The notes under the pieces: generated by a model | The model's database searches: none | Seen by the model: only the letters and a program-made list of their open reading frames with translations | Told to the model about the DNA's origin: nothing | From: a virus | DNA: 64,000 nt | Strand: one strand, 5' to 3' | IMG/VR virus record: IMGVR_UViG_3300031965_000018 | Location: 1 to 64,000 of that record | Program-made: the position numbers and the translations under genes | In this document: positions 1-64,000 of the stretch, one piece after another | Layout: each line of letters begins with the position of its first letter | How positions within the stretch are numbered: the first letter of the stretch is position 1

Positions 1-383
1 TCGTGGACAATCAACGCCAAAGCTGTCAGTGGCCACACCAGTTGTAAGTCTAGTAACGCACCCGATTCAGAATGGTCTCCATCGACATGCGTCACATCGA
101 ATAGACGCGAGACAGAAGGCAGCTGCTCTTTAGACCGCCCGTCCAGCCACAGAATTGAACCCGTGTAACCAACTCGTAACAACTCTGACTCAACGTATCG
201 ATGATCTCCGCGATTGGTTCCTCCGTGGGGTAACCCCCAAGTGTCGCATAGCGCCAACTTGTTGATAGACCCACTCCGCAACGCCGCTAAGACAGAGTCC
301 CCGTCGCGCACTCCGACCTCAAGATAACTCTTGGCAGCTGTTTGCTCTACCACACTAGCTACAAGTGCTCGATGGGATAACAT
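1..383 (-). CDS. class I SAM-dependent methyltransferase (Methyltransf_24/O-methyltransferase-like), C-terminus cut by window edge
   Basis: Minus frame open from ATG 383..381 to position 1; absent from the ORF track because no stop lies in the window. Translation MLSHRALVASVVEQTAAKSYLEVGVRDGDSVLAALRSG...FDVTHVDGDHSESGALLDL. YLEVGVxxGxS SAM loop and DGDHS motif read by eye. Confidence 0.5.
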   Translation of the reverse strand, partial: MLSHRALVASVVEQTAAKSYLEVGVRDGDSVLAALRSGSINKLALCDTWGLPHGGTNRGDHRYVESELLRVGYTGSILWLDGRSKEQLPSVSRLFDVTHVDGDHSESGALLDLQLVWPLTALALIVH

Positions 384-388
384 AGCTC

Positions 389-1081
389 TCATGACAGCGA
401 CATCTCCCGGCGCCACTTCGGGTGCCACGGGACTCGTCCATCCCCCATATCTACAACGCTAGCCGTTCGATAGACCGCTTCTGGTAATGAGAACGCCGTC
501 ATCCCATTCCGATGCCATTGGCGCGCAATCTGCTCACGCTCGGCTCGGGACTTCACGAGAAACTTGTGATGCTCGATACAGACCGGCGCAGAATCTCCCA
601 TACCGAACGGAGACATCGCATGTAGCGTCGGACGGCCACCCGACATCTCTTTCAAACTCAGTCGAGTCTGATGGTCGGGGAATAGCTGCGACGTCATCAG
701 TGCGCTTGTCTCATCCGGCCACAAGTGCATCCGAGGGAAGTTCCAATGCGGCGATTCGAGATAAGCCTGAGACGCCAGCCAATCGACCATTGCCGGAGAT
801 GCCCGCTCATCGTCATCGAGACGTAGAACGTAACCGTCACGGCAAAACGATACGGCCTCATCAAGCACACTCTCGATGAAACCTTTCGACTCCACTTCCC
901 ATAGGTGAATCGGCTCGTATCCGGTCTCCAAAACCGGAACAGCCACTTGTGAGAATGCGTGCGGGCCATCAGCAACTACTACCAACTCCGCTCGGCACCG
1001 TTCTGCTAACTCCGCAAATGAACGCAGAAACGGGAGCGCATACGGCTGGCCCTGAGTGACGGTAAGAATCGAGAGGCTCAT
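389..1081 (-). CDS. GT-A fold (family 2-like) glycosyltransferase
   Basis: MSLSILTVTQGQPYALPFL opening and a DxD motif (VLRLDDDE), typical of GT2. ATG 1081 overlaps the upstream stop (ATGA coupling). Confidence 0.5.
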   Translation of the reverse strand: MSLSILTVTQGQPYALPFLRSFAELAERCRAELVVVADGPHAFSQVAVPVLETGYEPIHLWEVESKGFIESVLDEAVSFCRDGYVLRLDDDERASPAMVDWLASQAYLESPHWNFPRMHLWPDETSALMTSQLFPDHQTRLSLKEMSGGRPTLHAMSPFGMGDSAPVCIEHHKFLVKSRAEREQIARQWHRNGMTAFSLPEAVYRTASVVDMGDGRVPWHPKWRREMSLS

Positions 1082-1434
1082 CCCAACCACACATCCGTAA
1101 CGAATCCGAGGTCATTGCCAGGATCAACCGGCCCGCCGATCTGGAGAATGGGCCCGGTGCTTCCGTCTGAGAGCGTGAGCTTATCTTTCGTTGAGATAGC
1201 CACGGGCTCCAAGAACGTGATCTGCGCTCGACTCATCGTCAACTCCCCTTCAGGAGTGCGCACTTGCTGCTGGTGGAACGAAACAATCGCTCCACGCTTC
1301 ACGGCAGCCTTATACGTCTGCGCTCCACTCGTGGTCTGCTCTTTCCACGCGGCATGGAGCACCGTTGGCTGCAAGTCCTTTGTAACAGCCTTGGCCGTCT
1401 TGACCGCGCCACGAAGAATATCATCCAGGCCCAT
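1078..1434 (-). CDS. putative head-tail joining / head completion protein
   Basis: 118-aa ORF directly after the connector-like gene in the head module. Called from size and position only. Confidence 0.35.
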   Translation of the reverse strand: MGLDDILRGAVKTAKAVTKDLQPTVLHAAWKEQTTSGAQTYKAAVKRGAIVSFHQQQVRTPEGELTMSRAQITFLEPVAISTKDKLTLSDGSTGPILQIGGPVDPGNDLGFVTDVWLG

Positions 1435-1435
1435 G

Positions 1436-2017
1436 TTAGACCACCGAGAATCGTGCGCCTGTTACGTACTCAATAAGCTCCGACGTAAACCATGACGGAG
1501 GCAACATATTCAATACCGCATCGGGTAAAACCTTAGCCGTCACCATATCCTTGAACGTCAAGGCCACGGAACCTGCCTTGATACTCGTGATTCCCTGGAC
1601 AGAGATGTCGCTATCGAGCGTTCGATCCGTCGTTCCAAGCTGAAATGCAAGTTCGCCCGTACCTTCTTTCAAATCTTGTGGGATAACCGTCGGAGCAATT
1701 AGATTGCCATTACGATCATACATCCCAATGCGCGGCCATGAGAGCCGCTGCGTGGTCGTCGCCGGAGAGCCGGTCCACTGCGGGCGCGTCCGGTAGTGCG
1801 CGCGCTGGTCAAAAGCATTACCAGCCGGCACGTAGTATTTGTATGGCTGCGCCATCATATCCATGACGCGCGTTGCCATGATCAGCGCCACCACCGGGTC
1901 CGCTACGCTATCCCATGCCTCAGCGTGCAGGCGCGTCTCGATATACGCGGTCTGCTCAACCTCGGTCAAATAACTGTTCGCGTTTGCCGCGCCCGGAGTC
2001 GCTATCAAAGTCGCCAT
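1436..2017 (-). CDS. head-tail connector (gp6-like adaptor)
   Basis: The N-terminus ...NANSYLTEVEQTAYIETRL resembles the characteristic opening of gp6-like connector proteins. It lies immediately downstream of the capsid gene. Confidence 0.45.
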   Translation of the reverse strand: MATLIATPGAANANSYLTEVEQTAYIETRLHAEAWDSVADPVVALIMATRVMDMMAQPYKYYVPAGNAFDQRAHYRTRPQWTGSPATTTQRLSWPRIGMYDRNGNLIAPTVIPQDLKEGTGELAFQLGTTDRTLDSDISVQGITSIKAGSVALTFKDMVTAKVLPDAVLNMLPPSWFTSELIEYVTGARFSVV

Positions 2018-2062
2018 AAGGCACTAACCCTCTAGCCACGCGTAAATCACTAACCTCTGGTT

Positions 2063-2088
2063 CACGTGGCGCTCCACAACGCCACGTG
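2063..2088 (-). other. 9-bp GC-rich stem-loop just downstream of the capsid gene
   Basis: cacgtggcg-N8-cgccacgtg is a perfect inverted repeat. There is no clear U-tract, so it is more likely an mRNA-stabilising or attenuating hairpin than a strong terminator. Confidence 0.3.
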
Positions 2089-2101
2089 CCCTATAGAGTT
2101 G

Positions 2102-3169
2102 TTACGCGAGCGTTCCGATGCAGATGCCGCTGTCGCCGTTGGAGTCCGAACGGACGCGCGGGATCATGATCGCCATGACCAGGTTGTGGAACGTGAACCC
2201 GTCAACCGACGTCCACGGGATGACCGTTGGCTGCTGCCCGACGACCATGTCAACCACATCCGAAGTCATCTGGACCACGGCGACCTTCGTCGAGGGCATC
2301 AGATCCGCCGTCTTCACTGCACGGACTCCCTCGATCTGAAGGATACGATCCTTGATCGTATTCTGCCCCTTGCTCGATGAGTAGTCCGAGTCCAGCGACG
2401 CACCGACATCCGTATTCAGATAGATGTTGTACGGGCCGAACTTCTTGTTGGCGCGCAGCTTGGCGAGCATCAGCTGCACTTCCGCGAACACCGTGGACCC
2501 AACTGGAGCGGTCGTCCATGCCGCCAGCGTCAGCGCCTGTGTCTCCGCGTTCGGTGCGTTCAACAGGCCAGGTGCCGAATACCCAGCCACGACCAGATCC
2601 TGGCCGTCGAGGGTCTGTGCACCGTTGATCGCAGCGTCCTCGATCAACTCGTTGACTGAGCGCGTGCCCCACTTGATCTGCGCGGTGTCGATGGGCATCC
2701 CCAGACGCTGCGACTGCCGCAGCGTGCGGATGTCGATCTCGAAACCACTCAGCGTCAGGTAGACGGGCAAACGAGACGGGAGCATCGCCGGGATGAAGTT
2801 CTCGGTGCGAGCCGAGGGCGTCATTGACCGCTGCGCGTTCCCCGTCTTATTCGTGGCGTACCACTCCAGCTGTGTCACGCTGAGCGGATCTGCCAGGTTG
2901 TACGTCAGGCCTGCCGCGAGGATATCCGCAGCAAACGTCAGACGGTCCATCCCGACTTCGACCACCGCGTTGTCCAGCTGGATCTGCGCCCGCTCCGGCA
3001 GCGGTGCCGCCGTGCGGAGTGCCGGGTCCGCCAAAGCGGACTCCATGTTACGGAATCCGGGCGAGCGCATCGCAGCGACCGACCAATGACCCGTCTCCTG
3101 AATAGCCGTCATCACCAGATCCTTCAACGGATTCTGCTTTGAGGCTGCTGTAAATCGAGTTTCCTGCAT
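2102..3169 (-). CDS. major capsid protein (HK97-fold, DUF2184-like)
   Basis: 355-aa ORF in the canonical portal-MuF-scaffold-decoration-capsid order. Strong SD AGGAGGAAG sits 5 nt before ATG 3169. Sequence character matches the DUF2184-type capsid family by eye. Confidence 0.75.
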   Translation of the reverse strand: MQETRFTAASKQNPLKDLVMTAIQETGHWSVAAMRSPGFRNMESALADPALRTAAPLPERAQIQLDNAVVEVGMDRLTFAADILAAGLTYNLADPLSVTQLEWYATNKTGNAQRSMTPSARTENFIPAMLPSRLPVYLTLSGFEIDIRTLRQSQRLGMPIDTAQIKWGTRSVNELIEDAAINGAQTLDGQDLVVAGYSAPGLLNAPNAETQALTLAAWTTAPVGSTVFAEVQLMLAKLRANKKFGPYNIYLNTDVGASLDSDYSSSKGQNTIKDRILQIEGVRAVKTADLMPSTKVAVVQMTSDVVDMVVGQQPTVIPWTSVDGFTFHNLVMAIMIPRVRSDSNGDSGICIGTLA

Positions 3170-3202
3170 GACCACTTCCTCCTAGACGCTTAGCGTCAGA
3201 AT

Positions 3203-3643
3203 CTACACAACCTCAACGCGGATACGGGTGAGCGCCGTGACGGTGGGCTTGTTCTCCAACGCCGAGAACAGCGCCTTGCCGGAAGCCAGGATAGCCAGCG
3301 TTCCATTTCCGGCGGATTCGAGCAAATCACCCGCAGCAATGTCCTGCCCCGAGGCAATGAACATCCAGAAGTGCGCCCCAGCCTGACCGGCCGATACCTC
3401 CACGAGGTCATTGGCCGCGTAGTCATCATCGACGCCACGCCCCACCATGAGCTGCTCGGTTGCCACGAGCCGTGCCGTGTCGCCACCACCTGTCGTGTGC
3501 TTACGGAAGCGAATGACTCCGGCATTGTTGAACCGTTCCACCAAGTGGCCCGGGGTGACCGCCTCTGAGACTGCGAGATCGTTGATCTGAACTCGCTCAC
3601 CTCCCAGATAGATCGTGTTCGGATCGTTCTTTGTTACCGCCAT
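3203..3643 (-). CDS. DUF2190-like head decoration / scaffold-associated protein
   Basis: 146-aa ORF between the DUF2213-like gene and the capsid gene, the usual place for this family. SD GGAGAG precedes the ATG. Confidence 0.4.
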   Translation of the reverse strand: MAVTKNDPNTIYLGGERVQINDLAVSEAVTPGHLVERFNNAGVIRFRKHTTGGGDTARLVATEQLMVGRGVDDDYAANDLVEVSAGQAGAHFWMFIASGQDIAAGDLLESAGNGTLAILASGKALFSALENKPTVTALTRIRVEVV

Positions 3644-3678
3644 GTTTCTACTCTCCTAGCGAATGGGAAATGAATCCC

Positions 3679-5292
3679 TTAGTTAACGGCTGCGGGCTTC
3701 CGAGCCTTCAACGCCGCATCGTAGGGATTCGGCGGGGTGAACGTGTCCTTACCATCAGCGACCCGTGGCACGCCACGACCGCTGTAGTCGGCGGGCTGCT
3801 CGACGTGTGCCAGAGCGGCCACCTTCTCCAGCTGCTCCACGGGCATCGCGGTCAGTTCCGCTTCTGTGTAGACGGTCTGGGCAGTCTTCAGAGACGCGAC
3901 CAGTTCGTTGCGCTTCTTCGTCTCAGCCGCGCGCTGTCGCTCGATCAACGTGCGCAACGACTCGGGAGCCGCCTTCATGAACTCCTCTTCCAACTGCGCC
4001 TCGGTCTTCTGAACCGGCGCAGCGGCCGCTGCCTTTGGCTCATCAACTGGCTCGGGCGTTGCTGCCGGAGTCGCTACCGGCGTGGGGACTGCCGGAGTTG
4101 CTGCGGGCTTGACTTCCGTCGCCGGAACGGGCGTCAGCGCCGCCAATCGATCCGCTGGGACATTCTCCAGCCACGTGGCATCCGCGTCCGTAAACCGACC
4201 AGCCGATCCTTCGATGATCTTCTTCACTTCCTCTTTCATGTTCTCTGCTCCCTTGATGGTCGTGGTCTTACCGCAGCCGCATGCGGTGCTGGGCGCGGGA
4301 GCACCCTCCGCAGTCTTCACGGCTTGATAGCTCACGATTGGTTCAACTTCTTCTGCGTTATCCTTGAGAGTCACTGCGCCGTCTTTGTTTGTGGAATACC
4401 CACGGCGCATGGTCTGCCACTTGTCCGTCGGATTCACCGAGTAGATAACTTGGCTCTCGGCCGGAAATACTTCATCTACACCCATGAACCCTGGCTCGAT
4501 TGCTCGCAACGCGGCATCAAGGGACCGCCGGAGATCGCGATCACTGACACCTTCTGTAGCCTTGTTCTCACGGAATACACCCAGAATCCGGCTGAGGAGC
4601 CCACGCTTCTCCTCCGGGTCTAGGGTGATCCGCAGTTTTTCTGCCATTACGCGATCCTCCCTTGCGATCCCCTCCGCTGTAATTAGATGCCGAACCGCTG
4701 TCCGAGGCGCACCGCACCCCGCAGCAATCGAGCAGGCACCCTCCGTCCCGACTGGCAGAAACGCATTGTGATCGCTCACGAGATTCCGCCAGATACCGTG
4801 AAACTCTTTGCCCTGGAACTCGCCGTCCTTCTGTTCCACTTCAACAAACGTTCCAATACTGACTTCTACTGCTTCCCCGGCCCGAAGCCGACGAATCACA
4901 TCCACAGCATCCGGCCCAACGGCCTCCGCGCGGACAGGATCCAGCCACGCCTCGAACTCCAAGCGCCGGGTTTTCAGAATACGCTCGGATGTCGTTGTAT
5001 TGAAAATGACTCCGAAACTCTTCTCAAGAATGTCCGGTGTATTCGCCGTGACCTGCGAGCCTTTGACCTCCGGGTGCCCGGCAAAGCAGGCACGACCGTT
5101 CCACTGCTGCGGTGTCTCGGCTAACTCCTCTGCTGGGATGAACTCGGGCACCTCGCTATTGATCGCCCAGACGACACCCTCGACCATCGCCACGACGGGC
5201 ACGACCAAGTGCTCCGCATTGTTGAATGTCGAGGTGCGGAGCTTTGAGCCCGTTGCGCCGACGAGGTGGAGGTGGCGATACTCTTGGATCAC
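3679..5292 (-). CDS. DUF2213-like prohead protease/scaffolding protein
   Basis: The N-terminal half (NAEHLVVPVVAMVEGV...GHPE...) resembles DUF2213. The C-terminal half is Ala/Pro/Glu-rich and coiled-coil-like, as scaffolds are. It lies upstream of the capsid gene. Confidence 0.55.
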   Translation of the reverse strand: MIQEYRHLHLVGATGSKLRTSTFNNAEHLVVPVVAMVEGVVWAINSEVPEFIPAEELAETPQQWNGRACFAGHPEVKGSQVTANTPDILEKSFGVIFNTTTSERILKTRRLEFEAWLDPVRAEAVGPDAVDVIRRLRAGEAVEVSIGTFVEVEQKDGEFQGKEFHGIWRNLVSDHNAFLPVGTEGACSIAAGCGAPRTAVRHLITAEGIAREDRVMAEKLRITLDPEEKRGLLSRILGVFRENKATEGVSDRDLRRSLDAALRAIEPGFMGVDEVFPAESQVIYSVNPTDKWQTMRRGYSTNKDGAVTLKDNAEEVEPIVSYQAVKTAEGAPAPSTACGCGKTTTIKGAENMKEEVKKIIEGSAGRFTDADATWLENVPADRLAALTPVPATEVKPAATPAVPTPVATPAATPEPVDEPKAAAAAPVQKTEAQLEEEFMKAAPESLRTLIERQRAAETKKRNELVASLKTAQTVYTEAELTAMPVEQLEKVAALAHVEQPADYSGRGVPRVADGKDTFTPPNPYDAALKARKPAAVN

Positions 5293-5468
5293 TCCAGCTC
5301 CTTCACGCGACGACCAAGGCGGCCGTCTGGATACGTGAGATACTTGCGACCCTTATAGGGACCGTTCTTAATCGTGGTAACCTTGACCTGCCCAATCTGC
5401 GTCGGGTCTTCACCTGCCGCAAGCGCCGCCTCGCGACTTGGATAAACACGCCCGGTTTCCATGTTCAT
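5289..5468 (-). CDS. hypothetical small protein
   Basis: MNMETGRVYPSREAALAAGEDP... ATG 5468 overlaps the MuF stop (ATGA), and its own stop overlaps the next start. Confidence 0.4.
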   Translation of the reverse strand: MNMETGRVYPSREAALAAGEDPTQIGQVKVTTIKNGPYKGRKYLTYPDGRLGRRVKELE

Positions 5469-6034
5469 TGCAACAACCCCACAGTGCATCGGCAGTTCGG
5501 GTGCGCGGGAGGACCGCTAATGCTAAACTCTTCGTTCAGCTTCACCGTCTTCCCTTCCATCGGTGCGCAAATCGGGCAAGGATCGGCCGTGATCCAAACT
5601 TTCTTCTCTTTGCCCGTCAAGTGCCCGGCCTCTTGCGCCTGCTTCCACAGCTGGACTTGCCCTTCATTCGCGGCGGTCATCGTCTCCGTTCGTGCAATGG
5701 CCAAGGCCCGCGAGCGCCTGAGCTTCGCGGCGTATTTCGCTGCGGCCTTATCGGCTGCCGCTTCCGAACTCCCGCGCGCAATCAACTTGGCTCGGTGCTT
5801 CACGACGGCACCGGCGTGCCGCTCGGTGAGGCCAATCGTGTCGTGGATGAGTCGTGCCGTGGCCCGAGGGCCAATGCCCGTCTCGAATCCTTCGACCACG
5901 ACGGCACGAATCGTCGCCCGAGCCTCGGCAGAAATCTGCTGCACGAGACGAGCCGCGTGCTGCTGGGCCCACACCTGCGCCTCAACAGCCGAGGCATCGA
6001 AGCGCATCACAATCTGTCCCCGCCCGCAAGCCAT
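5465..6034 (-). CDS. head morphogenesis protein, SPP1 gp7 / Mu F family
   Basis: Hallmark motifs LAIARTETMTAANEGQ and HPNCRCT near the C-terminus. ATG 6034 shares one nucleotide with the upstream TAA (TAATG). Confidence 0.8.
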   Translation of the reverse strand: MACGRGQIVMRFDASAVEAQVWAQQHAARLVQQISAEARATIRAVVVEGFETGIGPRATARLIHDTIGLTERHAGAVVKHRAKLIARGSSEAAADKAAAKYAAKLRRSRALAIARTETMTAANEGQVQLWKQAQEAGHLTGKEKKVWITADPCPICAPMEGKTVKLNEEFSISGPPAHPNCRCTVGLLQ

Positions 6035-7056
6035 TAGCGCCCCTGAAGTAACGACAGCCATGAATCAGAGTTTCTGATCGTCTTCAAGCGCCCTCGAATC
6101 TGATCCAACTCTGAATTCGACACGCCTGCCCCTCGCAAGTCCTCGAATAACGTCTTGGTATCAATGTCTTTGACCATTTCCTTTGGTTTCAAGAGCCACG
6201 ACGGGCGCGCAATCTCATTAGCTGAGACTTGGTCCTCTAGCTCCGCCATATGTTCGATGAACCCCGCGCGTGCCCGTTGTGCAAATAAAGTGTCATGGTC
6301 GAGTAGCTTGAGGCGACCCGAATCTGTAACAAGCCAATTATTTGCATTACGGTCAGCGTTCCCTAGAAGAAAGTCTAGAGTGGCTGCGCGCTGCTGCCCG
6401 TCTCCAGTACCAAATCGGACCTTGGATACCAAGTCAGCTGCCCGTGTGCCCTCCGCAAGTTCAAACAAAACACCCTTCTGATCATTAATGGTTCGACTCA
6501 CCATCTTAGGAAGTAAGTCGAGGGCTCCCATTTCCTTCGCCACAATCCGTACGGATGTCTCATTCACAAGATTCGAGGCGGGTTTGAAAAACGCTTTTGA
6601 ACCGTCAGCGAACGTAACAACCGAATTTTGTCCAGTAGATGTAACGCTAGCGACTGTCTTCGTTGAGAGCGCCCGATCCTGCGTCGCGCTATTTCCTACG
6701 ACACAAAGCCCTGTCGCATCCGCTCCGGCTGCGAGGGTCGCACCAAAAGCATTAGACAACCCATCCCCGGCTGCAGCCGTGCGCAGCGGAGACTCCAACT
6801 TACGACCCACCAGCTCCACTTCGAGTCGCGCCACGACGTCATCGAGCACAAAGATCGCTGCACCCGGAACACCGAATGCAAGCGCCTGTTCCAACTCATC
6901 AAGCGGCATCGCTGCCTGCGTCTCCGCAATCGCATCGAGGATAATGCGGCGTACGCGTGGGGTCATCCGCTCCGCTGCTCGGGAAATAGGTGTCTCGTTC
7001 CGAGCGAGCCGGACTACGGCCGCAGCGACGACGCGTGGGGAGACGGTGAGCAGCAT
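6034..7056 (-). CDS. head-module protein with C-terminal PI3/PI4-kinase-like (HipA/SCO1664-type) domain
   Basis: FFKPAS...E...LDFLLGNADRNANNWLV...LKLLDHDTLF matches the K / GNxDRxxxN / DHD catalytic-loop pattern of atypical kinases. It sits between portal and MuF and is coupled at both ends. Confidence 0.5.
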   Translation of the reverse strand: MLLTVSPRVVAAAVVRLARNETPISRAAERMTPRVRRIILDAIAETQAAMPLDELEQALAFGVPGAAIFVLDDVVARLEVELVGRKLESPLRTAAAGDGLSNAFGATLAAGADATGLCVVGNSATQDRALSTKTVASVTSTGQNSVVTFADGSKAFFKPASNLVNETSVRIVAKEMGALDLLPKMVSRTINDQKGVLFELAEGTRAADLVSKVRFGTGDGQQRAATLDFLLGNADRNANNWLVTDSGRLKLLDHDTLFAQRARAGFIEHMAELEDQVSANEIARPSWLLKPKEMVKDIDTKTLFEDLRGAGVSNSELDQIRGRLKTIRNSDSWLSLLQGR

Positions 7057-8420
7057 TACTTAACGACCAAGTTCATGACGCCGCCCTTGCGGAGCGCAGC
7101 CGCAAGCTGTTCGATCTGCTCGTCTTCGTCGGGCGCGTCGATGTTATCGGCGTCTAGCTCGGGCAGCGCTTCATAGCCAACCGTCTCGCGTACCTCGTTG
7201 GGCTGGATCACCGTCTGCCCAGGGAAATACGTATTGAGCTTGGCGAGCTTCTCAGCCCGATCAACTTGCTCCGTCTCGGTCATGTCCGTCGTGGGTGGCC
7301 AGTTGACGTTATACGGTGCGGCTGGCTTCGGCAAGTAATTGAACTCAATGAGTCGGTCCACGAACGGACGAACCACATGCTGCTCGGCAAATCCCTGGCG
7401 ACGATCAGCGACTTGCGTATTCCAGTTGTCGCGATCTGTTGACGAAGCCAACTCACCGCGCTCCGAGCCCACCAGCATACGCATTGGAATACCGATAGCG
7501 CCCGCAATCTGCGAGAGGATGGCTTCCGCTGGCCCCTTGAAATCCGCCACCTCAGACCCGAGGGTGTTCACCTCGACGGCACGAGTGCGCATGACGCGGC
7601 GGATGTTATGGGCGTATTCGTCCACCTCATCGCTCAGCGCAGCTTCGTCTTCGGCCGACAAGTCCGCATCCTTATCGACGTTGACATTCAATCCCTGATT
7701 CGCTCGGAGCCAGAACGCTTCAGCCCCGCCACCCGTGACCTTTTCAAGATCGTCCAGTAGATTCCACACACGGTCTAGACGCGGCTGCCCGAACACATCG
7801 TTGTCCGTGATGTTATCCGCCACGTGAATAATGCGCGTCCAGTGCACTGGCTTGGCAAACGAGGACGACGCAACGTCAATACGCTTGAGCGTGTAGAACT
7901 TCGGCCACGCGAATCGCGGGCTCTGGTGGTCGGTCTCCCACTCGTGAACGGCCGCGTCTTCCTCGTTGAAGACGGACAGATACAGTAAGTCTTCGGGCCT
8001 ATTGCCGCGTGGTAATGGCGTGTTCATCTCGCCAGCCGCACCCAAAAGCATGACACCGTATCGGCCTTTTCCAGCCACGATATCGAGGCGCTGGAACATA
8101 TTCCAAATCTTGAGCCGCGCGTCCAAAGCCTGCCACGCGAGTTCCAGTGCCGTATCTACATCAGGACTCTCATCCTCATAGACGTAGCCACCGCCACGCC
8201 ACGTAGCCTTTGGGAAGACCTCAACAACGCGCCCGGCAACCCCGCCACGCATATACCGCTCTCGATAATCGCGTGGGACAAGATTGCGCTCATAGCCAAG
8301 AGCGTTGTACAGATCGCGCTTCCCTAAGAACGTGATACCGGCTTGGTTGAGAAACTGCAGACGTTGGAGCAAGGCGGTGGTCGCTGTGCGTAACGTGCCG
8401 GGTTTCTTCGCGTCAGTCAT
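7056..8420 (-). CDS. portal protein (DUF1073-like)
   Basis: 454-aa ORF directly downstream of the large terminase and upstream of MuF. The N-terminal region (LNQAGITFLGKRDLYNALGY...) resembles DUF1073 portals. Confidence 0.75.
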   Translation of the reverse strand: MTDAKKPGTLRTATTALLQRLQFLNQAGITFLGKRDLYNALGYERNLVPRDYRERYMRGGVAGRVVEVFPKATWRGGGYVYEDESPDVDTALELAWQALDARLKIWNMFQRLDIVAGKGRYGVMLLGAAGEMNTPLPRGNRPEDLLYLSVFNEEDAAVHEWETDHQSPRFAWPKFYTLKRIDVASSSFAKPVHWTRIIHVADNITDNDVFGQPRLDRVWNLLDDLEKVTGGGAEAFWLRANQGLNVNVDKDADLSAEDEAALSDEVDEYAHNIRRVMRTRAVEVNTLGSEVADFKGPAEAILSQIAGAIGIPMRMLVGSERGELASSTDRDNWNTQVADRRQGFAEQHVVRPFVDRLIEFNYLPKPAAPYNVNWPPTTDMTETEQVDRAEKLAKLNTYFPGQTVIQPNEVRETVGYEALPELDADNIDAPDEDEQIEQLAAALRKGGVMNLVVK

Positions 8421-8508
8421 TAGCGAGGCTCACAATGGCATCTAACAGCCATAGGAAGAAGCAGAAGAACGCTAACCACATCGCCGACATAAGGACCCAC
8501 TTGATCAT
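8413..8508 (-). CDS. possible 31-aa hydrophobic peptide between terminase and portal
   Basis: MIKWVLMSAMWLAFFCFFLWLLDAIVSLAND. ATG overlaps the TerL stop (ATGA) and the 3' end overlaps the portal start. Too short for the ORF track. Confidence 0.3.
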   Translation of the reverse strand: MIKWVLMSAMWLAFFCFFLWLLDAIVSLAND

Positions 8509-10025
8509 CGCCGCCCCCACGCTATCGATGAGCGGCCCGGAGGAGTGATCCCTGCTGGTCGCGGTGTTCGACCCCATGTGCCCGCCGAGCTAGGCTTGGG
8601 TTCAAGCAGTACCGCGTTGAACGCGCAACTCGCGGCGTCCACTTGGTTATCCTCTTTGCCCACAGGGAAGTCACACAACTCACGGATAAAGGCTTCGTTC
8701 CAATCGCCACGGACCAGGTAGACGTTCTTAGCTTCTACCTGAGCGCGAAATGGTTTTGAGCGTGTAACTTTGTCGTGGCTGACTATGACTTCCCTGTAAT
8801 CAAAGCCTTTCAGCTGCTTGACCCGAGCGCTGGTGACTGTCTTCCCCGCACTACCACCCTCACGCTCCTCACGCTGCGAAACGGCAATGCCGTCGGCCTG
8901 TGCTGTTTGGAGCATGAGTGCCTCGACTCCAGCTGGGCTCAGATGGTCGAGGACAACATCCTCAACATAAAACAGGTCATCGGCTTCTGCCATGCGGCAG
9001 CCAACCGTTGCGTCCCCACCGCCCTCGGTCGCGCCCGTATCCCAGCCACGCACGCGCCTGGCTTTCACTGGCGCGGCACCAACAAACTGGAACCACTCTC
9101 GCTTAAAGAGCCCACCGCCCTCAGGCGCTGGTCGCTGCTGTAGCTGACCGGCGGTGCCATAGGGACCAAGGTCTAGCTCAAGTCGGCGTACCGTCTCTGG
9201 CGTAAAGATCGAGGGCCACAGCAACTCCCCAACCTCACGTCGGGGATCGCGAGGGTCAGCCGCATGGCCCGCGTCCTGCTCTGTCCGTGGCCGCGAGGGC
9301 TCATAACGCATCGGGAAGCAAATATGCCGATACCCGCCACGAGTGAGAAGATGCCCACTGAGGTCATCCTCATGGAGCCGCTGCATGATAATAATGACGT
9401 TGACACCGCGCACAATACCGCGTGAACTAATCGTACGGTCATACCACGCGTTCGCTTCCGCTCGCTCGGTATCGGATCGTGACTGCGCCTCGGTGAGGGG
9501 GTCGTCTATGAGGATATAGTCGGGGTGCTCGCCGGTGCCTACGCCACCCACTGACGAAGCAATGCACCAGCCACCCTGGTCGGTATTGAACCGCGTCTTG
9601 GCATTCTGGTCGTCAGCAAGAGTTACCGCGTAGTGTTCCTGGTACCAATCCGACTCGACGATGCGGCGCAACTTACTGGCGGCGTCGATAGTGCGGTGGC
9701 TTCCGTAAGACGCGGTAAGAAAACGCAGGCCCGGTTTACTCGCCCAAAGCCACGCAGGAAACATGACGCTAATCAGTAGCGTCTTCATCGTCCCTGGCGG
9801 GACGTTCACGATAGTGCGGCTATCGCTTCCTGCGGCGATGGTCTCTAGCTCGGAGCAAAGAGCATCAATGTGCCAGTTACTACTGAACGCGCGATCCGGC
9901 TCGATGATGGGCCAGACCTTCTCGACAAACAAACGCAATGATCGACGGCAAAGCTCTGCCTCCAGGGCATCGCGCCGCGCTAAGACCGCGCCGAGATCAA
10001 TGCTTTGTGTCTGAGGCTCTAACAC
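8505..10025 (-). CDS. terL: terminase large subunit
   Basis: Walker A-like NVPPGTMKT, Walker B YILIDDP and coupling motif MQRLHEDD, plus a C-terminal nuclease-type region. 506 aa. Confidence 0.9.
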   Translation of the reverse strand: MLEPQTQSIDLGAVLARRDALEAELCRRSLRLFVEKVWPIIEPDRAFSSNWHIDALCSELETIAAGSDSRTIVNVPPGTMKTLLISVMFPAWLWASKPGLRFLTASYGSHRTIDAASKLRRIVESDWYQEHYAVTLADDQNAKTRFNTDQGGWCIASSVGGVGTGEHPDYILIDDPLTEAQSRSDTERAEANAWYDRTISSRGIVRGVNVIIIMQRLHEDDLSGHLLTRGGYRHICFPMRYEPSRPRTEQDAGHAADPRDPRREVGELLWPSIFTPETVRRLELDLGPYGTAGQLQQRPAPEGGGLFKREWFQFVGAAPVKARRVRGWDTGATEGGGDATVGCRMAEADDLFYVEDVVLDHLSPAGVEALMLQTAQADGIAVSQREEREGGSAGKTVTSARVKQLKGFDYREVIVSHDKVTRSKPFRAQVEAKNVYLVRGDWNEAFIRELCDFPVGKEDNQVDAASCAFNAVLLEPKPSSAGTWGRTPRPAGITPPGRSSIAWGRR

Positions 10026-10458
10026 TATTCTTGGTCATCATAGCCTCATTCATACGTCGGCGGTTGAGTTCGTCCTTCGCTCGCTTGGTGAGCCCGTCTA
10101 GCTCTGCGGCGATGGATTCTAGTGGGAGGTCTCTCAAATCGTCTGATTTCTCGACCGTAATAGTGCTCTTGGGCCCGAGGCCCGTGCGATCTAGGATGGC
10201 TACGACTGCCGCGAGGCGCGTCTTATCGTCATAACCACTGACGAGGATGTCCTCTAGCACAGCGACAGACTTCTCTTGTAACGCGACCATGCGCCGCTGT
10301 ACCTGGTCCTTTGCGAGTGCAACTGACGCGCCGTGTAGGACACACGTCTCCTCTCCCTCGACGGGTATGCGAGTGCACGGAGTGCCGGCCTTGGACACGT
10401 AGGCGCAACCAATGGCCTTTGGTGCGTCTGGGTTCAGGCTCTCGTATAAGGAAGGCAT
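9997..10458 (-). CDS. putative terminase small subunit
   Basis: 153-aa ORF immediately upstream of and overlapping terL. First gene after the iteron field. Positional call only. Confidence 0.4.
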   Translation of the reverse strand: MPSLYESLNPDAPKAIGCAYVSKAGTPCTRIPVEGEETCVLHGASVALAKDQVQRRMVALQEKSVAVLEDILVSGYDDKTRLAAVVAILDRTGLGPKSTITVEKSDDLRDLPLESIAAELDGLTKRAKDELNRRRMNEAMMTKNSVRASDTKH

Positions 10459-10525
10459 AGATCGCGTCGGGCGTGACTATACGCGCGGCCCGAGGCGAAA
10501 GTAAAGATGGAAACGGTGCTTCCGA

Positions 10526-10924
10526 GGGTAAGCCCGAGTAAGGTGAGGTAAGGTGGAATTTCCCGAGCCTTTCTTATATACCTTACCTACCTTACCTACC
10601 TTACTCTTGTATATCTTCTAATAGGAGAGGTAGCGGGATTGGACGGTTAAGCGAAGATTAAGGGGAGACGGATTTTCCGTAATTCGGGAAGTGCGTAGGC
10701 AAAATGGGTAATTCCCGGTAAGGCGGTAAGGCGCTCAAATTTCCTAACGATTTTCACCACCCGCCTTACCCAAACTTTCACCTTACCTACCTTACCTACC
10801 TTACCCTTCTTTCTAAACATTTCCGACCTTACCTACCTTACCGACCTTACCCTCGCCGCGAAACATTTCGCCCGCGACCACCTTACCTACCTTACCTACC
10901 TTACCCTTCTTTCTGAACATTTCC
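10526..10924. repeat. iteron field built on GGTAAGG/CCTTACC (9-bp unit CCTTACCTA)
   Basis: Arrays at 10581-10604, 10781-10807, 10827-10852 and 10881-10907. Inverted copies at 10538-10555 and 10717-10733. A 46-bp direct repeat at 10779-10824 and 10879-10924 is spaced exactly 100 bp apart with 1 mismatch. Confidence 0.85.
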
Positions 10925-12997
10925 CGTCTCGCCTTTCGCTTCCCGCTCCTCCGTCTTCGACTCCAGCGGTAACACCCCAGTGGGCGCCGGTCCCTCATAC
11001 CCAACCACTGTCTTCCCTTGAGTACTACCCTCCCATACTCTGGTCCTCGTAAACCCAAATCGTTGCATAATCTCTGAGATACGCATAGAGCCAGACCGTT
11101 CACGTCTAGCCACTTCGATGCCTAGTACATCCCAAATGACATTTGTTGTCACCTTACGCCGCCCATTTAATGAAACAGGCAGATTCTCCACCAATTCCCC
11201 AATAATCTCCTCCCACGCATCCATCTCTCGACGTTCATCTTGCTGCTCACCAGCAATGGCCCACAGTGCCTCAGGGAGTCGTATACTCTCACCTTTGTCT
11301 TCTCTCGCATTAGCCTCGGCCCAAAGCTGGTCACGGAGGGCTCGGATCTTCCCCACGTTAAATCGTTTCACGCGCACCGGCCAGAACCGTCGTGCGCCTG
11401 TCGGGTCGGCCAGATACCCTCCACCAGCTGGATTCGTCGTCCCTATGATGATGAATTGCCTCGCACGCTCCACGGGCAGCCTCGCATAGGCCATACGAGC
11501 GGGTCCATCTACCTGCCTCGATAGCGTGGCCTTGAGTTGCTCAGAGTCGGCCTTGCGTTTCCCGGCCAGGTCTGATGCCTCGACAATCCACTTTCCAATG
11601 GTGCCCTCGATGAGTTGCTGGCTTCGGACGTGCAACGGTAGGTCATCCGAGAACCACTCGGGTTTCGGGCACAGCGCACTGAGCGCACTCGACTTTTCCA
11701 TACCCTGCCCGCTCTCAAGGACAAGCATCTCATCGAACTTACAGCCAGGTGATCGGATACGGCGGACAGCGGCCACCAGCACCATGGCACTGACGGTCCT
11801 CGTATACTCGTTGTCCTCGGCTCCGGCATAGTCAATCAACCACGTATCGATGCGCGGCTCGCCATCCCAGGTCAGTGTATTGAGATACTCCTTGACCGGG
11901 TGGAAGCCATTCTCCCAGGCCAGGTGGCGTATGACCTTATCGAAGAATTCAAAGCTGGGGCGAAAATGAAACTCAGTATCGACGCGCAGCCATAAGGCTG
12001 TGAGCACTCGGTCTTCCAGTGGCTCGCCATTGACGATCAGTTTGTCGGAGAACTCGTTATAGGCCAGACGCACCTCTAGAGCCTCGATGGCGTGCTTGAT
12101 GTTCTCTTGGTCGTCCTTGACGATGTTACCGTCTTTGGTGCGGCGGAAGTCGCTGTCTCGGCCAAGCCACTCGAAGATTCGGGCCAGGACTCGCTTCCCA
12201 TTGTCACCTAAGTACTTGGCTAGTGATGGGCCACCCTTCGACCGCACCTGGGCGTTTTCGAGACGCGCGGCCGTCGATTCGAGCACCAGGCGAATGTCCG
12301 ATACCTCGGTATTCTGGCAATAGATGGAGATCGCTTCGCCCATCAACTGACACTCGTCTTTGGTGAAGCCGAGCTTGAGCATGAAGCCAGCCCAGGCGAG
12401 CCGTGGCTCATGACCAAAGCCGAATACACCGAGGTACTTCGATAGGATCATGGAGATGGCGGATAGAGCGACCGATTGACGTAACTGCCCGGCCTCTAGA
12501 TGGGCTGGGGTGTCGTGACGACGAAACTTGAGTTGCTCCTTATGTCTCGGGTCGTTCTTATCTACCCACATCGATGGCGGGACCATCGACTGGAACCCCA
12601 ATGTGCCATCGTTCTTTGTCCCTCGAATCTCGATGAGGGTCGTGCCGTCGATGTCATCGTAGCGATAAGTGGGTATTGCCTCGTTGGCGGTATAGAGACA
12701 GTGGGAGACGAACTTACTGTCACGGCCATAGACGAATCCGGTGGAGGGGAGGATCTTCTGGGCGACCTTCGTGCCGTCGGCCCAATCAATATCTATGTCG
12801 TGCAGAAACTTGCCCGGCTCTACTTCAATGCCAAGCAGCAGACCCACTCGATGTGTGTCTTCCTTATATTGCCCTGCCGTATAGGTCTTCGTGGGCCAAT
12901 CCTTCTCTTTCGGCCCTTTGCTGCTGCCCTCGGCCTTCCATAGAACAATACGGTAGTGATTGTCAAGATAGCGCTGAACGATGTTAGCGCCCGTCAT
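10901..12997 (-). CDS. bifunctional primase-polymerase / VirE-type (SF3-like) NTPase
   Basis: The N-terminal prim-pol region has LHDIDIDW. The C-terminal VirE-like region has LVLESGQGMEKSSAL (variant Walker A) and FIIIGTTN. The likely start is ATG 12997 (MTGANIVQRYL). Confidence 0.7.
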   Translation of the reverse strand: MTGANIVQRYLDNHYRIVLWKAEGSSKGPKEKDWPTKTYTAGQYKEDTHRVGLLLGIEVEPGKFLHDIDIDWADGTKVAQKILPSTGFVYGRDSKFVSHCLYTANEAIPTYRYDDIDGTTLIEIRGTKNDGTLGFQSMVPPSMWVDKNDPRHKEQLKFRRHDTPAHLEAGQLRQSVALSAISMILSKYLGVFGFGHEPRLAWAGFMLKLGFTKDECQLMGEAISIYCQNTEVSDIRLVLESTAARLENAQVRSKGGPSLAKYLGDNGKRVLARIFEWLGRDSDFRRTKDGNIVKDDQENIKHAIEALEVRLAYNEFSDKLIVNGEPLEDRVLTALWLRVDTEFHFRPSFEFFDKVIRHLAWENGFHPVKEYLNTLTWDGEPRIDTWLIDYAGAEDNEYTRTVSAMVLVAAVRRIRSPGCKFDEMLVLESGQGMEKSSALSALCPKPEWFSDDLPLHVRSQQLIEGTIGKWIVEASDLAGKRKADSEQLKATLSRQVDGPARMAYARLPVERARQFIIIGTTNPAGGGYLADPTGARRFWPVRVKRFNVGKIRALRDQLWAEANAREDKGESIRLPEALWAIAGEQQDERREMDAWEEIIGELVENLPVSLNGRRKVTTNVIWDVLGIEVARRERSGSMRISEIMQRFGFTRTRVWEGSTQGKTVVGYEGPAPTGVLPLESKTEEREAKGETGNVQKEG

Positions 12998-13135
12998 CTC
13001 TTGGCTGTCCACGAAATAGATATAGACACGGCTAGTCCTCCGTTGAAAGATGCTTGGGCCCCACCACCCATTGGGACTAGCAATGAGCAATAGGCGAGGT
13101 GCCTGGCCTTGGCACGCCCAAGCTGCTTGCCTCAT

Positions 13136-13454
13136 TCTGTCGGGGTGGACTGAACGCGGAAGCGCGGGTTAGTATACGCGAAAACCCAGTGGAAATAAAG
13201 GTGTTTCTGGTGAATCGTCGCGTGAATGCGGTGGTGAATTATTTCGCGGCGGAGTAGGAAACGCGCGGCGGAAGTTATTACGGAAGTTAGTAACGCGCGG
13301 GCGCGAGGCGCGGTGGAAATAATTTTGCGGACGCGTGAGATTTGACTTTCGTTTCCGTGCGCGCGGGTTTAGACTTCGGTTCGTTGAGATTTTCGGATTG
13401 AGTCTTTCGGATCGTCGGTATTGGACCGGCGTCCGTTTCCCTCGGAGAGATACG
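13136..13454. promoter_or_regulatory. divergent control region between primase (-) and early (+) genes
   Basis: About 320 bp noncoding, with repeated GTGGAAATAA (13189-13198, 13313-13322), GGTGAAT(C/T) and ACGCGCGG motifs. I could not place promoter hexamers with confidence. Confidence 0.4.
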
Positions 13455-13841
13455 ATGCAATTCAAAAAGTTCAAGCAGACGGCTCACCGCGTCCTGTACC
13501 GGCGCAACGGTTCCACGAAGTCGGTGCGCATGGATGCACGCGAGTTTGAAGGTGGCACCGCACCTGACGTGCTCGATATCGGTGACGCCAGCGTGAAGTT
13601 CGCAGCGGCATCGGCCGGTGCGTCGAGCGTGCCGATGCCTGCCGACGTGGCGGAAGCGAAGGCAAAGCTGGATGCCTTCCGCAAGGCGCAGAAGGATGCC
13701 CGTGAGGCCCGGCTCACCCCGGAGCAGCGTGCGAAGCGTGAGCAGAAGGTGCGCGAGAACAAGGCAGCCAAGGCCGCAACGAAGACCGCGCCTCCGCAAA
13801 AGGCCACGCCTCAGGCTCCGCAGAAGGTGGCTGCGCGGTAA
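13455..13841 (+). CDS. hypothetical protein, Lys/Ala-rich C-terminus
   Basis: SD GGAGAG 6 nt before ATG 13455 (MQFKKFKQTAHRV...). Followed by a strong terminator-like hairpin. Confidence 0.5.
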   Translation: MQFKKFKQTAHRVLYRRNGSTKSVRMDAREFEGGTAPDVLDIGDASVKFAAASAGASSVPMPADVAEAKAKLDAFRKAQKDAREARLTPEQRAKREQKVRENKAAKAATKTAPPQKATPQAPQKVAAR

Positions 13842-13917
13842 CGGGTAACACATCTGTCCGCGTCGCAAGTAGGTTTGGCTTCATCTCCCGCCTAGCGTTG
13901 CGAGCCGACAGCCGCAA

Positions 13918-13962
13918 GGCGACCATCTCTAGCCCACCTGGAGATGGTCGCCGTTTCGTTGT
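13918..13962 (+). terminator. intrinsic terminator-like hairpin
   Basis: Perfect 12-bp stem ggcgaccatctc / gagatggtcgcc with an 11-nt loop, followed by gtttcgttgt. Confidence 0.6.
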
Positions 13963-13986
13963 CCTTAGTGTATGTATGGAGGACAG

Positions 13987-16158
13987 ATGAGTGCAAAGCA
14001 ACCAACTCCCGTCCCACCCGGTGCGGTGAAACCACCGCCACCTCCTGCTCCACCGAAACCAAGAGATGGCACCATGCGCAGCCCTAGTCTCTTTGATGAT
14101 CTCGAAGATGAGCGGCGCGCGACGGAGGGCTGGGTGCCCGACGAACCGCCACAAATTGCGAGTCGTGGCGTCAAGCACATCGTCCTAAACTTTGAGACCA
14201 CTGGCCTGCGATGGTGGGACCGGGATCGGCCACTCGCGGCATCGGTTTGTTTCCCTGACGGCACGGCTCGCTACATCTCATGGGGTCACCGTGGTGGGAA
14301 CATCGCAGAAGAGACGGCCCGCCGATGGGCTCAACGCGAGTTGCGCGATCTGCATATCGAGAACATCAATACGCGCTTCGACGTGCACCAAGGCAAGACC
14401 TGGGGTATTGATCTTGAGGCGCAGAATTGCACCGTCTCAGATATTAGTCATTACGCGGCCCTGCTCGATGACCACCGCAAGACATTCAGCCTGGACCAGT
14501 TGATTCGAGACTTACTGGGTGAAGAGCCGATGGCGAGGCTAGACGAGTCTCGCATGGTAGACTATCACGCAGAGGAGGCCGCGCCTAGAGCGAAATACAA
14601 TGCTCAGATAGTGCGGCGACTGCATGAGGTAATGTGGCCGCGCATAGTGGCGGAGGATTTAGAGCGGGTCGTGGCACTCGAATCCAAGGTCATTTACCCG
14701 GTTTGCGAGATGGAGCGCAATGGCGTGCCCATAGACCTTGAACTCCTCGACCACTATCTCAAGGCATCAAAAGCCGCCTATGAGCGTTGTCTCTATGACC
14801 TCATCAAGCTCGTAGGGTTTCAGGTCGATCCAGGCAGCCCCACACACCGCAAGCGATTGTTCGAGCATCTCAAACTACCGTTGAGCTATTTAGGCTCGGG
14901 TCGCGCGTCCTTCACCGACGCGATCACGAAGGAACACGAGCACATCCCAGCCATCGCCCTACTGCGACAGGCCACGAAGATTGCGAGTATCCGCTCGAAA
15001 TACCTCTTGAAATATCAGAAGAACGCCGACAGCAACGGGATCATTCGCTACGCACTCCACCAGCTACGGGCGCAGAAGGATGAGCTCAGCGACTACGATA
15101 CTGGTGGCACCGTTACGGGCCGGTTCTCGTCTAGTGCCTTGACGACGGACCCGGATGGTGGGATAAACATCCAGCAAGTAATGAAAGCCTCAAAGCAACG
15201 CGTGGCGTTTGGCTATGAGGAAGATGACAACTCGCATGACGATGAGATTTACATTATTCGTCGGCTACACGTCCCGCCAAGCGGGCGTCAGTGGATGGCG
15301 TCGGATGCGATGCAAGAAGAATATCGCATCTTTGCGAGCTACGTCGGTAATCCAGCCATACTGGCAGCGTATCGAGAGAATCCCTTGATGAGCTTCCATA
15401 AGTATATGTGGGCGCGCGTCAAACGGTTCAAGCCGGACCAGACGTATCGGCAGCAGAAGGATCTCAACTTCGCCTACATCTATGGCGCAGGGATGCTCAA
15501 ACAGGCTCTAATGCTCGGGCATATCACGAAGTCCGAGTACGACGACATTAAGAAGACCCGGCGCTACGACCGGCGCTACGACCACCCCAGGTTGGAAGAG
15601 ACGCGGGAGGTTCGCCGCATCTATGAGCAGGAGATTCCCGAGGTCAAGAACCTGCTTGCTCTAGCGGCGCACATTGCGAAACCTGTTTGCGACAAGGACT
15701 GTTTCGACCCGCGCAACGCGGCCCTCATGCGTAGGCTGCACGACTCCGAGGAGCATCGTGGCTATGTGCGCACGATTCTCGGCCGACGCAGTCGGTTCCC
15801 GAATGGGAATCGGTTACACAAAGCCTTCAACTCGATTGATCAAGGCTCGGGCGCGGATATCATGAAGCAGAAGATCATAGAGCTTCACGAGGATCGACAT
15901 CGCACTGGGTTGACGCTTCGCTATACGGTCCATGATGAGCTAGATGGGGATATTCCGCAGGGAGCGGATGGGGAAGAGTCGTTGCGGTTGATTCATACTG
16001 TTTTGAACCAACAGTCGTTCCCACAATTGAAGGTGCCGATCCTGTGGGAAGTGTCGAGTGGGCCGACGTGGGCGGACTGTAAGGAAACGGAGTCGGAGTT
16101 TGCATCGTCGGATGCAGTGAAGTCGCTACTCGGTATTCACGATTCGCAGGATGAGTAA
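13987..16158 (+). CDS. family A DNA polymerase with 3'-5' exonuclease domain
   Basis: Exo I VLNFETTGL; motif A DAMQEEYRIFA; motif B KDLNFAYIYGAG; motif C YTVHDELDGD. SD GGAGGA precedes ATG 13987. Confidence 0.9.
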   Translation: MSAKQPTPVPPGAVKPPPPPAPPKPRDGTMRSPSLFDDLEDERRATEGWVPDEPPQIASRGVKHIVLNFETTGLRWWDRDRPLAASVCFPDGTARYISWGHRGGNIAEETARRWAQRELRDLHIENINTRFDVHQGKTWGIDLEAQNCTVSDISHYAALLDDHRKTFSLDQLIRDLLGEEPMARLDESRMVDYHAEEAAPRAKYNAQIVRRLHEVMWPRIVAEDLERVVALESKVIYPVCEMERNGVPIDLELLDHYLKASKAAYERCLYDLIKLVGFQVDPGSPTHRKRLFEHLKLPLSYLGSGRASFTDAITKEHEHIPAIALLRQATKIASIRSKYLLKYQKNADSNGIIRYALHQLRAQKDELSDYDTGGTVTGRFSSSALTTDPDGGINIQQVMKASKQRVAFGYEEDDNSHDDEIYIIRRLHVPPSGRQWMASDAMQEEYRIFASYVGNPAILAAYRENPLMSFHKYMWARVKRFKPDQTYRQQKDLNFAYIYGAGMLKQALMLGHITKSEYDDIKKTRRYDRRYDHPRLEETREVRRIYEQEIPEVKNLLALAAHIAKPVCDKDCFDPRNAALMRRLHDSEEHRGYVRTILGRRSRFPNGNRLHKAFNSIDQGSGADIMKQKIIELHEDRHRTGLTLRYTVHDELDGDIPQGADGEESLRLIHTVLNQQSFPQLKVPILWEVSSGPTWADCKETESEFASSDAVKSLLGIHDSQDE

Positions 16159-16303
16159 GACATCTTCATTCATATGGTTGCTCATTGGGCTATGGGCTGT
16201 TTGGGCTCTAATCTTTGGTGACGTGGTTCATTGGATGACCGCTGTATTGGCGTTAGTGGTCGTATCGGTTCTATTGTTCGCCTTTTACTTTGAGGAACGA
16301 TGA
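16151..16303 (+). CDS. possible 50-aa two-TM membrane peptide
   Basis: MSKTSSFIWLLIGLWAVWALIFGDVVHWMTAVLALVVVSVLLFAFYFEER. Overlaps the polymerase stop and is ATGA-coupled to the next ORF. Below the ORF-track size cutoff. Confidence 0.35.
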   Translation: MSKTSSFIWLLIGLWAVWALIFGDVVHWMTAVLALVVVSVLLFAFYFEER

Positions 16304-16478
16304 CCAGTACAGCCTTCACTGCACGTAGTCTCGTACTTCGAGCCATACCGCCCGAAGACCGGCCGCGCTGCCCGATCTCATGCCTGATGATCATCGTGGA
16401 CCTCGACCCGCCGACGTGGCGATGTGAACGGTGTCTCCGTTATTACACTGGAAAGCAGAAGCAATGCACACTATTCTG
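16299..16478 (+). CDS. possible 59-aa zinc-ribbon protein
   Basis: MTSTAFTARSLVLRAIPPEDRPRCPISC...WRCERCLRYY has CxxxC...CxxC. ATGA-coupled to the upstream micro-ORF. Confidence 0.35.
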
Positions 16479-16667
16479 ACCCGCGAGCAGATTGAGCAGG
16501 CGTTGACGCCCTTCCGTGAATGGCTGGAGCGTGCCAAGCGATCTCCGTCGCTGGCGGACGAAAGCGACTGGAGTAGAGGCTTCGGGAGCGCCCTGGTTGC
16601 AGTGGAGGTTGAGTTAGACGTGTCCCTCCTGGCGCACGGCGCACCGACCGCCCCCAAGGAGCAGTAG
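16464..16667 (+). CDS. hypothetical protein
   Basis: MHTILTREQIEQALTPFREWLERAK... is the internal ATG of track ORF 16431..16667. Confidence 0.4.
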   Translation: MHTILTREQIEQALTPFREWLERAKRSPSLADESDWSRGFGSALVAVEVELDVSLLAHGAPTAPKEQ

Positions 16668-16671
16668 AGAG

Positions 16672-16953
16672 ATGGCGCGGCGCTTTCAAGCTAGACGCGG
16701 CAATGGCCGATTCACGCGGAACACGGTGGAGAACACGTTCGGCCTGCACGTCCATATCCATGAATGGAAGGCTGATGGTTCGTGGTGCGGCGCGTTCAAT
16801 ACGTGTCCAGTCGGTGAGCCCAAGCCCAATACCTGCCATGCGTGCGGCGAACCGTTGTCTGCCGGATCGGCCGCACCGATTGCCCTCAACCCGCTGTGTG
16901 ACTGCGAGGTCTATCAAACATGCAGCACGTGCCGTCCCAAGGAGCAGCCATGA
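16672..16953 (+). CDS. hypothetical Cys-rich protein
   Basis: 93-aa track ORF with several CxxC-like pairs (CHACG, CDCEVYQTCSTC). Confidence 0.45.
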   Translation: MARRFQARRGNGRFTRNTVENTFGLHVHIHEWKADGSWCGAFNTCPVGEPKPNTCHACGEPLSAGSAAPIALNPLCDCEVYQTCSTCRPKEQP

Positions 16954-17504
16954 CTGACATCCTCACGCCGGAGCAGATTGCGAACCTGGCCCAAAGAGCT
17001 AAGTGGGCAAAGGGCCTCAGCCCCGCAGCGGACAACTTGTGCGCGATTGCCGACTCTCACGAATCTCTCCGCGCCCAAGTGCAGGCGCTCACCGAGGAGC
17101 GGGACCGGGAACGCGAGCACCGAATACAGAACTTGCGTCAGACCGTCACGAACCTTGAGCGTGCCGAAGCCGCCGAACGTCTCGCCGCTGAACTCCATGA
17201 GCGCGTCACCGAGTGGCAACCAATCGTAAACGCCTACAACGCGAACCGCTGCGCCGAAGCCGATCCCGAAGGTGAAGCCCATCAGCAACGCAAGCGGGCT
17301 GAGAAGGCCGAACGTCTCGCCGCCGAGCGGGAGGCTGAGAACACCCGACTGCGCGAAGTGCTGGAGCAGCTCGTGTCGCGCGTTGCGAATGGGCGTGTCT
17401 CTTCGATCGGCTCGCTCGACAATACCCTCACGGTCCAGTTCGGACGAGACGAGCTTGAACGCTTGCGAGCTGCCCTGTCCCCCACCCCCGCTGCCGGCGA
17501 TTGA
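16950..17504 (+). CDS. hypothetical coiled-coil protein
   Basis: MTDILTPEQIANLAQRAK... with repeated AERLAAE heptad-like segments. SD AAGGAG precedes the ATG. Confidence 0.5.
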   Translation: MTDILTPEQIANLAQRAKWAKGLSPAADNLCAIADSHESLRAQVQALTEERDREREHRIQNLRQTVTNLERAEAAERLAAELHERVTEWQPIVNAYNANRCAEADPEGEAHQQRKRAEKAERLAAEREAENTRLREVLEQLVSRVANGRVSSIGSLDNTLTVQFGRDELERLRAALSPTPAAGD

Positions 17505-17737
17505 GCATGAGCTACGACCTTGAAATCGAGCCGTGCGAGAACGGGCGATTCGGTTACGGTCGCGACATGGGCGTCATGAGCGGCAGGTTTTGGGCTGTGT
17601 TCGCGTGGGAATCCTCGTCGCGGTCCTGGCGAGCTGTTGCTCACTATCACGCGATGGAAACGGCTCGAAGCGAAGCGAGGCGACGAGACGCCAAGCGGGC
17701 CACCCCCGCTGCAGGAGAGGAGCCGACCAATGGCTGA
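17501..17737 (+). CDS. hypothetical protein
   Basis: 78-aa track ORF, 4-nt overlap with the upstream gene. Confidence 0.45.
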   Translation: MSMSYDLEIEPCENGRFGYGRDMGVMSGRFWAVFAWESSSRSWRAVAHYHAMETARSEARRRDAKRATPAAGEEPTNG

Positions 17738-17993
17738 CCACGAACGTCACCACGAGCAATGCTCCGCTTCTCGGCCACGCTGGGCCATATGCGGGTGCCC
17801 GCCGGGATGGCCTCAACCGTTATTCACCCGCGCCCAGCTCGCCGCCCGGTTGACGCAACAGAAGTTGCTGGATGCGTATCAGGCTGCGACCCGAGCTTCG
17901 TGGCCGCCGAATAACGTGCAAGCTGCGGTTACGGCATCTATGGACGCCATGCGCCAAAGCCTCCTCGATACCTTGACCGGCGAGGGGGAGTGA
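17730..17993 (+). CDS. hypothetical protein
   Basis: MADHERHHEQCSASRPRWAICGCPPGW... is the internal ATG of track ORF 17637..17993 and overlaps the upstream stop. Confidence 0.4.
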   Translation: MADHERHHEQCSASRPRWAICGCPPGWPQPLFTRAQLAARLTQQKLLDAYQAATRASWPPNNVQAAVTASMDAMRQSLLDTLTGEGE

Positions 17994-18223
17994 TGAGCCG
18001 CTTGCTACTGACGGAGCAGGAACGTCACCGATTTGCGGACTGGCTGGAAATGGAAGCTGCTTCATCCGAAGGGCTGGCGCTGGAGCTGGACAAGCTGTTC
18101 GGTGGATCGGTTGCCGCGATTGCCAAGCAACACCGGATGGAGGCCGCTGCGTCTCGGCTGATCGCGAAGAAGTTGCGGTCGATTGAGTCCATGACGATTG
18201 GGAGAGCCTCAGAGGGCGAGTGA
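17990..18223 (+). CDS. hypothetical protein
   Basis: 77-aa track ORF, ATGA-coupled. Confidence 0.45.
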   Translation: MMSRLLLTEQERHRFADWLEMEAASSEGLALELDKLFGGSVAAIAKQHRMEAAASRLIAKKLRSIESMTIGRASEGE

Positions 18224-18399
18224 TGCGTTTTCGTATCGGCTGGCGTGAGCGCCTGTTCGTCTGCCGTTTGTGTCGTCACCGGATGGTCCGCTTCGCACGA
18301 CACGATGCCGACGACGGCGGCGATCTCTGCTGGGGATGCCAGGAGCGCCAGAAATGGGCATCTCGCGAGGCCCCAGAAGCCAAGGTGAACCGTGGGTGA
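18223..18399 (+). CDS. possible 58-aa zinc-ribbon protein
   Basis: MRFRIGWRERLFVCRLCRHRMV...DLCWGCQERQ has CxxC...CxxC. TGATG-coupled. Below the ORF-track cutoff. Confidence 0.35.
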   Translation: MRFRIGWRERLFVCRLCRHRMVRFARHDADDGGDLCWGCQERQKWASREAPEAKVNRG

Positions 18400-18607
18400 G
18401 TGGCAACCGATTGCGGAGCACGTCGGGCCGGAGATGCGCGTCCTCGTGAGCGATGGCCGCTACGTCGAGGTGGCTGAGGTCTGGGCGGATGAAAACGGCG
18501 AGTATCGGGTGTGGTGCGACGAAGCCGGCCGGAAGATTCACCCCGAGCCCACGCATTTCCAACCCTTGCCACCCGCGCCAGCCGTCACCGCAGGAGAGGA
18601 GGAGTAA
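18392..18607 (+). CDS. DUF551-like phage protein
   Basis: GEWQPIAEHVGPEMRVLVSDGRYVEVAEVW...THFQPLPPAP follows the W-x-P ... W ... PLP pattern of DUF551. GTG start. Confidence 0.4.
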   Translation: MGEWQPIAEHVGPEMRVLVSDGRYVEVAEVWADENGEYRVWCDEAGRKIHPEPTHFQPLPPAPAVTAGEEE

Positions 18608-18610
18608 CCG

Positions 18611-18805
18611 ATGTTCGCAGGAGAAATGGGTAAGCAGATGATGATTCAACAGGGCTACGTGCCGAAGACCTGCACGCTGCCAGCCGAGATCGCCGGCCCG
18701 CTGATCTACGCCGAAGTATCGGCAGGCCGTGACGTGTGCGCCGGGTGCAATGATGACCGCACCGTCTGCCACGGGCGCCCGAGACGCAAGGAGCCCCACC
18801 GATGA
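18611..18805 (+). CDS. hypothetical protein
   Basis: 64-aa track ORF in a coupled gene chain. Confidence 0.4.
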   Translation: MFAGEMGKQMMIQQGYVPKTCTLPAEIAGPLIYAEVSAGRDVCAGCNDDRTVCHGRPRRKEPHR

Positions 18806-19257
18806 CCGATGACCTCCGCGCCCTAGTGGAGCACCTACGCGACTGCGTGGATGTGAAACGTATCGAGGCCAGCGAGCATCCCGATTTGACGCGACGGCAT
18901 TACGTCGATGGGCAGGTGCACGGCCTCACGTATGCCGCCAACGCGCTCGAAGCCCTGCTCGCCACCAGCCCCGTGAGCCCGAGCGAGGAGACGCCCCAGC
19001 CGAGGCGACAGGACTACCCGACTGCTGCGGCCTGGACCAGCGCCTATGGCGTCTGGCTGCGCCGCTACCAGCCCGAGCCCAGCCCCGCGATCCCGAGCGA
19101 GGACGATCTCGGTATTCGAGTTGTGCGGTGGGCCAGGGAGAATGACATCCATTGCACGCTGGGTCAGTTAAAGGATCTGGTTGACAGTCTCACCCTGCGC
19201 CAGCCCGAGCCCCGCCCCGTGAGCGAGCCGCCGCTGCAGGAGGATGTCAATGGGTAG
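18802..19257 (+). CDS. hypothetical protein
   Basis: 151-aa track ORF, ATGA-coupled. Confidence 0.5.
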   Translation: MTDDLRALVEHLRDCVDVKRIEASEHPDLTRRHYVDGQVHGLTYAANALEALLATSPVSPSEETPQPRRQDYPTAAAWTSAYGVWLRRYQPEPSPAIPSEDDLGIRVVRWARENDIHCTLGQLKDLVDSLTLRQPEPRPVSEPPLQEDVNG

Positions 19258-19582
19258 CGAAGCGTCTATTACGGCGACAAAGTGGCCGAAGCAAGGGCGG
19301 TATCTGGGATACCGAGCCCGAGTCATGTTCCACTATGTCGGACCTGAGGTGATGGGCACAATCGTCCGCAACGATGTGGAAGCGCCGCATCAGACGCTGA
19401 TTCAGCTAGATGACGGCCGGATCGTGCGCGCAGCCGAGTGCCAGTATTCGCCGGAGCCCGCCCCTCCCGTACACCGGGACGCGCCCGAGCCGCTGGACTG
19501 TTTCGGAGGGCTCCACCTGTTTCCACTGAACCCGTCACAGGGCGATATGTGCAAGTGCGGGATCGCACGATGGTCGAAATGA
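19244..19582 (+). CDS. hypothetical protein
   Basis: 112-aa track ORF. Confidence 0.45.
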   Translation: MSMGSEASITATKWPKQGRYLGYRARVMFHYVGPEVMGTIVRNDVEAPHQTLIQLDDGRIVRAAECQYSPEPAPPVHRDAPEPLDCFGGLHLFPLNPSQGDMCKCGIARWSK

Positions 19583-19971
19583 CCGAACATGAACTCTTAG
19601 CCGAGTGTCTCAAATCACTAACTCCACTAGTCGAGTCAAACGGTGGGGTAGTGATCAAGCATGCCGACGCTAGCACGGCCGGTATACCAGACGTATCAGT
19701 AACGGTCAATGGCCGCACCTCATGGTGGGAGTTCAAACATGCGAATCCGAGGGTCAAAGGCACCGAGCTACAGCGACTCACGGCCCGACGTTTGGCCAAT
19801 GCGGGTATCTGCTGGTACGTAGTCTATCAGACGCTACCCTCCGGTACCACGACCCATCTCGTGCGTCCATCCGCTGTGGGCGTGAACGGACATTTCCAGT
19901 CCGATCACTCGCACGCCGGGATCGACCACCGTTTTGTCGTTAATTTCATTTTGGAGCGTCATGCCGCCTAA
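19570..19971 (+). CDS. VRR-NUC domain nuclease (PD-(D/E)xK)
   Basis: GIPDVSV...SWWEFKH...ELQRLTARRLANAG matches the VRR-NUC D...ExK...Q pattern. It pairs with the SNF2 helicase further downstream, as in many phages. Confidence 0.6.
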   Translation: MVEMTEHELLAECLKSLTPLVESNGGVVIKHADASTAGIPDVSVTVNGRTSWWEFKHANPRVKGTELQRLTARRLANAGICWYVVYQTLPSGTTTHLVRPSAVGVNGHFQSDHSHAGIDHRFVVNFILERHAA

Positions 19972-20704
19972 AGTCCCATCCTACCTCCCGCGTCCGCTAC
20001 GGCGGGCGACTCCGGCCCGCCCGAGGGTTTACCCTACTCCGGCCGCGAACGGCCCGCCTACGGGCGCTCCGGCCGTTTCTCGGGCCTCTCCGGCTCGGCC
20101 CGTCTCGGCGTTCCGGCCCGCTCCGACGACGGCGGAAACGGGCGGGATCTTTACCTATACCGGCCGGCACATTTCGCCGCTCCGACTGCGCACGGAGGAC
20201 GTCTGTATCGAGGATATTGCCCACGGCCTGGCCTTGATGAATCGGTTCGTCGGTCAGACGCCACGGCCCATCTCCGTCGCACAGCACTCGGTCTACGTCA
20301 GTCGTCTTTGCGAGTCACACGGCCCACGAGTCGCCCTTCAAGCCTTACTCCATGACGCCAGCGAAGCATATCTGGGCGATATGTCGAAGTGGGTGAAGGG
20401 GATGCCGGAGATGGAAGGGTTTCGGAAGGCGGAAGCGCAAGCTCAGATGACTATCTATGAGTCGTTTGGACTATCGTGTCTAGAGCATGAGAGTATCGAG
20501 GAAGCAGACCGGCTCATGGTACGCTATGAGGCGTACGCGAGTTGGGGCGCGAAGATGCCGCTGTTCCTCCGGCCGCGCTATCCGGTGCCGACGAAGGAAG
20601 AATGCGAGCGCGTGGGGATGTGGCGACCGTGGACGTGGCTCATCTCAGAGGAAAGTTTTCTGAACCAGTTCAACGCACTCGTTTCGGACTTAGAAGACCG
20701 ATGA
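19961..20704 (+). CDS. HD-domain phosphohydrolase (YfbR-like 5'-deoxynucleotidase type) with Pro/Ala-rich N-terminal extension
   Basis: VAQHSVYV ... LLHDASEAYLGD is an H...HD...D metal motif. No alternative in-frame start lies between the GC-rich insert and the HD core. Confidence 0.6.
   Translation: MPPKVPSYLPRPLRRATPARPRVYPTPAANGPPTGAPAVSRASPARPVSAFRPAPTTAETGGIFTYTGRHISPLRLRTEDVCIEDIAHGLALMNRFVGQTPRPISVAQHSVYVSRLCESHGPRVALQALLHDASEAYLGDMSKWVKGMPEMEGFRKAEAQAQMTIYESFGLSCLEHESIEEADRLMVRYEAYASWGAKMPLFLRPRYPVPTKEECERVGMWRPWTWLISEESFLNQFNALVSDLEDR
19988..20150. repeat. GC-rich hairpin element, copy C (inside the HD gene 5' region)
   Basis: Shares 17 identical nt cgaacggcccgcctacg (20046-20062) with 62259-62275. 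Also has the same CCGCCTACGGGC-type modules as the 41.2-kb and 62.2-kb loci. Confidence 0.6.
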
Positions 20705-20709
20705 TTGCC

Positions 20710-20739
20710 GTTTATTTGAACGCGGGTTTCGCGTATACT
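20710..20739 (+). promoter_or_regulatory. conserved promoter-like box P1 upstream of the modification operon
   Basis: gtttatttgaacgcgggtttcgcgtatact is nearly the same box as 32791-32821 (gtttatttgacggtcggtttcggtttataat). TTGAAC to TATACT spacing is only 12 nt, so the true -35 may be the TTTATT part. Confidence 0.4.
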
Positions 20740-20765
20740 TTACGTTCGGTTTGCGAGGTGAATGA

Positions 20766-21890
20766 ATGAGAATCGCAGTCCTCTATTGGCCCACGACGTC
20801 TGTCGGCGGGATCGCTTCAGACCTTCTCAATTTGCGGTCGTGCGCTCTACGGAAGGGGCATACGTTCGATGTCTATCGGAGCGGTGACCTCTCGACGATT
20901 GAGCCGAGAAAGTTCAGAGAGCGGAAGCTGATTCGTGGCGGTGACAGCTTCATCCATATCGACGGAGAGGCATCGCACGCCAGTCGGCAGGTGCGCTACT
21001 CGGCCGATATGCTCAACCGTAACTACGACATCGTCATCCTGGGTTTCCTCTGCCCACATCCCAAGAAAGAGATACCTGAGCCGCGATTTTTGGAGTTACT
21101 CACGCGGCTGAAGATGCCGATTGTCGGCCGCGTGACAGATGGCTACTTCGATACGTATGCCGAGTGGGGCAAGCAGACACTCGCCCTATGCCAGCGCTCA
21201 ACGGTCGTCGTCCCGTCCTATGCGAAGCCACTGACGGATCGTGAGATCACGAACTTTGAAATCTACCGCGCGCCATTCGACGCCGAGGCATACGGGATCG
21301 ACTTAGAGGCAAAGCGCTCACCGACTGAGCTTACCATCTGGCCCAGCCAGCAGAAGAACATCAAAGGTTGGAACCCATTCCTGGAGATGCTCGCGGAGAT
21401 ACCCGGTGACGTAGAGATTTACAACTGCGGTATCCGCTACTACCAGACGCGCACATCAGACGAGTGGATTCGCGGCATCGGCAAGAATAACTTCCACCCG
21501 GAGTTCGGCGGCCTTGGGCGCCATACGTATTTCGGCTGGCAGACGCTCGACCATATGCGCAGTGAGGTCTACCCGCGAGCGTGGTTCATGGTAGACTTTC
21601 AAGGCATGGGAAAGCCACGCTATGAGGCGTATCGTCTTGGGTCCTACAACCACACGACGGTCGAAGCTCTTTGGTATGGGATGCTGCCGGTTCTGTATCA
21701 TACGTCGATGAACGCGGGATTGCCGCCTGAGGTATTCTTCGCGGTTGAGGAAGCGAGGGACTTCATCACGGACCATGACCGTGCCCTCGAACAATTCCAC
21801 GACGCGACACGACTAGCCCAGGCCCGTCAGTTCGTGCTCGATCACCACTCGGCCGATCATCAATTGGCCTATCTCTTGGGTGATCTGTGA
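20766..21890 (+). CDS. GT-B fold glycosyltransferase (GT1/GT4-like)
   Basis: The MRIAVLYWPTTSVGGIASDL opening and a C-terminal E...EALWYGMLPV block fit GT4-type enzymes. First gene of the coupled operon. Confidence 0.55.
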   Translation: MRIAVLYWPTTSVGGIASDLLNLRSCALRKGHTFDVYRSGDLSTIEPRKFRERKLIRGGDSFIHIDGEASHASRQVRYSADMLNRNYDIVILGFLCPHPKKEIPEPRFLELLTRLKMPIVGRVTDGYFDTYAEWGKQTLALCQRSTVVVPSYAKPLTDREITNFEIYRAPFDAEAYGIDLEAKRSPTELTIWPSQQKNIKGWNPFLEMLAEIPGDVEIYNCGIRYYQTRTSDEWIRGIGKNNFHPEFGGLGRHTYFGWQTLDHMRSEVYPRAWFMVDFQGMGKPRYEAYRLGSYNHTTVEALWYGMLPVLYHTSMNAGLPPEVFFAVEEARDFITDHDRALEQFHDATRLAQARQFVLDHHSADHQLAYLLGDL

Positions 21891-22618
21891 AAGTCTATAT
21901 CCCAACCATTGGTCGAGTGGACCGACAAGTAACGCTTGCAGCGTTGCCAGAGCGATGGAAAGAACGCACATGGCTCATTCAGCAGAATAGTGAGTCTCAT
22001 ACTCACCAGTATTTTTCTTGCCCAGTAACTCGCATTGCCCAGGTTCGTCAGTGGGTGGTAGAAGAAACTGAAGGCGAGAAGCTCTTGATGCTGGACGATG
22101 ATCTTCAGTTCTTTACACGAACAATCGAAGATCCAAGGCTACGTCGGGCGACTCCCGAGGAAGTAGGGATAGCGCTGGATATGCTCGACTCGTGGTTAGA
22201 TGAACGGGCTATGGTTGGGTTTGGCCCGGTCTTTATGAACCAGCAATATCGAGTGCCGTATATTGAATGCGCGAGAGTAGCGCACTCTTTCGGATTCCAG
22301 CGGAGTGTGTTACGTTCTGAAGGCATTCGTTTCACTGACGTCGTCTTTTCCGAAGACTTCCACGTCACGCTCTCTTTACTAGAGCGAGGTTATGCGAACC
22401 GAATAAGTACACTCAATGTAGTCAAACAGGTGAAGGAAGGTGCAAGTGGTGGCATTTCGACTTACGCTACCACAGAAATCCGAGAGGAAGCTAAGCAACA
22501 ATTTGCCGCTCTCCACCCGAAGACCGTTACACTTTACCATCGAGACGTGCCCGATCAATTCGGGATGACTCTTTCGTGTCGAATTGCTTGGAAGCGAGCG
22601 TTTGGAGTTGAACGATGA
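21887..22618 (+). CDS. GT-A-like glycosyltransferase (DxD)
   Basis: MKVYIPTIGRVDR... then LLMLDDDLQFF (DxD). Any relation to base-J/TET-associated DNA glycosyltransferases needs a profile search. Confidence 0.4.
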   Translation: MKVYIPTIGRVDRQVTLAALPERWKERTWLIQQNSESHTHQYFSCPVTRIAQVRQWVVEETEGEKLLMLDDDLQFFTRTIEDPRLRRATPEEVGIALDMLDSWLDERAMVGFGPVFMNQQYRVPYIECARVAHSFGFQRSVLRSEGIRFTDVVFSEDFHVTLSLLERGYANRISTLNVVKQVKEGASGGISTYATTEIREEAKQQFAALHPKTVTLYHRDVPDQFGMTLSCRIAWKRAFGVER

Positions 22619-23298
22619 TCGACCGTGAACTGTTGGTCTTAGCTTGCGGCCGTTCCGGCACGCTCTATACGTCAAAGGTCTTTCGCGCGGCGGGTTTCGA
22701 CCTACGGCACGAGCAGATCGGCGCATTCGGTTCTTCATCCATGTATATGGTACCGAGGGTCACGGATTGCTCCATTGTCAATGCGGGGCAGAAGGTGCCA
22801 ATTCACGCCGGGGAGAATCGAGCCGACTACCGTTTTAAACACGTCTGGCACCAGACGCGCCACCCGCTTCGCGCCATCGACTCCCTCGCAAAGTCATTCA
22901 CTCGGAAGGTTCGCCTTTGGACCGGGGAGCAGATTCGCTTTGCGATGCCTGGCCGCTCCACTGAACTCCAGTGCCCTATCGAGGATAAGATCCACTGGGC
23001 GATGCGCTATTGGTTCTACAACAATGCGTTTTGTGGGGTACAAGCCGAGTGGCGCTACCAGTTGGAGAACTTTCCATGGGGTGAGATGCTGGAGCGACTC
23101 GGGTATCAGTCAGGTCACCCGCTCCCGGTTATCCCAGCGACGACCAACCGCAACCTCCGCTTCGCATTCAAGAGCGCCGAGCAGGCTGCAATGATTCGAG
23201 AGACGATCTACGACACGACGTGGGAGACACTCGAACGAATCAACCCCTATCTAACAGATACGATTCGTAGGATGGCTCGGAGGTATGGCTATGAGTAA
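22615..23298 (+). CDS. sulfotransferase-like protein (P-loop-kinase-related fold)
   Basis: LVLACGRSGTLYTSKVF resembles the 5'-PSB loop and WHQTRHPLRAIDSL resembles the 3'-PB motif. There is no Walker lysine. A kinase cannot be excluded by eye. Confidence 0.4.
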   Translation: MIDRELLVLACGRSGTLYTSKVFRAAGFDLRHEQIGAFGSSSMYMVPRVTDCSIVNAGQKVPIHAGENRADYRFKHVWHQTRHPLRAIDSLAKSFTRKVRLWTGEQIRFAMPGRSTELQCPIEDKIHWAMRYWFYNNAFCGVQAEWRYQLENFPWGEMLERLGYQSGHPLPVIPATTNRNLRFAFKSAEQAAMIRETIYDTTWETLERINPYLTDTIRRMARRYGYE

Positions 23299-23860
23299 GA
23301 TTCTCGCCATCGAGCCGCACGCCGACGATCTGTTCATCTCGGTCGGATGGACACTTGACGCAATGATTAAGGCCGGGCACGAAGTGACGACCTTGACCGT
23401 CTTTGGAGACGAGCGACGACAGAAGGAGGCGCAAGAATACGCGCGACTGCTTGGGGCCGAGCACCGAGCCTTACAACTGCCGGAGTCTGGGTCCATGGAT
23501 GGCGAAGTTGACAAGCGAGCATTACACGACGCCATAGTCGCACTCGATTCTAGCTTTAGCCAGATCTTTGACCAGGTTTGGTGTCCGCTCGGTATCTACC
23601 ACGAAGAGCATAAAGCTGTACGTCGAGCGGTAGACACCTTATTCAAGAATCCGATCTATTACCTCGACATGCCGTATGCGGTGAAAGAGAAGAACCGCAT
23701 CGAGGCAAATGAAGCCATAAGGAAGCGACACGTGATCTCTCTCATCGCACCCACGCCGCGCAAGTGGAAGGGCGCGGAGTTGATCTTCAAGTCACAATCC
23801 GCGTTCTTTCACTTCGAGCGGGATAACCTATTGCGCTGTTGGGAGATGTTGGTGCGATGA
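23291..23860 (+). CDS. PIG-L / LmbE family N-acetylglucosaminyl deacetylase
   Basis: ILAIEPHADDLFISVGWTL, GHEVTTLTVFGD and YHEEHKAV correspond to the family's AHPDD, G-x-x-V and HxDH motifs. SD GGAGG lies 7 nt before ATG 23291. Confidence 0.6.
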   Translation: MSKILAIEPHADDLFISVGWTLDAMIKAGHEVTTLTVFGDERRQKEAQEYARLLGAEHRALQLPESGSMDGEVDKRALHDAIVALDSSFSQIFDQVWCPLGIYHEEHKAVRRAVDTLFKNPIYYLDMPYAVKEKNRIEANEAIRKRHVISLIAPTPRKWKGAELIFKSQSAFFHFERDNLLRCWEMLVR

Positions 23861-24033
23861 TCAACATCTATCTCCGCTGCCCGAGTTGCGCTTACGTCTG
23901 GCACGCCACGTCGGTTGTTGAGGGCGCGTGGTGGGCGCCGAAATACCCGGAGGTTGACGCGAGATTCCAGTGCTACTGCCCGAAGTGTAGTGCCGCGCCG
24001 CCGATGGAACTTGAACGGACGGAGAATCAATGA
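23857..24033 (+). CDS. small zinc-ribbon protein
   Basis: MINIYLRCPSCAYVW...QCYCPKCSA has CxxC...CxxC. ATGA-coupled at both ends. Confidence 0.4.
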   Translation: MINIYLRCPSCAYVWHATSVVEGAWWAPKYPEVDARFQCYCPKCSAAPPMELERTENQ

Positions 24034-24614
24034 CCGTAGCAGACCGCATCGAGAACTACCATGCCGTGACCGGGTTTCCCGAGTCGTTGTTTGCCTCTGG
24101 TGACGGGCGCATCTGCGGCGTGTGGATCATGGGTAATGACTATCGCGTGAAGTCCACGTTCTATGGAGGATACCCGGCCGGTTACTTGCGGCGCGTTCGC
24201 GCTCTATTCCCTGAGAAGCAGGCCGTCTTGCACTTATTCTCGGGTCGAGTGGACACAGAAACGATGCCTGGCAAGACGGTCGATATCAATAGTGACTTGG
24301 CGCCGGACTACGTCGATGACGCGCAGACGCTCACACAAGTGCCTCTTGAAGATTTTGACCTCGTGTTAGCCGATCCTCCCTATTCGGTCGAGGACGCTGA
24401 TCATTATCAAACGACGATGGTGAAACGGAACGTCGTGATGCGCGTTCTCGGGCAACGGTTGCGACCAGGCTCTCACGTAGTTTGGCTCGACCAAGTACTC
24501 CCGATGTATCGCAAGGACAGTCTTAGCTTATACGGCGTCATTGGAATGGTGAAGTCCACGAATCATCGTTTCCGCGTCGTATCGATTTTTGAGCGAATTG
24601 GAGAGACATGTTAA
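24030..24614 (+). CDS. DNA methyltransferase (N6-adenine/N4-cytosine type, DPPY)
   Basis: Motif IV LVLADPPYS and motif I-like VLHLFSG. Compact, 194 aa. Confidence 0.6.
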   Translation: MTVADRIENYHAVTGFPESLFASGDGRICGVWIMGNDYRVKSTFYGGYPAGYLRRVRALFPEKQAVLHLFSGRVDTETMPGKTVDINSDLAPDYVDDAQTLTQVPLEDFDLVLADPPYSVEDADHYQTTMVKRNVVMRVLGQRLRPGSHVVWLDQVLPMYRKDSLSLYGVIGMVKSTNHRFRVVSIFERIGETC

Positions 24615-25582
24615 CCGAAGCACCAGAGTCACTGTTCTGGTATTGGATAAGTGAGAGACATTCCATCTACCTCCGGCGCGCGGCCGGGTTGCCGAAGCCA
24701 TGGACCGACGATCCGATCTTGCAGCAGTACAAGTTCACCAATCCGTTTCGTGAGAACGACCGAGGGACGGTGTGGTTGCGCGAGAACTTTCTGGAGCCGC
24801 ATCGTATACCCGACGAGACGTGGAGCGAGCTTGTTAAGATCGAAACGATGCAGCACGGTCGATTGAGTCACTACTCGAAATCAGAATGGCTATCCTTACT
24901 TGCCTTCAACATCGCATGGTACAGAATGTTCAACTGGTGGGGCACCGGCCGTCTCCTCGGGTGGCAGACCGATTGGGATCCGGCAGCGGTCATCGAGACA
25001 CTGACCCAAGCAAGTCTTCGCGGCGAGCAGGTTTTCACCGGCGCGCATATCGTCTACAGCCCGCCAGGACGGCCGAAGATCGACGCCATCGTGGACGTCT
25101 GCTCGGCACTCTATGATCTAACAGTTACGCAACGAGAGCTAGTCATCGACCCGCCGCACCATCGCTCGTTTGTCGAAGCGTGTCGCGCGTATCGATCCTT
25201 GGAGCGAGCCTTCTATTGGCTTCAATCCGTCTATTGCGTCGGCGGGTTCATGGCTTATGAGATGGTCACCGATATGCGGCATACGCGGCTCCTTGAGGAC
25301 GCGACGGACATCATGACGTGGGCCAATATGGGGCCGGGTGCGAAGCGTGGCTTGACGAGACTTGGACTCCCGGCGCGGAACCAAGATGAGGGGTGCGAGT
25401 CGATGCGTGGCCTCTTATCGAGGGCAAATACACAGCTTCCGGTGAATCATCCGGCAGCTGATTGGCCTACTCCCGAGATGCGCGATATCGAACACAGCCT
25501 GTGTGAATTCGATAAGTATTGCCGCGTGAAGTTCGGAGAAGGCAAGCCACGGTCAATGTACCCTGGGAGGAAGAATGACTAG
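24608..25582 (+). CDS. aGPT-Pplase-like protein (alpha-glutamyl/putrescinyl thymine pyrophosphorylase family)
   Basis: I recognise WYWISERHSIYLRRAAGLPKPWTDDPILQQYKFTNPFRENDRGTVWL as the characteristic N-terminal signature of this thymidine-hypermodification family. Needs HMM confirmation. Confidence 0.5.
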   Translation: MLTEAPESLFWYWISERHSIYLRRAAGLPKPWTDDPILQQYKFTNPFRENDRGTVWLRENFLEPHRIPDETWSELVKIETMQHGRLSHYSKSEWLSLLAFNIAWYRMFNWWGTGRLLGWQTDWDPAAVIETLTQASLRGEQVFTGAHIVYSPPGRPKIDAIVDVCSALYDLTVTQRELVIDPPHHRSFVEACRAYRSLERAFYWLQSVYCVGGFMAYEMVTDMRHTRLLEDATDIMTWANMGPGAKRGLTRLGLPARNQDEGCESMRGLLSRANTQLPVNHPAADWPTPEMRDIEHSLCEFDKYCRVKFGEGKPRSMYPGRKND

Positions 25583-26651
25583 TCGTATTGTCGCCGTTGA
25601 TGTGAGGGATATTCTCCCTAATCCCTATCGTAATCTTGATAAGTATGTTTTAGACGCCACGAAGATCGATGCGCTTAAGCAGAGTTATGAGACTAGTGGC
25701 TTCTGGGATGGGTCAATTCAAGCACGGCCAAGTCCGACGATTCCAGATAAGTATGAGATTGCCTTTGGACATCACCGTATTGAGGCCGCTCGGATCAAAG
25801 GTATCACTCCAGTTGGGCTCGTCGTGTCTCAACGCTCGAATGCCGATATGCTCCGCATGATGGCCCACGAGAACAGCACCGACTTCCGCAACGACATGCG
25901 CCCGACGATTGAAACCATCCGCGCCGTCATCGAGGCATATGGCCGTGGGGAGATTGAGTTGGAGGTAATTACGGGACACGGAGCTAACCAGCAACAATAT
26001 AGTTTACCGAGCGGTAAACATTACTCCCTCGCAACCGTCGCCCGCTTCCTCAATTGGGTAAAAAATAGTGACAACCAGGCCACCACCGCATGCCGCGTGG
26101 CGTTTGATGCCTATCGGGAGGAAGCGGCGTCGGCGGAGGCGATTGAGCAGTTGGGTGGGAAGGAAGCCACTGAGACCGCGATCCTCGCCATTAACACGGC
26201 CATTCGCGCGGCGCGAGTGTCGGCACATGAGAAGGGATTGACTCCCTCACAAACCCGACAAGCTGAAAAAGCGGCAGCAGAAGCAACAGCGAACGCTATA
26301 CATAACTATGGAGCTGCCCGAGGTCGCGGTGAAGCCGTCTCGGCGGGTAAGGCGGCGGTAGATGCTATCGTTGGAAAGAAGAAACCGAAGACGGTGCCGG
26401 TTGAATTCTACATCGCTACCGTCAATAGTAAGAGTCTCGCCTATAACGCCTATGGAGAATTCTTGAAGCAGTGCGACGTGTTGTTACCCGTGTTAGAGCA
26501 CGTCCGACCGGAGGCCAAAGAAGCCCTAGCAGCGGCACTAGAGAGAATGCTTGAGCGCACGACTCAACCCGTATCTGCCCTCATCCGTGCCCTGCGTGCA
26601 GAAGACGTAGAGCAATTAACAAGGTTGCTTTCCAAGGAGACTTCGTCATGA
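25575..26651 (+). CDS. ParB/sulfiredoxin-like N-terminal domain protein
   Basis: ILPNPYRNL and YEIAFGHHRIEAARIKG form a GxxR-type ParB box. The long helical, Ala-rich C-terminus overlaps both neighbouring genes. Confidence 0.6.
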   Translation: MTSRIVAVDVRDILPNPYRNLDKYVLDATKIDALKQSYETSGFWDGSIQARPSPTIPDKYEIAFGHHRIEAARIKGITPVGLVVSQRSNADMLRMMAHENSTDFRNDMRPTIETIRAVIEAYGRGEIELEVITGHGANQQQYSLPSGKHYSLATVARFLNWVKNSDNQATTACRVAFDAYREEAASAEAIEQLGGKEATETAILAINTAIRAARVSAHEKGLTPSQTRQAEKAAAEATANAIHNYGAARGRGEAVSAGKAAVDAIVGKKKPKTVPVEFYIATVNSKSLAYNAYGEFLKQCDVLLPVLEHVRPEAKEALAAALERMLERTTQPVSALIRALRAEDVEQLTRLLSKETSS

Positions 26652-27283
26652 GAGAATCTATGCGATCGATTGGTGATATTGCTCAGAGAACCAGAGAGAC
26701 ACGAGATATCATCGATTACCCCGACGGTACTATTGCGTGGGGGGAGCTTACTCGTGTAGGTACATACTACTTCCGTACTACGAAAGGTCGAGACAGACTT
26801 TTGCTCCCGCTCGATGACCATAACCCGTGGCGCGACCGTGGAGATCAAGGCCATCGGGTTTCCAATATAGACTTAGCTGTCTTGATTGTAAACTCTCACC
26901 GAAAGTCAGACCACCTGAGTTACGAGGAAGATTTGCGAGTCGTTAAAAAGGTATTACATGACGCTTATAAATCGGTGATTGAAGTCGTTACTAACCTAGG
27001 AAATACCGTCATTGCCGTAGATGCTGAAGGTATGGCGTTAGGAGTCGAGGGCAATACTAACCCACAAGCAGGATTTGACCTAGCAGATTCTCCTGCGGGA
27101 CGGGCGCTTAAAATGCAAAAGATTGCCTCACTCGGAGGATCAGCGAAACGTGTGAATCGCGACATCGAAAGTCTGCGTGCACCAGAACCAAAGCTAGACG
27201 AACTCTATGGGGTAAATCAACTCGTATCGGGGGCAGCAGCTCAAGTATTGTACAACGAGAACAGATATGAGGATGACTTGTGA
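26648..27283 (+). CDS. hypothetical protein within modification operon
   Basis: 211-aa track ORF, ATGA/GTGA-coupled. No motif recognised. Confidence 0.5.
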   Translation: MRESMRSIGDIAQRTRETRDIIDYPDGTIAWGELTRVGTYYFRTTKGRDRLLLPLDDHNPWRDRGDQGHRVSNIDLAVLIVNSHRKSDHLSYEEDLRVVKKVLHDAYKSVIEVVTNLGNTVIAVDAEGMALGVEGNTNPQAGFDLADSPAGRALKMQKIASLGGSAKRVNRDIESLRAPEPKLDELYGVNQLVSGAAAQVLYNENRYEDDL

Positions 27284-28293
27284 TCACCCTCCGCGTCCGC
27301 AACGTCCACGAGGCACTCCCCGTCGCCATCGAGTTACTCCATCGCATCGGCATCCGGCGCGAGTCTCGCAACGGGCCAGTTCTCCAGTCGCCCGAGCCGG
27401 TCGCCACGGTATATGAGCATCCGACTGAGCGCGTCATCTTCTGGCCCGAGCGGGATGCGAATCCATTCTTGCATTTGTACGAGAGCCTGTGGATGCTCGC
27501 CGGGCATAATGACCTCGCACCATTGCTCCGGTATACAAAACGGTTCGCAGAGTTTTCCGACGACGGCGAGACGCTGCACGGAGCGTATGGGTATCGGTGG
27601 CGGAACCATTTTCGTATCCAGGCAGTGAAGAGCGAGTACCATAAGACGGACCAACTCTCCGTCATAGCCGAGCAGCTCAAAGCGAATCCCGAGGATCGCC
27701 GGTGCGTTCTGGGCATGTGGGACCCGGAAGCCGATCTTGGCCGCCAGGGCAAGGATCTGCCCTGTAACGACACCGCCACGTTCCAGATCGGCCCAGACGG
27801 GCGTTTGAACATGGTCGTCTTCTGCCGCTCCAACGACATCGTCTGGGGTGCCTACGGCGCGAATGCCGTCCACTTCAGCTATCTCCTCGAATACATGGCC
27901 GCGTGGATCGGCGTCCCGGTCGGCACGTATACGCAGGTCAGCGTCAACTGGCACGCGTATCTAAAGACGCTAGAGCCGGTGCGGAAGTTGAATCTGGCGT
28001 ATGGTGACCCGTATGGAAGTGGGCGCGTCCTCTCGCACTCGTTACCGTCAGCTGCTTTCGCCGGAGGTATCGAGGTCATCGACCGTGACATCTCCGAGAT
28101 TTTGCGGCAAGCTGATAGCGGTGAATGGAATGAGTGGACGGTGAAACTCAGCTGGTCCGCAAGCGTGATCTACATTCTTCATATGCACCATAACTGGAAA
28201 ACCAGAGGGCGTGCCTGGACTCTCAAATACGCCATACCCGTCGATGATTGGTCACTAGCCGCTATCGAGTGGCTGGAACGGAGGAAGGCGTGA
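27280..28293 (+). CDS. thymidylate synthase (ThyA) family enzyme, candidate deoxypyrimidylate hydroxymethylase
   Basis: ESLWMLAGHNDL, HGAYGYRWRNHF, DQLSVIAEQLKANPEDRRCVLGMWDP, catalytic DLPCN, FCRSNDIVWGAYGAN and NWHAY. There is about 70 aa of extra C-terminal sequence. Confidence 0.8.
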   Translation: MITLRVRNVHEALPVAIELLHRIGIRRESRNGPVLQSPEPVATVYEHPTERVIFWPERDANPFLHLYESLWMLAGHNDLAPLLRYTKRFAEFSDDGETLHGAYGYRWRNHFRIQAVKSEYHKTDQLSVIAEQLKANPEDRRCVLGMWDPEADLGRQGKDLPCNDTATFQIGPDGRLNMVVFCRSNDIVWGAYGANAVHFSYLLEYMAAWIGVPVGTYTQVSVNWHAYLKTLEPVRKLNLAYGDPYGSGRVLSHSLPSAAFAGGIEVIDRDISEILRQADSGEWNEWTVKLSWSASVIYILHMHHNWKTRGRAWTLKYAIPVDDWSLAAIEWLERRKA

Positions 28294-28541
28294 TGGCCAA
28301 GAAACGCGATCCATTCAATGGCACCATCCACGATTGGGCCGCTCGCGCGGCGGAACGGATTGCCGATGACCGAGAGGCATCGGTATCTCGCATCGCCGCG
28401 ATCATCGAGACATACGCCCAGCCCTGGCTCAAGCTACTCCGCGAGTCGCGTCGAGGACACGAGTTCCAGTGCGAGGGCGACGACAACTGTGATTGCGAAG
28501 CCAAAGAGTGGAACGAGAAAGTTGATAAGGCGCTGCGATGA
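28293..28541 (+). CDS. hypothetical protein
   Basis: MAKKRDPFNGTIHDWAARAAE... is the internal ATG of the track ORF, sharing 1 nt with the upstream TGA. Confidence 0.45.
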   Translation: MAKKRDPFNGTIHDWAARAAERIADDREASVSRIAAIIETYAQPWLKLLRESRRGHEFQCEGDDNCDCEAKEWNEKVDKALR

Positions 28542-28621
28542 CTAAGCAAGATGTCTACCGATGGTTATTCGTGTTAGGTGTGCTCTTACTCGTCTGGCTT
28601 ATGCGAGACACGCGCCGATGA
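28538..28621 (+). CDS. possible 27-aa membrane peptide
   Basis: MTKQDVYRWLFVLGVLLLVWLMRDTRR. ATGA-coupled on both sides. Confidence 0.3.
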   Translation: MTKQDVYRWLFVLGVLLLVWLMRDTRR

Positions 28622-28845
28622 CTATCGAAGAACTGGCTGAGAAACTGACGCCCATCACACTCGAAGCGTTAGAGTGTGATCCGGGCACCGACGTCAACGC
28701 CGCGGCGATTGTTCTTTGCGCGCTCATGGGCGCCATCGAACAGAATCGGGAGGCTCTATTCCCGTTGGCATTCATTTGTGGCCAAGTCACTCGGCACTTC
28801 GAGTCCCATGACCCGAACGTGAAAGGCTATAAGGAACCCAATTGA
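28618..28845 (+). CDS. hypothetical protein
   Basis: MTIEELAEKLTPITLEALE... is an internal start of track ORF 28561..28845. Confidence 0.4.
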   Translation: MTIEELAEKLTPITLEALECDPGTDVNAAAIVLCALMGAIEQNREALFPLAFICGQVTRHFESHDPNVKGYKEPN

Positions 28846-29005
28846 GAATCAATCGCGGGCAGCTTCGACGTCAAAGACAGTGGTTGTCCGGGCCAGGCAA
28901 GATGTCACCTTCACGGGCGCGATTTCGACGTAGACACTTATTAGACGCACTGTCTATCCTGATCGCGCGGTTACGCCGTATGGGCAACCTAACGGATCGA
29001 AGACC

Positions 29006-29662
29006 ATGAGAATCTCTTCCAAACGCCAATTCTTCGCCCTTTGGCGCGAGGGAGTCCTGGGGAACCGGACGTTGCTCTGGGATACGGTCGAGGAAGCCCT
29101 TGCCTACCGGCCTTCGGTCGCGCGTATCGGTTTCCGCGAACTGGGGAAGGCGGGCGGTGGGGCGTGGGAACTGGCGGCCCGTAGCGAGGCCCGTAGCGTC
29201 TCGGATCGGTGGCGCGCGGAAGGCCGGACGTTTATCCTGGACGGCTCGGTGCCGAACGATAAGAGCACGATGCAAGGCGAAGTCTGTCGGACGACGCGCG
29301 GGTTGGAAGGCTATCTGTGTTTTCGCAACTTCTTCCGAGTGCAATTCCCAGATCGCGGAGTCTGCGAGTTCAGTGGAGTCTATACGAACTTGAAACCTGG
29401 CGAGGGAGTAACGGTCCAACCGCTCACAGAACCGGGACTCCCGCCTATGCGCCAGACACTAGCACGAGGGCTCCATCGTCACTTCAGCTACGTCATGACG
29501 CGCTATCTCTTGGAGCGATACATGGACCCGTCTAGCCGCGATGACCTCGATATGCTTCTGGAGCAATACCCGGATGCGACCGTCGAGTTCACGTGCTTCA
29601 GCGTCAACGTCGGATTGTTTCCGAGGCGCAATACCATATTTTGGGAAGTGAGATCGTATTGA
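29006..29662 (+). CDS. hypothetical protein
   Basis: 218-aa track ORF after a 160-nt noncoding gap. No motif recognised. Confidence 0.5.
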   Translation: MRISSKRQFFALWREGVLGNRTLLWDTVEEALAYRPSVARIGFRELGKAGGGAWELAARSEARSVSDRWRAEGRTFILDGSVPNDKSTMQGEVCRTTRGLEGYLCFRNFFRVQFPDRGVCEFSGVYTNLKPGEGVTVQPLTEPGLPPMRQTLARGLHRHFSYVMTRYLLERYMDPSSRDDLDMLLEQYPDATVEFTCFSVNVGLFPRRNTIFWEVRSY

Positions 29663-29877
29663 TGACCGGAACAATCATTCGTATCCTCCACGTCAAGGGT
29701 TTCGGATTTCTCCTGGATGAAGAGGGCGCGGAACGATTCATCCACGTGGCCGACCTACTCGATGAGACCGCATGGGCGACGTTGCGCGGCGGGATTCGCG
29801 TCGAGTTCAAACCTATTCATCGACCCAACGGCAGCGGCAACCAGCTGGGTGTTGCGGATTTGAGAGTAACAGAATAA
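29662..29877 (+). CDS. cold-shock domain (CspA-like) protein
   Basis: GTIIRILHVKGFGFLLDEEGAERFIHV carries the RNP1/RNP2-like KGFGF and FxH motifs. Confidence 0.7.
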   Translation: MTGTIIRILHVKGFGFLLDEEGAERFIHVADLLDETAWATLRGGIRVEFKPIHRPNGSGNQLGVADLRVTE

Positions 29878-30677
29878 TGAGCGTCAACCTCGCCCAATCA
29901 CTCCAGCTACTCCGGCCCTTGACGGTTTTCGATGTCGAGACGACGGGCGTCTCGTGGGACAACGACCGCATCATACAGATCAGCGTCACGAAGCATTCTC
30001 CCTCGAAAGATCCGATCCGTTGGACGTCACTCGTCAACCCCAGCATCCCGGTGCCCGTGGAGATACAGCGCATACACGGCATCACGGACGAGGCACTTGC
30101 CGGTGCGCCTACGTTCAAGAGTCTCGCGGCGGATCTGGCGCGCACCGCATTTACGGGCGTGGACTTCGCGGGCCATGGCGTGACGTTCGACTTGAAGATG
30201 TTCCGAGCCGAGTGTCGGCGCGCGGGCGTCGAGTGGGATTGGGAGAAGACGGACGCAAAGGTCATCGATACGTTACGCATCCGCCAGATCACGATGCCCA
30301 ACGACCTATCGACCGTCTATGAGGACATCACCGGCCAGAAGCTCACCAACGCGCACGACGCCGGTGCCGATGTCATAGCGACGGAGATTGTTCTAGCCGG
30401 ACAGTTATCCCGCCACACGAAGCTCCCGCGCACGGTCACGGCCTTGGCGGACTTTTGCTGGCCGAAGAAAACGGACGCGGTAGACGCGGCCGGGAAGTTC
30501 GTATGGCGGAACGGTAAGGCGTGTCTTGCCTTCGGAAAGTTCAGCGGCCGACCACTGGATGACCCGAGCGTGAAGGATTATCTCGCGTGGATGCTGAGGG
30601 GCGACTTCCCGCCCGAGACGAAAGATATTGTGAAACGTGCCCTGTCGGGTGAGATGCCGGTGAAGGAGACTCAATGA
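29877..30677 (+). CDS. DnaQ-like DEDDh 3'-5' exonuclease
   Basis: Exo I VFDVETTG, Exo II HGVTFDLKMF and Exo III NAHDAGADV, plus an extra C-terminal domain of about 90 aa. Confidence 0.75.
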   Translation: MSVNLAQSLQLLRPLTVFDVETTGVSWDNDRIIQISVTKHSPSKDPIRWTSLVNPSIPVPVEIQRIHGITDEALAGAPTFKSLAADLARTAFTGVDFAGHGVTFDLKMFRAECRRAGVEWDWEKTDAKVIDTLRIRQITMPNDLSTVYEDITGQKLTNAHDAGADVIATEIVLAGQLSRHTKLPRTVTALADFCWPKKTDAVDAAGKFVWRNGKACLAFGKFSGRPLDDPSVKDYLAWMLRGDFPPETKDIVKRALSGEMPVKETQ

Positions 30678-30922
30678 ATCTGCGGCCTTTCGGTTCGGTC
30701 AAGAATTGCGCACTTTGTGGTACAAGACTAACGGGTATACCAGGTGTAGTATCAATTCGCGCATGCGTCGCTGAGTGTATGCGGATAGGTAAGAGTGATT
30801 TTACAGACACTACATCGCTTGCAAGCGAGCGAGAGCCTCATAGTCACGTTACGTGCGATAGGTGCGGATTCACGTGGCTAGAGTTACCCTATGACCAATC
30901 ACTAGTGAAAGACCTATGGTAG
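30674..30922 (+). CDS. hypothetical zinc-finger protein
   Basis: CALCG ... CDRCG pairs. ATGA-coupled. Confidence 0.45.
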   Translation: MNLRPFGSVKNCALCGTRLTGIPGVVSIRACVAECMRIGKSDFTDTTSLASEREPHSHVTCDRCGFTWLELPYDQSLVKDLW

Positions 30923-32517
30923 CCATCCCAGAACTCCGCGAGTGGTACGGGTTACATCGATGCCCCGTTCGACCTTACGACCATCAGGTAATCGGCATCG
31001 ACGCGCTCGTCAAGCGCCCATTCTTTCTACTAGCAGACGAAATGGGCGCGGGGAAGACGATTCAAACCATCGTGGCCGCGCAACTCTTATTCGAGGCCGG
31101 GACAATAGATCGTCTGCTCGTCATTGCACCGGCCGGTGTACGTGCCGTATGGTTCGATCAGGAGATGGGCGAACTCCGGCGGCATCTATTTGTCCCCGCT
31201 CGCATTACGGAGTTTCACGCGAGGCTCCGACAGTGGACCGTCCAACCCACCACCACGCCGAGCGACCGGGTGCTCGACATCTACATCACGAACTACGATT
31301 TCATTCGCGCCAAGGCTCGTCTCCACCAGCTGCTCCCATTCTGCTCGCCCAAGACGATGCTTGTTCTCGATGAGTCGAGTGCGGTCAAGAACGCGCAGGC
31401 GCAACAGACCAAAGCCGTATTACAACTACGGCGGGCGTGTGGCCGCGTGGTGCTATTGAACGGAACGCCGATTGCGAATCATCCGGGTGATATGTATAGT
31501 CAGGGCAACATCATGAGCTCTCGAATACTCAACTGCCCGTCCTATACGCAATTCTGCCATCGGTTCGCGTCGATGAAGCCGATTCTGGGGCCTGGCGGAC
31601 GGCCGGTGGTGAGCCCGAGGACGGGACGGCCTATCTTCGCCCCGGACTCGTGGACAGGCATCGAGGTCATTCAAAAGTCATTTGGCCCCTATGTCCTCCG
31701 GCGGCTGAAGAAAGATTGTCTGGACCTGCCCGATAAACTCTCACCCGTCATTTGGACGGTCCCGCTCGATGACCGGACGTGGAAGGTCTACAAGGCAATG
31801 CGAGACGATCTTGTGGCGTGGATCTCGGATGCCTCGATGAGCATGGCGCCACAGATCATTACGAAGATTATGCGCTTGGCGCAAATCACGAGCGGGTTTC
31901 TCGGCGGCATTGAGACACTATCCTTGGACGACGGTGCAGAGAATCCCGTGCTCGATATCGACGCGCCACCCACAGAGACGGCGGTGCAAGAGGTGGGCCG
32001 TGAGAAACTGGATTTACTTTTGGAACGGTTGGATGCGTTCCTTGGTGAAGACCCGAATCTCAAAGTTGTCATTTGGAGTCGCTTCACCCCCGAGCTACAG
32101 CGAGCAGTATCGGAGGCCCGCGCTCGGTGGCCGAGCATCCCCATGGGCGTCGTCGCAGGCGGGCAGAAGAAAGTAGATCGGGAGGAAGCCCTCAGGCTCC
32201 TACATCCAGATACCGCGCCCGCAGGTCCAGCGTTCATCTTCGGTAATCCGCAGAGCGGCGGTCTAGGCGTCAACTTCACCGCTGCCGATAAGATGATCTA
32301 CATCAGTCGTGACTACAGCCTCTATCGTCGGCTCCAGGCAGATGATCGTATCCATCGGCCCGGGCAACGACGCCCGGCCGGATACTTCGACATCCTCGCC
32401 ACGGGACCACGAGGGCAGAAGACGGTTGATCACGACATCTATACGGCGCTGGTCGTGAAAGAGAACCTTGCGGAGCGAACCACGAGTGCATGGGTAAAAT
32501 CACTGCGAACGGAGTGA
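30916..32517 (+). CDS. SNF2/Rad54-family helicase
   Basis: Motif I LADEMGAGKT, motif II LVLDESSAVKN and motif VI DDRIHRPGQ. Confidence 0.8.
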   Translation: MVAIPELREWYGLHRCPVRPYDHQVIGIDALVKRPFFLLADEMGAGKTIQTIVAAQLLFEAGTIDRLLVIAPAGVRAVWFDQEMGELRRHLFVPARITEFHARLRQWTVQPTTTPSDRVLDIYITNYDFIRAKARLHQLLPFCSPKTMLVLDESSAVKNAQAQQTKAVLQLRRACGRVVLLNGTPIANHPGDMYSQGNIMSSRILNCPSYTQFCHRFASMKPILGPGGRPVVSPRTGRPIFAPDSWTGIEVIQKSFGPYVLRRLKKDCLDLPDKLSPVIWTVPLDDRTWKVYKAMRDDLVAWISDASMSMAPQIITKIMRLAQITSGFLGGIETLSLDDGAENPVLDIDAPPTETAVQEVGREKLDLLLERLDAFLGEDPNLKVVIWSRFTPELQRAVSEARARWPSIPMGVVAGGQKKVDREEALRLLHPDTAPAGPAFIFGNPQSGGLGVNFTAADKMIYISRDYSLYRRLQADDRIHRPGQRRPAGYFDILATGPRGQKTVDHDIYTALVVKENLAERTTSAWVKSLRTE

Positions 32518-32528
32518 TAGGTGGCGCG

Positions 32529-32783
32529 ATGAAGCATCCCCGAGAGTTTCGTGTGGTATTCAACGGCTCGTTGTTCCGCGTGCAGTATCGGAGGCGTTTC
32601 TTCATGTTTGGAATTCGGTTCTATGGCCGATGGCACACCCACGGCTACGAGCAAAGCACACCTTACGGTGGCGGGTGTGATGGTCATAATTACGAGACGT
32701 TGGATGAAGCCAAAGAGGAGTCTCGACGGCTATTGTGTCAAGACGTGCGCCATATTGATTCATGGAAACCGTTAGATACATAA
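32529..32783 (+). CDS. hypothetical protein
   Basis: MKHPREFRVVFNGSLFRVQYRR... is an internal ATG of the track ORF. Confidence 0.4.
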   Translation: MKHPREFRVVFNGSLFRVQYRRRFFMFGIRFYGRWHTHGYEQSTPYGGGCDGHNYETLDEAKEESRRLLCQDVRHIDSWKPLDT

Positions 32784-32790
32784 GTTTATC

Positions 32791-32821
32791 GTTTATTTGA
32801 CGGTCGGTTTCGGTTTATAAT
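32791..32821 (+). promoter_or_regulatory. conserved promoter-like box P2
   Basis: gtttatttgacggtcggtttcggtttataat contains TATAAT at 32816-32821 and lies in an AT-rich gap. It is a near-duplicate of box P1 at 20710-20739. Confidence 0.45.
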
Positions 32822-32870
32822 TCTCGTGCTTTCAGCGTCCCGCCGATGAAGCGTTTCCGAAAGGGAAGCA

Positions 32871-33221
32871 ATGGCCCGCCACTTAGTCAAGTCCCTCAGC
32901 CAACTCCGATCCGAGAACCATCCACGTCTCCATTGGCTCACAATCAAGAACAAGCGATTCTGTGAACTGACGATGAGCCCGAGTCCTGAAGAGGCGCAGG
33001 CACTCGATACCTACTTCCATCAGTTCGCATCGGAACAGGCTTACTGCTTGAGGTGTGGCGGCGAGTCGTTTGTGGAATGGGGAATCGCGCACGGCGAGAC
33101 TCAGTGCACCACGTGCGGCTACCCTTCACGACTCTACCACAAGGGACTCCCACTTGCCAATAATTTATGTCTTGTTTTGCAGTATCACCCGGATGAAGTG
33201 AAAGAGGTCATCGATGCGTAA
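32871..33221 (+). CDS. hypothetical zinc-ribbon protein
   Basis: CLRCGG...CTTCGY; 116 aa. Confidence 0.45.
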   Translation: MARHLVKSLSQLRSENHPRLHWLTIKNKRFCELTMSPSPEEAQALDTYFHQFASEQAYCLRCGGESFVEWGIAHGETQCTTCGYPSRLYHKGLPLANNLCLVLQYHPDEVKEVIDA

Positions 33222-33444
33222 AGCCAAGATGGCCGCGCAGCAGCGCGGTCGAAGCAAGCCCAAACGATTCACGAAGACGGAGCGCGAGCGATTGCGACAG
33301 TTGCGGCGGAAGCAAGGACCATCTGCTCAACGGAGAGCCGCCTACCGACACGAGGTCATCGAGACGCTTGCGTGTGGGTGCAAGAAAACGCGAGTGGGAA
33401 TGCTTCTTTGCCTCGAACACGGCTTAGTGGAGGAAACGAAATGA
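33214..33444 (+). CDS. hypothetical basic protein
   Basis: 76-aa Arg/Lys-rich track ORF. Confidence 0.4.
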   Translation: MRKAKMAAQQRGRSKPKRFTKTERERLRQLRRKQGPSAQRRAAYRHEVIETLACGCKKTRVGMLLCLEHGLVEETK

Positions 33445-33656
33445 AACCCACCAAGCGCCAGAAGCCATTCAAAGGCGGTCGCCTCGCACTTCCCTCGTGC
33501 GTCCTGCCAAAGATTCGCGCGGTCGTGGAGCGTGAGGCTCGGTTCTTTGGCGTCTCAAAGTCATTTGTGATTGCTGTTGCGCTGGCAGATATCTTCGGTA
33601 TCTCTGAGCAAGAGCACTATGCAGAGTCGAAGCCGAAGTTGAGGAGGGTGAAGTGA
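33441..33656 (+). CDS. ribbon-helix-helix (CopG/Arc-like) protein
   Basis: The GVSKSFVIAVALADIFG pattern fits a beta-strand plus helix RHH fold. ATGA-coupled. Confidence 0.4.
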   Translation: MKPTKRQKPFKGGRLALPSCVLPKIRAVVEREARFFGVSKSFVIAVALADIFGISEQEHYAESKPKLRRVK

Positions 33657-34129
33657 ATATCTACGGAGAGAACCACATCGAGTATCGTCACGATGAACAC
33701 GAGCGAGCTGAACTGGGACCTGGGCCGTGGCAAGATGAGCCAGACAAGGTTCAGTGGATCGACCGAGAGACGGGGCTGAATTGCCTCATCAAGCGAAATC
33801 CAATCGGAGCGTTGTGCGGCTACGTCGGAGTCGAAGCAACGCACCCACTACACGGCGTGAATTATGGCGATATGGACGACATTGAGGTTCATGGCGGACT
33901 GACCTACTCTAGCGCCTGCGATGGTGACGAGCAAACTGGCATTTGCCATGTTCCGGTTCAGGGTCGCGGCGAGGTCTGGTGGTTTGGCTTTGACTGTGCC
34001 CATGCTTTTGACTTGGCACCGTCAAGGAGATTGCGCAATTGGCTCTCAAAAGATGATATCTACCGCGACATTAACTACGTGAAGAGCGAAGTGGAGAAGC
34101 TCGCGCTCCAGCTGAAAGCGAGGGCATAG
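33653..34129 (+). CDS. conserved phage protein of unknown function
   Basis: GPWQDEPDKVQWIDRETGLNCLIKRNPIGALCGYVGV...HGGLTY...WWFGFDCAH is a pattern I recognise as recurrent in phages. It has no assigned function. Confidence 0.5.
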   Translation: MNIYGENHIEYRHDEHERAELGPGPWQDEPDKVQWIDRETGLNCLIKRNPIGALCGYVGVEATHPLHGVNYGDMDDIEVHGGLTYSSACDGDEQTGICHVPVQGRGEVWWFGFDCAHAFDLAPSRRLRNWLSKDDIYRDINYVKSEVEKLALQLKARA

Positions 34130-34725
34130 TGGCCAGCAAATACGCCAAGCTCAAGGGCAAGCTCCCCGACGCGCCCATCGATGACATCAGCCGGCAGGAG
34201 AAGATCGATGCCATCAAGGACGCCATCCGCAGTGAAGAGACGCATACGCCTGAGTCTCTGGCCCGTGCGTATCACATGGCGAGGTTCGGGCGACAACCCG
34301 GACTCTTTTCAACCATGGAACGGCAAGCCTTCATCTCGGCACTCGGCGTCGAGGGCATCGATGAGTTGCTCTCGGAAGCGCAGCGAATTCTCGAAGCGCA
34401 TGAGCAGCTACTCATCGAGAGTTACGAGACGGACGAACGCGGGTGGGGTGAATACGGCGCATCCGAGTCCACGGTGCGTCTCCCGTCCGGCTCCTCCGTC
34501 TCGGCACAGTGGGAGCCGTATCCGAAGGTGGAAGACAAGGAGCGATTCCGCCAGTGGTGCGTGAAGAACGGTCTGGAGCAATCGCTTCAATTGTGGCCCT
34601 CGACCATGGCCTCCATCACCAAACAGTATCTCATGGCCGGGCAACCGGAACCCGATGGCGTTGTGGCCTATGGGCGCTACAAGATCGTGTACCGGAAGGC
34701 TGGGGCGCGAGCGGCGGATGAATAG
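34129..34725 (+). CDS. hypothetical protein
   Basis: 198-aa track ORF with a non-ATG start. Confidence 0.45.
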   Translation: MASKYAKLKGKLPDAPIDDISRQEKIDAIKDAIRSEETHTPESLARAYHMARFGRQPGLFSTMERQAFISALGVEGIDELLSEAQRILEAHEQLLIESYETDERGWGEYGASESTVRLPSGSSVSAQWEPYPKVEDKERFRQWCVKNGLEQSLQLWPSTMASITKQYLMAGQPEPDGVVAYGRYKIVYRKAGARAADE

Positions 34726-34734
34726 GATGTAATC

Positions 34735-34905
34735 ATGACCGAAGACGAACTCGTGAAACTCTGTCAACGATTGGATCGAATTGAAGCCGAGATGCGGAGA
34801 CATGAGAACGCACTCTATTCGATCCGTGCTCAGTTACGGGCTAAAGTGAGCCCTCACCGACGTGACGAATGCGGGTTTGAAGAACCTGCCGCTGAATCAA
34901 CGTAA
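34735..34905 (+). CDS. possible 56-aa coiled-coil protein
   Basis: MTEDELVKLCQRLDRIEAEMRRHENALYSIRAQLRAKV... Below the ORF-track cutoff. Confidence 0.3.
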   Translation: MTEDELVKLCQRLDRIEAEMRRHENALYSIRAQLRAKVSPHRRDECGFEEPAAEST

Positions 34906-34991
34906 CCAGCTCGACCGCGACCTGTTGGCCCGAGGGTTGCGGCGGTTTCAGCTTCGGGCCATTACCGATCAACGACCAATAGGAGACGATC

Positions 34992-35855
34992 ATGGCAAAA
35001 AGCAAAGTAGAGAAGACAGAAGAGAAGACGGACAACGGCACGACCGAGTTGACCACGCGCAACGAAACGGCGCTAACGTCCGCGCGGGAAGACTTCATTG
35101 AGAAGGGCGACCTCAGCGGCACCGAAGACATCACGGCCGATGACCTGCGACTGCCTCGTCTGGCCTTCGCGCAGGGTCTGTCCGAGCAAATGCAGGAGGG
35201 CAACTCCAATTACATCGCGGAGCTTCGGATGGCGGAGATGTTCAACGATCTGACGAGCGAGATTTACGGCAAAGGGCCGATGACGTTTGTGCCCGTGAAG
35301 CGCGAGGTGCGCTACATCGAGTTCGCGCCGCGTGAGGACGGCGGCGGGCTGCTCGACCCGGACGTGCCGCCTGGCGACCCGAGGACAAAATGGAGCGTGG
35401 TGGACGGGAGACGAGTGCCGCCAGCGGCAACGAAGTTCGTGGAGTTTGTCGTCCTGCTTCTGAAGGGCGAGGACCCGCCCGAGCCCATCGTGCTCTCGAT
35501 CAAGGACACGAATAAGTTCAATCGACGCGCGGCGGAACGCCTCACCGGGTTCATCAAGCTCCGGCAGAAGCCGATCTATGCCGGACTCTACACCATCCAG
35601 TCCAAGAACGAAAAGAACGACAAGGGCACGTTTGCGGTGCCCGTTATTGGCAACGCCGGGAATCTGGACGACAAGAACGTGCCCGATGAGATGTGGGAGC
35701 GGCACAAGAGGCTCTACGCCTACGCGCAGCAGTTCGCCGCGTCCCTCCAGGGCAAGACCATCCACGTCAACCGCGACACGACGGAGGATGACTCGTTTGA
35801 TACGGACGCCTACGATGCCGCAGTGACGGGAGCGGCAACTCGACCGGATATGTAG
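34992..35855 (+). CDS. hypothetical protein (possible ssDNA-binding/recombination-associated)
   Basis: 287-aa ORF with an acidic tail (EDDSFDTDAYD), as SSB-like proteins have, within the replication arm. The functional call is weak. Confidence 0.35.
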   Translation: MAKSKVEKTEEKTDNGTTELTTRNETALTSAREDFIEKGDLSGTEDITADDLRLPRLAFAQGLSEQMQEGNSNYIAELRMAEMFNDLTSEIYGKGPMTFVPVKREVRYIEFAPREDGGGLLDPDVPPGDPRTKWSVVDGRRVPPAATKFVEFVVLLLKGEDPPEPIVLSIKDTNKFNRRAAERLTGFIKLRQKPIYAGLYTIQSKNEKNDKGTFAVPVIGNAGNLDDKNVPDEMWERHKRLYAYAQQFAASLQGKTIHVNRDTTEDDSFDTDAYDAAVTGAATRPDM

Positions 35856-35946
35856 ACTAGCGTGGATGGGAGTCTCTGCTAGTGATGCTGCCGCCCGGAG
35901 TGAGAATGGCGCGCTCCGGGCGGTGTGGTGGTTGGAGTAACGAAAT

Positions 35947-36558
35947 ATGGCAACGCGTAAGCGACCGTTCAAGTTGGCCCCGCCGCTGAAACCTAAACCG
36001 CCATCTCAACTGCAAGAGGGTCGTCTTGTCTGGCGAAATGGATATGCGTACGTATGTAAACCCGGTTATATACGGCACGGGCGAAAACCTTCTGGTTACG
36101 TTAAACGAGCAGATCTCGTACTTGAAGAGAAACTCGGGCGTAAACTTGAAGCCAATGAAATTGCCCATCACAAAAATCATGTACGTTCCGACGATCATCC
36201 GGACAATTTAGAAGCAAAAGACTTTCGTCTGCATACGAGCGACCACTATTTGGAAACTGTCGTATACCGCTCTGATTCAAAGCTGATGGCAGAGATTGCC
36301 TTGCAACTTGGGCGTGCAGGATACGTTCGACGCTATGAAGTTCGTATGCCGAGAGACCGTGGCGGGAAGGCGTTACGCATCGCGTTTGCGCACCCCACTA
36401 AGCAAATCGCTCTATTGACAAACTCGAATACGAGGAAAGCGAAAATCCTGCGCGAAATGGGGTGGACGGTGTACGATCTAGAGACGGGCGATTTTCTTCC
36501 GAAAATCGGCCGTCCTTACGGCTCTAGGCAAGGCGATTCCGAGGTCGATAAAGGGTAA
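35947..36558 (+). mobile_element. HNH homing endonuclease gene
   Basis: IAHHKNHVRSDDHPDNLE is an HNH motif. The segment is visibly more AT-rich than its neighbours and is free-standing between gene blocks. Confidence 0.7.
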
Positions 36559-36656
36559 GTTTGGGCCGTTTCTCAGGCGTATTACAAATAAAGACGGCCG
36601 TAAGTCCTTTAAACGGAGTGAGATGCAAAATATATCGACGAATGGTGATTTAGTGC

Positions 36657-36685
36657 TTTACTTGGTTGGTGCCCTCGCGTAATAT
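36657..36685 (+). promoter_or_regulatory. sigma70-like promoter for the hammerhead operon
   Basis: TTTACT-N17-TAATAT. It is followed by about 250 nt of purine-rich leader with no ORF. Confidence 0.45.
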
Positions 36686-36933
36686 CTCGTTGTTGGTTGT
36701 CGTGGAAACCGACCGGGACGGTGACGAGCCGAGATTACCGAGGCGAGGGAAACTCGCGTAGGGTCGAAGCTAGAAAACTCCGAAACCGAAGATAGGCCGA
36801 TAGGCGCCAGGGATGAAAGTTCAGTCCAAGCCCGGACGTAGGCGCGAATCGAGGATCGACGGGAACGACGGACGGTAGCTGAGGTGTTACGCGGAAGAGG
36901 CCGAGGCTACTCGGAAGTCGGGAAAGTCGAATC

Positions 36934-37017
36934 GAGGAATACGAAACGATATGCGAGCGGTTCACTAGAACGGTTCGCGTATCGTCGCCCGACGAAACGG
37001 GCCTGATGAGGTTCCTC
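36934..37017 (+). ncRNA. type II hammerhead ribozyme motif, copy 1
   Basis: GAGGAAU-AC-GAAA, a 12-bp stem III hairpin, UC, GCCCG-ACGAAA-CGGGC, then CUGAUGAG-GUUCCUC. Predicted cleavage after C36986. Confidence 0.8.
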
Positions 37018-37019
37018 AA

Positions 37020-37364
37020 ATGGCTAACGCACGAACAATGCGACTTCAAGCGGCAGAACGGAAGCAACAGGACGCCGCCAAGAATCTTTCTCACCGCTAC
37101 TCCGTCGTCATTGTTCGGTTGAACGGGATGGTGATCTCGGGCGAAGTCGATGGCTTCTGGAAAGACGCGGTAGCGCGGGCGGAGGAAATGCTGAACGATA
37201 CGTTCTACTTCGACGCCCATGGTTACAAGACGGAAGGCGACCCGCGTGCGAATCCTTTCCGTGTGATCGTGGCGATGAGCGACGGTAGGACGACTGAAAC
37301 CGCGTCGTGCTATGAAGTCGGTTGGGATAACGGCCGGAGGATGTTAATGTCCGGTCGTCGGTAG
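37020..37364 (+). CDS. hypothetical protein (cassette 1)
   Basis: 114-aa track ORF. ATG lies 3 nt after ribozyme copy 1, and the stop TAG is embedded in copy 2. Confidence 0.55.
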   Translation: MANARTMRLQAAERKQQDAAKNLSHRYSVVIVRLNGMVISGEVDGFWKDAVARAEEMLNDTFYFDAHGYKTEGDPRANPFRVIVAMSDGRTTETASCYEVGWDNGRRMLMSGRR

Positions 37365-37433
37365 GCATACGAAACTCCGATGGGCCCTGACGGGATCGGA
37401 GTCGCCGGACTTAACCGGCCTGATGAGGTGCCT
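37363..37433 (+). ncRNA. type II hammerhead ribozyme motif, copy 2
   Basis: AGGCAU-AC-GAAA, CUCCGAU...AUCGGAG, UC, GCCGG-ACUUAA-CCGGC, then CUGAUGAG-GUGCCU. Cleavage after C37403. Confidence 0.85.
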
Positions 37434-37434
37434 T

Positions 37435-37632
37435 ATGTGGAAATGGAAGCTGGTAGTAAAGAAGACCGGACGAACGTGGGGTGTTTTTGACGAAGTGTCT
37501 GGTGACCTCGTTGAGGGCGGTTTCTTTCGACGCAGTGCGGCCGAGCAGTCTTTGCGCGATTGGGAAAAACAACTTTCGCAGGAAACAGCGGAAGACGCCG
37601 AGCGCGCGGCCGGTTGGGACCCCAACCCGTAG
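37435..37632 (+). CDS. hypothetical protein (cassette 2)
   Basis: MWKWKLVVKKTGRTWGVFDE... I take ATG 37435, not the track's ATG 37423, which is the AUG inside CUGAUGAG. Confidence 0.5.
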   Translation: MWKWKLVVKKTGRTWGVFDEVSGDLVEGGFFRRSAAEQSLRDWEKQLSQETAEDAERAAGWDPNP

Positions 37633-37692
37633 GCATACGAAATGGCGGAACAGTCCGCCATCGCCGGACTTAACCGGCCTGATGAGGTGCCT
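37631..37692 (+). ncRNA. type II hammerhead ribozyme motif, copy 3
   Basis: AGGCAU-AC-GAAA, UGGCGGA-ACAG-UCCGCCA, UC, GCCGG-ACUUAA-CCGGC, then CUGAUGAG-GUGCCU. Cleavage after C37662. Confidence 0.85.
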
Positions 37693-37693
37693 T

Positions 37694-37900
37694 ATGACTT
37701 TGATTAACACGACAACTCGCAACGCTTTCTGGCGCATCTCGCGCAAAGGTTCTACCGTCTACGTCATGTGGGGTCGAATCGGAACGCGCGGGCAGACCCG
37801 GCAGATCCGGTTCGCCAACGAGACTTCCGCCCGGACGTTCGTAGAGACTCGGATCGACTCCAAGATCGAGGATCGAGACTACGTGCCCGTGAGCCGGTAG
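37694..37900 (+). CDS. WGR domain protein (cassette 3)
   Basis: MTLINTTTRNAFWRISRKGSTVYVMWGRIGTRGQTRQIRFANETSARTFVETRIDSKIEDRDYVPV contains the WGRIG-x-GQ signature. Confidence 0.6.
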   Translation: MTLINTTTRNAFWRISRKGSTVYVMWGRIGTRGQTRQIRFANETSARTFVETRIDSKIEDRDYVPVSR

Positions 37901-37960
37901 GCATACGAAACTCCGCGATAGCGCGGAGTCGCCCGAATGGACGGGCCTGATGAGGTGCCT
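37899..37960 (+). ncRNA. type II hammerhead ribozyme motif, copy 4
   Basis: AGGCAU-AC-GAAA, CUCCGCG-AUAG-CGCGGAG, UC, GCCCG-AAUGGA-CGGGC, then CUGAUGAG-GUGCCU. Cleavage after C37930. Confidence 0.85.
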
Positions 37961-37961
37961 T

Positions 37962-38171
37962 GTGAATTTGAACTCGATCTCCTCCGATCTCCATCGTTAC
38001 AAGCAGGCGACGTTCCGAGTCGCATCTAGCGTCTACGCCGTAACCGGATCGGTGCGACTCGGTTATTCGCTTTGGCTCCTCTCGGAAGGTCGCTTCGGTC
38101 CAAAGCGTGATTTGATCGCAACATTTTCAACCCTCCACGCACTGGCCGGTTACGTCGAGGATAATTCATAG
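37962..38171 (+). CDS. hypothetical protein (cassette 4)
   Basis: GTG 37962 lies 1 nt after the ribozyme (VNLNSISSDLHRYKQ...). The stop TAG is fused to copy 5. Confidence 0.45.
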   Translation: MNLNSISSDLHRYKQATFRVASSVYAVTGSVRLGYSLWLLSEGRFGPKRDLIATFSTLHALAGYVEDNS

Positions 38172-38229
38172 GAACTAGAAACGGGCCGCTCTGGCCCGTC
38201 GCCGGAATAAACCGGCCTGATGAGGTTCC
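38171..38229 (+). ncRNA. type II hammerhead ribozyme motif, copy 5 (variant subclass)
   Basis: GGAAC-UA-GAAA, CGGGCC-GCUCU-GGCCCG, UC, GCCGG-AAUAAA-CCGGC, then CUGAUGAG-GUUCC. Position 11.1 is not the usual C. Cleavage after C38200. Confidence 0.65.
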
Positions 38230-38232
38230 AGC

Positions 38233-38625
38233 TTGACCCTCTTGAATGAGAGACTCCCAATGAACAAGCAGACGATTCGTTTCAACAACAACGGTGCTTC
38301 CCTCGACGTGCTGGCGCGGAACGGCAAGACCGGGATCAGCGTTTTCCTCCGGGTCAAGTCGCCCGGCCAGCGGGCGGTCATCGGGTGCCGTAACGTCTTC
38401 CTGCCGGCCAATGAGAAAACGGCGCAGGAGACGTTCGACCGTCTCGTGGCGGATGCCGAGTCGAAGGGCTGGACCCGAAAGACGGCCGGCACCGGCGCCA
38501 CCGCGTCGCAGTTCTCGGAAGTGCCCCTGCCGACGGCGCTGCCCGCGTCGGTGCCGCTCGCGCCGAAGGTGGTGAAGGCAAAGGTGGCCGAGGCTCCGAA
38601 GGCGAAGCTGGTGAGCCGGAAGTAA
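38233..38625 (+). CDS. hypothetical protein (cassette 5), Lys/Ala/Pro-rich tail
   Basis: 130-aa track ORF starting at TTG 38233, 7 nt after GAGG. The alternative ATG 38260 has its own GAGAG. Confidence 0.5.
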   Translation: MTLLNERLPMNKQTIRFNNNGASLDVLARNGKTGISVFLRVKSPGQRAVIGCRNVFLPANEKTAQETFDRLVADAESKGWTRKTAGTGATASQFSEVPLPTALPASVPLAPKVVKAKVAEAPKAKLVSRK

Positions 38626-38681
38626 GAGCGGACGGTAGAGCGGACGTGCACGAGTGGCGGTAGCGCACGAGTGGCGTGGGC

Positions 38682-38717
38682 GGTTCCGAGCGCAGGCAGA
38701 TGATCGCGCTCGGAACC
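38682..38717 (+). other. 12-bp perfect stem-loop between cassette 5 and ribozyme 6
   Basis: ggttccgagcgc-N12-gcgctcggaacc. No U-tract follows. Confidence 0.4.
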
Positions 38718-38724
38718 TAACGCC

Positions 38725-38786
38725 AGGCATACGAAATGGCGGACTGTTCCGCCATCGCCGGAATAGACCGGCCTGATGAGGTGCCT
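38725..38786 (+). ncRNA. type II hammerhead ribozyme motif, copy 6
   Basis: AGGCAU-AC-GAAA, UGGCGGA-CUGU-UCCGCCA, UC, GCCGG-AAUAGA-CCGGC, then CUGAUGAG-GUGCCU. Cleavage after C38756. Confidence 0.85.
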
Positions 38787-38789
38787 AGG

Positions 38790-39107
38790 ATGAAAGTCAA
38801 GATTGGATTCGACACCGTCGTGCTCGGAACCGAAGTGTGCATCGAGTTCACCCGCGTCACCGAGGGACACCGCGAAAACTACGGCGCAGATGCGGATGGG
38901 AACCGTGGGATGATGGTTGGGATGATCGACTCCGACGACGCGGAAGACATCGTTGTGACGATGCCGTCAGGAACGGAGCGCCCGTTTGAGACGCTACCGG
39001 ACGCGGCGCAGCGGGCGGTGAGACGTGAAGTGGACCGCTACCTGGAGGAGAATGAGCCGGAAGCGGAAGACGAGCCGGAGCGGGACTGGGATGAGGAGAC
39101 GTCATGA
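38790..39107 (+). CDS. hypothetical acidic protein (cassette 6)
   Basis: MKVKIGFDTVVLGTEVCIEF... starts 3 nt after the ribozyme, at an internal ATG of the track ORF. Confidence 0.5.
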   Translation: MKVKIGFDTVVLGTEVCIEFTRVTEGHRENYGADADGNRGMMVGMIDSDDAEDIVVTMPSGTERPFETLPDAAQRAVRREVDRYLEENEPEAEDEPERDWDEETS

Positions 39108-39277
39108 AACTGACCGTTGAGATTCGACGCGGGCCGGGTAAGAAACCGATGCGGGTAGAGTCGCCGCTGGACCAGGGAGTCACCCTCGCCCAGCTACGCG
39201 GGTTGTTGATGGCGGAGATTGCCCTCAATGAGCTACCCTCGAAACTCCGGTTTCACTTTCACGTGGTGGAGGACTGA
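39104..39277 (+). CDS. possible 57-aa protein
   Basis: MKLTVEIRRGPGKKPMRVESPLDQGVTLAQLRGLL... ATGA-coupled. Below the track cutoff. Confidence 0.35.
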   Translation: MKLTVEIRRGPGKKPMRVESPLDQGVTLAQLRGLLMAEIALNELPSKLRFHFHVVED

Positions 39278-39361
39278 ATGGATTCAATCTGGACATCGTT
39301 TATACTTGGAGGTATCTGGGCACTACTCTTGATGATCTACATTCGACTCGGAAAGCGCTGA
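39278..39361 (+). CDS. possible 27-aa membrane peptide
   Basis: MDSIWTSFILGGIWALLLMIYIRLGKR. The stop TGA is fused to ribozyme copy 7. Confidence 0.3.
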   Translation: MDSIWTSFILGGIWALLLMIYIRLGKR

Positions 39362-39419
39362 GGAACTAGAAACGGGCCGCTGGGCCCGTCGCCAGAATGA
39401 ACTGGCCTGAGGAGGTTCC
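39362..39419 (+). ncRNA. type II hammerhead ribozyme motif, copy 7 (variant subclass)
   Basis: GGAAC-UA-GAAA, CGGGCC-GCUG-GGCCCG, UC, GCCAG-AAUGAA-CUGGC, then CUGAGGAG-GUUCC, where N7 is G. Cleavage after C39390. Confidence 0.65.
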
Positions 39420-39420
39420 C

Positions 39421-39636
39421 GTGAAGTTTTTCGTAACAGCTATTCAACGCAGTCGCTCGACGCGCCGACGATGCGGCAAGGCGCACTCGTTCATCGCAGA
39501 GGCCCGAGGTAACGACTTGAGCGCTATCGAGGGCATCATTGAGCAGCGCTGGGATGACGAGCATCCCGGCTCGCATACCTTTCTGGAGATCATCGATCTG
39601 CGAGAGGCGAGAGAAGCGAGTGAGGTGACGTCATGA
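39421..39636 (+). CDS. hypothetical protein (cassette 7)
   Basis: GTG 39421 lies 1 nt after the ribozyme (VKFFVTAIQRSRSTRRRCGKAH...). Confidence 0.45.
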   Translation: MKFFVTAIQRSRSTRRRCGKAHSFIAEARGNDLSAIEGIIEQRWDDEHPGSHTFLEIIDLREAREASEVTS

Positions 39637-40103
39637 TGCGCGTCAAACTATTCGAGGTTCGGGACCGCGCGACGTTCATCGCGGTCTTGGCGGTGAAGCT
39701 CACCGCAGATGTACAACTCACGACAGACGATCTGGAGTTGGTCGGAGACGAGCGAATCGGGTCTCGCAACCCAGAGCACTTCCTACTCCGTCGCGCAGGC
39801 TATGCGAGTGCAGCCATTGCACCGTCATGGACCGGCGAGCCTTACGTGCTCGTGGCGAAGCTGGAACGCGCGCACTACGATCCCTTCAGCTGGGACTCGA
39901 TGACGATGGTTGGGGCCCACCGACATATCCGCGACAATTGGGACAAGCTATCGAGTGGTGATGTCATTGACGTCGAGTTTCTGCGCGGCGAGACGGACCA
40001 ACCGAAGGCATCCGAGTGGGTCACGGTATGGAACCGCTACACTACAATGCCTGACCCTCGACTCCCTGACCCGAACGACGTCAGAGAAACGGATGGAGAC
40101 TGA
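39633..40103 (+). CDS. hypothetical protein
   Basis: 156-aa track ORF, ATGA-coupled to its neighbours. Confidence 0.5.
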   Translation: MMRVKLFEVRDRATFIAVLAVKLTADVQLTTDDLELVGDERIGSRNPEHFLLRRAGYASAAIAPSWTGEPYVLVAKLERAHYDPFSWDSMTMVGAHRHIRDNWDKLSSGDVIDVEFLRGETDQPKASEWVTVWNRYTTMPDPRLPDPNDVRETDGD

Positions 40104-40993
40104 TGTTCATCACCCCAATGCTCGCGGCATCGATGCCGAAGACGCCCGTCACGATTCACCCGGGCGTCTTCTTGGTCGAAGAAAAGTATGATGGCCACCG
40201 ACTCGTCACTCACGTCGATAGCGACCACAGGGTTGCGGCGTGGAGTCGCTACGGGCTAGAGCGCGTTCTGCCCGTTCACGTCGTCAACGCCATTGCTCGG
40301 CTCTCGCCGGGCATCTACGATGGCGAACTGATCGTGCCGGGCAAACGATCCTACGGCGTCACTGAACTGGTCAATGGCTCCGAACTCGTCTATACCGTAT
40401 TCGACGTTCTGGAACTGCTCGGAACCTCGACCATCGCGAGCACTTACATGCAACGTCGGGCCTACCTAGAGGAGATGTCGAGGCATCGGCTCTTCAACGC
40501 CGACGGGATCCAACTGGCCGAGGTCACACCCGTTGACTCGGCAGACGACGTGCGGCGCTATCTGGATGCCGTCTGGAAGCGGGATGGCGAGGGACTAATC
40601 CTCAAGCGACTCGGGGCGCGCTACGTGCCCGGCAAGCGCCCGAAGGACGCCTGGATCAAGATAAAGGCATTGCGCTCGGCGGTCCTGACCGTCATCGGGT
40701 TCATTCCCTCGAAAGGACAAATCAATAACCGTGGGCCCTATGCGACGGTGGCGCTGCGTGATGACGAGGGCCATGAGACGACCGTCAAGACGCTCAACGA
40801 TGCGGAGTGTCGGAGGTTTGAGGAGGAAGCACCAAGGCTCCCAGAGATTGATGAGTTCTCACTCGGTCGGGTTTGCCCCGATCACCCCGCCATCGGCCGG
40901 AAGCTACGTATCGAGTATCAAGAAAGAACACCGGATGGGAATTATCGCCACCCTAGGTGGGATCGCTGGCACACCACAGATGATGAAGAGTAA
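40103..40993 (+). CDS. ATP-dependent DNA ligase
   Basis: Motif I EEKYDGHR, motif III YDGELIV, motif IV EGLILKRL and motif V AWIKIKA. Confidence 0.85.
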   Translation: MFITPMLAASMPKTPVTIHPGVFLVEEKYDGHRLVTHVDSDHRVAAWSRYGLERVLPVHVVNAIARLSPGIYDGELIVPGKRSYGVTELVNGSELVYTVFDVLELLGTSTIASTYMQRRAYLEEMSRHRLFNADGIQLAEVTPVDSADDVRRYLDAVWKRDGEGLILKRLGARYVPGKRPKDAWIKIKALRSAVLTVIGFIPSKGQINNRGPYATVALRDDEGHETTVKTLNDAECRRFEEEAPRLPEIDEFSLGRVCPDHPAIGRKLRIEYQERTPDGNYRHPRWDRWHTTDDEE

Positions 40994-41105
40994 AGAGTTC
41001 TATGCTTACGTGCCCTCGCCAGAAGAGTTGAGCTTGAACCGCACGGATCGCTTCCTCATCGACCCCGACGACATCACCATCGTCAAGACCGACTCGGAGC
41101 GGTAG
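40980..41105 (+). CDS. possible 41-aa protein
   Basis: MMKSKEFYAYVPSPEELSLNRTDRFLIDPDDITIVKTDSER. It overlaps the ligase stop and is the last + strand ORF before the terminator. Confidence 0.3.
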   Translation: MMKSKEFYAYVPSPEELSLNRTDRFLIDPDDITIVKTDSER

Positions 41106-41118
41106 ACTCCGACCACCT

Positions 41119-41160
41119 AACCCGGCCTGGGCCTACCCGCTCAGCGCCGGGTTTCTTTGT
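41119..41160 (+). terminator. intrinsic terminator of the + strand arm
   Basis: aacccggc-N19-gccgggtt followed by tctttgt. Confidence 0.55.
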
Positions 41161-41195
41161 GCCCGGTGGAACCCTAGGTCGAACGACCTAACCAG

Positions 41196-41413
41196 CCCGC
41201 TACGCGGCCCGTAGGCGGGCGCGGGCGGGCCGGGAGGGTAAAGGGTCTAGGGCGGGTCGGAACGCGCCCGTAGGGCCGTCTAGCCCGGTTCCGGGCGGGT
41301 CCGGGCGCTGCCGCGACTCGCCGGAGGCCGCTACCGGCCCGTAGGCGGGCGCTCGGGAAGGCCCGGAGGGTAACGGGCCGACCGGCCCGGAACGCACCCC
41401 GTAGGGCCTACCG
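41196..41413. repeat. GC-rich hairpin element, locus A (two ~80-bp direct sub-copies)
   Basis: Sub-copies at 41206-41285 and 41335-41413 both open with cggcccgtaggcgggcgc. 41204-41229 is the exact reverse complement of 62197-62222. It lies between the convergent + and - arms. Confidence 0.75.
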
Positions 41414-41818
41414 CGCCGTCGCCCGTTCCGGCCCGAAGTCTCCGTAGGCCAGGATCGTCTCCACGTCGGCGTCCATGCGCTTGAACGAGTAGCGGTAAGG
41501 CTCTGCGAGGACTTTGAACAGGTTGAGCTGATCGTCGGTCAGATCGATGTAGCCGAACTGTTTGTTGAGGGTCGCTGACGCGTTATGCACGCCCTCGAAT
41601 CCGTCGATTGGTTCGTCAATGATCGCATCGCCCGGCGAGCCATCGCGTTTGCGGACGACGAAGTTCACGACCCACGCTTCTGTAGACATATTCGGGACCG
41701 AGTACACCCCGTCAATATCCTCATCCCAATTGCGCGGCGTCCCAAGCTTGAAGCGCAACCGCTTGTCCTCTCCTATGAAGAGGAGTCCGTCACTACCCAA
41801 TGTCGTCTCAATTGCCAT
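41408..41818 (-). CDS. hypothetical protein, last gene of tail arm
   Basis: MAIETTLGSDGLLFIGEDKRLRF... SD GAGGAG lies 6 nt before ATG 41818. Confidence 0.5.
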   Translation of the reverse strand: MAIETTLGSDGLLFIGEDKRLRFKLGTPRNWDEDIDGVYSVPNMSTEAWVVNFVVRKRDGSPGDAIIDEPIDGFEGVHNASATLNKQFGYIDLTDDQLNLFKVLAEPYRYSFKRMDADVETILAYGDFGPERATAR

Positions 41819-41919
41819 CTCAGACTCCTCATAAAGAGCGGACACGGAGCATGCGCCAACTCCGTGCCCGCCCAGCGGCGCATCTAGAGCAGGATTGCTC
41901 TAGCTCTGCGCCACGTCTC

Positions 41920-42063
41920 TTACTTGCGACTACCAACACGCCCGTCGAGTACCATATCCATCCACAGCTCCCGATTGGCGCGGAAGGTCTTGAGAGCTTC
42001 GAGCTGAGCCGCTTTGTCACCCTCATTGACCAGTAGCGTCACATCTGCCTCCAGCTCGTCCAT
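41920..42063 (-). CDS. possible small coiled-coil protein (start uncertain)
   Basis: MDELEADVTLLVNEGDKAAQLEALKTFRANRELWMDMVLDGRVGSRK. The same frame stays open about 40 codons further upstream without ATG, GTG or TTG. Confidence 0.3.
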   Translation of the reverse strand: MDELEADVTLLVNEGDKAAQLEALKTFRANRELWMDMVLDGRVGSRK

Positions 42064-42222
42064 CGCAATAGTCAGTCGAGCGCGCAGATCAGGTGCCGCT
42101 ACGACCTTGTCATGCGTCTCGACAATGCGATCATCGAACCTTCCACGAGCCGGTACACCTTCTAGAAGTTCTTCCCGTGACTGCTTTTACCATTCATACG
42201 TCACTCCATTGTTTGATAGAAA

Positions 42223-42894
42223 CTAGCTCCCAGCCGTCAGCGTCAACTCATACGTCGCCTGCAGCGAGTCCTGACTGGCGACGATATTCACTGCCGCGAA
42301 GACGGTGCGGTCTAGAAGCACGCCGCTTCCAACCGCCGCATCACTCAGTACGCCGTGCTCGGTGACGGCGATGGTGCCGCCAGAGTCAGGTGACAAGGTC
42401 GCAACCGTGCGATAGATGTTCGCGCTCGCACCTTCCGTTGTCGTGCCCGTTGGTCGGACGTTGTCCGATGCGTACTGTGTTGTCAGTTCTGTCTCGATGT
42501 CCGTATCCGCGACGTTCTCCCCCGTTGTGCCCGTGCCGAAGCCGTGGAACTTCATGTCTTCCGGTTCCACGAGTCCCTGGAACGCATCGACAATAAAGCC
42601 CACTCCGACCGTCGTCACGACCTTCCGCCCGACCAACCCGAGGTCAGTGAAAGTGCCGTCTGCATGAAGCACCTTCAGGTACAGGCGCGACTCCAGCCAG
42701 ACGTGTCCTGTGATTCGCCCGAAGAATCGGAAGACCGTGAGCTTGAGGTCTTGACTCCAGCGATTGCGCAGCCAGTTGTGCAGTCGCCACGCTCTTGCCG
42801 GTGACCGCATTGTGAGGACGCCCAGGTCACGCTCGACGCTCATTGCGAGCGCCCCGCTCGGCGCCATCTCTCCTACACTATGTTCCTGCTTCAT
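42223..42894 (-). CDS. hypothetical tail-associated structural protein
   Basis: 223-aa track ORF with SD GAGGAG before the ATG, inside the tail fibre gene block. Confidence 0.5.
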   Translation of the reverse strand: MKQEHSVGEMAPSGALAMSVERDLGVLTMRSPARAWRLHNWLRNRWSQDLKLTVFRFFGRITGHVWLESRLYLKVLHADGTFTDLGLVGRKVVTTVGVGFIVDAFQGLVEPEDMKFHGFGTGTTGENVADTDIETELTTQYASDNVRPTGTTTEGASANIYRTVATLSPDSGGTIAVTEHGVLSDAAVGSGVLLDRTVFAAVNIVASQDSLQATYELTLTAGS

Positions 42895-42928
42895 CTGAAT
42901 CTCCTCTGCCGAATTGTGATGGCGTCAT

Positions 42929-43171
42929 CTACTTTGCGAGACGCGCTTCCAGGTTGTCGAGCAGTTCTGCTCGCGTTGCGCCCACCACGCCGATGCGATC
43001 TTCCGTCTCGGGATTCGTGATGGTGAGGCGCTGCTTCCCGTCCCGCGTCGTTGAGAACGCATAGGGCGCACCCGCCGTTCCCCATTCTCCCGTCTTGATC
43101 TGCTCGGCCTGCTCCGGCAGCGCCTTCTCCAGCAGCGTGTTCAATCTCTCTGCGTTCGTGACCTTAGGCAT
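42929..43171 (-). CDS. hypothetical protein
   Basis: 80-aa track ORF between fibre-like genes. Confidence 0.45.
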   Translation of the reverse strand: MPKVTNAERLNTLLEKALPEQAEQIKTGEWGTAGAPYAFSTTRDGKQRLTITNPETEDRIGVVGATRAELLDNLEARLAK

Positions 43172-43179
43172 GACTTCTC

Positions 43180-44559
43180 CTATTCTCCGTGGTACTCTGC
43201 GTCGATGTCGATGCGAGTGACGTACTCCGCTTCGACGGTGATTCGTGGGGCATACTCGGCGCTCAAGGTGAGGCGCGTGACGTATTCGGCGTCAATATCT
43301 ACGCGTGTCGGAACCGCTGCAAGACCGAGCACCTGCGCCAGCGAGCCCGCGAGGCCAATGACCCCAGCGTAGAACTTCAACGCTATACGCGTGAGTGTGC
43401 CAGATAGTGCGACGGACCCGGAAAATGTTCTATCGAAACTCCGAGTCAACACGCCGCTCGGCACGAGTGCACCGCTGAGTGCTTTTGCGGCTGAACGGCT
43501 GAGTGCACCACTCGGGACGACAGACCCAGTAGCAGTGATAAAGTTGAGTGTGATGGTCGTGAGCACACCCGCAAGGCTAAGTGACCCACTCATTAGCTTC
43601 GCGGTCGTGCGGCTCAGTGCGCCAATGGGCGTTAGAGCGCCGGTGAAAACTCGCTGCGAGCTTCGAGCAAGAGAACCGCTCAACGCAAGGGTGCCCACAA
43701 GACCCTTGTTAGTGAGCCGCGAGATCGAGCCGATAGGCGTAAGCGTTCCCGCCACGTCGAGCAGTCGCGTGCTGATGCTCGTAAAAGCACCAGACGGCGT
43801 GATTGCGCCAGCAAGACTCTTGGAAATAAATCGCGCGACCGTACCGGTGACCGCGAGACTCCCGGTCAGCGTCTTGCTTGAAACCCTCGTGAGAGAGCCA
43901 GCAAGTGCAATGCTGCCGCTTGCAGTCTTAGCTACCGCTCGGGACAATGCACCGGATAGCGCGAGCGCTCCGCTGACATCAAGGATCTTTGTTGCTACGG
44001 ATGAAAATGTTCCGGTAGGTGTAAGACTCCCGGTAAGCGCCTTACTGATAAGACGCGAGACGGACCCGAGTAGAGCTGTAGAGCCGTCAAGAGTCTTGCC
44101 TACTACGCGGCTCAGCACACCCGTAGGTGTGAGCGTACCGCTTACACCAAGGAACTTCGTTGCTACGGAGTCGAGTGTACCTATCGGCGTCAGCTCCCCG
44201 GTAAGTAGCTTGCTGACGAAACGGGAGACAGAGCCAACAGGTGTAATGGACCCTGCGACGGCAAGAGTCTTGAGAACAGATGTAGTGAGTGCTCCGGCTA
44301 ATCCGATACTCCCTACTACGACCTTATCCACCAAACGAATGACTGAACCAATAGGGGTAACACTTCCACTTACAGCTTTAGCCGCAGATTTAGTTAGAAT
44401 ACCTGAGAAGGCGATTAAGCCTGATGGCGTAATCTCAAACGTTGTGCCTCCTCCGGCCACGGCCTCCGTATTTATAAACCCGTAGGTCGTCTGATACTGA
44501 CGCTGGGCGTCGGAGGGCTCGTTGACGAATCCGCCGATAGACTGGTACTGCTTCGCCAC
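43180..44559 (-). CDS. tandem-repeat tail fibre-like protein
   Basis: About 19 consecutive 18-19-aa repeats of the type G(S/T)LTPxGxLSRxxxKxLx. The C-terminus has four xIxxxAEYVTR units. Confidence 0.65.
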   Translation of the reverse strand: MAKQYQSIGGFVNEPSDAQRQYQTTYGFINTEAVAGGGTTFEITPSGLIAFSGILTKSAAKAVSGSVTPIGSVIRLVDKVVVGSIGLAGALTTSVLKTLAVAGSITPVGSVSRFVSKLLTGELTPIGTLDSVATKFLGVSGTLTPTGVLSRVVGKTLDGSTALLGSVSRLISKALTGSLTPTGTFSSVATKILDVSGALALSGALSRAVAKTASGSIALAGSLTRVSSKTLTGSLAVTGTVARFISKSLAGAITPSGAFTSISTRLLDVAGTLTPIGSISRLTNKGLVGTLALSGSLARSSQRVFTGALTPIGALSRTTAKLMSGSLSLAGVLTTITLNFITATGSVVPSGALSRSAAKALSGALVPSGVLTRSFDRTFSGSVALSGTLTRIALKFYAGVIGLAGSLAQVLGLAAVPTRVDIDAEYVTRLTLSAEYAPRITVEAEYVTRIDIDAEYHGE

Positions 44560-44562
44560 GGG

Positions 44563-45891
44563 CTAGCTTACCTCGACCTTGGGACAGTAATAGACCGTCG
44601 TCGAGGCCTTCGCCACGCACACGCGGCACCTGACGATGCCCTTCTCTTGCGGGGTGAAGGTGACCGAGAGCTTCTGCTTGACCGGCGTCGTCAGGCCGGT
44701 GGTGGCCCAGGTCTCACTGCTGCTGGTTTGGTTCGCAGGCGTGCCGAAGATCGAATCGGCCACACGGTCAGAGGCAAGCAGCCCCAGTGGAAAGCCCGAC
44801 GTGCCAAGGTATTCCACTTCCAGCCACGCTTCTGCGTCCGTCAGCGTGACGTTATCGGTCACGCACTCGATGGTAGCCGTGATCGCACTACCTACAGTCT
44901 CGTTCCAGAACTCCACGGGCATCGATTCATAGGGCGCGAAAATGAGTGGCGTCGAGAGGGTCACGATCTTACGAGCGATAGCTGTCGTCCCGTCGGACGC
45001 TCCACCCGTTCGGACGACCGTCGTTTCGTGTACCTCGGAGCCCTGATACCAGAACCGCGCAAAGCGGTAATTCGTGTCGGCCGAATCGCAGTTGACCAAC
45101 ATCACGCGCGTGCCGCCCTGTCCTGGACAGGTACCCGTCGTAAAGGCGACACCCGATCCGAGCTTGCAGGCCCGTATATTGATCTCGTTGAATCCGGCCG
45201 CTGACACGTCCACAAGGGCCGACGACGTAGAGGAGGTCAGGGCGCTTAAGTCCACCCCGACAATGTCTACCACACCTGGGTCACCACCCCTCGCTTCGAT
45301 CAGCGCGTCAGGGAAATTGCTACTCGTCGGATCGAACGACCCACCCTCCCACTTGAACCGCTGCGACACGCCGATGCCGCGCCTGTTCACACTACTCATC
45401 ACGCAATCTAGCCACGACACGATTATGTCATCGGTGTTATTACCAGCCGATCCGATATTGACCAGACTCGATGATCCCAGCTGGAAATGGCATTGCGAAA
45501 GAAACAAGGCTCCAGGGTTCGTCGTGGTGCACAAGGCGATCGCGCCGTTTCCGCTGGCGGTGAACTTGATCCCGTGGACGTACGCAAACCCGTTGATCTG
45601 CACTGCGCCGTTGCCGCCCGGGATCGTGATTGTAGCCGTTGCCGCCCGAGCCGTTGGGGGTTCGGCGCCGTCGTTCACGCAGATCACAGGAATAGGTGAG
45701 GCCGCCGTTCCGCTGATCGTATAGACCAGATGGGTGCCACTCGCTCCTACCTCTGCATGCTGATGAGAGACGTAGACGGTATCGCCCACCGATGCGGCCG
45801 TGATCGCCGCCCCTAGAGTGGTATAGGCGTCGGCCCAGGTGGTGCCGTCAGCCGCGCCAGCCGCGCCGGATTTCACATATCGAATGGCCAC
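44563..45891 (-). CDS. tailspike-like protein with right-handed beta-helix (pectate-lyase-fold) features
   Basis: The opening YVKSGAAGAADGTTWADAYTTLGAAITAASVGDTVYV is typical of pectate-lyase-fold proteins. Confidence 0.55.
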   Translation of the reverse strand: MAIRYVKSGAAGAADGTTWADAYTTLGAAITAASVGDTVYVSHQHAEVGASGTHLVYTISGTAASPIPVICVNDGAEPPTARAATATITIPGGNGAVQINGFAYVHGIKFTASGNGAIALCTTTNPGALFLSQCHFQLGSSSLVNIGSAGNNTDDIIVSWLDCVMSSVNRRGIGVSQRFKWEGGSFDPTSSNFPDALIEARGGDPGVVDIVGVDLSALTSSTSSALVDVSAAGFNEINIRACKLGSGVAFTTGTCPGQGGTRVMLVNCDSADTNYRFARFWYQGSEVHETTVVRTGGASDGTTAIARKIVTLSTPLIFAPYESMPVEFWNETVGSAITATIECVTDNVTLTDAEAWLEVEYLGTSGFPLGLLASDRVADSIFGTPANQTSSSETWATTGLTTPVKQKLSVTFTPQEKGIVRCRVCVAKASTTVYYCPKVEVS

Positions 45892-45892
45892 G

Positions 45893-46360
45893 TCACTCTC
45901 CCGTCATCGTCAGCGACGTGTTCAGCGCATCGAACTTCGCCTGCATCCGTGTCTTTAATTGGTTCACCTGCGCCTGAGTCATGCTGAAGAGGGCGCGGAG
46001 CACGGCGTCCGTCTGGGTCAGTAGGAACCCCGCGAGCCTACCGATGATCTCGCCGCTCTCGGTCTGGTAGAGCGCTCGGATGGTCGCGCGTGCATCAGAG
46101 ACGGTGATGTACTCGGTTGTGATGCGGTCGTATTCGCCGACCACGATGAAGGCGATATTGCGCGTCATCTCGCGGTCGGCCGCCTGCTGCTCCAATCGGG
46201 TGACACGCGTGGCCATCACAGCCGCCGCGTCATCCTCCGCTTCGGCCAGATAGGAAACCTCTTCCACGGCACCCAGATGGTCAGTGTGGCGCTCCCGCAC
46301 AGAGCGCCGTCCGTCCACCTGGGCGCGGTCCTCCGCAATCACTGACGAGACGATGGACAT
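45893..46360 (-). CDS. hypothetical protein
   Basis: 155-aa track ORF, coupled to the upstream gene. Confidence 0.45.
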   Translation of the reverse strand: MSIVSSVIAEDRAQVDGRRSVRERHTDHLGAVEEVSYLAEAEDDAAAVMATRVTRLEQQAADREMTRNIAFIVVGEYDRITTEYITVSDARATIRALYQTESGEIIGRLAGFLLTQTDAVLRALFSMTQAQVNQLKTRMQAKFDALNTSLTMTGE

Positions 46361-49101
46361 TACTCGATGACCTTGAAGGTGCCGTCCGGGCGCACCACTC
46401 GCACCCGGTCATCAGCTGAAAGCTGCACGTTCACGTCATCCCACGGCATCGGCTGCGTTTCGATGGTAGTCTCCGCTTTCTCGGAGGGGCCGCAGGCTGT
46501 GCCACCGGGCTCAGGCTCGGTGAGTGTCACCCGTGCGTAGGTGGTGACAACCTCGCGCTCCTGGTGGTCGCCCACGTTCACCCACGGACCCTCGGACACC
46601 GTCTGGACGTCCCACTCGCCCTGGGCGCAGTGGACCGGCTCGGGGTCGTCAGGGTCAGGCTCAGGGTCAGGATTAGGTATCGCACCGACGCCGAACCGGA
46701 AGGTCATCTCCGACTCGGGAATCTTCACGCCGTCAAGTCCCTCGCGCCACGCGACAACCTCGTGCGTGCCCGGCTCCACGCCCGCCAGCCTGTAGAGGCG
46801 GTCATACGGGCCTTGCTTCTGGCCGCCGCTGAGACGCACCGGAGCCCCTCCGTCCACGGAGATGACAGCCGTGCCGTTGGCTTGGGTATAGTCGCCCGTG
46901 AGCACGAGGCGAAGCGTCACCGACGCCACGCCATTCTTGTCCACGTCCACCTGGGCCGGACTGAGCATGTTCGGATAGGTCATCACCGCACGCGGCACCC
47001 CGAGTGCCGGCGCTTCTCCCGGCTCCACCAGGAACGCCCCGATCCCTTCCAGCGTCTCGCCGGATGCCACGTCTCCGCCGAACGCCATGCCGTACTTGGC
47101 CCACGCCTGCGCCATCGTCAACCCGGCTTCTGGGACAAAGAACCAGTGATCGGCGTCCAATGCGGGCCACGCGGCCAGCGACCCGAGCTGCCACGGATGT
47201 AGCAACCGATAGGACTGGCCGGTCCCTTGCCAATTACGAAGCACCCAGGGTGACCCTCGCTGCGACAGCCATTGACCATTGAACTGCACGTACGGCAACG
47301 GCATCCCCGGCTCCCATGCCGGCTCAGAGAGCCCCGCGTCGAAGTAGCGCGGCGGCAGGCCCGGCATGGGTTCGTGCATCACATCGATGTAGGAGAACTC
47401 TTTGAACAACCGCTCGACTCCTGAGATCGAGATGTCCACGACGTTCTGGAGCACGAGTCCACCGAGGAGCTGCATGATCTTCGCGCCACCATTCGAGACC
47501 GCCTTCGCACAGCCGCGAATCTCGCCGCCGTCGATGATGAGGTGGAACGTATAGGCGATCGATGAACTCACCCCCTCTGCCCGACACGCAGCACCCCCGA
47601 TGATACGAGGGTGCACGAGATGTAGCTTGTTGTTGCCGCTGTTGACCGCCCACGCATTCCGCACGCCGTTGTGGACCGAGACGTGATTCTCAATAGGGAA
47701 AATGTTCTGCGATGACCAAACCGCCAGCCCGATGACCTCGTTGCTGCCGGTCACGTTGCCTTCCACGCGAATCGGGATCATCTCCTTGGCGACGGCCGCT
47801 GTGTAGGGCAGGTCAGGCTCGCCGTTGATGCCTGGAATCGTCACCGCGCCGATCCCGACCTGATCGCGATTAAAGAAGCTGATTCCCTCTTGGTTGTTCC
47901 ACGACTCGTTGCGAATGAAGCTGTTGCCGACACCTCGGAACCAGCAGCCCACGCCCTCACCACCAGGCGCGTTGAATCCGTTCGGGTCGGCGTTCGCGCC
48001 CGCGCTCTTGCCGTTACTGAGTGAGTAAGCTGCGAGGTTGCCGCTGAACGTGTTGCGGACCTCCCAGCCGTCCTCGGTGACGAACGCGCCACCTTGGAAG
48101 TCCACGCCGACGCAGTCCTGCACGAACACGTCATGCGTGCCGTGGACCACCTTGGCCCACTTACTGCCGCCCGTGCCCTGGTAGCTGTTGCCGATCGACT
48201 GACGAGTCAGGTCTGGCCGCGAGCCGCAGTGGTGATCGTGATCCGCGTACTTGCCGATCTGGTTCGTGCCGGGCACGATCACGCCGTTGACAGTCTGTGT
48301 GTTGTTAAGCGACAAGAAGGTCGTGCGGCCGACGCCGACGAACTGGTTGTACTGCACATCCCACGACGCGACGTGCCCTACGTTGGCCGTATGAGCACGG
48401 GTGCCCGCCGGGTTCTCCGATCGGATGACGACGTTGTGGGTCAGGTTCGCCACGCGCGGGAAGTCGGAGATCGAGCCGTCCGGGCGGCGGATGCATTCGT
48501 GCTCAAAGTCGAGCGGCTTCGACAAGGTGACGACGTTGCCGGAGATGGCCGCGATGGTGACGGTCGATTCCCGACGAATACGGATGGGGTCTTTGAATTT
48601 CTGATTCTGCTGCCGCGTGTCCGGGATGAGCAGCTCATCACCAACGTGCCAGCCGATAGGCGCGGGCGACAAGGTGAGGGTAGTCGCCCCAGCTTCGATG
48701 TCACCAACGGACATGACGAAGGGCGTCTTCCCCTGTCCGACGCGCGACTGGTAGCCCAGGTTCAGGAGCCCATTACCCCACTGCCACGGATCACGCGCGA
48801 GGTCCAGTGGTGCTTCGAGAAAAATCACTTCCGCTCGACCAGTGATAGGTGCCTCGGCAGTACCCAACTCGAAGCGCCCTGTCGGAAGATTCAGCAAGTG
48901 AATCGTTTCGAGTACAGTCTGTTGCCCAGGGGGTGCAGTGAGCAAGCCAGCGTTCTCGACGGCATCGAAGCGTTGATGCGGATCGAGCGTCACGGTCTCG
49001 CCCTCCTCGACCACCAGCACATTCGGCAGCAGCCGAGCGAACCGAGGAACGATCTCACCGTTGTGTAAAAGAACGTGGTCGGCATTCACTGTGTCATGCA
49101 T
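46360..49101 (-). CDS. large tailspike / putative polysaccharide depolymerase
   Basis: 913 aa from ATG 49101 (MHDTVNADHVLLHNG). Beta-helix-like segments include NVVIRSENPAGTRAHT and GKYADHDHHCG. Confidence 0.5.
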   Translation of the reverse strand: MHDTVNADHVLLHNGEIVPRFARLLPNVLVVEEGETVTLDPHQRFDAVENAGLLTAPPGQQTVLETIHLLNLPTGRFELGTAEAPITGRAEVIFLEAPLDLARDPWQWGNGLLNLGYQSRVGQGKTPFVMSVGDIEAGATTLTLSPAPIGWHVGDELLIPDTRQQNQKFKDPIRIRRESTVTIAAISGNVVTLSKPLDFEHECIRRPDGSISDFPRVANLTHNVVIRSENPAGTRAHTANVGHVASWDVQYNQFVGVGRTTFLSLNNTQTVNGVIVPGTNQIGKYADHDHHCGSRPDLTRQSIGNSYQGTGGSKWAKVVHGTHDVFVQDCVGVDFQGGAFVTEDGWEVRNTFSGNLAAYSLSNGKSAGANADPNGFNAPGGEGVGCWFRGVGNSFIRNESWNNQEGISFFNRDQVGIGAVTIPGINGEPDLPYTAAVAKEMIPIRVEGNVTGSNEVIGLAVWSSQNIFPIENHVSVHNGVRNAWAVNSGNNKLHLVHPRIIGGAACRAEGVSSSIAYTFHLIIDGGEIRGCAKAVSNGGAKIMQLLGGLVLQNVVDISISGVERLFKEFSYIDVMHEPMPGLPPRYFDAGLSEPAWEPGMPLPYVQFNGQWLSQRGSPWVLRNWQGTGQSYRLLHPWQLGSLAAWPALDADHWFFVPEAGLTMAQAWAKYGMAFGGDVASGETLEGIGAFLVEPGEAPALGVPRAVMTYPNMLSPAQVDVDKNGVASVTLRLVLTGDYTQANGTAVISVDGGAPVRLSGGQKQGPYDRLYRLAGVEPGTHEVVAWREGLDGVKIPESEMTFRFGVGAIPNPDPEPDPDDPEPVHCAQGEWDVQTVSEGPWVNVGDHQEREVVTTYARVTLTEPEPGGTACGPSEKAETTIETQPMPWDDVNVQLSADDRVRVVRPDGTFKVIE

Positions 49102-49103
49102 GA

Positions 49104-49403
49104 CTATTTCCCTTCTGCCATCACCTTCAGTCGGCCGTACCCGTGAAACCACACGGGCGGCATAATCCGACGCCGCTTCGGGGCCGTCGGTTGAAACTCA
49201 CAGAACGACCGCAAGTCTGGGCTCCACAGAAAATGCGGCCCCCACCAGAACTTCGACTTCGTGACGATGACGAAGCCGCCCCTGGTCCACCACAGCCGGA
49301 GTGCGTAGAACAAGCAGTTGCTCATCGAGTGGTCACGCACAGGTGCCAGCGAGTGACCACAGGACAGGAAGACGACTGGCTCCAGGTGGCTGCTCAATCT
49401 CAT
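49104..49403 (-). CDS. hypothetical protein
   Basis: 99-aa track ORF, ATGA-coupled (...NCLFYALRLWWTRGGFVIV...). Confidence 0.4.
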   Translation of the reverse strand: MRLSSHLEPVVFLSCGHSLAPVRDHSMSNCLFYALRLWWTRGGFVIVTKSKFWWGPHFLWSPDLRSFCEFQPTAPKRRRIMPPVWFHGYGRLKVMAEGK

Positions 49404-49615
49404 GGGTTCTTGCTTCCCTTATAGATCCGCGCCCACGTGTAAAACCGTACTTCCACGTCCGCACCATCCGCGCGCAGCTCGTAGGCTTCGATGCCGTGGT
49501 CGTGCACCCGCAGCACGAATACTTGCCTCGTAAACTCACGCGAGCTGTAGCCTGGCTGGTAGACTCTGACGGCGTCTCCAGGCGCGGGCTTCACGCTCAC
49601 CGCCCGATCCTCCAC
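49400..49615 (-). CDS. hypothetical protein
   Basis: 71-aa track ORF. Confidence 0.4.
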   Translation of the reverse strand: MEDRAVSVKPAPGDAVRVYQPGYSSREFTRQVFVLRVHDHGIEAYELRADGADVEVRFYTWARIYKGSKNP

Positions 49616-52461
49616 ACCTTCACTTCCGGTCTATCTACCAAAGTTTCCCGAGGTGACCATCCGTTCTTCCACACGATCTTCGGATCACCCGAGATGCCGA
49701 TGGCGATCGTCAGACCCTCGGTGCCCGACACGCCGCTCGGCACGCGCACCACCTTCTCAAAATCCGCACCACCAACGGGAGAGTCTTCCCAATTAGCATT
49801 CTTCCGTACAAGCACAACATCATCGGGCATGAACCTCGTGCCCCGGATAAACGCCTCTGCACACTCGCGCTGCACGGGGCCGGGAACATCCGACTGCAGG
49901 CCAGCTTGGCAATGAAATGTCATACCCGTAGCCGTGATACGATGCAGCACGCCAAAGGCCAGGGCGTAGTCGGGGTTGTTGAACCGCTGTCGCCCAGTCT
50001 CACGCCCATCGCGCTCATCAAAACCCATCGGCTCATCACTGATCGTAGGCTTATCCGTCTCCTCCTGAACGTAGGCAATATCCCACACGCGTCGAATGTT
50101 CTGCCAACCTTCACGCCCACGATCTAAATGCCGCACAACGTAAGCACCAAGCGGATTGCCATTTGCCTCGTCACTTTCAGCAGGACCGGCGGTCCAGAGC
50201 ATAGAAAGCCCTGATACTGACTCCTCTGCATATCGCTGGACATTGTCTGGATGGTGCAAGTCCTCATGCTGCGTACCATGCAGCGGTTCGTTGGCAAACT
50301 CGTAGATCGCCACAGGCTGATGAGCGGCACAGATACGGGCAACCTCCATCGCGTGATGCTGAAAGTCGTAGTCACGACTGGCCGAGTCCGCAACGGCCAC
50401 AACCTCAGCATATAGCCCATACTCGGCACACAGTTCCAACGCGCGCGGCAGAGCGTCCCGACCGTCCTCGGGCGACAAGTCGAACATGTGGACGACGGTC
50501 GAGAACACGCGCACCAGATTGAAGCCCGTCACCTGCGCCCAGGCGAGGAACTCACGCGCGTGAGCTTCATCACCGCGTGCGACGTCATAGACTAGCCGAA
50601 ATGCCGATACGCCCCGCCAGACAAACGGAGAGCCATCCTCACGTACTAGGCCGCGACCATCCACGTGCAATCTGGTTAACGCGACAGACGTGGGAGGTGG
50701 CATCACCACATCCGGCTCTTGCGGCTGTTCTTCGGCGGTATTAGTCGCCCAGATCGGCACGCCATCCGAGTACAGGACCGCGTTGCCGTCGTCCTGCAGC
50801 GACAAGTCAGGGTTGGTCCCGGCACTGCCCGAGGCCCACACCGCACGCCCCTCAGGGCCATACAGGACGAGATTACCATCAGGATGCAGCACGAGATCCA
50901 CAGTGATCTGGCCTGACGTCTGAGAGGCCCATAGCGGCGTGCCGTCACGACGATACAGAACTACGTTGCCGTCGTGCTGGTGGACGAGGTCGAAGCGGCC
51001 ATTCTGTGATACTAGTCCCTCGCCCGGCAGCAGTCGCTCCTCAGGCACGAGACGATGACGGGGTAGAGACGGTAATGGTGGCATAGGGGGCTCCGGCTCG
51101 TCGGGCTCATCAGGCTCGGGCTGAGGCTTCGAGGCGCGCAGGTCCAGGCGTGGCGAGGCGTCGGCTGCTGCGTACAATCGGCGATGCGATTCGCGTAGTT
51201 CCGGGAGACTCACCATGCCGTCACGGCCGTCGGCTCGCGTGTAGGGCCAGCACCAGACCAGGTCGATCTGCTCTTCGCGCACGAGCTGCCACAGCGCGCC
51301 CTGCTGATCAAGTACATGTTGCCGTGGCCAGTTGTAAGTCAGCAAATCGCCATGGATCTGGCGATAATAGGCCATTACGACCCCGACGCGGCGTGGACGC
51401 AGACGGCGCACCGCTTCCCGAATGCGCACCATGCTGAGAGGAATTGATTCCAATAGGCCATCACGCTTGACCGGATAACCGAAGATCAGCGGGATAACTT
51501 CAATGCCGTCCAGATCCACACCCGCAAAGGCCGTCTCAATATAGGGATACCCTGGCTCATCGTGGTAGGCCGCGAGCGGGACCCCATGCTGCCGACAGAG
51601 TTTCAATGCGGCGGGCAGATCGTCACGACCCAGTGTGTGAAACACAGCCACGATACTGGGATCAACCTGTGCTGCGTTTTCCGACACCTCAACAAGACGA
51701 GCAATCGGATTCGGCTCACCACTCGTGCAGACTAGGACCGGATGCAAGGTTGGCGCGAATGTCGGGACGCGCACCAATGTCATTGGTGCTACGTAAGGCG
51801 TAAAGTCCAATGAGTGAATAAACAACGCGTCTGCGATCCCATGCGGTATCTGCACGGGAATCGTACAGGTCCCATCCGCATGCGCGACCATCTGTGCCGG
51901 TAGTGATGAATAACCCGTCCAGACATGACGACAGGTCTCACCGTGCTTGCGGGCATACAGGCGCGTCACACCATTCGGTGCTGTCACGTCCTCACCCGAA
52001 ACCCAATCCCCGTCACGCACAACGCGTGTAATTATTACTGGCCCAAGATTCTCTCGGGAAAGAGCATCCGGCGACAGCGGGTGCGAGGTATCCCGCGACA
52101 CCCCCACCCGTCCGTCGAGATGCTCAAGTGTGTATGGCGCTTTAGCCGGCACCCAACTAACATCGCCGGCAGATGTCACCCAAACGGCGTATGGACCATG
52201 AACCTTGCCCGTGCCTAGTACCGTCACGCTGCGATCATGCCGCTTGATAAGATACCCACGGTCATCAGCTACACCGATACAAACAGCCCAATGGTCGCCA
52301 TCAGTGGTCTGTCGTGCGGCTACTAAACTGATCCCCTGTCCCGCCTCAACAGGCAGAAAGACCGGTGCGTCTTGCCCAAACGTAATCGGGCAAGGCACGA
52401 CGCGCTCGGGCATCGTGACTTCGAGTCGGTCGTCGGTGATCGAGGTAAAATAGCCCATCAC
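49597..52461 (-). CDS. multidomain tail-associated enzyme: N-terminal domains + bulb-type (B) lectin + GH5-like TIM-barrel
   Basis: Three lectin subdomain motifs (HQHDGNVVLY, LHPDGNLVLY, LQDDGNAVLY) are flanked by Pro/Glu linkers. A downstream YEFANEP resembles the GH5 NEP acid/base motif. Confidence 0.55.
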   Translation of the reverse strand: MMGYFTSITDDRLEVTMPERVVPCPITFGQDAPVFLPVEAGQGISLVAARQTTDGDHWAVCIGVADDRGYLIKRHDRSVTVLGTGKVHGPYAVWVTSAGDVSWVPAKAPYTLEHLDGRVGVSRDTSHPLSPDALSRENLGPVIITRVVRDGDWVSGEDVTAPNGVTRLYARKHGETCRHVWTGYSSLPAQMVAHADGTCTIPVQIPHGIADALFIHSLDFTPYVAPMTLVRVPTFAPTLHPVLVCTSGEPNPIARLVEVSENAAQVDPSIVAVFHTLGRDDLPAALKLCRQHGVPLAAYHDEPGYPYIETAFAGVDLDGIEVIPLIFGYPVKRDGLLESIPLSMVRIREAVRRLRPRRVGVVMAYYRQIHGDLLTYNWPRQHVLDQQGALWQLVREEQIDLVWCWPYTRADGRDGMVSLPELRESHRRLYAAADASPRLDLRASKPQPEPDEPDEPEPPMPPLPSLPRHRLVPEERLLPGEGLVSQNGRFDLVHQHDGNVVLYRRDGTPLWASQTSGQITVDLVLHPDGNLVLYGPEGRAVWASGSAGTNPDLSLQDDGNAVLYSDGVPIWATNTAEEQPQEPDVVMPPPTSVALTRLHVDGRGLVREDGSPFVWRGVSAFRLVYDVARGDEAHAREFLAWAQVTGFNLVRVFSTVVHMFDLSPEDGRDALPRALELCAEYGLYAEVVAVADSASRDYDFQHHAMEVARICAAHQPVAIYEFANEPLHGTQHEDLHHPDNVQRYAEESVSGLSMLWTAGPAESDEANGNPLGAYVVRHLDRGREGWQNIRRVWDIAYVQEETDKPTISDEPMGFDERDGRETGRQRFNNPDYALAFGVLHRITATGMTFHCQAGLQSDVPGPVQRECAEAFIRGTRFMPDDVVLVRKNANWEDSPVGGADFEKVVRVPSGVSGTEGLTIAIGISGDPKIVWKNGWSPRETLVDRPEVKVWRIGR

Positions 52462-52464
52462 AAA

Positions 52465-52749
52465 TCAGTTCTGGTCAGATTCATCCGCGCGTGCGTCGAT
52501 CCGCGCCTGCGCTTCGTCACCAGCGGCAAGAGCTTCAGCCTTTACTGCTTCGACCTTGGCGCGGAACTCTTCAATGGTCACGCCTTCACTGGCGTTCGCA
52601 TTGATATGTGCCTCGACCGCGTTGATAGCCGTCGTAGCCGCCTGCTCAGCCGCAGTAACTACCGCAACCGCGCCGTGCTGCTCACGCGCTCGAAAGACAG
52701 AAGCCAAGAGTTGCCCAATTCCTTGGGCCAAAATGAGTGTCAGGCTCAC
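52465..52749 (-). CDS. hypothetical protein, hydrophobic N-terminus (lysis-cassette neighbour)
   Basis: MSLTLILAQGIGQLLASVF... followed by an Ala/Glu-rich helix. Confidence 0.4.
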   Translation of the reverse strand: MSLTLILAQGIGQLLASVFRAREQHGAVAVVTAAEQAATTAINAVEAHINANASEGVTIEEFRAKVEAVKAEALAAGDEAQARIDARADESDQN

Positions 52750-53240
52750 TGCACACCTCCCTGCTGATTCACATAGTTACGAGCGAATGTCGTCGCTGCC
52801 CGTAGTGAGATACCAAACCCGGCAACACCGACATTCGTGTGCGTCTCTAATTGCACGATCAACGGGTCCACCAACGTGAATACCGTCGTGACCGTAGCGC
52901 GCAGACTAGCCTCGGATGTTACGTTCGCAAGGGCATCAAGTGCCGCCACAAGAGGACCAGGAGCCGCCGTGGTTCCGGTCGCCGCGACGATGGCCGAGTC
53001 GAATGCGTTCTTCTCCGCGTCAGATAACGGTAACGTATCAATGAACCGTCCAGCCGCGCGAGTGATTGCCAACCCGGTTCGTAGACCATCGGCCGCGCGA
53101 GCCGCAGCATCACGCACTTGCTGTTGCTCGGATACTCCAGGCGAGGTTTCAATGGCTGCGCGTGCTGCGCATCCGTACGCGCCTGGAAGGGCCAAGGCCA
53201 CAAGCACAATAGGAATAGCAACGTATCGTGTAAATCGCAT
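52746..53240 (-). CDS. secreted/lipoprotein-like protein (possible spanin component)
   Basis: Signal peptide MRFTRYVAIPIVLVALALPGAYGC with a lipobox-like AYGC. Confidence 0.45.
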   Translation of the reverse strand: MRFTRYVAIPIVLVALALPGAYGCAARAAIETSPGVSEQQQVRDAAARAADGLRTGLAITRAAGRFIDTLPLSDAEKNAFDSAIVAATGTTAAPGPLVAALDALANVTSEASLRATVTTVFTLVDPLIVQLETHTNVGVAGFGISLRAATTFARNYVNQQGGVQ

Positions 53241-53261
53241 GTTAGTCTCCTTGAAATACGG

Positions 53262-53615
53262 TTACTTACTTCCGTCCCCGGTTCCCGTGATGGCTGTGCC
53301 GATTGCGTGTCCCGCTGCCTTTGTGCTGTTGACCATCGCTCGGCCCGCCCCGCCGATATTGGTGATCTGCTGGGCGCCCTGGTTGATGAGTCCGAACACA
53401 CCCGCCGCGCTCGACAAGACCAGTCCGTAAGCCACAAAGTAATTCCAAGTGGTCTCACGCGCAAAATCATTGTGCGAATAAGCCCACAACCCGACACTAA
53501 CCAGCGCGAGCAAACCTGCGAGCGGCAAGGCCAACTTCTGGTTGATGAACCCCTTGAAAATCTGAGCCAGGGTCACGGTAGCCGCGCTCATGGCGGCGAT
53601 AGTCTCGGGTTCCAT
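53262..53615 (-). CDS. holin-like membrane protein
   Basis: Two or three hydrophobic segments (LALPLAGLLALVSVGLWAY; NYFVAYGLVLSSAAGVFGL), adjacent to the endolysin. Confidence 0.45.
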   Translation of the reverse strand: MEPETIAAMSAATVTLAQIFKGFINQKLALPLAGLLALVSVGLWAYSHNDFARETTWNYFVAYGLVLSSAAGVFGLINQGAQQITNIGGAGRAMVNSTKAAGHAIGTAITGTGDGSK

Positions 53616-53626
53616 CGGTTAGGTCC

Positions 53627-54088
53627 TCATCCTTCACACTCGCCTGTTTCCATTATCCGCGACAGCCGCTGCGCCCGTGCCGGTGTCTGCACGCGAGCCC
53701 ATTTCGATTGCAGCATTGCTGCTGCTCCTGCTTCGTACTCACCTCGACGGATTAGCGCCAAGGTGCGCGTGAACTTGGCGAGTCCAGCCACGCCCATCTG
53801 GTAGGCCATCTCGTAAATCACACTACGCCTAGTAGGGTCCAGAGATACCACCCATGGAAAACGCGCATCGGTCTCGACAATCTTCGCGTCCATGCGCGCG
53901 TCGAGCATGCGCCCAGCTTCCGCTTCCAGAATCGGCTCATCGACGCGGCACCCGTAGCCGATAGTCGGAAAACCTTTGACAACACTGCCCTTGGTGATCG
54001 GCTTACCAGTGGCATCGTCATAGACGGTCAAGCGCAGTCCCTCATTCACCTGGAGACGTGCACGAAGTAGTGATCTAGTATTCATCAC
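53627..54088 (-). CDS. endolysin, GH24 (T4 lysozyme-like)
   Basis: NEGLRLTVYDDATGKPI...PTIGYG is the catalytic Glu / D / TIGYG pattern. Confidence 0.8.
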   Translation of the reverse strand: MMNTRSLLRARLQVNEGLRLTVYDDATGKPITKGSVVKGFPTIGYGCRVDEPILEAEAGRMLDARMDAKIVETDARFPWVVSLDPTRRSVIYEMAYQMGVAGLAKFTRTLALIRRGEYEAGAAAMLQSKWARVQTPARAQRLSRIMETGECEG

Positions 54089-54117
54089 TTCGTCTCTTTC
54101 TTCGTATTCTTTGCGGT

Positions 54118-54516
54118 CTACTTGGTGTGTACTTCGATGTTCTCCAAACTTTGCCCAGCTGACTTGCGCTCATGTTGAGCGATTTCATCAGTCCGCAGAT
54201 CGGCCGCTTCCTTGCCCTGGACCCTGCCAGCCGCTTCCCCTTCCGCATAGGCGAGACGAGCCGCTTCACGCGCTGTCTTTTCGAGAGACAACTTAAACTC
54301 ATCCATGCGCGAGTTCACTGTTTTGTGCGTTTCATGCGACTTGGCGTACGTCAAAATGTTGCCTATCCCTAGCGCCACGAATCCGGTAACCAACCCAATC
54401 AAAGCGGTGCTATCCTCATCTGGGAGTAGCCCTACAATCATCACAATGGCCACCACGCCCAGGCCCATAAGCCCGGTGACGTACGCCAAGACAAAGCGGC
54501 CATTGTGCTCTGCCAT
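54118..54516 (-). CDS. membrane protein with two TM segments and coiled-coil tail (holin/spanin-like)
   Basis: FVLAYVTGLMGLGVVAIVMIVGLL and LIGLVTGFVALGIGNIL, followed by a charged helix. Confidence 0.4.
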   Translation of the reverse strand: MAEHNGRFVLAYVTGLMGLGVVAIVMIVGLLPDEDSTALIGLVTGFVALGIGNILTYAKSHETHKTVNSRMDEFKLSLEKTAREAARLAYAEGEAAGRVQGKEAADLRTDEIAQHERKSAGQSLENIEVHTK

Positions 54517-54666
54517 CTAGAGTACCTTCCTCCCTTGCATCAATCGCATAACGACGAGGATGAATACCACGATGAGCAGCACGTGGATGAGCTGACCGCC
54601 TATCGCCACCGAGCCGGTCAGCCAGAGCACTAGCAGTACGATGATCAGTAGAGTCAGAATACTCAT
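54517..54666 (-). CDS. lmo0937-family-like small membrane protein (49 aa)
   Basis: MSILTLLIIVLLVLWLTGSVAIGGQLIHVLLIVVFILVVMRLMQGRKVL. SD AGGAG lies 7 nt upstream. Below the ORF-track cutoff. Confidence 0.45.
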   Translation of the reverse strand: MSILTLLIIVLLVLWLTGSVAIGGQLIHVLLIVVFILVVMRLMQGRKVL

Positions 54667-54676
54667 GCGTTTTCTC

Positions 54677-54805
54677 CTACTGCCAGACCGACATCAACAA
54701 AGTCAAACTCACCAGTAGCAAAGGAATCCATAGTGGAACCTTGCCGGTAGCGGACACGACCGTAACCAGTAGTGCGAGTAGCGCAAGCAGTGGAAGCAAT
54801 CCCAT
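54677..54805 (-). CDS. possible 42-aa membrane peptide
   Basis: MGLLPLLALLALLVTVVSATGKVPLWIPLLLVSLTLLMSVWQ. SD AGGAG lies 6 nt upstream. Confidence 0.4.
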   Translation of the reverse strand: MGLLPLLALLALLVTVVSATGKVPLWIPLLLVSLTLLMSVWQ

Positions 54806-54813
54806 TTCGTCTC

Positions 54814-57513
54814 CTAAAGCGGGTTACAGATCCGAATCTTCGTCATCTGGCCGAACATTCCGAAGTAGCCGTACATCACGCCCGCGACCTTGTTCGCGTT
54901 AGCGAAACCACCGCGCCACTCACCGCTGAAACTGTTGAAGTTATGGACCAGCGCGACCGCACCAGAGTCATAGATTTCGGTGCGTGCACCGGCATCGGTG
55001 ACATTGGTCGCATAGACTCGAAAGTGACCATCAGCCGCGACACTCGTTGGCGCATCTCCCGTACCTGTTACGGTGCCTGGCTTGACTTCCACTTCGATCT
55101 TTATCCACTTATTCTCGCTATTCGCTCGCGTGAACATCGAGGCTGCAATACCGGCAGGGGCGACGACACCAGAAATCGTACGGAAGACAACACTGATGGT
55201 CGGAGACGCTGGCGTGAATAAGTTCAACGACACCGACGTATCAATATTCTCGGTCGTGTGAACCAACTGGACCAATGGATTGAACGAGAACGCTGATGGG
55301 GCATCGTGATAATCCCACGCAGCCGTATTAGGCCGATAGTAAGCCACAAACCTAAGCTCGGTACCCATCATGGTTAGATCGTGCTCAAACCAGAGCCCAG
55401 CAGTGCCATGATCTTCTGAGGTCTCATCTACATCGACGCCGTTCTCACCTCCAGGCCCGATGGCCGATGCAAACTTAATAGCCTCGGTAGACCGTAGCTC
55501 GGGATAGACTGTATCCTCGGGGTCGCTACCGTTGGGTACTTTTTCATAAAAGCCCGGTACAAACGCATCCGACGCATCGCCATCACCGAAGTCCTGCTCA
55601 TACTGCACGGTATCACATCCATCCGGGTCAACAACAGGAGGCAGAACCACGTCTTGCCAGACATACCAAACGTCTAGCCGAACACCGTTGTCGTCATGAC
55701 CACCGGTAAACGCTCCCGCACCGTTATTGTCGATGCTGAGATAGAGACTATCAATGTCCGCAACGTCCATCAACCCAGCGAGAGCCAGTGCCTCGATATC
55801 CGAGGTCACTTCGTCCATCGCCGGAATGGGCAAGTCAACTATCTTATCATGCGCCGTGCCGAACAGGTCATCGAAGCGCGTGCCGTGCACCCCACCGCTC
55901 ATCCGCCAACCGCTGCAGACTAGCTCAAGACGCGCGGCTGCGTCAATGTTCGTCCAAATACCGTCGGTAGACTTGACGCGAATCGCGGCACTCACAACCT
56001 TGATGCGGCGTAGTGCGGCTGGAACCTGCACGACGAGGACTTCAGTATCCGCAGCCGCCATGAACTCAGCGTTTGTCAACGACACCGATGCGTGCTCTAA
56101 GCGACAAAACGAACTTGCAGGACTAGCGGACCCTGGGCCTGTACCTACAGACCCGCCGCCTGTCTTGCCGCCTAGCCATGCGTCATACTTATCTCTGAAC
56201 GTCCCGAGGAATCGAGTGCCTCGAACGAGCACGATAGTGTAGCGAATCTCTGCGCCAGTGCCGCCCGTACCACCGGTTCCAGCCACACTACGGCCACGCA
56301 CTTCCGTGATTAGTAATTCCTCATCTATATTGCGGTCTGAGATCTCGACATTTTGCGTCATGCCGGGGCGCAGACCGGGAGTCCACGTATCATACGTAAC
56401 GCGCAAAACATCCTGCGAGTGCGCATCGAGGAGTGAATCCGCAATCTGCTGCAGGAATGCCTTATTCGTAACGTCTGGGTAGCTCGCTGAAAACTCCCAG
56501 GGACTGGCGTCGTATGCGGTCTGGTCTATTGCGGTGACGACAAACGGGAACTTCGCGTCATAGCGAATACGGAACTCATGCCCGTTACCCGGAGCGCCGC
56601 CAATCTCTCGCGTGATGGTAAGAGCGACGGGATCGTATCGCCAAACCGCCGCCCAAATAGAGTCCGGTCCACCGAGGGACTCGTAACCGTTCACACCAAA
56701 CACAAATGACCCGGTGCCGTCATAGTCTACTACACCGTAGCCTATGGCACTGTCCGCCAAATACGGGTAAATACCGTAGATGTGATGGTCGAGTTGAAAC
56801 GTCGTTGTTGTGCCATCGCCGGTAAAGTACTGCGTGTACTCGGAGACAACCGTATCGGGGCCACCCTTGAGGTAAATCTTATTGTAACGCGGCTGGCTTG
56901 ACGTCAGAACTTTCGCGTCACCGATTGTGATCCTAGGGTTGTCTACATCCGTAATATCGAACGGAGCGGCCACACCCCCAGGCAAAGCCATCGACAAAAC
57001 TTTCGTCGGGCTCATGAGCCACAAATAGCCCTCACTCCAATTCGAGAGATTATTGAGCACCGCTGAACCAAGCATCCCGTCAATCACCAACTCCTCGGTA
57101 AGAGCCGGGCCATCTACCTGCGAGCCACTCAGCGTGACGCCGTAAACGGCGAGGTAGTCATCAACGATCTTCGTCAGGATCTGCTTGAGTGTCGTGCCGG
57201 CCGCAAATGTCTCGGTGATAAAGCGCCGGTCAAGGAGCACGTCGTAACCAACGAATGAGATATGCAAGTGGAGGTTATTCGTAGCCTCTCGACCCGCTCC
57301 AGACTCCTCGACACGCGTAACATACCCACCAAACGCAGGAGTACCATTCTCGGAGAATAACGACTCAGCATCGACAGCAGGACGATACGCTGCAGCGGGA
57401 GAAATGATGTCGCAACTGAACGTGTTTTTCCCGTTCGCCACCCACGCAGGATTCCCCGAGCCGTTCAAGTAGCCAACGGTCACGCCGCCGATAACGAGGG
57501 TATAGGTGGCCAT
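54814..57513 (-). CDS. distal tail / tail-tip protein (Dit-Tal-like)
   Basis: 899-aa ORF starting 2 nt after the tape measure stop (MATYTLVIGGVTVGY...). Positional call. Confidence 0.55.
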   Translation of the reverse strand: MATYTLVIGGVTVGYLNGSGNPAWVANGKNTFSCDIISPAAAYRPAVDAESLFSENGTPAFGGYVTRVEESGAGREATNNLHLHISFVGYDVLLDRRFITETFAAGTTLKQILTKIVDDYLAVYGVTLSGSQVDGPALTEELVIDGMLGSAVLNNLSNWSEGYLWLMSPTKVLSMALPGGVAAPFDITDVDNPRITIGDAKVLTSSQPRYNKIYLKGGPDTVVSEYTQYFTGDGTTTTFQLDHHIYGIYPYLADSAIGYGVVDYDGTGSFVFGVNGYESLGGPDSIWAAVWRYDPVALTITREIGGAPGNGHEFRIRYDAKFPFVVTAIDQTAYDASPWEFSASYPDVTNKAFLQQIADSLLDAHSQDVLRVTYDTWTPGLRPGMTQNVEISDRNIDEELLITEVRGRSVAGTGGTGGTGAEIRYTIVLVRGTRFLGTFRDKYDAWLGGKTGGGSVGTGPGSASPASSFCRLEHASVSLTNAEFMAAADTEVLVVQVPAALRRIKVVSAAIRVKSTDGIWTNIDAAARLELVCSGWRMSGGVHGTRFDDLFGTAHDKIVDLPIPAMDEVTSDIEALALAGLMDVADIDSLYLSIDNNGAGAFTGGHDDNGVRLDVWYVWQDVVLPPVVDPDGCDTVQYEQDFGDGDASDAFVPGFYEKVPNGSDPEDTVYPELRSTEAIKFASAIGPGGENGVDVDETSEDHGTAGLWFEHDLTMMGTELRFVAYYRPNTAAWDYHDAPSAFSFNPLVQLVHTTENIDTSVSLNLFTPASPTISVVFRTISGVVAPAGIAASMFTRANSENKWIKIEVEVKPGTVTGTGDAPTSVAADGHFRVYATNVTDAGARTEIYDSGAVALVHNFNSFSGEWRGGFANANKVAGVMYGYFGMFGQMTKIRICNPL

Positions 57514-57515
57514 GA

Positions 57516-60500
57516 TTAGACGCCAGCGCCCCATCGTTCAAGCTCCTCTGGAATCTCGGGAAGAATGCTGCGTGTGAGTTTTGTCGCTCCTCCGCTATCT
57601 AGCCACTGATCGACGCTATCACCATCCCACGCAATGATCTCGATAGTGTTGTTAGTTGTTCGCGTCCCGCTACCACTGCTACCATTACCATCGGGAGCAG
57701 GAGCCGCCGCATCCGGTTCCGGCGCATCGCCAACGACTGGCTCGCGTGGTTGTGCGGTGCCGGTCGGTGGAATGCCCTCACCGATCTGGCGATAGGTATA
57801 GGGAATGATCACCGGCTTGATCTGAGTCAGACCTATGAGCTTGAACTCCTCGATGAGATCACCAATCTTGAGAATCAAGGCATCGATAGCGTCTACGAGC
57901 GGAGTCTTGAAGTCCAGGCGGCTTGTATCAACAAGCTTTTCGCCAAACTCGTCAGTCAAACCACCGGCGTCTATCAACTTGTCAATAATGGGTTCGAGAT
58001 TAGACGGCAGCGTGAGACCCATCGTCAGTGCGTCGGTCACAAGACCCTGGATCCGCTGCGCCATGCTTAATATCGCATCCTCGACGCCGCTATCTTCTAG
58101 GGCTGGACCCAAATCACCGAAGATCACGCCCAAATCATCGGAGGCACGAGACAGAATGTCGAAGTCTTTTACAATCTGAGCTGCAATTTCGTCAATCTGC
58201 AGCTGCTTGACTTTCGGACCAAGCTCGTCAAGCTTAATTCCGTAGCGGCCCGCCGCATCCTCTACCTCCTGTAGCGAGGGCACACCCACTTCCGCCAACC
58301 CGAGAAGCGCCGCAGCATTATCCTCCGTCAGCTGCTTCGACTCGATTAACGTCGTAAGGATCGGGCCCATCGCCGGTGGAATCTTCCCACCCGCATCGAG
58401 CGTAGCGGCTAGCCACGCATTGACGTCCGTCGCCATCCCGCGTGTAATCGACGAAGCACTGAAACCCGCGTCACGCATCCGCATAAACGAATCGACAATC
58501 GGCTGCGCGCCGTCCGCTGCCGCTTGCATGCGTAGCATCGGGTCTTCGATATCTGACCACGCTAACCCGTACTGTTCAACATCGGCCTTCAACGATTCGA
58601 CAGCCTTCTCTTGCTTCTCCAAAGCTAGCGTGATAGCATCGATAGCCTTCTTGGCGCCTTCCTTATCGCCGCGACCCGTGCGCTGCGTCAGATTGATCCA
58701 CAGCCGCTCGCCCTCATCTCCAAGGTCATTTAGCTTCTGGCGCAACTCGTCAAAGCCACTACCGGCTGCCGCCGTATCGAATGACTCGGCAAACTTTTCC
58801 ACCTCACGACGACCCGCGCTCATCGCTCGGATAAACCCGGTCACCGCTCCAACAACGCTACCAATTGCAATACCCCACGGGCCAAACGCTGCTCCGGCTT
58901 GCGCTCCGGCCATAGCGCCCTGAAACGCTCCGGCAGACTTTGACCCAGCTTCGGACGCAGCTTCCCAAACGTTGATCGCACCTTGATAGATGACAGCAGC
59001 TGCCTGCATTCCAGCCGCAGCCTTTTGCGCAGCTGATGCATCCTTACTCATCAAGACGCTAAGAGATCCGAAGCGCCCACCAATCTCGCGTGGGCCTCCC
59101 TCTTCTGCCGTGCGATTGAGATTCGTTTCGCTTCCACCGATTTGCCGCGTGAGACTCCGAGCCGTCCCCAACTGCACGATCATCTGGCCAATGGCCGACG
59201 CTATGCCGCCAATATTCTCACCCGCGATCTGACCAAGGCGCACAAAGCTATCCGACAGGATATTAAGCGACTCGTCAGCCAGATCGATCTTGAGTTGTTC
59301 GACTAGCGAATCCCGTTTTACTTTTGCCATGCGGTCAACGGAAGCATAATATGCCTCAGCATGCTTCCCGCTCTGCCCGTATGCGGCCTTCGTTGTCAAC
59401 GCCCACTGCTCAATCTCACGCTTCGCAAATCCAATGCTCGTCATCGTACGCTGCGCGACGGACGTTTCCAACTCCATTTCAATTTTGTTAAGCTCAGATG
59501 CGCTCGTGGATAGCCCCGTCCAACCGGGAATCATCCCAAGAGCCTTGCCGAGTTCCTTCGCAGGCGCAACTAGCGAGGCCCACTTAGACATCGCCCGAGC
59601 AATCTTCGTCTGCGTAATATCAACAGCTGGTCCCAAAGCTGCGAATATTGACGTGAGATTTTTCGCCGACGACGCAACCAGCGTAGCGTTAGCTGGCATA
59701 CGGTAGAATGCGGCCAAAACAGAATTGAGTACTGGCGTGAGTTTCGCACCGCTCTCCTGGAGGTCTATGAGTTCCTTGCCGATTTGCTTCAGCTGAATCG
59801 TCGTCAGTGGGCCGATAGCCGTCAGCTGCCGGACAACGGTATCGAGTAGCTTGATCTCCTCGGCAACCTTCTTACCCGACAACTCATCAAACTTACTCTG
59901 AACAATCTCGCTCATCTGCTCGGCAGCAGATTTTGCGTTTTCGTTCAAGACGATTGATGCCGCTACTTGCTTATTGAGTTCGTCGGTAATCTCCCCGAGG
60001 TTCGTCGGAATGGGAAGTGGCTTGACCGTAGCGGCCTGGTCAAACAACGTTGCAGGACCAACAGAATCAATAGGCGCGCCAGCAAGCAACCCAACTGAAC
60101 CGACAAATGATTGGACACGACCTAATTGAACCGAGTTAATCGTCCCAGTTATCAGAAAGAAAGTGCGCCACGCATCAACGCCGGCAAGGACATGCCCCTT
60201 CATTAGCGCTAGAGCGCTATTGATACCGATGAGCCCCATCTCCGTGAACGTTAACTCTGATGGGATATCTGCAAGTGTCCGAACAAAATCACCGACAGCC
60301 TTACCCGCGTCTTTAAACCCGGTAACAAACACAGCCTTCAACGTTGAGCCAGTTTCCCGAGCGACATCCTTGATCGCGGTTAGTCCCTTCGTTACTTCAT
60401 CTTTCGCAACTACTGCCAAGTCTTTCATCTCATCTCGCGCAAGTATGACAATGGATTTAACCCCATTAAGAGCATGCTTTGCGAGATCGCCTACTGCCGT

Positions 60501-62177
60501 CCACTTCAAGAGTGCGGCCCCGACGCCCGTGATTGCAAGAATCGTCGCGCTAATCGGGAGACTCACGCCAGTGGCGGCGACTCCCAGGGTGCGAAGCGCG
60601 TTTGTCGCAATCGATGCGCCAAATCCACGCGAGAACAAAGACCCTAGCGCCGTGCCTGCACGCGAAAGAAGTCCGACCTTTGTGGCTGCGGGTGTCGCGG
60701 CCGCGGCAACCTTATTTATATTGCCGCTAAGCGGCAGGAGCATCTGCGACCCAGACGCGGCCATGAAGTTAAATGCCAATTGTTCGCCAGCCGCGAACTT
60801 CACCGCCTTAGATACTGTTCCAACAGCAGCTGCATTAGCTATAAGAGCGCCAGTATTGATCGTCGCAGCGGTAGTCGACGATGTAAAGCCCTTTATCAAT
60901 AAGCCAAGTAATGGCGTTAATGTCTTGACTCCAGAGCCGATGCCCCCTATCGCCCAAAGAACCGGACCGGCCGCCGCCAATAGACCTAACAATGCAAAAC
61001 CAGTTAACTGGATAGGTAGGGGCAACTTCCCGAATCCTTCAACAAGTCGAAGGACGCCATTGAGCATCGGCTCAACGGCCTTCACAACATCCAAGAGAAT
61101 TGGTAGTAGGATATCGCCTAGCTTCTGGCCGATAACAACGATCTTCTGCTGAAGCTGTGCCCAGGCAAATCCTGCTTTGTTAACACCCTCGGTTTGCTCG
61201 ACAAATGCTTCCGCCGCCGACCCTGAAGCCTCCGACATCGCTGCCAGTTTCGTACTGAAGACATCGGCCTGGCCGCCCGAGAGCGCAAAGATCGCTGGGA
61301 GAGACTCGACGTTCGCAAACAGCTTACCAATAGCCTCGGTGCTACCGTCGGTAGTCCCGATAACCTTCTGAATCGACCCAACGAGACCATCTTGTTCAAT
61401 AGACGCAGCAGCTGACTCGACCCCGAGGGTCTTCAGCGCCTTCTGCATGTCATCGGTAGGCTTCAGTAGCGCAGCCATCGCGCCACGCATCTGCGTCGTG
61501 ACTTCACGAGCACTGCCGGTTACGCCAGTGAGGGTAGCGAAGCTTGCGAACAACTCCTCTTGCGTAACATTGAGCGCGGCTGCGATGGGCGTGACTTTAC
61601 CAATAGCTCCGGCAAGCTCAGGGAACGTCGTCTGGCCGAGCTTCACCGTAGCAAAGGCAAGATCTGCGGCCTTCTGGACGGCCGCTGCCGTCGTATCTCC
61701 GTAGCCCTTCGTGACTGCCGATGTGAGCTCGATAGCTTCCGTTGTTGACGCCAATCCGGCGGCTGCGGCCCGAGCGTTGATATCTACGATCTTGACCGTG
61801 TCTGCCGTATCACCAAACGCAGAGATAACTTGGTACAGACCATCGGCCAAGTCGCCAGTAGACTTCCCGGTCGCAACCGCCATCTCTTGGACAGCGGTCT
61901 TCAATTCATTGACACGATCTATGTTACCCGGGATCAGTGTGGCGACATTCGCCATACTCGCGTTGAATTGCGTCGCCATGACTACGGCCGCAGTTCCGAT
62001 CCCGATCAAAGGCAGCGTAACGCCTACGGTGAGGCTCTTACCGATTGAGGACAGCTGTGGGCCAAGGGTAGCAAAGCGCTGGCCGAAACCATCGAGTTTC
62101 TGCTGAGCAAGGTCCAGCCCGCTCGACAGTCTATCATCGAGTTCAATGGTCCCAAAGAGTGTGCCGATATCTAGCAC
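57516..62177 (-). CDS. tail tape measure protein
   Basis: 1553 aa, Ala/Gly/Leu-rich and helical. It has a TP901-type core (ATGKSTGDLADGLYQVISAFGD) and a GTG start with GGGAG SD. Confidence 0.9.
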   Translation of the reverse strand: MLDIGTLFGTIELDDRLSSGLDLAQQKLDGFGQRFATLGPQLSSIGKSLTVGVTLPLIGIGTAAVVMATQFNASMANVATLIPGNIDRVNELKTAVQEMAVATGKSTGDLADGLYQVISAFGDTADTVKIVDINARAAAAGLASTTEAIELTSAVTKGYGDTTAAAVQKAADLAFATVKLGQTTFPELAGAIGKVTPIAAALNVTQEELFASFATLTGVTGSAREVTTQMRGAMAALLKPTDDMQKALKTLGVESAAASIEQDGLVGSIQKVIGTTDGSTEAIGKLFANVESLPAIFALSGGQADVFSTKLAAMSEASGSAAEAFVEQTEGVNKAGFAWAQLQQKIVVIGQKLGDILLPILLDVVKAVEPMLNGVLRLVEGFGKLPLPIQLTGFALLGLLAAAGPVLWAIGGIGSGVKTLTPLLGLLIKGFTSSTTAATINTGALIANAAAVGTVSKAVKFAAGEQLAFNFMAASGSQMLLPLSGNINKVAAAATPAATKVGLLSRAGTALGSLFSRGFGASIATNALRTLGVAATGVSLPISATILAITGVGAALLKWTAVGDLAKHALNGVKSIVILARDEMKDLAVVAKDEVTKGLTAIKDVARETGSTLKAVFVTGFKDAGKAVGDFVRTLADIPSELTFTEMGLIGINSALALMKGHVLAGVDAWRTFFLITGTINSVQLGRVQSFVGSVGLLAGAPIDSVGPATLFDQAATVKPLPIPTNLGEITDELNKQVAASIVLNENAKSAAEQMSEIVQSKFDELSGKKVAEEIKLLDTVVRQLTAIGPLTTIQLKQIGKELIDLQESGAKLTPVLNSVLAAFYRMPANATLVASSAKNLTSIFAALGPAVDITQTKIARAMSKWASLVAPAKELGKALGMIPGWTGLSTSASELNKIEMELETSVAQRTMTSIGFAKREIEQWALTTKAAYGQSGKHAEAYYASVDRMAKVKRDSLVEQLKIDLADESLNILSDSFVRLGQIAGENIGGIASAIGQMIVQLGTARSLTRQIGGSETNLNRTAEEGGPREIGGRFGSLSVLMSKDASAAQKAAAGMQAAAVIYQGAINVWEAASEAGSKSAGAFQGAMAGAQAGAAFGPWGIAIGSVVGAVTGFIRAMSAGRREVEKFAESFDTAAAGSGFDELRQKLNDLGDEGERLWINLTQRTGRGDKEGAKKAIDAITLALEKQEKAVESLKADVEQYGLAWSDIEDPMLRMQAAADGAQPIVDSFMRMRDAGFSASSITRGMATDVNAWLAATLDAGGKIPPAMGPILTTLIESKQLTEDNAAALLGLAEVGVPSLQEVEDAAGRYGIKLDELGPKVKQLQIDEIAAQIVKDFDILSRASDDLGVIFGDLGPALEDSGVEDAILSMAQRIQGLVTDALTMGLTLPSNLEPIIDKLIDAGGLTDEFGEKLVDTSRLDFKTPLVDAIDALILKIGDLIEEFKLIGLTQIKPVIIPYTYRQIGEGIPPTGTAQPREPVVGDAPEPDAAAPAPDGNGSSGSGTRTTNNTIEIIAWDGDSVDQWLDSGGATKLTRSILPEIPEELERWGAGV

Positions 62178-62390
62178 AATACTCCCGTCCTATCCGCCCG
62201 CCCGCGCCCGCCTACGGGCCGCGAGCCGTCCGGGCGACCCTTACCCGCCCGAGCGACCCGAACGGCCCGCCTACGCCCGCTAGCCGGGCCGGTTCCCGGC
62301 CCGCCGCCGGGCCGGTTCCCGGCCCGCCGCCGAACGACTCCCGCCCACCTACGGCCCGATCCTCCCGGCCCGCGCCGAACCGGGAGGATC
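62178..62390. repeat. GC-rich hairpin element, locus B (between tail chaperone and tape measure)
   Basis: 62197-62222 is the reverse complement of 41204-41229. A 23-bp tandem ccgggccggttcccggcccgccg x2 lies at 62284-62329. An 11-bp stem gatcctcccgg/ccgggaggatc lies at 62358-62390. Confidence 0.75.
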
Positions 62391-63275
62391 ATGGCTTCAG
62401 TGACCCTGTCTTCTGGCCCAGCGAAGCGTTCTGCACGAAGCACCAATCGGTGATTAGCATCTCCATCTCGGCCACCGTCTGCTTCTTCGGTTCCACCTTT
62501 GGTTTCTTTTCCTCTGGGTCGAAGTTCAGTACGAAGTCGCTGATGGGTAGAGCCTCCGGGTGCTTCTTGGTATCTCGGTTGATGTTCCATAGCGTCTGCG
62601 TGATATACGCCAGCTGATACGTATCCCGTTCCAGTGGCTCCAACTCCACAAACGCCATCCATCTAAGAAACTCCTCCCACGAGATACCGCGCAGCATCCG
62701 ATGCACATCTGCTCGACGCATATGTGCCGCCAACCGAAAGGCGAAACGATCTAGGGCGCTTCGCCTGAACCGTTTTTTGCTTCTTCTCTCGCCTCCTCAG
62801 TCTCCGCCTTCTGAACGTCGTCCATGATCGCTTCGAGCTTCCTCTCGTCCACGCCCGCCGCGTCCACGGCATCCGCCAGTTTGCGAAGTTCAGCTGAGAG
62901 CTTCTGCAACTTCACTGGGTCGGTGCCCGCTTCCTTCAACTGCGTGGAAATGTCCACGGACTTCGATCCGAATCCGTTCAGCTTGAGGATGACGTTGTCC
63001 ACACAGTGACGAAGCACTGCCGCGTTTTTCTTCTTGAACGCTTCCAACTGATTCAAGTTCCCGATGCGATTACCGTTCTCGTCCACGAGGCTCTGGATAA
63101 AAATCCGCAGACCCGCCGTGTGCTTGCCCGGACCCTGGTTGTTCTTGATGAACTCCATCATCGTCCCAGCATCCAACGAACCGAAACGAACTGTCCCACC
63201 CCACGCTTCTGCCGTAGCAAATGTTACGTCATCAGCGTCGAGTATTTCCTTGATTGAGAGAATCTTTCCGCTCAC
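62389..63275 (-). CDS. tail assembly chaperone GT fusion (via -1 frameshift at 62772-62778)
   Basis: The -1 frame is open from the slippery site into track ORF 62389..62733 (…KKRFRRSALDRFAFRLAAHMRRADVH…). That ORF otherwise has only a TTG start and no SD. Confidence 0.6.
62751..63275 (-). CDS. tail assembly chaperone G
   Basis: 174-aa ORF between the major tail and tape measure genes. GTG start with SD GGAGGTG. Confidence 0.65.
   Translation of the reverse strand: MSGKILSIKEILDADDVTFATAEAWGGTVRFGSLDAGTMMEFIKNNQGPGKHTAGLRIFIQSLVDENGNRIGNLNQLEAFKKKNAAVLRHCVDNVILKLNGFGSKSVDISTQLKEAGTDPVKLQKLSAELRKLADAVDAAGVDERKLEAIMDDVQKAETEEAREEAKNGSGEAP
62772..62778 (-). promoter_or_regulatory. -1 programmed frameshift heptamer A_AAA_AAC
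   Basis: Minus-strand GCA AAA AAC lies in the G frame 21 nt before the G stop, a canonical X_XXY_YYZ site. Confidence 0.6.
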
Positions 63276-63306
63276 TATCCACCTCCAATAAGTGGTTGGT
63301 TAAATG

Positions 63307-63336
63307 CCCCGGAGTTCGTGTCGCGGGCCTCCGGGG
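63307..63336 (-). terminator. hairpin after major tail gene (attenuator/terminator-like)
   Basis: ccccggag-N14-ctccgggg. On the mRNA strand it is followed by CAUUUAAC, a weak U-tract. Confidence 0.35.
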
Positions 63337-63390
63337 CGATTCGCCCGCTTGGAAATCGGTGACTCGTGGACGGCCACCGACCTGACGTCA

Positions 63391-63810
63391 CTAGCTGGCC
63401 GCTTCCACGACCGCGCCCGCCCACGTAAGAACCACATCAGCGCTCTGCAGCCCGTCCACGGTCGCTTCCGCATACGCAAACTGCTGCACGTAGGCCGGAC
63501 CCGTTCGCGACACACCCGAGGGAAACAGAATCTGCCACTGATTCTTCTCGTTCGCCGCGAGATCCGCGAGCACGGCCACGTGCGTCGCATCCGAGCCAAC
63601 GTAGTTAATGCGAAACGCTGGGTCACTCTTACGAAGAATCCCGAGCACATGGCTCTCAGTTCCCTCGTTGTGTGACGATGTTTCGATCTTGTTCCGGCTC
63701 ATACCACCTGGTGTGACGTTCGTGATCTCACCGACGGTGGTAAACACGGTTGGACTCGCCAACAGCGCGCGCTTGACCAGGATTCCTGTTGCGGTAACTG
63801 CTTCACTCAT
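63391..63810 (-). CDS. major tail protein
   Basis: 139-aa ORF directly upstream of the G/GT chaperones. SD GGGAG precedes the ATG. Confidence 0.65.
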   Translation of the reverse strand: MSEAVTATGILVKRALLASPTVFTTVGEITNVTPGGMSRNKIETSSHNEGTESHVLGILRKSDPAFRINYVGSDATHVAVLADLAANEKNQWQILFPSGVSRTGPAYVQQFAYAEATVDGLQSADVVLTWAGAVVEAAS

Positions 63811-63821
63811 GCTCTTACTCC

Positions 63822-63992
63822 CTATGAGGGCTTCTTCATAGCCCTGATGTTGAACGCCACTCGTTCACGCCCGTTTGCGTCCAGCCCAACTGGATACGGT
63901 TCTTGATCCGGCTCGATATACACATACCGCACACCGTTGATGTCGGTGTCTCGAAGTACAACGGCAGAGTATGACGCTTGTGCCAAGTCCAT
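63822..63992 (-). CDS. possible 56-aa tail-module protein (may extend beyond window)
   Basis: MDLAQASYSAVVLRDTDINGVRYVYIEPDQEPYPVGLDANGRERVAFNIRAMKKPS. The frame is still open upstream at the window edge. Confidence 0.35.
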   Translation of the reverse strand: MDLAQASYSAVVLRDTDINGVRYVYIEPDQEPYPVGLDANGRERVAFNIRAMKKPS

Positions 63993-64000
63993 AGCTCGGT

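Follow-up and report, generated by a model that had tools for sequence, protein, structure and literature searches.

Which modification do four overlapping genes in the replication operon of a tailed phage produce, and on which molecule? The initial annotation of this locus, part of the 64,000-nt viral DNA analysed here (the window), listed two glycosyltransferases, a protein with PAPS-binding-like loops and a PIG-L deacetylase, and proposed an amino-sugar, possibly sulfated, on a hydroxymethylpyrimidine in DNA, or alternatively the decoration of a virion protein or host envelope glycan. Gene identities and context support the DNA version, which is still a prediction: four coupled genes in a hydroxymethyluracil cluster predict an amino-sugar-bearing replacement of thymine, with sulfate as a possible addition. 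Such amino-sugar or sulfated DNA chemistry is absent from the literature searched, in which no sulfotransferase was found in phage DNA hypermodification pathways either.

Gene organisation and the predicted hydroxymethyluracil cluster

The window carries the markers of a tailed phage (large terminase, portal, tape measure, primase-helicase and DNA polymerase A). All four open reading frames of the block at 20,766-23,860 are present as annotated, with neighbouring genes overlapping by 4, 4 and 14 nt, in order, which suggests translational coupling. Stop and start codons overlap, and neither terminators nor promoters are in excess inside the block. It is located in the replication operon near genes for a thymidylate-synthase (TS) homolog, an HMUDK_hel protein and an HD nucleotidase (Table 1). 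The modification genes have the DNA polymerase gene on one side and those for HMUDK_hel, a ParB-like protein and the TS homolog on the other.

Table 1. Features of the four-gene block and its companions in the window
Feature	Coordinates	Strand	Length (aa)	Basis
ORF1, GT-B fold glycosyltransferase, predicted DNA 5-hmU HexNAc transferase	20766..21890	+	374	AF2, Foldseek and context
ORF2, TAGT-family GT-A glycosyltransferase	21887..22618	+	243	Pfam PF20691, phrog_842
ORF3, sulfotransferase-superfamily protein (predicted)	22615..23298	+	227	Motifs, family profile, Foldseek
ORF4, PIG-L/LmbE-family zinc de-N-acetylase	23285..23860	+	191	Pfam PF02585, BshB1 TIGR04001
HD-domain deoxynucleotide monophosphate phosphatase-like protein	19934..20704	+		phrog_318
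Stand-alone HMUDK_hel protein	24608..25582	+		Pfam PF18723
Thymidylate-synthase homolog, dUMP hydroxymethylase signature	27280..28293	+		phrog_5131, Pfam Thymidylat_synt
Conserved protein without Pfam domain, 3' of TS homolog	29006..29662	+		Orthologs in hmU phages

The TS homolog matches phrog_5131 (E 4.9e-107) and Pfam Thymidylat_synt (E 3.4e-22), and is 58% identical to gp51 of PaMx11, a phage carrying an established 5-hmdU-derived modification (PMC8989533). In E. coli numbering, it has D at 143, C at 146, D at 169 and N at 177, as do all module orthologs. According to the diagnostic residue rules for TS homologs drawn from PMC13326640, the retention of Asn at 177 (N177 of E. coli ThyA), together with Asp at 143 and 169, points to 5-hmU and not to hmC or 5-hydroxy-C. 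Of the two bases covered by the proposed hydroxymethylpyrimidine, hmU is thus retained and hmC dropped. Based on these residues, we infer that the TS homolog would be the source of 5-hmdUMP.

Three further companions belong to this cluster. The HD protein (phrog_318, E 2.6e-42; weak YfbR-like and HD_3 matches) is also encoded in L029 (49% identical), L132 and L134, and in L132, L134 and PaMx11 the TS homolog is followed by HD genes. It is probably a pathway accessory that depletes the canonical nucleotide pool. The HMUDK_hel protein (PF18723, E 5.5e-48), a paralog of amino acid:DNA transferases with a DNA-glycosylase-like helical fold, is 35% identical to PaMx11 gp50, which is flanked by the genes for the 5-hmdU kinase and the TS homolog. 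It is a conserved companion of 5-hmU pathways; its M6 counterpart, gp55, is dispensable in vitro (PMC8989533; gene table PMC5889632). The conserved protein 3' of the TS homolog has orthologs in all six sulfotransferase-bearing loci (see below) and more than 600 homologs, none with a Pfam domain. It follows the TS homolog in a large hmU-phage lineage, directly so in the AADT-type loci L144 and L145, and probably acts at the nucleotide level rather than being specific to the trio.

Enzymes of the four-gene block

Sequence-level searches with ORF1 gave no match. Its AF2 model (pLDDT 94.7) has a GT-B fold, for which the best PDB match in Foldseek is the T4 alpha-glucosyltransferase (AGT) bound to DNA (1y6f, E 1.1e-12, TMq 0.69), followed by BshA, PimA and MshA. 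Sequence identity with T4 AGT is only 12-13%, and one ORF1 homolog carries a Glyco_transf_4 domain. Judging from the model, ORF1 is a structural sibling of T4 AGT and of the UDP-GlcNAc-using GT4 enzymes BshA and MshA, and it is predicted to be a DNA 5-hmU HexNAc (probably GlcNAc) transferase performing the first committed step. T4 AGT itself uses UDP-glucose as donor; a HexNAc donor is proposed for ORF1 only because of the de-N-acetylase present and the GT4 neighbours. ORF2, with an LDDD (DxD-type) motif, scores above the gathering threshold of Pfam TAGT (40.8 bits against 27.5, E 3.1e-10) and matches phrog_842 (E 2.5e-28), so that both glycosyltransferase assignments are confirmed.

The annotated AIEPHADD and HEEH peptides are present in ORF4, and the assignment to PIG-L holds: it reaches 34.9 bits against PF02585 (E 2.5e-8, cutoff 28.2) and also matches BshB1 TIGR04001 (E 1.2e-5). 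The zinc site is intact, with H12, D14, D15, H106 and H109 invariant in five PIG-L orthologs. A public gene call places the start of ORF4 at 23,291. By profile, ORF4 matches Dbv21 and Orf2*, both GlcNAc-pseudoaglycone deacetylases (E 1e-7), as well as BshB1 (6p2t, E 2e-4). Teicoplanin Orf2*/Dbv21 and BshB1 deacetylate a GlcNAc set earlier by a GT-B enzyme, after which the amine is decorated. ORF4 is predicted to turn the DNA-linked HexNAc into a free amino sugar.

Direct sequence searches with ORF3 itself found nothing in Pfam, PHROG, NCBIfam or the PDB, and it stays below every curated threshold. The peptides ACGRSGTLYT and RHPLRAIDS, annotated as PAPS-binding-like, are both found. They correspond to a 5'-PSB-like loop (C11-G-R-S-G-T16) and a 3'-PB-like element (R82-x-P84-x5-S90), while H32-E33 is a candidate base. 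Across 127 relatives, R82 and P84 are invariant, and R13, S14, G15, T16, S90, H32 and E33 are conserved in at least 90%; these PAPS-type motifs are not chance strings. The family comprises 3609 representatives at E<=1e-3. Among the 127 relatives, Sulfotransfer_3 is matched by 65 (best E 1e-7), Sulfotransfer_4 by 14 and Sulfotransfer_1 by seven. The family profile matches the CurM sulfotransferase (ST) 4gbm over both motifs (GcgRSGT with PRSGS, VRHPLkvIsS with VRHPYSVIES). For the AF2 model (pLDDT 90.5), CurM ST and SULTs lead the Foldseek PDB matches, yet weakly (E 0.026, TMq 0.41). In BFVD, where sulfotransferases rank highly too, a giant-virus capsular polysaccharide synthesis protein domain (E 5.9e-10) is the best match and is accompanied by many viral sulfotransferases. 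Structure and profile analysis thus gave no reassignment to an unrelated fold, and ORF3 is predicted to perform PAPS-dependent sulfation of the DNA-linked sugar, on N or O.

It is unlikely that ORF3 instead resembles P-loop kinases or has no catalytic role, for instance as an accessory that binds nucleotides or presents DNA, with glucosaminyl-hmU, with or without a second sugar, as the product. Apart from the missing above-threshold match, this is suggested by the weak Foldseek E-values, with UMP/CMP, adenylate and shikimate kinases interleaved among the PDB matches, and by AAA_18 matches in the family. However, the latter concern two of the 127 relatives against 65 for Sulfotransfer_3, the Walker-A lysine is missing from the loop (CGRSGT instead of GxxxxGK[ST]), and the invariant R-x-P-x5-S aligns with the 3'-phosphate-binding element of CurM ST. 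In addition, an APS kinase gene lies directly upstream of one relative (L018). A tblastn search with this APS kinase found no PAPS-synthesis gene in the window, so the predicted sulfation would rely on host PAPS.

Co-occurrence, acceptor and proposed pathway

ORF1-type GT-B genes were compared across 17 independent phage loci. PIG-L is present in 16 of these, and HMUDK_hel and a hydroxymethylase-type TS homolog are both found in the flanks of 15, often as immediate neighbours of the GT-B gene and in varying gene order. Six loci carry a sulfotransferase-like gene (an ortholog at least 44% identical), each time with GT-B and PIG-L, and only four carry a TAGT (the window, L003, L030 and L141). 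Occurrence is nested, with GT-B alone in L134, GT-B and PIG-L in L132, L133 and L136-L143, and all three in the six ST-bearing loci, from which an order of pathway steps can be read. GT-B and PIG-L are the widespread conserved core, whereas the sulfotransferase and the TAGT, an optional second glycosyltransferase, are add-ons. The restriction of the sulfotransferase to a PIG-L-containing subset fits a deacetylate-then-decorate logic, short of proving N-sulfation; since the six ST-bearing loci have backbone genes in common (u218, partly MazG and CsrA), their co-occurrence may partly reflect shared ancestry and not function. The GT-B of L133, with PIG-L adjoining, carries a fused SAM-methyltransferase domain, suggesting an alternative tailoring of the unmasked sugar.

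According to a second reading, which we consider quite unlikely, ORF3 acts on the base side, either by O-sulfation of the 5-hydroxymethyl group as leaving-group activation or by sulfating an amine or hydroxyl common to several thymidine hypermodifications. In the activation version, its function would be analogous to that of the 5-hmdU DNA kinase, with later displacement possibly via HMUDK_hel. One relative (28% identical) indeed lies in an amino-acid-type thymidine cluster (L006/L039: HMUDK_hel, P-loop kinase, radical SAM, AADT, PLP enzyme, ST and amidoligase), where the acceptor cannot be a sugar because the cluster is sugar-free. Moreover, the STs of both DNA-cluster types have an insertion in common that is missing from head-module relatives, the window retains HMUDK_hel without a P-loop 5-HMUDK or AADT, and CurM ST, the nearest solved relative, is an activating sulfotransferase. 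On the other hand, L006/L039 already has a P-loop kinase, so that its ST is not needed for activation, and HMUDK_hel accompanies GT-B even where ST and kinase are missing (L134 and the ST-less loci). Wherever a GT-B locus has an ST it also has PIG-L, a pattern not easily squared with a bare hmU substrate, and a sulfated hydroxymethyl would compete with glycosylation for the same oxygen.

The ORF3 family is not intrinsically DNA-directed, as some relatives belong to the head modules of phages and others are encoded on bacterial chromosomes, chlamydial ones included. Relatives fused to GT92/GT2 and capsule-synthesis domains point to glycan acceptors. Nevertheless, the least probable reading is that the trio decorates a non-DNA target (such as glycans of virion proteins or of the host envelope, or a bacillithiol/mycothiol-style GlcN metabolite) and lies in the replication operon incidentally: distant ST relatives between portal and major capsid genes, adjoining GT2-type glycosyltransferases, the capsular polysaccharide protein as best BFVD match and the resemblance of GT-B and PIG-L to the small-molecule enzymes BshA and BshB1 are outweighed by the HMUDK_hel and TS association in 15/17 loci of varied gene order, a DNA glucosyltransferase as best structural match of the GT-B, a companion GT-A of the TET-associated DNA glycosyltransferase family, the position in the operon described above, and placement in a structural module in 0/17 loci. 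DNA is thus supported as the target over the virion or envelope glycan.

With modest confidence, we favour a post-replicative DNA hypermodification built on 5-hydroxymethyluracil, in which T is replaced, HexNAc is added and deacetylated, sulfate is attached in a subset of phages and the TAGT provides an extension. Based on signature residues and homology, the TS homolog would make 5-hmdUMP, the HD phosphatase would help to deplete the competing nucleotide, and the family-A polymerase would incorporate hmU for T. Given its fold and conserved context, the GT-B would flip hmU out of duplex DNA and attach to its 5-CH2OH an N-acetylhexosamine, in all likelihood GlcNAc donated by UDP-GlcNAc. The PIG-L/LmbE enzyme, by its family, intact zinc site and near-obligate pairing with GT-B, would then remove the acetyl group, leaving a primary amine in the major groove, which is chemically what the known thymidine hypermodifications derived from amino acids or polyamines arrive at. 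In the weakest step, drawn from motifs, remote homology and nested occurrence, the sulfotransferase-fold protein of a phage subset including the window phage may transfer sulfate from host PAPS to the DNA-linked glucosamine, with the deacetylated amine (GlcNS, the heparan NDST logic) or a hydroxyl as the site. Finally, the TAGT GT-A may add a further sugar, the acceptor being either the first sugar or hmU in a different sequence context. The phage would probably gain protection from restriction and from other defences that target nucleic acids.

Comparison with known systems

As in T-even hmC glucosylation, a TS-family hydroxymethylase would provide a hydroxymethylpyrimidine nucleotide that is incorporated in replication, and a GT-B, in the window one matching AGT best (E 1e-12, TM 0.69), would glycosylate the base within duplex DNA. 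Extension by another glycosyltransferase can follow, as with the T2/T6 second-sugar transferase (phrog_842 annotation). In contrast, the base is hmC there and hmU here, and the prediction for the window sugar is N-acetylation followed by tailoring through a deacetylase and a sulfotransferase-like enzyme, both missing from T-even phages.

Base J (beta-D-glucosyl-hydroxymethyluracil) of kinetoplastids and the phage TAGT systems also place a sugar on a pyrimidine hydroxymethyl in DNA, and ORF2 is a Pfam TAGT member. However, hmU in the window would come from a nucleotide-level hydroxymethylase and not from a JBP/TET dioxygenase, a family absent among the window ORFs scanned with Pfam, and the conserved glycosyltransferase is the GT-B, the TAGT being optional (4/17 loci). 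To our knowledge, amino-sugar and sulfate tailoring is not known for base J.

The 5-HMUDK/AADT thymidine hypermodification phages M6, ViI, PaMx11, PhiW-14 and SP10 (PMC5889632, PMC8989533) have the dUMP-hydroxymethylase homolog, HD phosphatase and HMUDK_hel paralog in common with the window, and a primary amine in the major groove is expected as end product in both. The window amine would differ in being that of a deacetylated amino sugar, linked O-glycosidically instead of by displacing a phosphate; the window yielded neither a P-loop 5-hmdU kinase nor an AADT, a PLP enzyme or a radical-SAM enzyme. SP-15, YerA41 and Carin-5 have T-derived bases with sugars, some anionic (PMC5977210, PMC12686479), and in Carin-5 glycosyltransferase genes share a block with one for a predicted GlcNAc N-deacetylase. 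These modifications are set apart by a dihydroxypentyl linker and phosphate, the annotation of the Carin-5 enzyme is polysaccharide deacetylase and not PIG-L, and a sulfotransferase is not reported for them.

The initial comparison with heparan NDST survives as an analogy of logic, namely GlcNAc deacetylation followed by PAPS-dependent amine sulfation, and both have a PSB-type loop and the PB-type element R-x-P-x5-S. It does not extend to homology, which is undetectable beyond the sulfotransferase superfamily, with no NDST chain among the listed matches of the PDB sequence, profile and fold searches. Furthermore, the window activities are separate small proteins, the deacetylase is LmbE-type and the sulfation may be on N or O.

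The same enzyme pair, in the same order, operates in the bacillithiol (BshA/BshB), mycothiol (MshA/MshB), teicoplanin/A40926 (tGtf with Orf2*/Dbv21) and GPI (PIG-A/PIG-L) pathways. In the window, the predicted acceptor is a DNA base instead of malate, inositol, a glycopeptide or phosphatidylinositol, and the next enzyme is sulfotransferase-like, not a ligase or acyltransferase. In these pathways GlcNAc is added by a GT-B and the acetyl group is taken off by an LmbE zinc enzyme, usually followed by decoration of the amine. The top structural matches of the window GT-B include BshA and MshA, and Dbv21, Orf2* and BshB1 are the top solved relatives of its PIG-L.

Organization of the operon carrying ORF1-ORF4

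The window is a tailed-phage genome, in which the four-gene block at 20766-23860 (ORF1 to ORF4) lies inside a long plus-strand operon of replication and nucleotide-metabolism genes. Successive genes of the block overlap by 4, 4 and 14 nt, and a promoter and terminator scan returned promoter-like and terminator-like sites within it at chance frequency only. Along the window, the GC skew reverses sign near 12-14 kb and again near 40-42 kb, and these turning points match the switches in coding strand from structural and packaging genes (minus) to the replication operon (plus) and on to the tail genes (minus).

Main features of the window and of the operon around the four-gene block
Feature	Position	Strand	Remarks
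Portal	7056-8420	-	
Large terminase	8505-10025	-	
Primase-helicase	10901-13135	-	
Family-A DNA polymerase	13972-16158	+	first gene of the operon, followed by several small ORFs
HD nucleotidase	19934-20704	+	phrog_318, E 3e-42; directly before the four-gene block
ORF1, GT-B glycosyltransferase fold	20766-21890	+	
ORF2, TAGT	21887-22618	+	
ORF3, sulfotransferase-like (ST)	22615-23298	+	
ORF4, PIG-L	23285-23860	+	
Small ORF, paired Cys motifs (Zn-ribbon-like)	23839-24033	+	after the four-gene block
DNA methyltransferase, DPPY motif	24030-24614	+	phrog_3816, E 5e-43
HMUDK_hel protein, stand-alone	24608-25582	+	PF18723, E 5.5e-48
ParB_N-like protein, 358 aa	25575-26651	+	
211-aa protein, no family match			between HMUDK_hel and the TS homolog; overlaps the ParB_N-like gene, the ORF pair spanning 25575-27283
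Thymidylate-synthase (TS) homolog	27280-28293	+	phrog_5131, E 5e-107
Conserved protein, 218 aa	29006-29662	+	
RNase T-type exonuclease and SNF2 helicase			in the operon after the 29006-29662 gene
Tape measure protein, 1553 aa	57516-62177	-	

For the small ORF after ORF4, the public gene call has 58 aa and the longest ORF 64 aa. The 211-aa protein gave no Pfam or PHROG match, and neither its ORF nor the ParB_N-like gene is conserved in the other loci carrying the module, i.e. GT-B and PIG-L, in part with ST and TAGT, and with HMUDK_hel and the TS homolog close by. ParB homologs were recently demonstrated to be activators of phage thymine dioxygenases (PMC13229309). Since N6_N4_Mtase or MT-A70 methyltransferases are found near other module loci as well, a second, methyl-type DNA modification is likely in these phages.

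Identity of the four proteins

ORF4 passes the gathering score of the PIG-L/LmbE family (PF02585; 34.9 bits vs 28.2, E 2.5e-8), and its zinc and catalytic motifs, EPHADD (H12, D14, D15) and H106-E-E-H109, are invariant in all five orthologs, in agreement with the initial annotation, which had named a PIG-L deacetylase from AIEPHADD and HEEH. In solved enzymes, PHLDDA and HPDH stand at the aligned positions. Profile matches include Dbv21, Orf2*, BshB1 and diacetylchitobiose deacetylase, the nearest solved relatives being the GlcNAc-pseudoaglycone deacetylases Dbv21 and Orf2*, plus BshB1.

The two glycosyltransferases expected in the block were also recovered. ORF2 matches Pfam TAGT (PF20691) above the gathering score (40.8 bits vs 27.5) and has a DxD-type motif of GT-A enzymes (LMLDDDLQF). 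No TET/JBP partner was detected among the window ORFs scanned with Pfam, so the 'associated' part of the TAGT name does not apply here. For ORF1 and ORF3, direct sequence searches gave nothing useful; information came solely from expanding the families and predicting structures. ORF1 had no sequence or profile match in Pfam, PHROGs, NCBIfam or the PDB, including hmmsearch against the PDB with small alignments; one of its homologs carries a precomputed Glyco_transf_4 match. The AF2 model, based on an alignment of 28 homologs (pLDDT 94.7), has a GT-B glycosyltransferase fold. The seven best PDB matches in Foldseek are all T4 alpha-glucosyltransferase, several of them DNA-bound (E 1e-12 to 4e-11, TM 0.64-0.69; among them 1y6f, 1ya6, 1y6g, 1xv5, 1y8z), followed by the retaining GT4 enzymes BshA, PimA and MshA. 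At 12-13% identity to the T4 enzyme, ORF1 is not a sequence-level member of GT4 or of GT72, the CAZy family of T4 alpha-glucosyltransferase-like DNA GT-B enzymes.

ORF3 alone likewise gave no match in Pfam, PHROG, NCBIfam, PDB phmmer or PDB hmmsearch with small alignments, and no profile match reached a curated threshold. Its family comprises 3609 representatives at E<=1e-3 in a 50%-clustered library. When 127 relatives were scanned singly (E<=1), 65 matched Sulfotransfer_3 (best E 1e-7), 14 Sulfotransfer_4 and seven Sulfotransfer_1, with at most four matches for the next families; the Sulfotransfer_3 matches link the ORF3 family to this clan, though not as a curated member. The best-conserved positions of the family are two PAPS-type elements and an H-E pair. 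The first element is the loop C11-G-R-S-G-T16, which has no Walker-A GK[ST] and in which R13, S14, G15 and T16 each recur in 90% or more of the 127 relatives. The second, R-x-P-x5-S, has R82 and P84 without exception and S90 at a conservation of 90% or more. The H-E pair, H32-E33, follows the loop at a distance of about 17 residues, reaches at least the same 90% level and is a candidate catalytic base. The family profile matches the CurM ST (4gbm), aligning GcgRSGT with PRSGS and VRHPLkvIsS with VRHPYSVIES, segments that correspond to those with which PAPS-dependent sulfotransferases bind the 5'-phosphosulfate and the 3'-phosphate.

The AF2 model of ORF3 (pLDDT 90.5) has CurM ST, SULT2A1, SULT1B1 and TPST2 as top PDB fold matches, all weak (E 0.026-0.15, TM 0.34-0.41) and, in Foldseek, interleaved with P-loop kinases, the ancestral source of the sulfotransferase fold. 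A search of BFVD returned one strong hit (E 6e-10), to a domain in a giant-virus protein of capsular polysaccharide synthesis, together with numerous viral entries labelled 'sulfotransferase'. Relatives of ORF3 were found fused to GT92/GT2 and capsule-synthesis domains, and one directly follows an APS kinase gene (L018:7134-7874, on a phage contig). Given these motifs and remote matches, ORF3 is most probably a member of the sulfotransferase superfamily, outside any curated family, and PAPS use by its product is likely. That ORF3 is not a sulfotransferase at all is unlikely: the lack of a curated match and the weak fold matches would fit such a reading, but the motifs, the balance of the remote matches and the neighbouring APS kinase speak against it. 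Structure and profile searches did not reassign 22615-23298 to an unrelated fold, the outcome that the initial annotation had named as refuting.

Another candidate, ORF3 as the missing 5-hmdU kinase domain partnering HMUDK_hel, was rejected as the main reading. The Walker-A lysine is absent, sulfotransferase matches outnumber kinase matches, and HMUDK_hel accompanies GT-B in loci without any ST or kinase.

Relatives of ORF3 with 27-32% identity (L110-L131) are chromosomal in many metagenome-assembled genomes (MAGs) of Parachlamydiaceae and other Chlamydiae, and others occur in MAGs of Verrucomicrobia, Planctomycetes, Synechococcus and Pseudomonadales. In one intermediate relative of 446 aa, P0048 (L146:912-2252), the whole ST-like domain is tandemly duplicated; for P0048 and a second intermediate relative, P0050, gene context comes from short contigs only. 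Searched against 50,697 GenBank phages, neither the region (megablast) nor ORF3 (tblastn) gave a match; no cultured phage among them carries an ORF3-type sulfotransferase.

Conservation of the module and predicted identity of the modified base

On contigs long enough to be read, the close orthologs of ORF3 (44-63% identity; loci L029, L003/L004, L030, L027/L028 and L001/L002) all lie in the same module, with GT-B, PIG-L and ST, and with HMUDK_hel, the TS homolog and a 29006-type gene (homologous to the 29006-29662 gene) nearby. ST and PIG-L come in either order among these loci, and TAGT is missing in some. A search from the GT-B side added L132-L134 and eight IMG/VR contigs (L136-L143). Of the resulting 17 independent GT-B loci, 16 carry PIG-L, the exception being L134 with GT-B, HMUDK_hel and the TS homolog only, and 15 have both HMUDK_hel and the TS homolog inside the fetched flanks. 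TAGT is present in four. ST is found in six, never without PIG-L, although these six are not fully independent evolutionary samples because backbone genes are also common to them. Such nesting, with PIG-L added to GT-B and ST added to both, would be expected from a linear pathway of glycosylation, deacetylation and tailoring. Judged from gene content, the GT-B and PIG-L core is a fairly widespread and seemingly undescribed route, predicted to lead to an amino-sugar base. A phage contig of 100 kb (L133:8001-9770) has GT-B with a SAM-methyltransferase domain fused to its N-terminus (PF13489, E 3e-7); PIG-L comes next, and the arrangement suggests a methylated amino-sugar variant of the modification.

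The TS homolog was numbered on an E. coli ThyA reference sequence in which the diagnostic residues fall at the published numbers. It has D/C/D/N at positions 143/146/169/177, as do five module orthologs and PaMx11 gp51; Cys146 is the catalytic residue, Asn at 177 goes with uracil, and an acidic residue at 143 with the access of water. As published, N177D indicates dCMP use, L143D/E hydroxymethylation and D169N 5-hydroxy-dCMP synthesis (PMC13326640). Because positions 143/169/177 are D/D/N, the TS homolog is, by these rules, a dUMP hydroxymethylase. It is 58% identical over 247 residues to gp51 of PaMx11, a phage whose modification derives from 5-hmdU (PMC8989533). The HMUDK_hel protein of the window is 35% identical to PaMx11 gp50, which is encoded between the 5-hmdU kinase and the TS homolog. 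Its counterpart in M6, gp55, is dispensable for amino-acid transfer in vitro (PMC8989533; PMC5889632).

Neither a P-loop 5-hmdU kinase nor an amino acid:DNA transferase (AADT) was found in the window by Pfam or by tblastn with the kinase and AADT of L006, a sugar-free thymidine hypermodification cluster. In contrast to the thymidine pathway of 5-hmdU DNA kinase (5-HMUDK) and AADT, the window keeps the HMUDK_hel paralog alone and falls outside that pathway. A stand-alone HMUDK_hel, itself an AADT paralog, is kept in glycosylating hmU phages that have neither 5-hmdU kinase nor AADT; its function must therefore be independent of the kinase pathway, e.g. in hmU recognition or presentation.

The 29006-29662 protein has more than 600 homologs with conserved motifs GEFGNR, QGEV, PMR and WEVRxY; no Pfam, PHROG or PDB match was obtained, also with the family profile against the PDB. 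Its gene always comes directly after that of the hydroxymethylase-type TS homolog, including in AADT-type clusters (L144, L145), and the protein is probably a nucleotide-level partner of the hydroxymethylase. By HMM, a 29006-type gene is present in 6/6 ST loci vs 0/11 ST-less GT-B loci, a correlation reflecting lineage rather than function, because the family also occurs in AADT-type clusters. An ST-specific role was rejected given its more than 600 members and its position after the TS homolog in those clusters.

Proposed pathway and comparison with known systems

Beyond the identification of the genes, we infer the following steps. Based on its signature residues, the TS homolog would convert dUMP to 5-hmdUMP, and the phage polymerase would incorporate hmU for T. 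GT-B would then transfer a HexNAc, probably GlcNAc, onto the hydroxymethyl group on DNA, as its fold, its conserved context and the de-N-acetylase encoded alongside indicate. PIG-L would expose the free amino sugar, in line with its family membership, intact active site and near-obligate pairing with GT-B. ST could subsequently sulfate the sugar on N or O, which is the weakest step, and TAGT may add another sugar. Host PAPS would be the donor for ST; tblastn with the L018 APS kinase detected no PAPS-synthesis gene in the window. GT-B enzymes and LmbE deacetylases are paired to the same effect in the biosynthesis of bacillithiol, mycothiol, teicoplanin and GPI, where the amine, once unmasked, is usually decorated next. 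Because of this precedent, and because ST never occurs without PIG-L, N-sulfation is slightly favoured over O-sulfation.

A relative of ORF3 with 28% identity (L006:4825-5499, on the same contig as L039:8001-8657) belongs to the sugar-free cluster, in the order HMUDK_hel, P-loop kinase, N6/N4 methyltransferase, radical SAM, AADT (PF18724), PLP enzyme, ST and amidoligase. Sulfation may thus also tailor amino-acid-derived thymidine modifications. In the alignment, this ST and those of the GT clusters share an insertion that is missing from relatives in phage head modules; in ORF3, the insertions specific to the clade fall at about residues 45-75 and 95-120. Distant relatives of the latter kind lie between portal and major capsid genes (L018:7134-8558; L015, L011, L013 and others among L007-L023), adjoining GT2-type or other glycosyltransferases and methyltransferases, which hints at sulfated virion-protein glycans or another non-DNA target.

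Our tentative proposal, which we hold with somewhat limited confidence, is a sulfated amino sugar on 5-hmU, in its sharpest form an O-linked, heparan-like GlcNS, with the same ST clade acting as a reusable tailoring module that also serves sugar-free thymidine hypermodifications such as that of L006/L039. ST might instead act base-side, or on a feature common to different thymidine hypermodifications; the sugar-free relative and the insertion common to both kinds of DNA cluster agree with this, but the L006/L039 cluster already has a kinase and ST depends on PIG-L in the GT-B loci, making it rather improbable. A target other than DNA for the initially described trio, to which the head-module relatives with their nearby GT2 enzymes would point, is improbable, because GT-B has an AGT-like fold and is consistently found in an hmU context.

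Phage DNA hypermodifications are a main escape route from restriction and other DNA-targeting defences, and the enzymes involved serve DNA labelling and epigenetic sequencing. If the proposed pathway is correct, unmasking of the amino sugar would provide a primary amine in the major groove by a second route, independent of the known one. In a subset of the phages, sulfate would come on top. DNA would thereby gain a new chemical class, with its first natural modification to bear sulfate, and ST would be the first PAPS-dependent enzyme with DNA as its substrate. A DNA-directed set of GlcNAc transferase, deacetylase and sulfotransferase would also be of use for site-selective hmU tagging. The prediction is directly testable, the genes being small and hmU-DNA, UDP-GlcNAc and PAPS obtainable, and a comparative series is at hand in at least 17 natural variants whose gene contents are nested.

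The initial annotation likened the block to heparan sulfate NDST. Deacetylation followed by sulfation holds as an analogy of logic, but homology does not: deacetylase and sulfotransferase are separate genes here, and no NDST chain is among the matches listed in PDB sequence, profile and fold searches. In the literature searched, no sulfotransferase or LmbE deacetylase was found in a phage DNA hypermodification pathway, and neither enzyme is mentioned in the phage DNA glycosyltransferase preprint, the T-dioxygenase paper or the 5-hydroxycytosine paper. In phage Carin-5, a glycosyltransferase block beside the polymerase has a predicted GlcNAc N-deacetylase of the polysaccharide-deacetylase type (PMC12686479). 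This is the nearest hint in that literature. By its predicted functions, the module can be classed as a form of phage post-replicative pyrimidine glycosylation. To our knowledge, the known pyrimidine hypermodifications are either plain glycosylation of hmC, 5-hydroxy-C or hmU, or transfer of amino acids or polyamines to phosphorylated hmU. The pathway proposed here would add a third logic, in which a masked amine is installed as GlcNAc, unmasked by an LmbE enzyme and then tailored.

Follow-up and report, generated by a model that had tools for sequence, protein, structure and literature searches.

The locus studied here raises two linked questions: are the seven short elements lying between its small genes self-cleaving ribozymes, and what would such an array do to a transcript running through it? 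The window, by which we mean the whole 64-kb stretch of DNA that was analysed, belongs to an uncultivated phage and carries phage hallmark genes (portal, terminase, a VapE-like primase, PolA, an SNF2 helicase and tail proteins). The ribozyme-separated small genes, g1 to g9, span positions 37020 to 39636 on the + strand, and the seven elements lie within 2.5 kb on this same gene strand, all in non-coding gaps (Table 1).

Table 1. Features of the array locus. Positions refer to the window; R1 and RF02276 are the covariance models described in the text.
Feature	Position	Strand	Predicted cleavage after	R1 (bits)	RF02276 (bits)	Remarks
HNH endonuclease gene	35947-36558	+				upstream edge of array; arrangement also in related locus L004
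Leader, 375 nt	36559-36933	+				ORF-free; upstream of HH1
HH1	36934-37017	+	C36986	44-54 (not in seed)		type II hammerhead motif; closes the leader; 2-nt gap to g1 ATG
g1	37020-37364	+				ORF
HH2	37363-37433	+	C37403	67.2 (not in seed)		g1 stop TAG (37362-37364) overlaps stem II; g2 ATG at 37435
g2	37435-37632	+				ORF
HH3	37631-37692	+	C37662	78.3 (seed member)		g2 stop TAG (37630-37632) overlaps stem II; g3 ATG at 37694
g3, WGR domain	37694-37900	+				ORF; Pfam WGR match 2.7e-12
HH4	37899-37960	+	C37930	77.2	27.8 (E = 0.0098)	g3 stop TAG (37898-37900) overlaps stem II; g4 GTG at 37962
g4	37962-38171	+				ORF
HH5	38171-38229	+	C38200	69.2 (not in seed)	25.4	...CUA-GAAA subtype; g4 stop TAG (38169-38171) abuts
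g5	38233/38260-38625	+				ORF; start TTG 38233 or ATG 38260
HH6	38725-38786	+	C38756	80.6		99-nt spacer with 12-bp hairpin upstream; g6 ATG at 38790
g6	38790-39107	+				ORF
g7	39104-39277	+				ORF
g8	39278-39361	+				ORF; 27 aa, hydrophobic
HH7	39362-39419	+	C39390	61.8 (not in seed)	20.1	...CUA-GAAA subtype, N7 = G (CUGAGGAGG); g8 stop TGA (39359-39361) abuts; g9 GTG at 39421
g9	39421-39636	+				ORF
ATP-dependent DNA ligase gene	40103-40993	+				downstream edge of array locus; syntenic anchor in related phages

Seven type II hammerhead motifs in the window

The initial annotation had placed seven + strand type II motifs here. In support of this, an independent descriptor (CUGANGA; stem I closed; U16.1-H17; stem III closed, with GAA-A15.1 opening it; stem II open), applied to both strands of the 64 kb, found exactly these seven, and in all of them C17 was the nucleotide after which cleavage had been predicted. 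In 200 second-order Markov simulations of the window, chance matches to the descriptor averaged 0.02 per window, with a maximum of 1. With R1, a covariance model built on this hammerhead subfamily, the seven copies scored 44–81 bits, compared with 11.8 bits for the next best match.

The annotation had also named an Rfam covariance-model search as a check, and a lack of gathering-level matches as a refutation of its own reading. That is what the search of the window returned: nothing at the gathering score, for any family. With Hammerhead_II (RF02276, gathering score 37 bits) the best scores were those of HH4 (27.8), HH5 and HH7, and the model did not report HH1, HH2, HH3 or HH6. Note that RF02276 likewise gave no gathering-level match in seven related loci, which hold 43 further copies in total. 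We read these sub-threshold scores as a limitation of RF02276, a poor match to this subfamily: its stem II is 2 bp, its stem I is longer, and it includes a pseudoknot tail. In folding predictions with 20-nt flanks the minimum-free-energy fold was the hammerhead for only five of the seven copies, and the z-scores, from -0.4 to -4.4, were modest for some; in HH1 (with 20-nt flanks) and in HH3 the hammerhead was the minimum-free-energy structure, with z = -4.4 each.

The core is conserved and the stems covary

In the window copies stems I and III are capped by loops and stem II is open to the flanks. In the subfamily, stem I has 5 bp and is capped by an AAUNRA loop, and the open stem II is 6–7 bp long, with a bulge of 1–2 nt next to the core. 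HH1, for example, has GCCCG/CGGGC as stem I with the loop ACGAAA, GAGGAAU/GUUCCUC with a bulged A as stem II, and a stem III of 13 bp. The stem sequences quoted in the initial annotation are correct; its length range for stem III (6–12 bp) has to be changed to 7–13 bp.

The core, C3-U4-G5-A6-N7-G8-A9 plus G12-A13-A14, is complete in the seven window copies, all of which read ...U-C and then G1.1 at the cleavage site. In the family alignment of 68 distinct sequences, C3, U4, G5, A6, G8, A9, A13, A15.1 and U16.1 occur without exception, and G12, A14 and C17 are each retained in 67 of 68. Over the core and cleavage-site positions, 11 of 14 never vary among the 68 relatives and three vary once. 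N7 is free (U in 35, C in 19, A in 7 and G in 7).

Covariation, claimed for all three stems, was also confirmed. Compensatory changes were found in 17 of the 19 pairs of the 68-sequence alignment, in which 94.2% of cells were paired; with slid partners only 29–46% were paired, and in 500 shuffles the observed values were never attained. Within the window alone, 98.1% of pair cells were paired and 4 of the 15 alignable pairs, spread over all three stems, showed compensatory changes. At the level of sequence, topology, core, family conservation and covariation all agree with the type II reading.

A common order ...AUAC-GAAA had been given for all copies. It applies to HH1, HH2, HH3, HH4 and HH6, which have the G10.1-C11.1 pair with an adjoining bulged A. 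HH5 and HH7 read ...CUA-GAAA and lack C11.1; in them either G10.1 faces an A, or G12 is preceded by an additional A. This form occurs in 33 of 66 family members, with all stems intact.

In published type II hammerheads, a contact between stems I and II, in most of them a pseudoknot that joins loop I to the 3' tail, is needed for speed at low Mg2+ (PMC3088659). We looked for such a pseudoknot or tertiary contact and found neither complementarity nor mutual information between loop I and either flank. Loop I is strongly conserved across the family as A-A-U-N-R-A, which points to a tertiary contact of a different kind.

Architecture of the array and of related loci

Contrary to the initial annotation, the elements do not occupy every intercistronic gap. 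There is none at g6/g7, g7/g8, g9/g10 or g10/ligase, HH1 ends a leader, and HH6 follows a spacer. The leader may contain a promoter or a decayed cassette. A conserved match to it was sought in related loci and none was found, and a promoter search of the leader returned nothing above the tool threshold. The same search detected no promoter-like site in the seven hammerheads or the sequence adjoining them. Positions 36802–36820 of the leader are similar to the 3' end of HH6 plus the start of g6.

In related phage contigs the corresponding locus holds 8–11 copies, with a Pam3-gp34-like gene plus HNH on one side and DNA ligase on the other. The genes between the ribozymes mostly differ among these loci. 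Homologues of g3, g5 and g9 adjoin hammerheads in other phage contigs, and the order of the shared families (g5, WGR and g9) differs between loci.

Stop codons, start codons and the Shine-Dalgarno sequence

In HH2, HH3, HH4, HH5 and HH7 the stop codon of the preceding gene overlaps the 5' end of stem II or directly adjoins it, and start codons lie 1–3 nt past stem II. In all seven copies G8-A9-G10.1-G10.2 reads GAGG, with a start codon 5–8 nt downstream. The Shine-Dalgarno (SD) sequences of the other genes of this phage are of the GGAGG/GAGGU type, with spacers of 4–9 nt. When the family was analysed, a start codon was found 4–9 nt past GAGG in 44 of 47 GAGG-type members (excluding those of locus L014), compared with 15.6% of random positions, and the same spacing was present in 22 of 32 copies not ascertained through GAGG. 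In the L014 subtype, positions 10.1–10.2 are usually not GG (GAGG in 2 of 9 copies) and starts are mostly further downstream; a separate AGGAG was present in each of the three L014 copies inspected. Among copies with A at 10.2 and a close start codon, N7 is G (three of the four such copies), which brings back a GAGGAG 3 nt upstream. Predicted secondary structures gave an ambiguous picture of how accessible the SD is before and after the cut.

A model for the array and its alternatives

We consider it likely that the seven elements are functional type II hammerheads, that they belong to the distal portion of a tailed phage's long rightward operon for DNA metabolism, and that they cut its transcript into units; one long transcript would thus probably become single-gene messages. 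Each element of ~60–84 nt would fold into a three-way junction as RNA polymerase completes its copy, and would then cleave itself after C17. The predicted products are one-gene messages for g1, g2, g3, g4 and g5, a g6-g7-g8 block, and a final fragment running from g9 through g10 and the ligase gene. The 3' terminus of each upstream fragment would consist of the long stem III hairpin, rich in G+C, followed by UC bearing a 2',3'-cyclic phosphate, and in each downstream fragment the 5'-OH would sit immediately at the stem I hairpin. Since only stem II would hold the products together, they should separate, freeing the GAGG (often GAGGUG or GGAGG) as an SD for the nearby start. Stop codon, 3' protective hairpin, cut, 5' protective hairpin and ribosome-binding site would form one compact cassette, uncoupling the expression and stability of adjacent small genes with no host RNase needed. 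The sequences directly show the motif, its covariation and core conservation, its placement and its synteny; cleavage in vivo, protection of the ends and unmasking of the ribosome-binding site are inferred. Counted against this explanation were the sub-gathering Rfam scores, the missing pseudoknot and stem I–stem II contact, the state of G10.1-C11.1 in HH5 and HH7, the ambiguous SD predictions, and folds that are the hammerhead in five of seven copies with z-scores modest for some.

The repeats could act mainly as recombination joints, that is, as ~60-nt homology patches for swapping, duplicating and losing small-gene cassettes in a hyperplastic region, with catalysis secondary. This is compatible with the model above and, as the main role, possible but rather unlikely. 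The 36-nt 3' halves are 69–100% identical within the window (HH2 and HH3 are the same over that stretch, and HH5 and HH7 are near duplicates), relatives have different genes at the same locus with the shared families reordered, and T4-type phages offer a precedent in their PeSL elements (PMC2839356). Moreover, exchange inside the repeat would regenerate an intact unit, because stop codon and SD are built into it. However, homology alone cannot explain near-invariant catalytic nucleotides, a free N7 and covarying stems, and no breakpoints are mappable at the present divergence. Alternatively, cleavage could be conditional, gated by a ribosome terminating inside stem II or by Mg2+ or physiological state, with the array timing or tuning each gene. 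The stops do fall within the strand that forms the 3' side of stem II, and a terminating ribosome must therefore melt it; the lack of an obvious tertiary stabiliser could mean slow cleavage, and phage variants have been suggested to cleave in a regulated way (PMC3088659). On the other hand, there is no aptamer-like insert and the stem III inserts are simple hairpins, and we regard such gating as unlikely.

That the paired hammerhead halves of an excised cistron are joined into circular or re-ligated messages, by reversal or by host RtcB, seems very improbable. Since HH2, HH3 and HH4 have identical stem II sequences, the g2 and g3 fragments have ends that match perfectly, and the 5'-OH and 2',3'-cyclic-phosphate chemistry would suit ligation. 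Yet over 117 neighbouring pairs the stem II complementarity is 6.1 pairs within a ribozyme, 3.9 across fragment ends and 2.9 with a randomly chosen partner; mismatches occur in four of the six window fragments, and Perreault et al. sought spliced or circular products and found none (PMC3088659). Finally, the elements could be an intergenic repeat (a terminator, an RNase site or a protein-binding hairpin) that resembles the consensus by chance, or dead relics. The Rfam scores and the non-canonical 10.1/11.1 positions of two copies would fit this, but seven matches stand against the 0.02 expected per simulated window, 68 diverged copies share an essentially invariant core in which N7 alone is free, 17 of 19 pairs covary, and stem III is never followed by a U-tract. 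We give this explanation almost no credence.

Comparison with known systems

In the early region of phage T7, intercistronic cuts by RNase III produce discrete mRNAs stabilised by 3' hairpins. There the enzyme is a host protein, whereas in the present array the RNA would cut itself, leaving 5'-OH and 2',3'-cyclic-phosphate ends. RiboJ insulators and hammerhead switches that mask the ribosome-binding site have a self-cleaving ribozyme immediately before that site; upstream context is removed, a hairpin is left at the 5' end, and cleavage can release a sequestered SD. In those synthetic designs an extended stem contains the SD, whereas here the natural core G8-A9-G10.1-G10.2 appears to be the SD.

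With the type II hammerheads of Perreault et al. 2011 (RF02276; PMC3088659) our elements share the catalytic core, the A15.1-U16.1/C17 site, the circular permutation and the bacterial or phage setting. The published consensus has a stem II of as little as 1–2 bp and a pseudoknot that joins loop I to the 3' tail; the present subfamily differs in its longer stem II with no detectable pseudoknot, its fixed 5-bp stem I, its AAUNRA hexaloop and its scores of 20–28 bits against the gathering score of 37. The array had been called striking, which is overstated: clustered prophage hammerheads flanking single genes were published in 2011, as triples at Agrobacterium tumefaciens ardA, in Clostridium scindens and in Azorhizobium caulinodans (PMC3088659). 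As here, gene-orientation ribozymes bracket single phage-origin genes or short blocks, and which genes are bracketed varies. Those clusters were proposed to process polycistronic RNA, and they cut ~2-kb transcripts both in vitro and in E. coli (PMC3088659). The present array differs in having seven copies, and up to 11 in relatives, compared with the three-ribozyme arrangements tested there, and in its single subfamily throughout, its stop-to-start tiling and its core doubling as SD. The term Shine-Dalgarno does not occur in that paper, which makes no mention of an SD link.

Type II hammerheads near phage-like genes are also found at Desulfovibrio vulgaris loc1-3, studied by cyPhyRNA-seq, where two lie ~300 nt apart; cleavage was seen in vitro and, for three hammerheads, in vivo, and neither a long array nor a translation role was described (PMC8782182). 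Intergenic hammerheads of fungal RNA viruses fill the whole intergenic UTR, cut a few nt before the next start, and have a proposed role in translation initiation; these are type I ribozymes in RNA viruses of eukaryotic hosts, with no SD mechanism (bioRxiv 10.1101/2024.05.16.594327). The PeSL cassettes of T4-type phages similarly place repeated intergenic elements around variable small genes at a plastic conserved locus, with possible shuffling, but PeSL is an early promoter plus stem-loop, not a ribozyme (PMC2839356), and our hammerheads gave no promoter-like site.

Clustered prophage hammerheads are thus already in the literature, and the present form is larger and more tightly built. What is new here is the GAGG core with its close start codon, and the stops that overlap stem II. 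More speculatively, and with somewhat less than even expectation, we propose that the catalytic core itself is the SD, that downstream translation would occur only after the cut and the melting of stem II, making cleavage a licensing step, and that the ~60-nt repeat would act as a universal recombination joint, because stop, cut site, both protective hairpins and ribosome-binding site are packed together in it. If true, this would be an integron-like, ribozyme-based cassette system in which the exchange of small genes always regenerates a working expression unit.

The array and its surroundings

The window derives from a tailed phage, with genes for portal, large terminase, VapE-like primase, family A polymerase, SNF2 helicase and tail proteins. 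For the terminase, the nearest cultured phages are a group of Rhizobium phages, and identity to these is only 39.6%. Cultured phages gave no megablast match to the window and, likewise, none to the third hammerhead, HH3, in blastn. None of the loci that we retrieved is the same phage and no close relatives were found; the best nucleotide identities to these loci, about 66-71%, lie over the flanking genes (ligase and a Pam3-gp34-like gene near the upstream array edge).

The initial annotation had proposed seven + strand type II hammerheads at 36934-39419. We wrote an independent type II hammerhead descriptor, which was run over the entire 64-kb window on both strands and matched exactly these seven elements (HH1-HH7, in order), against a chance expectation of 0.02 matches per window on average in 200 second-order Markov simulations. 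The C17 positions found by the descriptor coincide with the cleavage sites predicted before. All seven share one order of elements: stem II 3' strand, GAAA, stem III hairpin, UC, stem I hairpin (5 bp with a 6-nt loop in each), CUGAUGA (CUGAGGA in HH7) and stem II 5' strand. The minimum-free-energy structure of the isolated copies is the three-way junction; with 20-nt flanks this is the case for 5/7, with z-scores from -0.4 to -4.4, so that thermodynamics by itself would back the motif only to a moderate degree.

The array is situated towards the end of a long DNA-metabolism block on the + strand, between an HNH endonuclease gene and an ATP-dependent DNA ligase gene (see the table). The ribozymes part nine small ORFs, g1-g9. 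The initial description of one ribozyme per intercistronic gap holds only in part, since at g6/g7, g7/g8, g9/g10 and g10/ligase the genes overlap directly, with no ribozyme. The WGR domain of g3 (2.7e-12) is the sole recognisable domain among g1-g9; Pfam, PHROGs and NCBIfam searches with the other cassette genes were empty, and no RNA-repair or RNA-ligase genes were present among the window ORFs scanned. The 27-codon g8 (MDSIWTSFILGGIWALLLMIYIRLGKR) encodes a single hydrophobic helix; it is squeezed in between g7 and HH7, with stop and start codons that overlap. The antisense ORFs across the array (161-234 codons) are probably artefacts of the high G+C, because the homologues and the Pfam domain belong to the + strand ORFs.

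HH1 closes a 375-nt ORF-free leader and HH6 comes after a 99-nt spacer; no conserved elements were found in either, and nothing passed the threshold of a promoter scan. The AT-richer 5' part of the leader has a weak sigma-70-like site, TTTACT-17 nt-TAATAT, read by eye and, with 8/12 matches, below the scan threshold. Another leader stretch (AGGCGCCAGGGATGAAAGT) resembles the HH6 3' end plus the g6 start and may be a decayed cassette. The spacer, from the g5 stop to HH6, contains two tandem 17-nt repeats and a perfect 12-bp inverted repeat (GGTTCCGAGCGC/GCGCTCGGAACC) with no U-tract after it, which might serve as a 3' stabiliser, as an RNase III site or as an operator. Elsewhere, the window carries a DNA hypermodification gene cluster, and the phage probably carries hypermodified thymidine.

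Positions in the window of the features discussed, with Rfam scores of three hammerheads
Feature	Position	Strand	Remark
TET-associated glycosyltransferase	21887-22618	+	hypermodification cluster (21887-30677)
PIG-L-type deacetylase	23291-23860	+	hypermodification cluster
5-hmdU DNA kinase	24608-25582	+	hypermodification cluster
ParB_N-domain protein	25575-26651	+	hypermodification cluster
Thymidylate-synthase-like protein	27280-28293	+	hypermodification cluster
RNase_T-type exonuclease	29772-30677	+	within 21887-30677
HNH endonuclease gene	35947-36558		precedes array
Leader	36559-36933
Sigma-70-like site	36657-36685		in leader
Possible decayed cassette	36802-36820		in leader
Antisense ORF	36735-37220	-
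HH3 stem III	37642-37661	+
HH4		+	RF02276 27.8 bits, E = 0.0098 (permissive mode)
Antisense ORF	38026-38730	-
HH5	38171-38229	+	RF02276 25.4 bits (permissive mode)
Antisense ORF	38175-38870	-
Spacer	38626-38724
Tandem repeats	38640-38673		in spacer
Inverted repeat	38682-38717		in spacer
HH6 stem III	38736-38755	+
HH6 3' end and g6 start	38779-38797	+	resembled by leader stretch
g8	39278-39361	+
HH7	39362-39419	+	RF02276 20.1 bits (permissive mode)
ATP-dependent DNA ligase gene	40103-40993		follows array
Terminator-like hairpin	41135-41152		after ligase gene

A structural subtype outside the Rfam model

The initial annotation had named a lack of covariance-model matches above the gathering threshold as refuting its proposal, and formally this is the outcome: at that threshold no Rfam family matched anywhere in the whole window. 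Hammerhead_II (RF02276), whose gathering score is 37 bits, came up as the top family for three of the seven copies (HH4, HH5 and HH7) when the search was run in permissive mode, all below threshold, and HH1, HH2, HH3 and HH6 were left unreported by it. At gathering score RF02276 also found nothing in seven related loci which hold 43 further copies between them. In the printed Rfam alignments the consensus shows a stem II of 2 bp, a stem I longer than here and a 3' tail pseudoknotted with loop I, and these differences explain the low scores of the window copies. The absence of gathering-level matches is best read as a gap in the Rfam model and does not count against the motif; the type II interpretation is supported by topology, core conservation and covariation.

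Several features set the subfamily apart from the type II consensus in the literature. Stem I always has 5 bp (GCC[G/C]G) and is capped by a conserved hexaloop, A-A-U-N-R-A (ACGAAA or ACUUAA in HH1, HH2 and HH3), and stem II has 6-7 bp with 1-2 bulged bases beside the core. HH5 and HH7 belong to the half of the family with ...CUA-GAAA instead of ...AUAC-GAAA, so that G10.1 faces an A or G12 is preceded by an extra A. A pseudoknot or other tertiary partner of loop I was sought in both flanks, and neither complementarity, mutual information nor a covarying partner was found.

HH5 and HH7 are near duplicates. Between them stem I shows a compensatory change from G-C to A-U, one loop I base differs, the stem III loop is one base shorter (GCUCU versus GCUG) and N7 changes from U to G, by which GAUGAGG becomes GAGGAGG, a stronger Shine-Dalgarno sequence (SD). 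HH3 and HH6 have an identical stem III stem with the loop reverse-complemented (ACAG versus CUGU), which looks as if a hairpin had been inverted at the DNA level.

A family of phage arrays with a conserved catalytic core

Related loci were retrieved with a fixed pattern derived from the motif, which gave 15 IMG/VR loci, 71 metagenome loci and, in bacterial genomes, only 8 matches; the latter give no clue to the host, because they are single and in unrelated taxa. The descriptor recognised 122 distinct sequences in these 94 loci, and same-strand arrays of 11 copies in L008, nine each in L001, L014, L048 and L068, and eight each in L004 and L073. Together with the seven in the window, the subfamily comprises at least 129 distinct copies across viral, metagenome and genome collections, and as a whole it is missed by the Rfam type II model. 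L004 repeats the order gp34-like gene, HNH, hammerhead array, ligase (60% ligase protein identity), and partial versions occur in L001, L002, L008/L009 and L011. The genes within the arrays mostly differ between loci, and the shared families (g5, WGR and g9) are reordered.

A covariance model of the subfamily, R1, was seeded with 15 copies free of gaps, of which the window contributed three. With filters off it scored the window copies, including the four non-seed ones, at 44-81 bits, the next best window match being 11.8 bits (E = 0.5). Over the window and 23 loci R1 gave 71 matches, 68 of them distinct. In the alignment of these 68, which was fitted to R1 and so favours the structure, standard pairs fill 94.2% of the pair cells; sliding the partners by 1-3 columns lowers this to 29-46%. 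Compensatory changes occur at 17/19 pairs, and the covariation score is 0.591 versus 0.145 for shuffles, none of 500 reaching the observed values. The MAFFT alignment of the window copies, which is independent of the model, has 98.1% pairing and compensatory changes in all three stems.

C3, U4, G5, A6, G8, A9, A13, A15.1 and U16.1 are invariant in 68/68 sequences, and G12, A14 and C17 are each retained in 67/68. N7 is the sole hammerhead core position that tolerates any base, and here it varies freely (U35, C19, A7, G7). This column pattern, with the core near-invariant while N7 varies, points to selection for catalysis rather than to a generic hairpin repeat. A chance motif or dead relics are effectively excluded by the simulations and by the conservation and covariation statistics.

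The ribozyme 3' part as a putative ribosome-binding site

The ribozymes are fused to the ends of the genes that they part. For g1, g2 and g3 the stop codon is the UAG within U-AGGCAU and thus belongs to stem II; for g4 and g8 it shares the ribozyme's first base or directly adjoins it. On the other side, the start codon lies 1-3 nt past stem II, and hence 5-8 nt past GAGG (G8-A9-G10.1-G10.2); in HH7, N7 = G gives rise to GGAGG. Elsewhere in this phage, genes have GGAGG, GAGGU or AGGAG as SD with spacers of 4-9 nt, and g10 has GAGGUGA 5 nt ahead of its ATG.

Outside L014, 44 of the 47 GAGG-type copies are followed at 4-9 nt (mode 6) by the start codon of an ORF of 30 codons or more, against 15.6% of random positions. 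Since the search pattern itself required GAGG, the 32 copies that had been reached only through a neighbouring pattern match were set apart as an ascertainment check; GAGG occurs in 20 of these and the 4-9 nt spacing in 22. Four copies have A at 10.2: those in L004, L025 and L034 combine N7 = G with a close start codon (CUGAGGAGA), recreating a GAGGAG SD 3 nt upstream, and that in L008 has N7 = U and no start codon nearby. L014 carries another type II subtype, which seldom has GG at 10.1-10.2; GAGG is present in 2/9 copies, start codons are mostly further downstream and each of three copies read has a separate AGGAG. From the GAGG-to-start spacing across the family we conclude that the ribozyme 3' part probably doubles as ribosome-binding site in this subfamily. 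No mention of such a role for the core was found in Perreault et al. 2011 or in the phage-hammerhead literature searched by keyword.

The nine hammerheads of L014, most of the differing subtype, lie at 7659-10871 of IMGVR_UViG_3300027784_000510. Several are followed by CAUCAGCACUGACGAG, whose CAUCAG exactly complements the core CUGAUG and may be an anti-ribozyme or post-cleavage refolding element.

Predicted processing and alternative readings

Established hammerhead chemistry and bacterial mRNA decay allow us to infer what cleavage would entail. Every element would cut after C17. The upstream product would end in stem III, a G+C-rich hairpin of 7-13 bp, followed by UC with a 2',3'-cyclic phosphate, an end that should impede 3' exonucleases and polyadenylation. 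The downstream product would carry its 5'-OH directly on the stem I hairpin and should escape 5'-monophosphate-dependent decay. Since stem II alone joins the products (duplex energy -7 to -9 kcal/mol, before the bimolecular penalty), they should part and free the SD. Note that in partition-function calculations the unpaired probabilities of the SD before and after cleavage were inconsistent between copies, so that they carry no weight as evidence for the unmasking.

If excised cistrons instead circularised through paired fragment ends, the ends of each fragment should match, and this is the case for the g2 and g3 fragments only. Stem II complementarity is 6.1 pairs within a ribozyme versus 3.9 between fragment ends (2.9 for random partners), and circularisation is disfavoured. 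It is plausible that the repeats act as recombination joints, given the identical or near-identical 3' halves of copies, the near duplicates HH5 and HH7 and the cassette order shuffled between loci. Recombination alone leaves the catalytic conservation unexplained, and it is compatible with processing of the transcript by the ribozymes.

Relation to known phage hammerheads

In prophages, single genes or short blocks are often flanked by several hammerheads, the flanked genes vary, and triple arrangements cut transcripts of about 2 kb both in vitro and in E. coli, and it was proposed that mRNAs of operon length or gene length result from such processing (Perreault et al. 2011; PMC3088659). The array in the window is the same known kind of feature, and the subfamily sequence did not occur in the supplementary files of that study that were searched. 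Three type II hammerheads near phage-like genes in D. vulgaris are cleaved in vivo (PMC8782182), and a 2019 review regarded the purpose of bacterial and phage hammerheads as still to be defined (PMC6765202). What is new here is the size of the array, with seven copies in the window and as many as 11 in relatives, a structural subtype outside the reach of the Rfam model, and what appears to be a fused stop-ribozyme-SD-start design.

The array and its relatives make the question of function for phage hammerheads concrete and experimentally approachable. Each unit of the design is a stop-to-start ribozyme whose core is a putative ribosome-binding site and whose capped stems would become the terminal hairpins of the products. 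Such units would be natural, compact and host-independent insulators, of use in operon design.

Follow-up and report, generated by a model that had tools for sequence, protein, structure and literature searches.

The role of the thousands of hammerhead ribozymes carried by bacteria and phages has been a standing question since 2011. Perreault et al. (2011) described type II hammerheads clustered around genes in prophages and phages, showed in vitro cleavage for three clusters other than the present one on constructs of about 2 kb, and proposed that long transcripts are turned into gene-length mRNAs (PMC3088659); the word "translation" is absent from the main text of that paper. A 2019 review still described the function of bacterial and phage hammerheads as undefined (PMC6765202). 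Outside this setting, engineered hammerheads that free a masked Shine-Dalgarno sequence (SD) work in bacteria (PMC12192606), the RiboJ insulator raises the expression of the downstream gene (PMC6206723), and self-cleavage by type I hammerheads in the UTRs of fungal RNA viruses is needed for translation initiation (bioRxiv 10.1101/2024.05.16.594327). A literature search found no paper joining "type II hammerhead" with "Shine-Dalgarno", which, coverage being incomplete, is absence of evidence only. Phage clustering of type II hammerheads is thus already known, and a fusion of stop codon, ribozyme, SD and start codon appears to be undescribed.

Two further precedents concern the processing of polycistronic RNA and the control of ribosome binding. 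In phage T7, intercistronic cuts by host RNase III reportedly divide the early polycistronic mRNA into gene-length mRNAs with terminal hairpins, a processing that can alter the translation or stability of neighboring cistrons. SD-masking aptazyme switches are said to have been described by Ogawa and Maeda (2008) and by Wieland and Hartig (2008).

Here we analyze a stretch of 64,000 nucleotides (the window) from an IMG/VR virus record (IMGVR_UViG_3300031965_000018, positions 1 to 64,000), with independent gene calls taken from its source contig (ENA ERZ27256875, 69,164 bp). Our preferred reading, held with slightly better than even confidence, is that seven type II hammerheads act as intercistronic punctuation in this genome, that the GAGG of the ribozyme core is the sole SD of the gene that follows, and that cleavage would both separate the cistrons and expose that SD. 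Such a variant ties the ribozyme to the stop codon, the putative SD and the start codon, and a vague idea of polycistronic processing becomes a set of specific predictions testable by reporters.

The window holds a tailed-phage genome, with genes for terminase, portal, primase-helicase, DNA polymerase, helicase, HNH endonuclease and ligase and a long tape-measure-like ORF; a megablast search of GenBank phages with 20 kb of the window gave no match. The ribozyme cluster lies on the plus strand between the HNH gene (35947-36558) and the ligase gene, and it is interspersed with the following open reading frames.

ORF A, 37020-37364, plus strand
ORF B, 37435-37632, plus strand, 65 aa, independently called with start 37435
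ORF C, 37694-37900, plus strand, WGR-domain protein (Pfam 2.7e-12)
ORF D, 37962-38171, plus strand, uncertain
ORF E, 38260-38625, plus strand, most likely starting at ATG 38260
ORF F, 38790-39107, plus strand
ORF G, 39104-39277, plus strand
ORF H, 39278-39361, plus strand, 27 codons, coding status uncertain
ORF I, 39421-39636, plus strand
ORF J, 39633-40103, plus strand
DNA ligase gene, 40103-40993, plus strand

Searches of the small ORFs against PHROGs and Pfam returned nothing recognizable except the WGR domain of ORF C. In other contigs, repeated hairpins take the place of hammerheads in the flanks of ORF B homologues; as intergenic elements they match none of the Rfam families checked. These flanks hint that hairpin and hammerhead solutions are interchangeable.

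Seven CUGANGA boxes are located within 36934-39421, and around each of them the same elements follow in a fixed order: a 5′ stem II strand of 5-7 nt (AGGCAU, GGAAC or GAGGAAU) with two extra nucleotides (AC or UA), GAAA, the stem III hairpin, the UC at which cleavage is predicted (as part of a (G/A)UC triplet), a stem I hairpin of 5 bp with a 6-nt loop, the CUGA(U/G)GA core, and a 3′ stem II strand made of a G plus the complement of the 5′ strand. By this order stems I and III both end in loops and stem II is open, which is the type II topology, and the three-way junction appears in the minimum-free-energy folds of all seven copies.

Copy 1, 36934..37017, plus strand: 5′ strand GAGGAAU 36934-36940, linker AC, GAAA 36943-36946, long stem III; predicted cleavage after C36986; stem I 36987-37002; core CUGAUGA 37003-37009; 3′ strand GGUUCCUC 37010-37017; SD-like GAGG 37008-37011; next start ATG 37020
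Copy 2, 37362..37437, plus strand: ORF A stop TAG 37362-37364, overlapping 5′ strand AGGCAU 37363-37368; linker AC; GAAA 37371-37374; predicted cleavage after C37403; stem I 37404-37419; core 37420-37426; 3′ strand G plus GUGCCU 37427-37433; putative SD GAGGUG 37425-37430; ATG 37435
Copy 3, 37630..37696, plus strand: ORF B stop TAG 37630-37632; 5′ strand 37631-37636; GAAA 37639-37642; predicted cleavage after C37662 (AUC); core 37679-37685; 3′ strand to 37692; ATG 37694
Copy 4, 37898..37964, plus strand: ORF C stop TAG 37898-37900; GAAA 37907-37910; predicted cleavage after C37930; core 37947-37953; 3′ strand to 37960; candidate start GTG 37962, alternative in-frame AUG 37950 within the core
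Copy 5 (UA-linker variant), 38169..38229, plus strand: ORF D stop TAG 38169-38171 fused to GGAAC 38171-38175; GAAA 38178-38181; predicted cleavage after C38200; core 38217-38223; 3′ strand GGUUCC 38224-38229
Copy 6, 38725..38792, plus strand: 5′ strand AGGCAU 38725-38730, no stop codon (cAG); GAAA 38733-38736; predicted cleavage after C38756 (AUC); core 38773-38779; 3′ strand to 38786; ATG 38790
Copy 7 (UA linker, N7=G), 39359..39423, plus strand: TGA 39359-39361 fused to GGAAC 39362-39366; GAAA 39369-39372; predicted cleavage after C39390; core CUGAGGA 39407-39413; 3′ strand GGUUCC 39414-39419; strong putative SD GAGGAGGU 39409-39416; GTG 39421

The interval 37361-37437 singled out by a first-pass annotation of this DNA is exact for copy 2 (TAG 37362-37364, core 37420-37426, ATG 37435). 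The hammerhead core comprises C3 U4 G5 A6 N7 G8 A9, G12 A13 A14, the A15.1-U16.1 pair and H17, which is any nucleotide except G. All seven copies carry it complete, as CUGA(U/G)GA, GAAA, the A-U pair that closes stem III, and GUC or AUC at the site. A structural descriptor combining the core with the three stems recovers these seven from the window, while 100 dinucleotide shuffles yield 0.02 on average, and a sequence pattern allowing at most 3 mismatches finds exactly the same seven, with zero expected. Stem I covaries among the copies (GCCGG/CCGGC, GCCCG/CGGGC, GCCAG/CUGGC), stem III occurs as four unrelated sequences, and most stem positions show several Watson-Crick pair types when the seven copies are taken with 55 relatives; as the descriptor itself demanded 4-5 pairs, the independent evidence lies solely in the variety of pair types and in the outer pairs. 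Pairs were counted by position from each junction, an alignment of the seven copies with MAFFT having misregistered stem III. Judged by core and covariation, the ribozymes are real and of a known class. Their catalytic activity is assumed from conservation, with a stem II junction that is non-canonical (an extra A or AC, and U or C opposite G10.1).

The Rfam Hammerhead_II model (RF02276) gives zero matches in the window at its gathering threshold of 37 bits; the best permissive score, below threshold, is 25.4 bits for copy 5 (E=0.74). Seven related loci likewise yield no matches at the gathering threshold. Since canonical type II relatives in loci L001 and L240 fail too, the low scores reflect the sensitivity of the model rather than a different kind of motif.

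In class and topology, and in having multiple copies that flank single genes or short gene blocks, the cluster resembles those of Perreault et al. (PMC3088659). In the published consensus stem II is short and loop I forms a pseudoknot with the 3′ tail, whereas here stem II has 6-9 bp, an extra A or AC is present, and no pseudoknot signal is seen: none occurs in the seven window copies, and among 55 members of the same structural class the longest complementary run averages 2.82 against 2.85 in shuffled tails. Also unlike the published description, stop, putative SD and start are here merged with the ribozyme (PMC3088659). Between the helix and G12 lies AC in five copies and UA in two, a linker readable either as a C11.1-G10.1 pair plus a bulged A or as U opposite G10.1 with an inserted A. 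Both forms are probably tolerated, since they recur in many relatives.

These relatives were collected by pattern scans of viral contigs combined with the structural descriptor, which left 105 non-redundant type II hammerheads, frequently grouped in clusters of 5-11. The 46 members of class A have the canonical stem II of 3-5 bp; the next start lies mostly 17-58 nt after A9, and the genes carry an SD of their own, such as AGGAGG, AAGGAG or GGAGG (an example being L001). Class B (55 members, including those of the window) has a stem II of 6-9 bp, an A or AC added beside G12, a loop I of 6 nt (consensus AAUNRA), a 3′ strand GGUKCC or GGGUUC, and no loop I/3′-tail pseudoknot; the start falls 6-11 nt after A9 in 37/52. 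A further scan of metagenomes, using a pattern that ends with stem II and so leaves the start out, added 46 members of class B; among the 44 followed by an ORF, 38 place its start 6-11 nt after A9, whereas random positions do so in 14% (p about 2e-26, a statistic that ignores the shared ancestry of copies). Taken over about 100 related ribozymes from viral and metagenomic contigs, the same spacing is found in 75/96 with a downstream ORF. A scan of genome contigs with the ribozyme pattern turned up matches nearly all due to chance, 1-3 of 120 passing the structural descriptor, and gave no host assignment.

On the upstream side, the first-pass annotation had placed stop codons at the beginning of the ribozymes, and TAG 37362, 37630, 37898 and 38169 and TGA 39359 do overlap or abut the 5′ strand; for the first three the overlap with AGGCAU is two nucleotides. 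The stop of copy 7 belongs to the 27-codon ORF H, which by codon usage is not clearly coding. At copies 1 and 6 no ORF ends and the stop is absent as well (GAGGAAU and cAGGCAU), so that the stop belongs to the gene rather than to the ribozyme. In metagenomic class B the stop of the upstream ORF ends -1 to 10 nt before GAAA in 26/31 cases against 24% in the control (p about 3e-12, again ignoring shared ancestry), 22 of the 26 being TAG. Among viral contigs, stop codons adjoin the ribozyme in class A and class B alike.

Such placement also suits an account in which translational coupling does the work: a ribosome terminating within the 5′ strand of stem II would unwind the helix and free SD and start, with cleavage secondary or competing. 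A ribosome at a stop codon covers roughly 12-15 nt downstream, and its footprint would thus cover the entire 5′ strand and GAAA; the stop lies inside or against that strand in 5/7 window copies as well as in the 26/31 metagenomic relatives, and in the folded RNA stop and start sit at the same end of stem II. However, copies 1 and 6 keep the SD/start layout with no upstream ORF end, the full conservation of the catalytic core shows selection on cleavage, and once fast cleavage and dissociation have occurred nothing is left to couple. We consider this account improbable.

Returning to the preferred reading of intercistronic punctuation with a core-embedded SD, we turn to the downstream side. G8, A9, G10.1 and G10.2 spell GAGG; four copies lengthen this to GAGGUG, and copy 7, with G at N7, to GAGGAGGU. 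An SD was defined as at least 4 nt complementary to CCUCC of 16S rRNA, 5-10 nt upstream of the start, and GAGG is found 5-8 nt before the start: with the starts of the first-pass annotation the spacing is 8, 6, 6, 6, 7, 8 and 5 nt for copies 1-7. Other genes of this phage have GGAG, GAGG or GAGGUG 5-10 nt before their starts (e.g. GAGGUGA before 39633), which indicates that SD-led initiation is its norm. That no other SD is present had also been stated, and it holds, as stem II ends 1-3 nt before the start and leaves no room for one. The accompanying description of GAGG as paired in stem II applies to the GG and the following nucleotides; G8 and A9 are part of the catalytic core.

Of the seven starts that the first-pass annotation had assigned, 37020, 37435, 37694, 38790 and 39421 coincide with the independent gene calls. 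The N-termini of homologues agree with these calls: ORF C aligns from residue 1 with a homologue in L004 that likewise begins right after a hammerhead, and ORF I aligns from residue 1 with its homologue in L007 (MKFAVTAV against MKFFVTAI). For the gene after copy 5 the annotation had given TTG 38233. Homologues of ORF E in L014, L019 and L004 align from Met10, the tenth codon, and the independent call for this gene is ATG 38260; TTG 38233 is for these reasons probably not the start, and the gene probably begins at ATG 38260, which lies 37 nt after A9 (36 nt between) and has no good SD of its own. GTG 37962 keeps the status of a candidate. The gene calls on the source contig include none at 37962-38171 or 39278-39361; ORF D is an orphan whose sole database relative, near-identical, is called from the core's own AUG 37950, and codon usage favors the proposed frame of ORF D. 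The AUG inside CUGAUGA, in frame in copies 2-4, was considered as the true start and rejected: N7 varies among U, C, A and G in relatives, no SD precedes it, and it is at the downstream start that the N-termini of homologues align.

Comparison of the relatives strongly supports the earlier proposal that the core GAGG doubles as an SD, and on this evidence it serves as the putative SD of the next gene. In near-start members of class B (start 5-14 nt after A9) the best match to the anti-SD overlaps G8-G10.2 in 38/38, at a mean of -7.2 kcal/mol, whereas far-start members of class A have a separate SD in 32/32 and a core overlap in 0/32, at equal strength (-7.4 kcal/mol). Position 10.2 is G in 43/46 near-start versus 25/47 far-start members (p 1e-5), and N7 is G, which makes GGAGG, in 7/46 versus 0/47 (p 0.006), both tests ignoring shared descent; in L169 both near-start members with U at 10.2 have N7=G. 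Together the tests argue that ribosome binding shapes the ribozyme sequence where the start is adjacent. Across the sequences compared, class B is a distinct structural variant in which the fusion of stop, ribozyme, putative SD and start is conserved.

The same comparison bears on a simpler explanation, compaction without gating, in which the cuts set the stability of each segment, stop, SD and start overlap as a side effect of fitting an element of 55-80 nt into a narrow phage intergenic space, and translation of the downstream gene is independent of cleavage because stem II breathes or is opened otherwise. Class A relatives punctuate likewise with a separate SD, and stops abut the ribozyme in both classes, as general squeezing would predict; predicted accessibility moreover changes little from uncleaved RNA to free 3′ product. 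Yet the enrichment of G at 10.2 and at N7 specifically where the start is adjacent, and an embedded GAGG(UG) as strong as free-standing SDs, suggest selection for ribosome binding, and a helix of 6-9 bp with the core tertiary structure is of a size that represses initiation in riboswitches and engineered aptazymes (PMC12192606). Compaction without gating remains, in our judgment, a possible but doubtful explanation.

Under the preferred reading, the hammerheads would punctuate a long rightward transcript of the replication and small-gene module, each ribozyme forming the whole intergenic region. The RNA would cleave itself after C17, with the upstream cistron retaining its stop codon, and stem II, of roughly 6 bp, would then dissociate. 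The upstream mRNA would end in the stem III hairpin with a 2′,3′-cyclic phosphate, and the downstream mRNA would have a 5′-OH and the stem I hairpin at its head, after which would come a single-stranded SD (CUGAUGAGG...) and the start. This predicted product structure, with stem II alone joining the products of a type II ribozyme, is that of the first-pass annotation, and both the sequence and established hammerhead chemistry agree with it. To our knowledge, type II is the only permutation that leaves a hairpin on both products. The ribozyme fold and 30S binding would need the same nucleotides and so be mutually exclusive; the cut would make SD exposure irreversible, and each cistron would gain protected ends of its own.

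How far cleavage would gate translation was approached with nearest-neighbor calculations. The masking strand pairs from G10.1 and G10.2 onward and is predicted to lie on the 5′ product after the cut at C17. As a duplex in trans, stem II amounts to -8.0 to -9.0 kcal/mol, that is, a Kd of about micromolar, from which we infer that the products should separate at cellular mRNA levels. About 3-4 kcal/mol is needed to open GAGGU, both before cleavage and in the free 3′ product; for the stretch from C3 to codon 4 the cost is 5.5-10.1 kcal/mol uncleaved and 3.7-8.6 kcal/mol once the 3′ product is free, so that only 0.5-3.7 kcal/mol is gained. The nearest-neighbor model thus lends little support to a strong switch; as it omits hammerhead tertiary structure, true masking may be larger. 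Ribozyme-gated translation is plausible and remains inferential. Its stronger form, in which G8, A9, G10.1 and G10.2 would serve catalysis and then ribosome recruitment, and self-cleavage would be obligatory for the translation of each cistron, we advance only tentatively. We regard the role as mainly constitutive processing and insulation, also favoring translation of cut RNA, rather than as a regulated switch.

The predicted ends could in principle have another fate. Ends with a 5′-OH and a 2′,3′-cyclic phosphate are substrates of RtcB, and segments between neighboring hammerheads might be ligated, by RtcB or by the reverse reaction, into circular or spliced RNAs through matching stem II strands. 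Copies 2, 3, 4 and 6 share identical strands (AGGCAU/GUGCCU), and in L019 and L004 the copies within one phage are homogeneous, so that the ends could rebuild a hybrid hammerhead. Against this, only 2/6 inter-ribozyme segments of the window have matching strands, and Perreault et al. sought such products in other clusters and found none (PMC3088659), which makes circularization or splicing very unlikely in our estimation.

With punctuation as the working interpretation, the predicted processed units are A, B, C, D, E, F-G-H and I-J-ligase. No ribozyme is found at the overlapping or directly abutting stop-start junctions (F/G, G/H, I/J and J/ligase). Copy 1 is preceded by 377 nt of non-coding DNA with no adjacent upstream ORF, in which a sigma-70 promoter or stable structure was sought and neither found, and the 98-nt spacer before copy 6 contains a 12-bp hairpin.

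Were obligatory licensing true, the phage would be able to switch or insulate its genes one by one with no host factor, the timing set by ribozyme folding against ribosomes terminating on the stop inside stem II. If cleavage licenses translation, these elements would parallel in nature the synthetic ribozyme insulators and SD-masking aptazymes, and would offer operon design a compact part that does not depend on the host. Such loci will be mishandled by gene callers and RNA annotators: Rfam misses all copies, and one public call begins a protein at the core AUG.

Among known systems, T7 relies on a host protein enzyme and on hairpins with no catalytic core, whereas here the RNA is predicted to cut itself. 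The engineered SD-masking devices are synthetic type I or III hammerheads in which an added extension masks a separate SD; the elements described here are natural and of type II, their putative SD consists of core and stem II nucleotides, and no ligand control is evident. What the two share is an SD paired in a ribozyme helix and freed by self-cleavage, as predicted here. In RiboJ and the engineered devices the downstream gene is insulated, and its expression raised, by a hairpin-bearing 5′ end left by cleavage, and a similar end is predicted for each cistron of this cluster. The fungal RNA viruses are eukaryotic and combine type I hammerheads with cap-independent initiation and no SD, in contrast to the SD-led initiation of a dsDNA phage; as in those viruses, the ribozyme spans the entire intergenic UTR, and its predicted cleavage site lies a few nucleotides before the next ORF.

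An AUG triplet in frame with the downstream gene lies inside the CUGAUGA box, the core element holding position N7, in three of the seven type II hammerheads that punctuate the small genes between the HNH and DNA ligase genes:

Window 37423, AUG inside CUGAUGA, copy 2
Window 37682, AUG inside CUGAUGA, copy 3
Window 37950, AUG inside CUGAUGA, copy 4

Each of these core triplets shares its reading frame with the proposed start codon located 12 nt further downstream, and in one near-identical contig the public annotation begins ORF D at the core AUG, yielding a 73-aa product. The triplet is not conserved among relatives, in which N7 is variable; for this reason, its use as a start codon is probably an annotation trap.

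Two non-coding segments of the ribozyme module carry repeats or hairpins of their own:

Window 36559-36935, purine-rich non-coding gap of 377 nt, from the HNH gene to hammerhead copy 1
Window 38626-38724, 98-nt spacer separating ORF E from copy 6

Within the first of these, no sigma-70-like promoter was found, and fold stability was not unusual (z = -0.87). It contains an 11-nt direct repeat, CGAATCGAGGA, at 36845 and 36928, the second of which overlaps the 5′ strand of ribozyme copy 1. The spacer downstream of ORF E comprises a 17-nt tandem repeat (38640-38673) and a perfect 12-bp hairpin, GGUUCCGAGCGC/GCGCUCGGAACC, at 38682-38717, with no U-tract on its 3′ side. Since the arms of this hairpin are similar to the GGUUCC/GGAAC strands forming stem II of copies 5 and 7, it may be what is left of a ribozyme that has decayed, or may serve for processing.

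Outside the module, two further elements were noted on the minus strand of the window: at 619-725, a segment that resembles the Rfam skipping-rope RNA only weakly (23.6 bits, E = 0.48; threshold 36.7), and at 10760-10840, a run of short GGTAAG/GTAG-like repeats directly upstream of a small ORF (10820).

Several other phage contigs rich in ribozymes encode homologues of two proteins of the module:

Window 34992-35855, Pam3_Gp34-family protein (PF23977; phrog_2402)
Window 37694-37900, stand-alone WGR-domain protein of 68 aa

Homologues of the Gp34-like protein and of the ligase occur in contigs L014, L022 and others, and a homologue of the WGR protein in L004. ORF B homologues (49-53% identity) are present in contigs L257 and L260, where the surrounding intergenic spaces contain repeated elements other than hammerheads:

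L257, about 1005-1065, 1300-1345 and 1925-1950, long hairpin CAGGACAGAAUAAG...CUUAUUCUGUCCUG
L260, about 25-50 and 325-350, motif GUGCUACAUUGUACUUGC

A clear separate Shine-Dalgarno sequence (SD) follows every copy in L260 and the last copy in L257. Neither element matched any Rfam family; they may represent RNase III-type sites or unknown ribozymes performing the same intercistronic job.

Other contigs encode further hammerhead sets. L026 carries a different type II set (8733-10860), in which a conserved CAUCAGCACUGACGAGU-like box, not a start codon, comes after the 3′ end of the ribozymes; this box may constitute a second, overlapping element. A further set consists of class A hammerheads, which have a short canonical stem II and mostly a distant start with a separate SD:

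L240, 854-3291, minus strand, eight class A copies in about 2.5 kb

GAAAGGA lies about 15-25 nt beyond every one of these, and the start roughly 28-37 nt after core position A9, which shows the same punctuation as in the window, but with a separate and A-rich ribosome-binding site.
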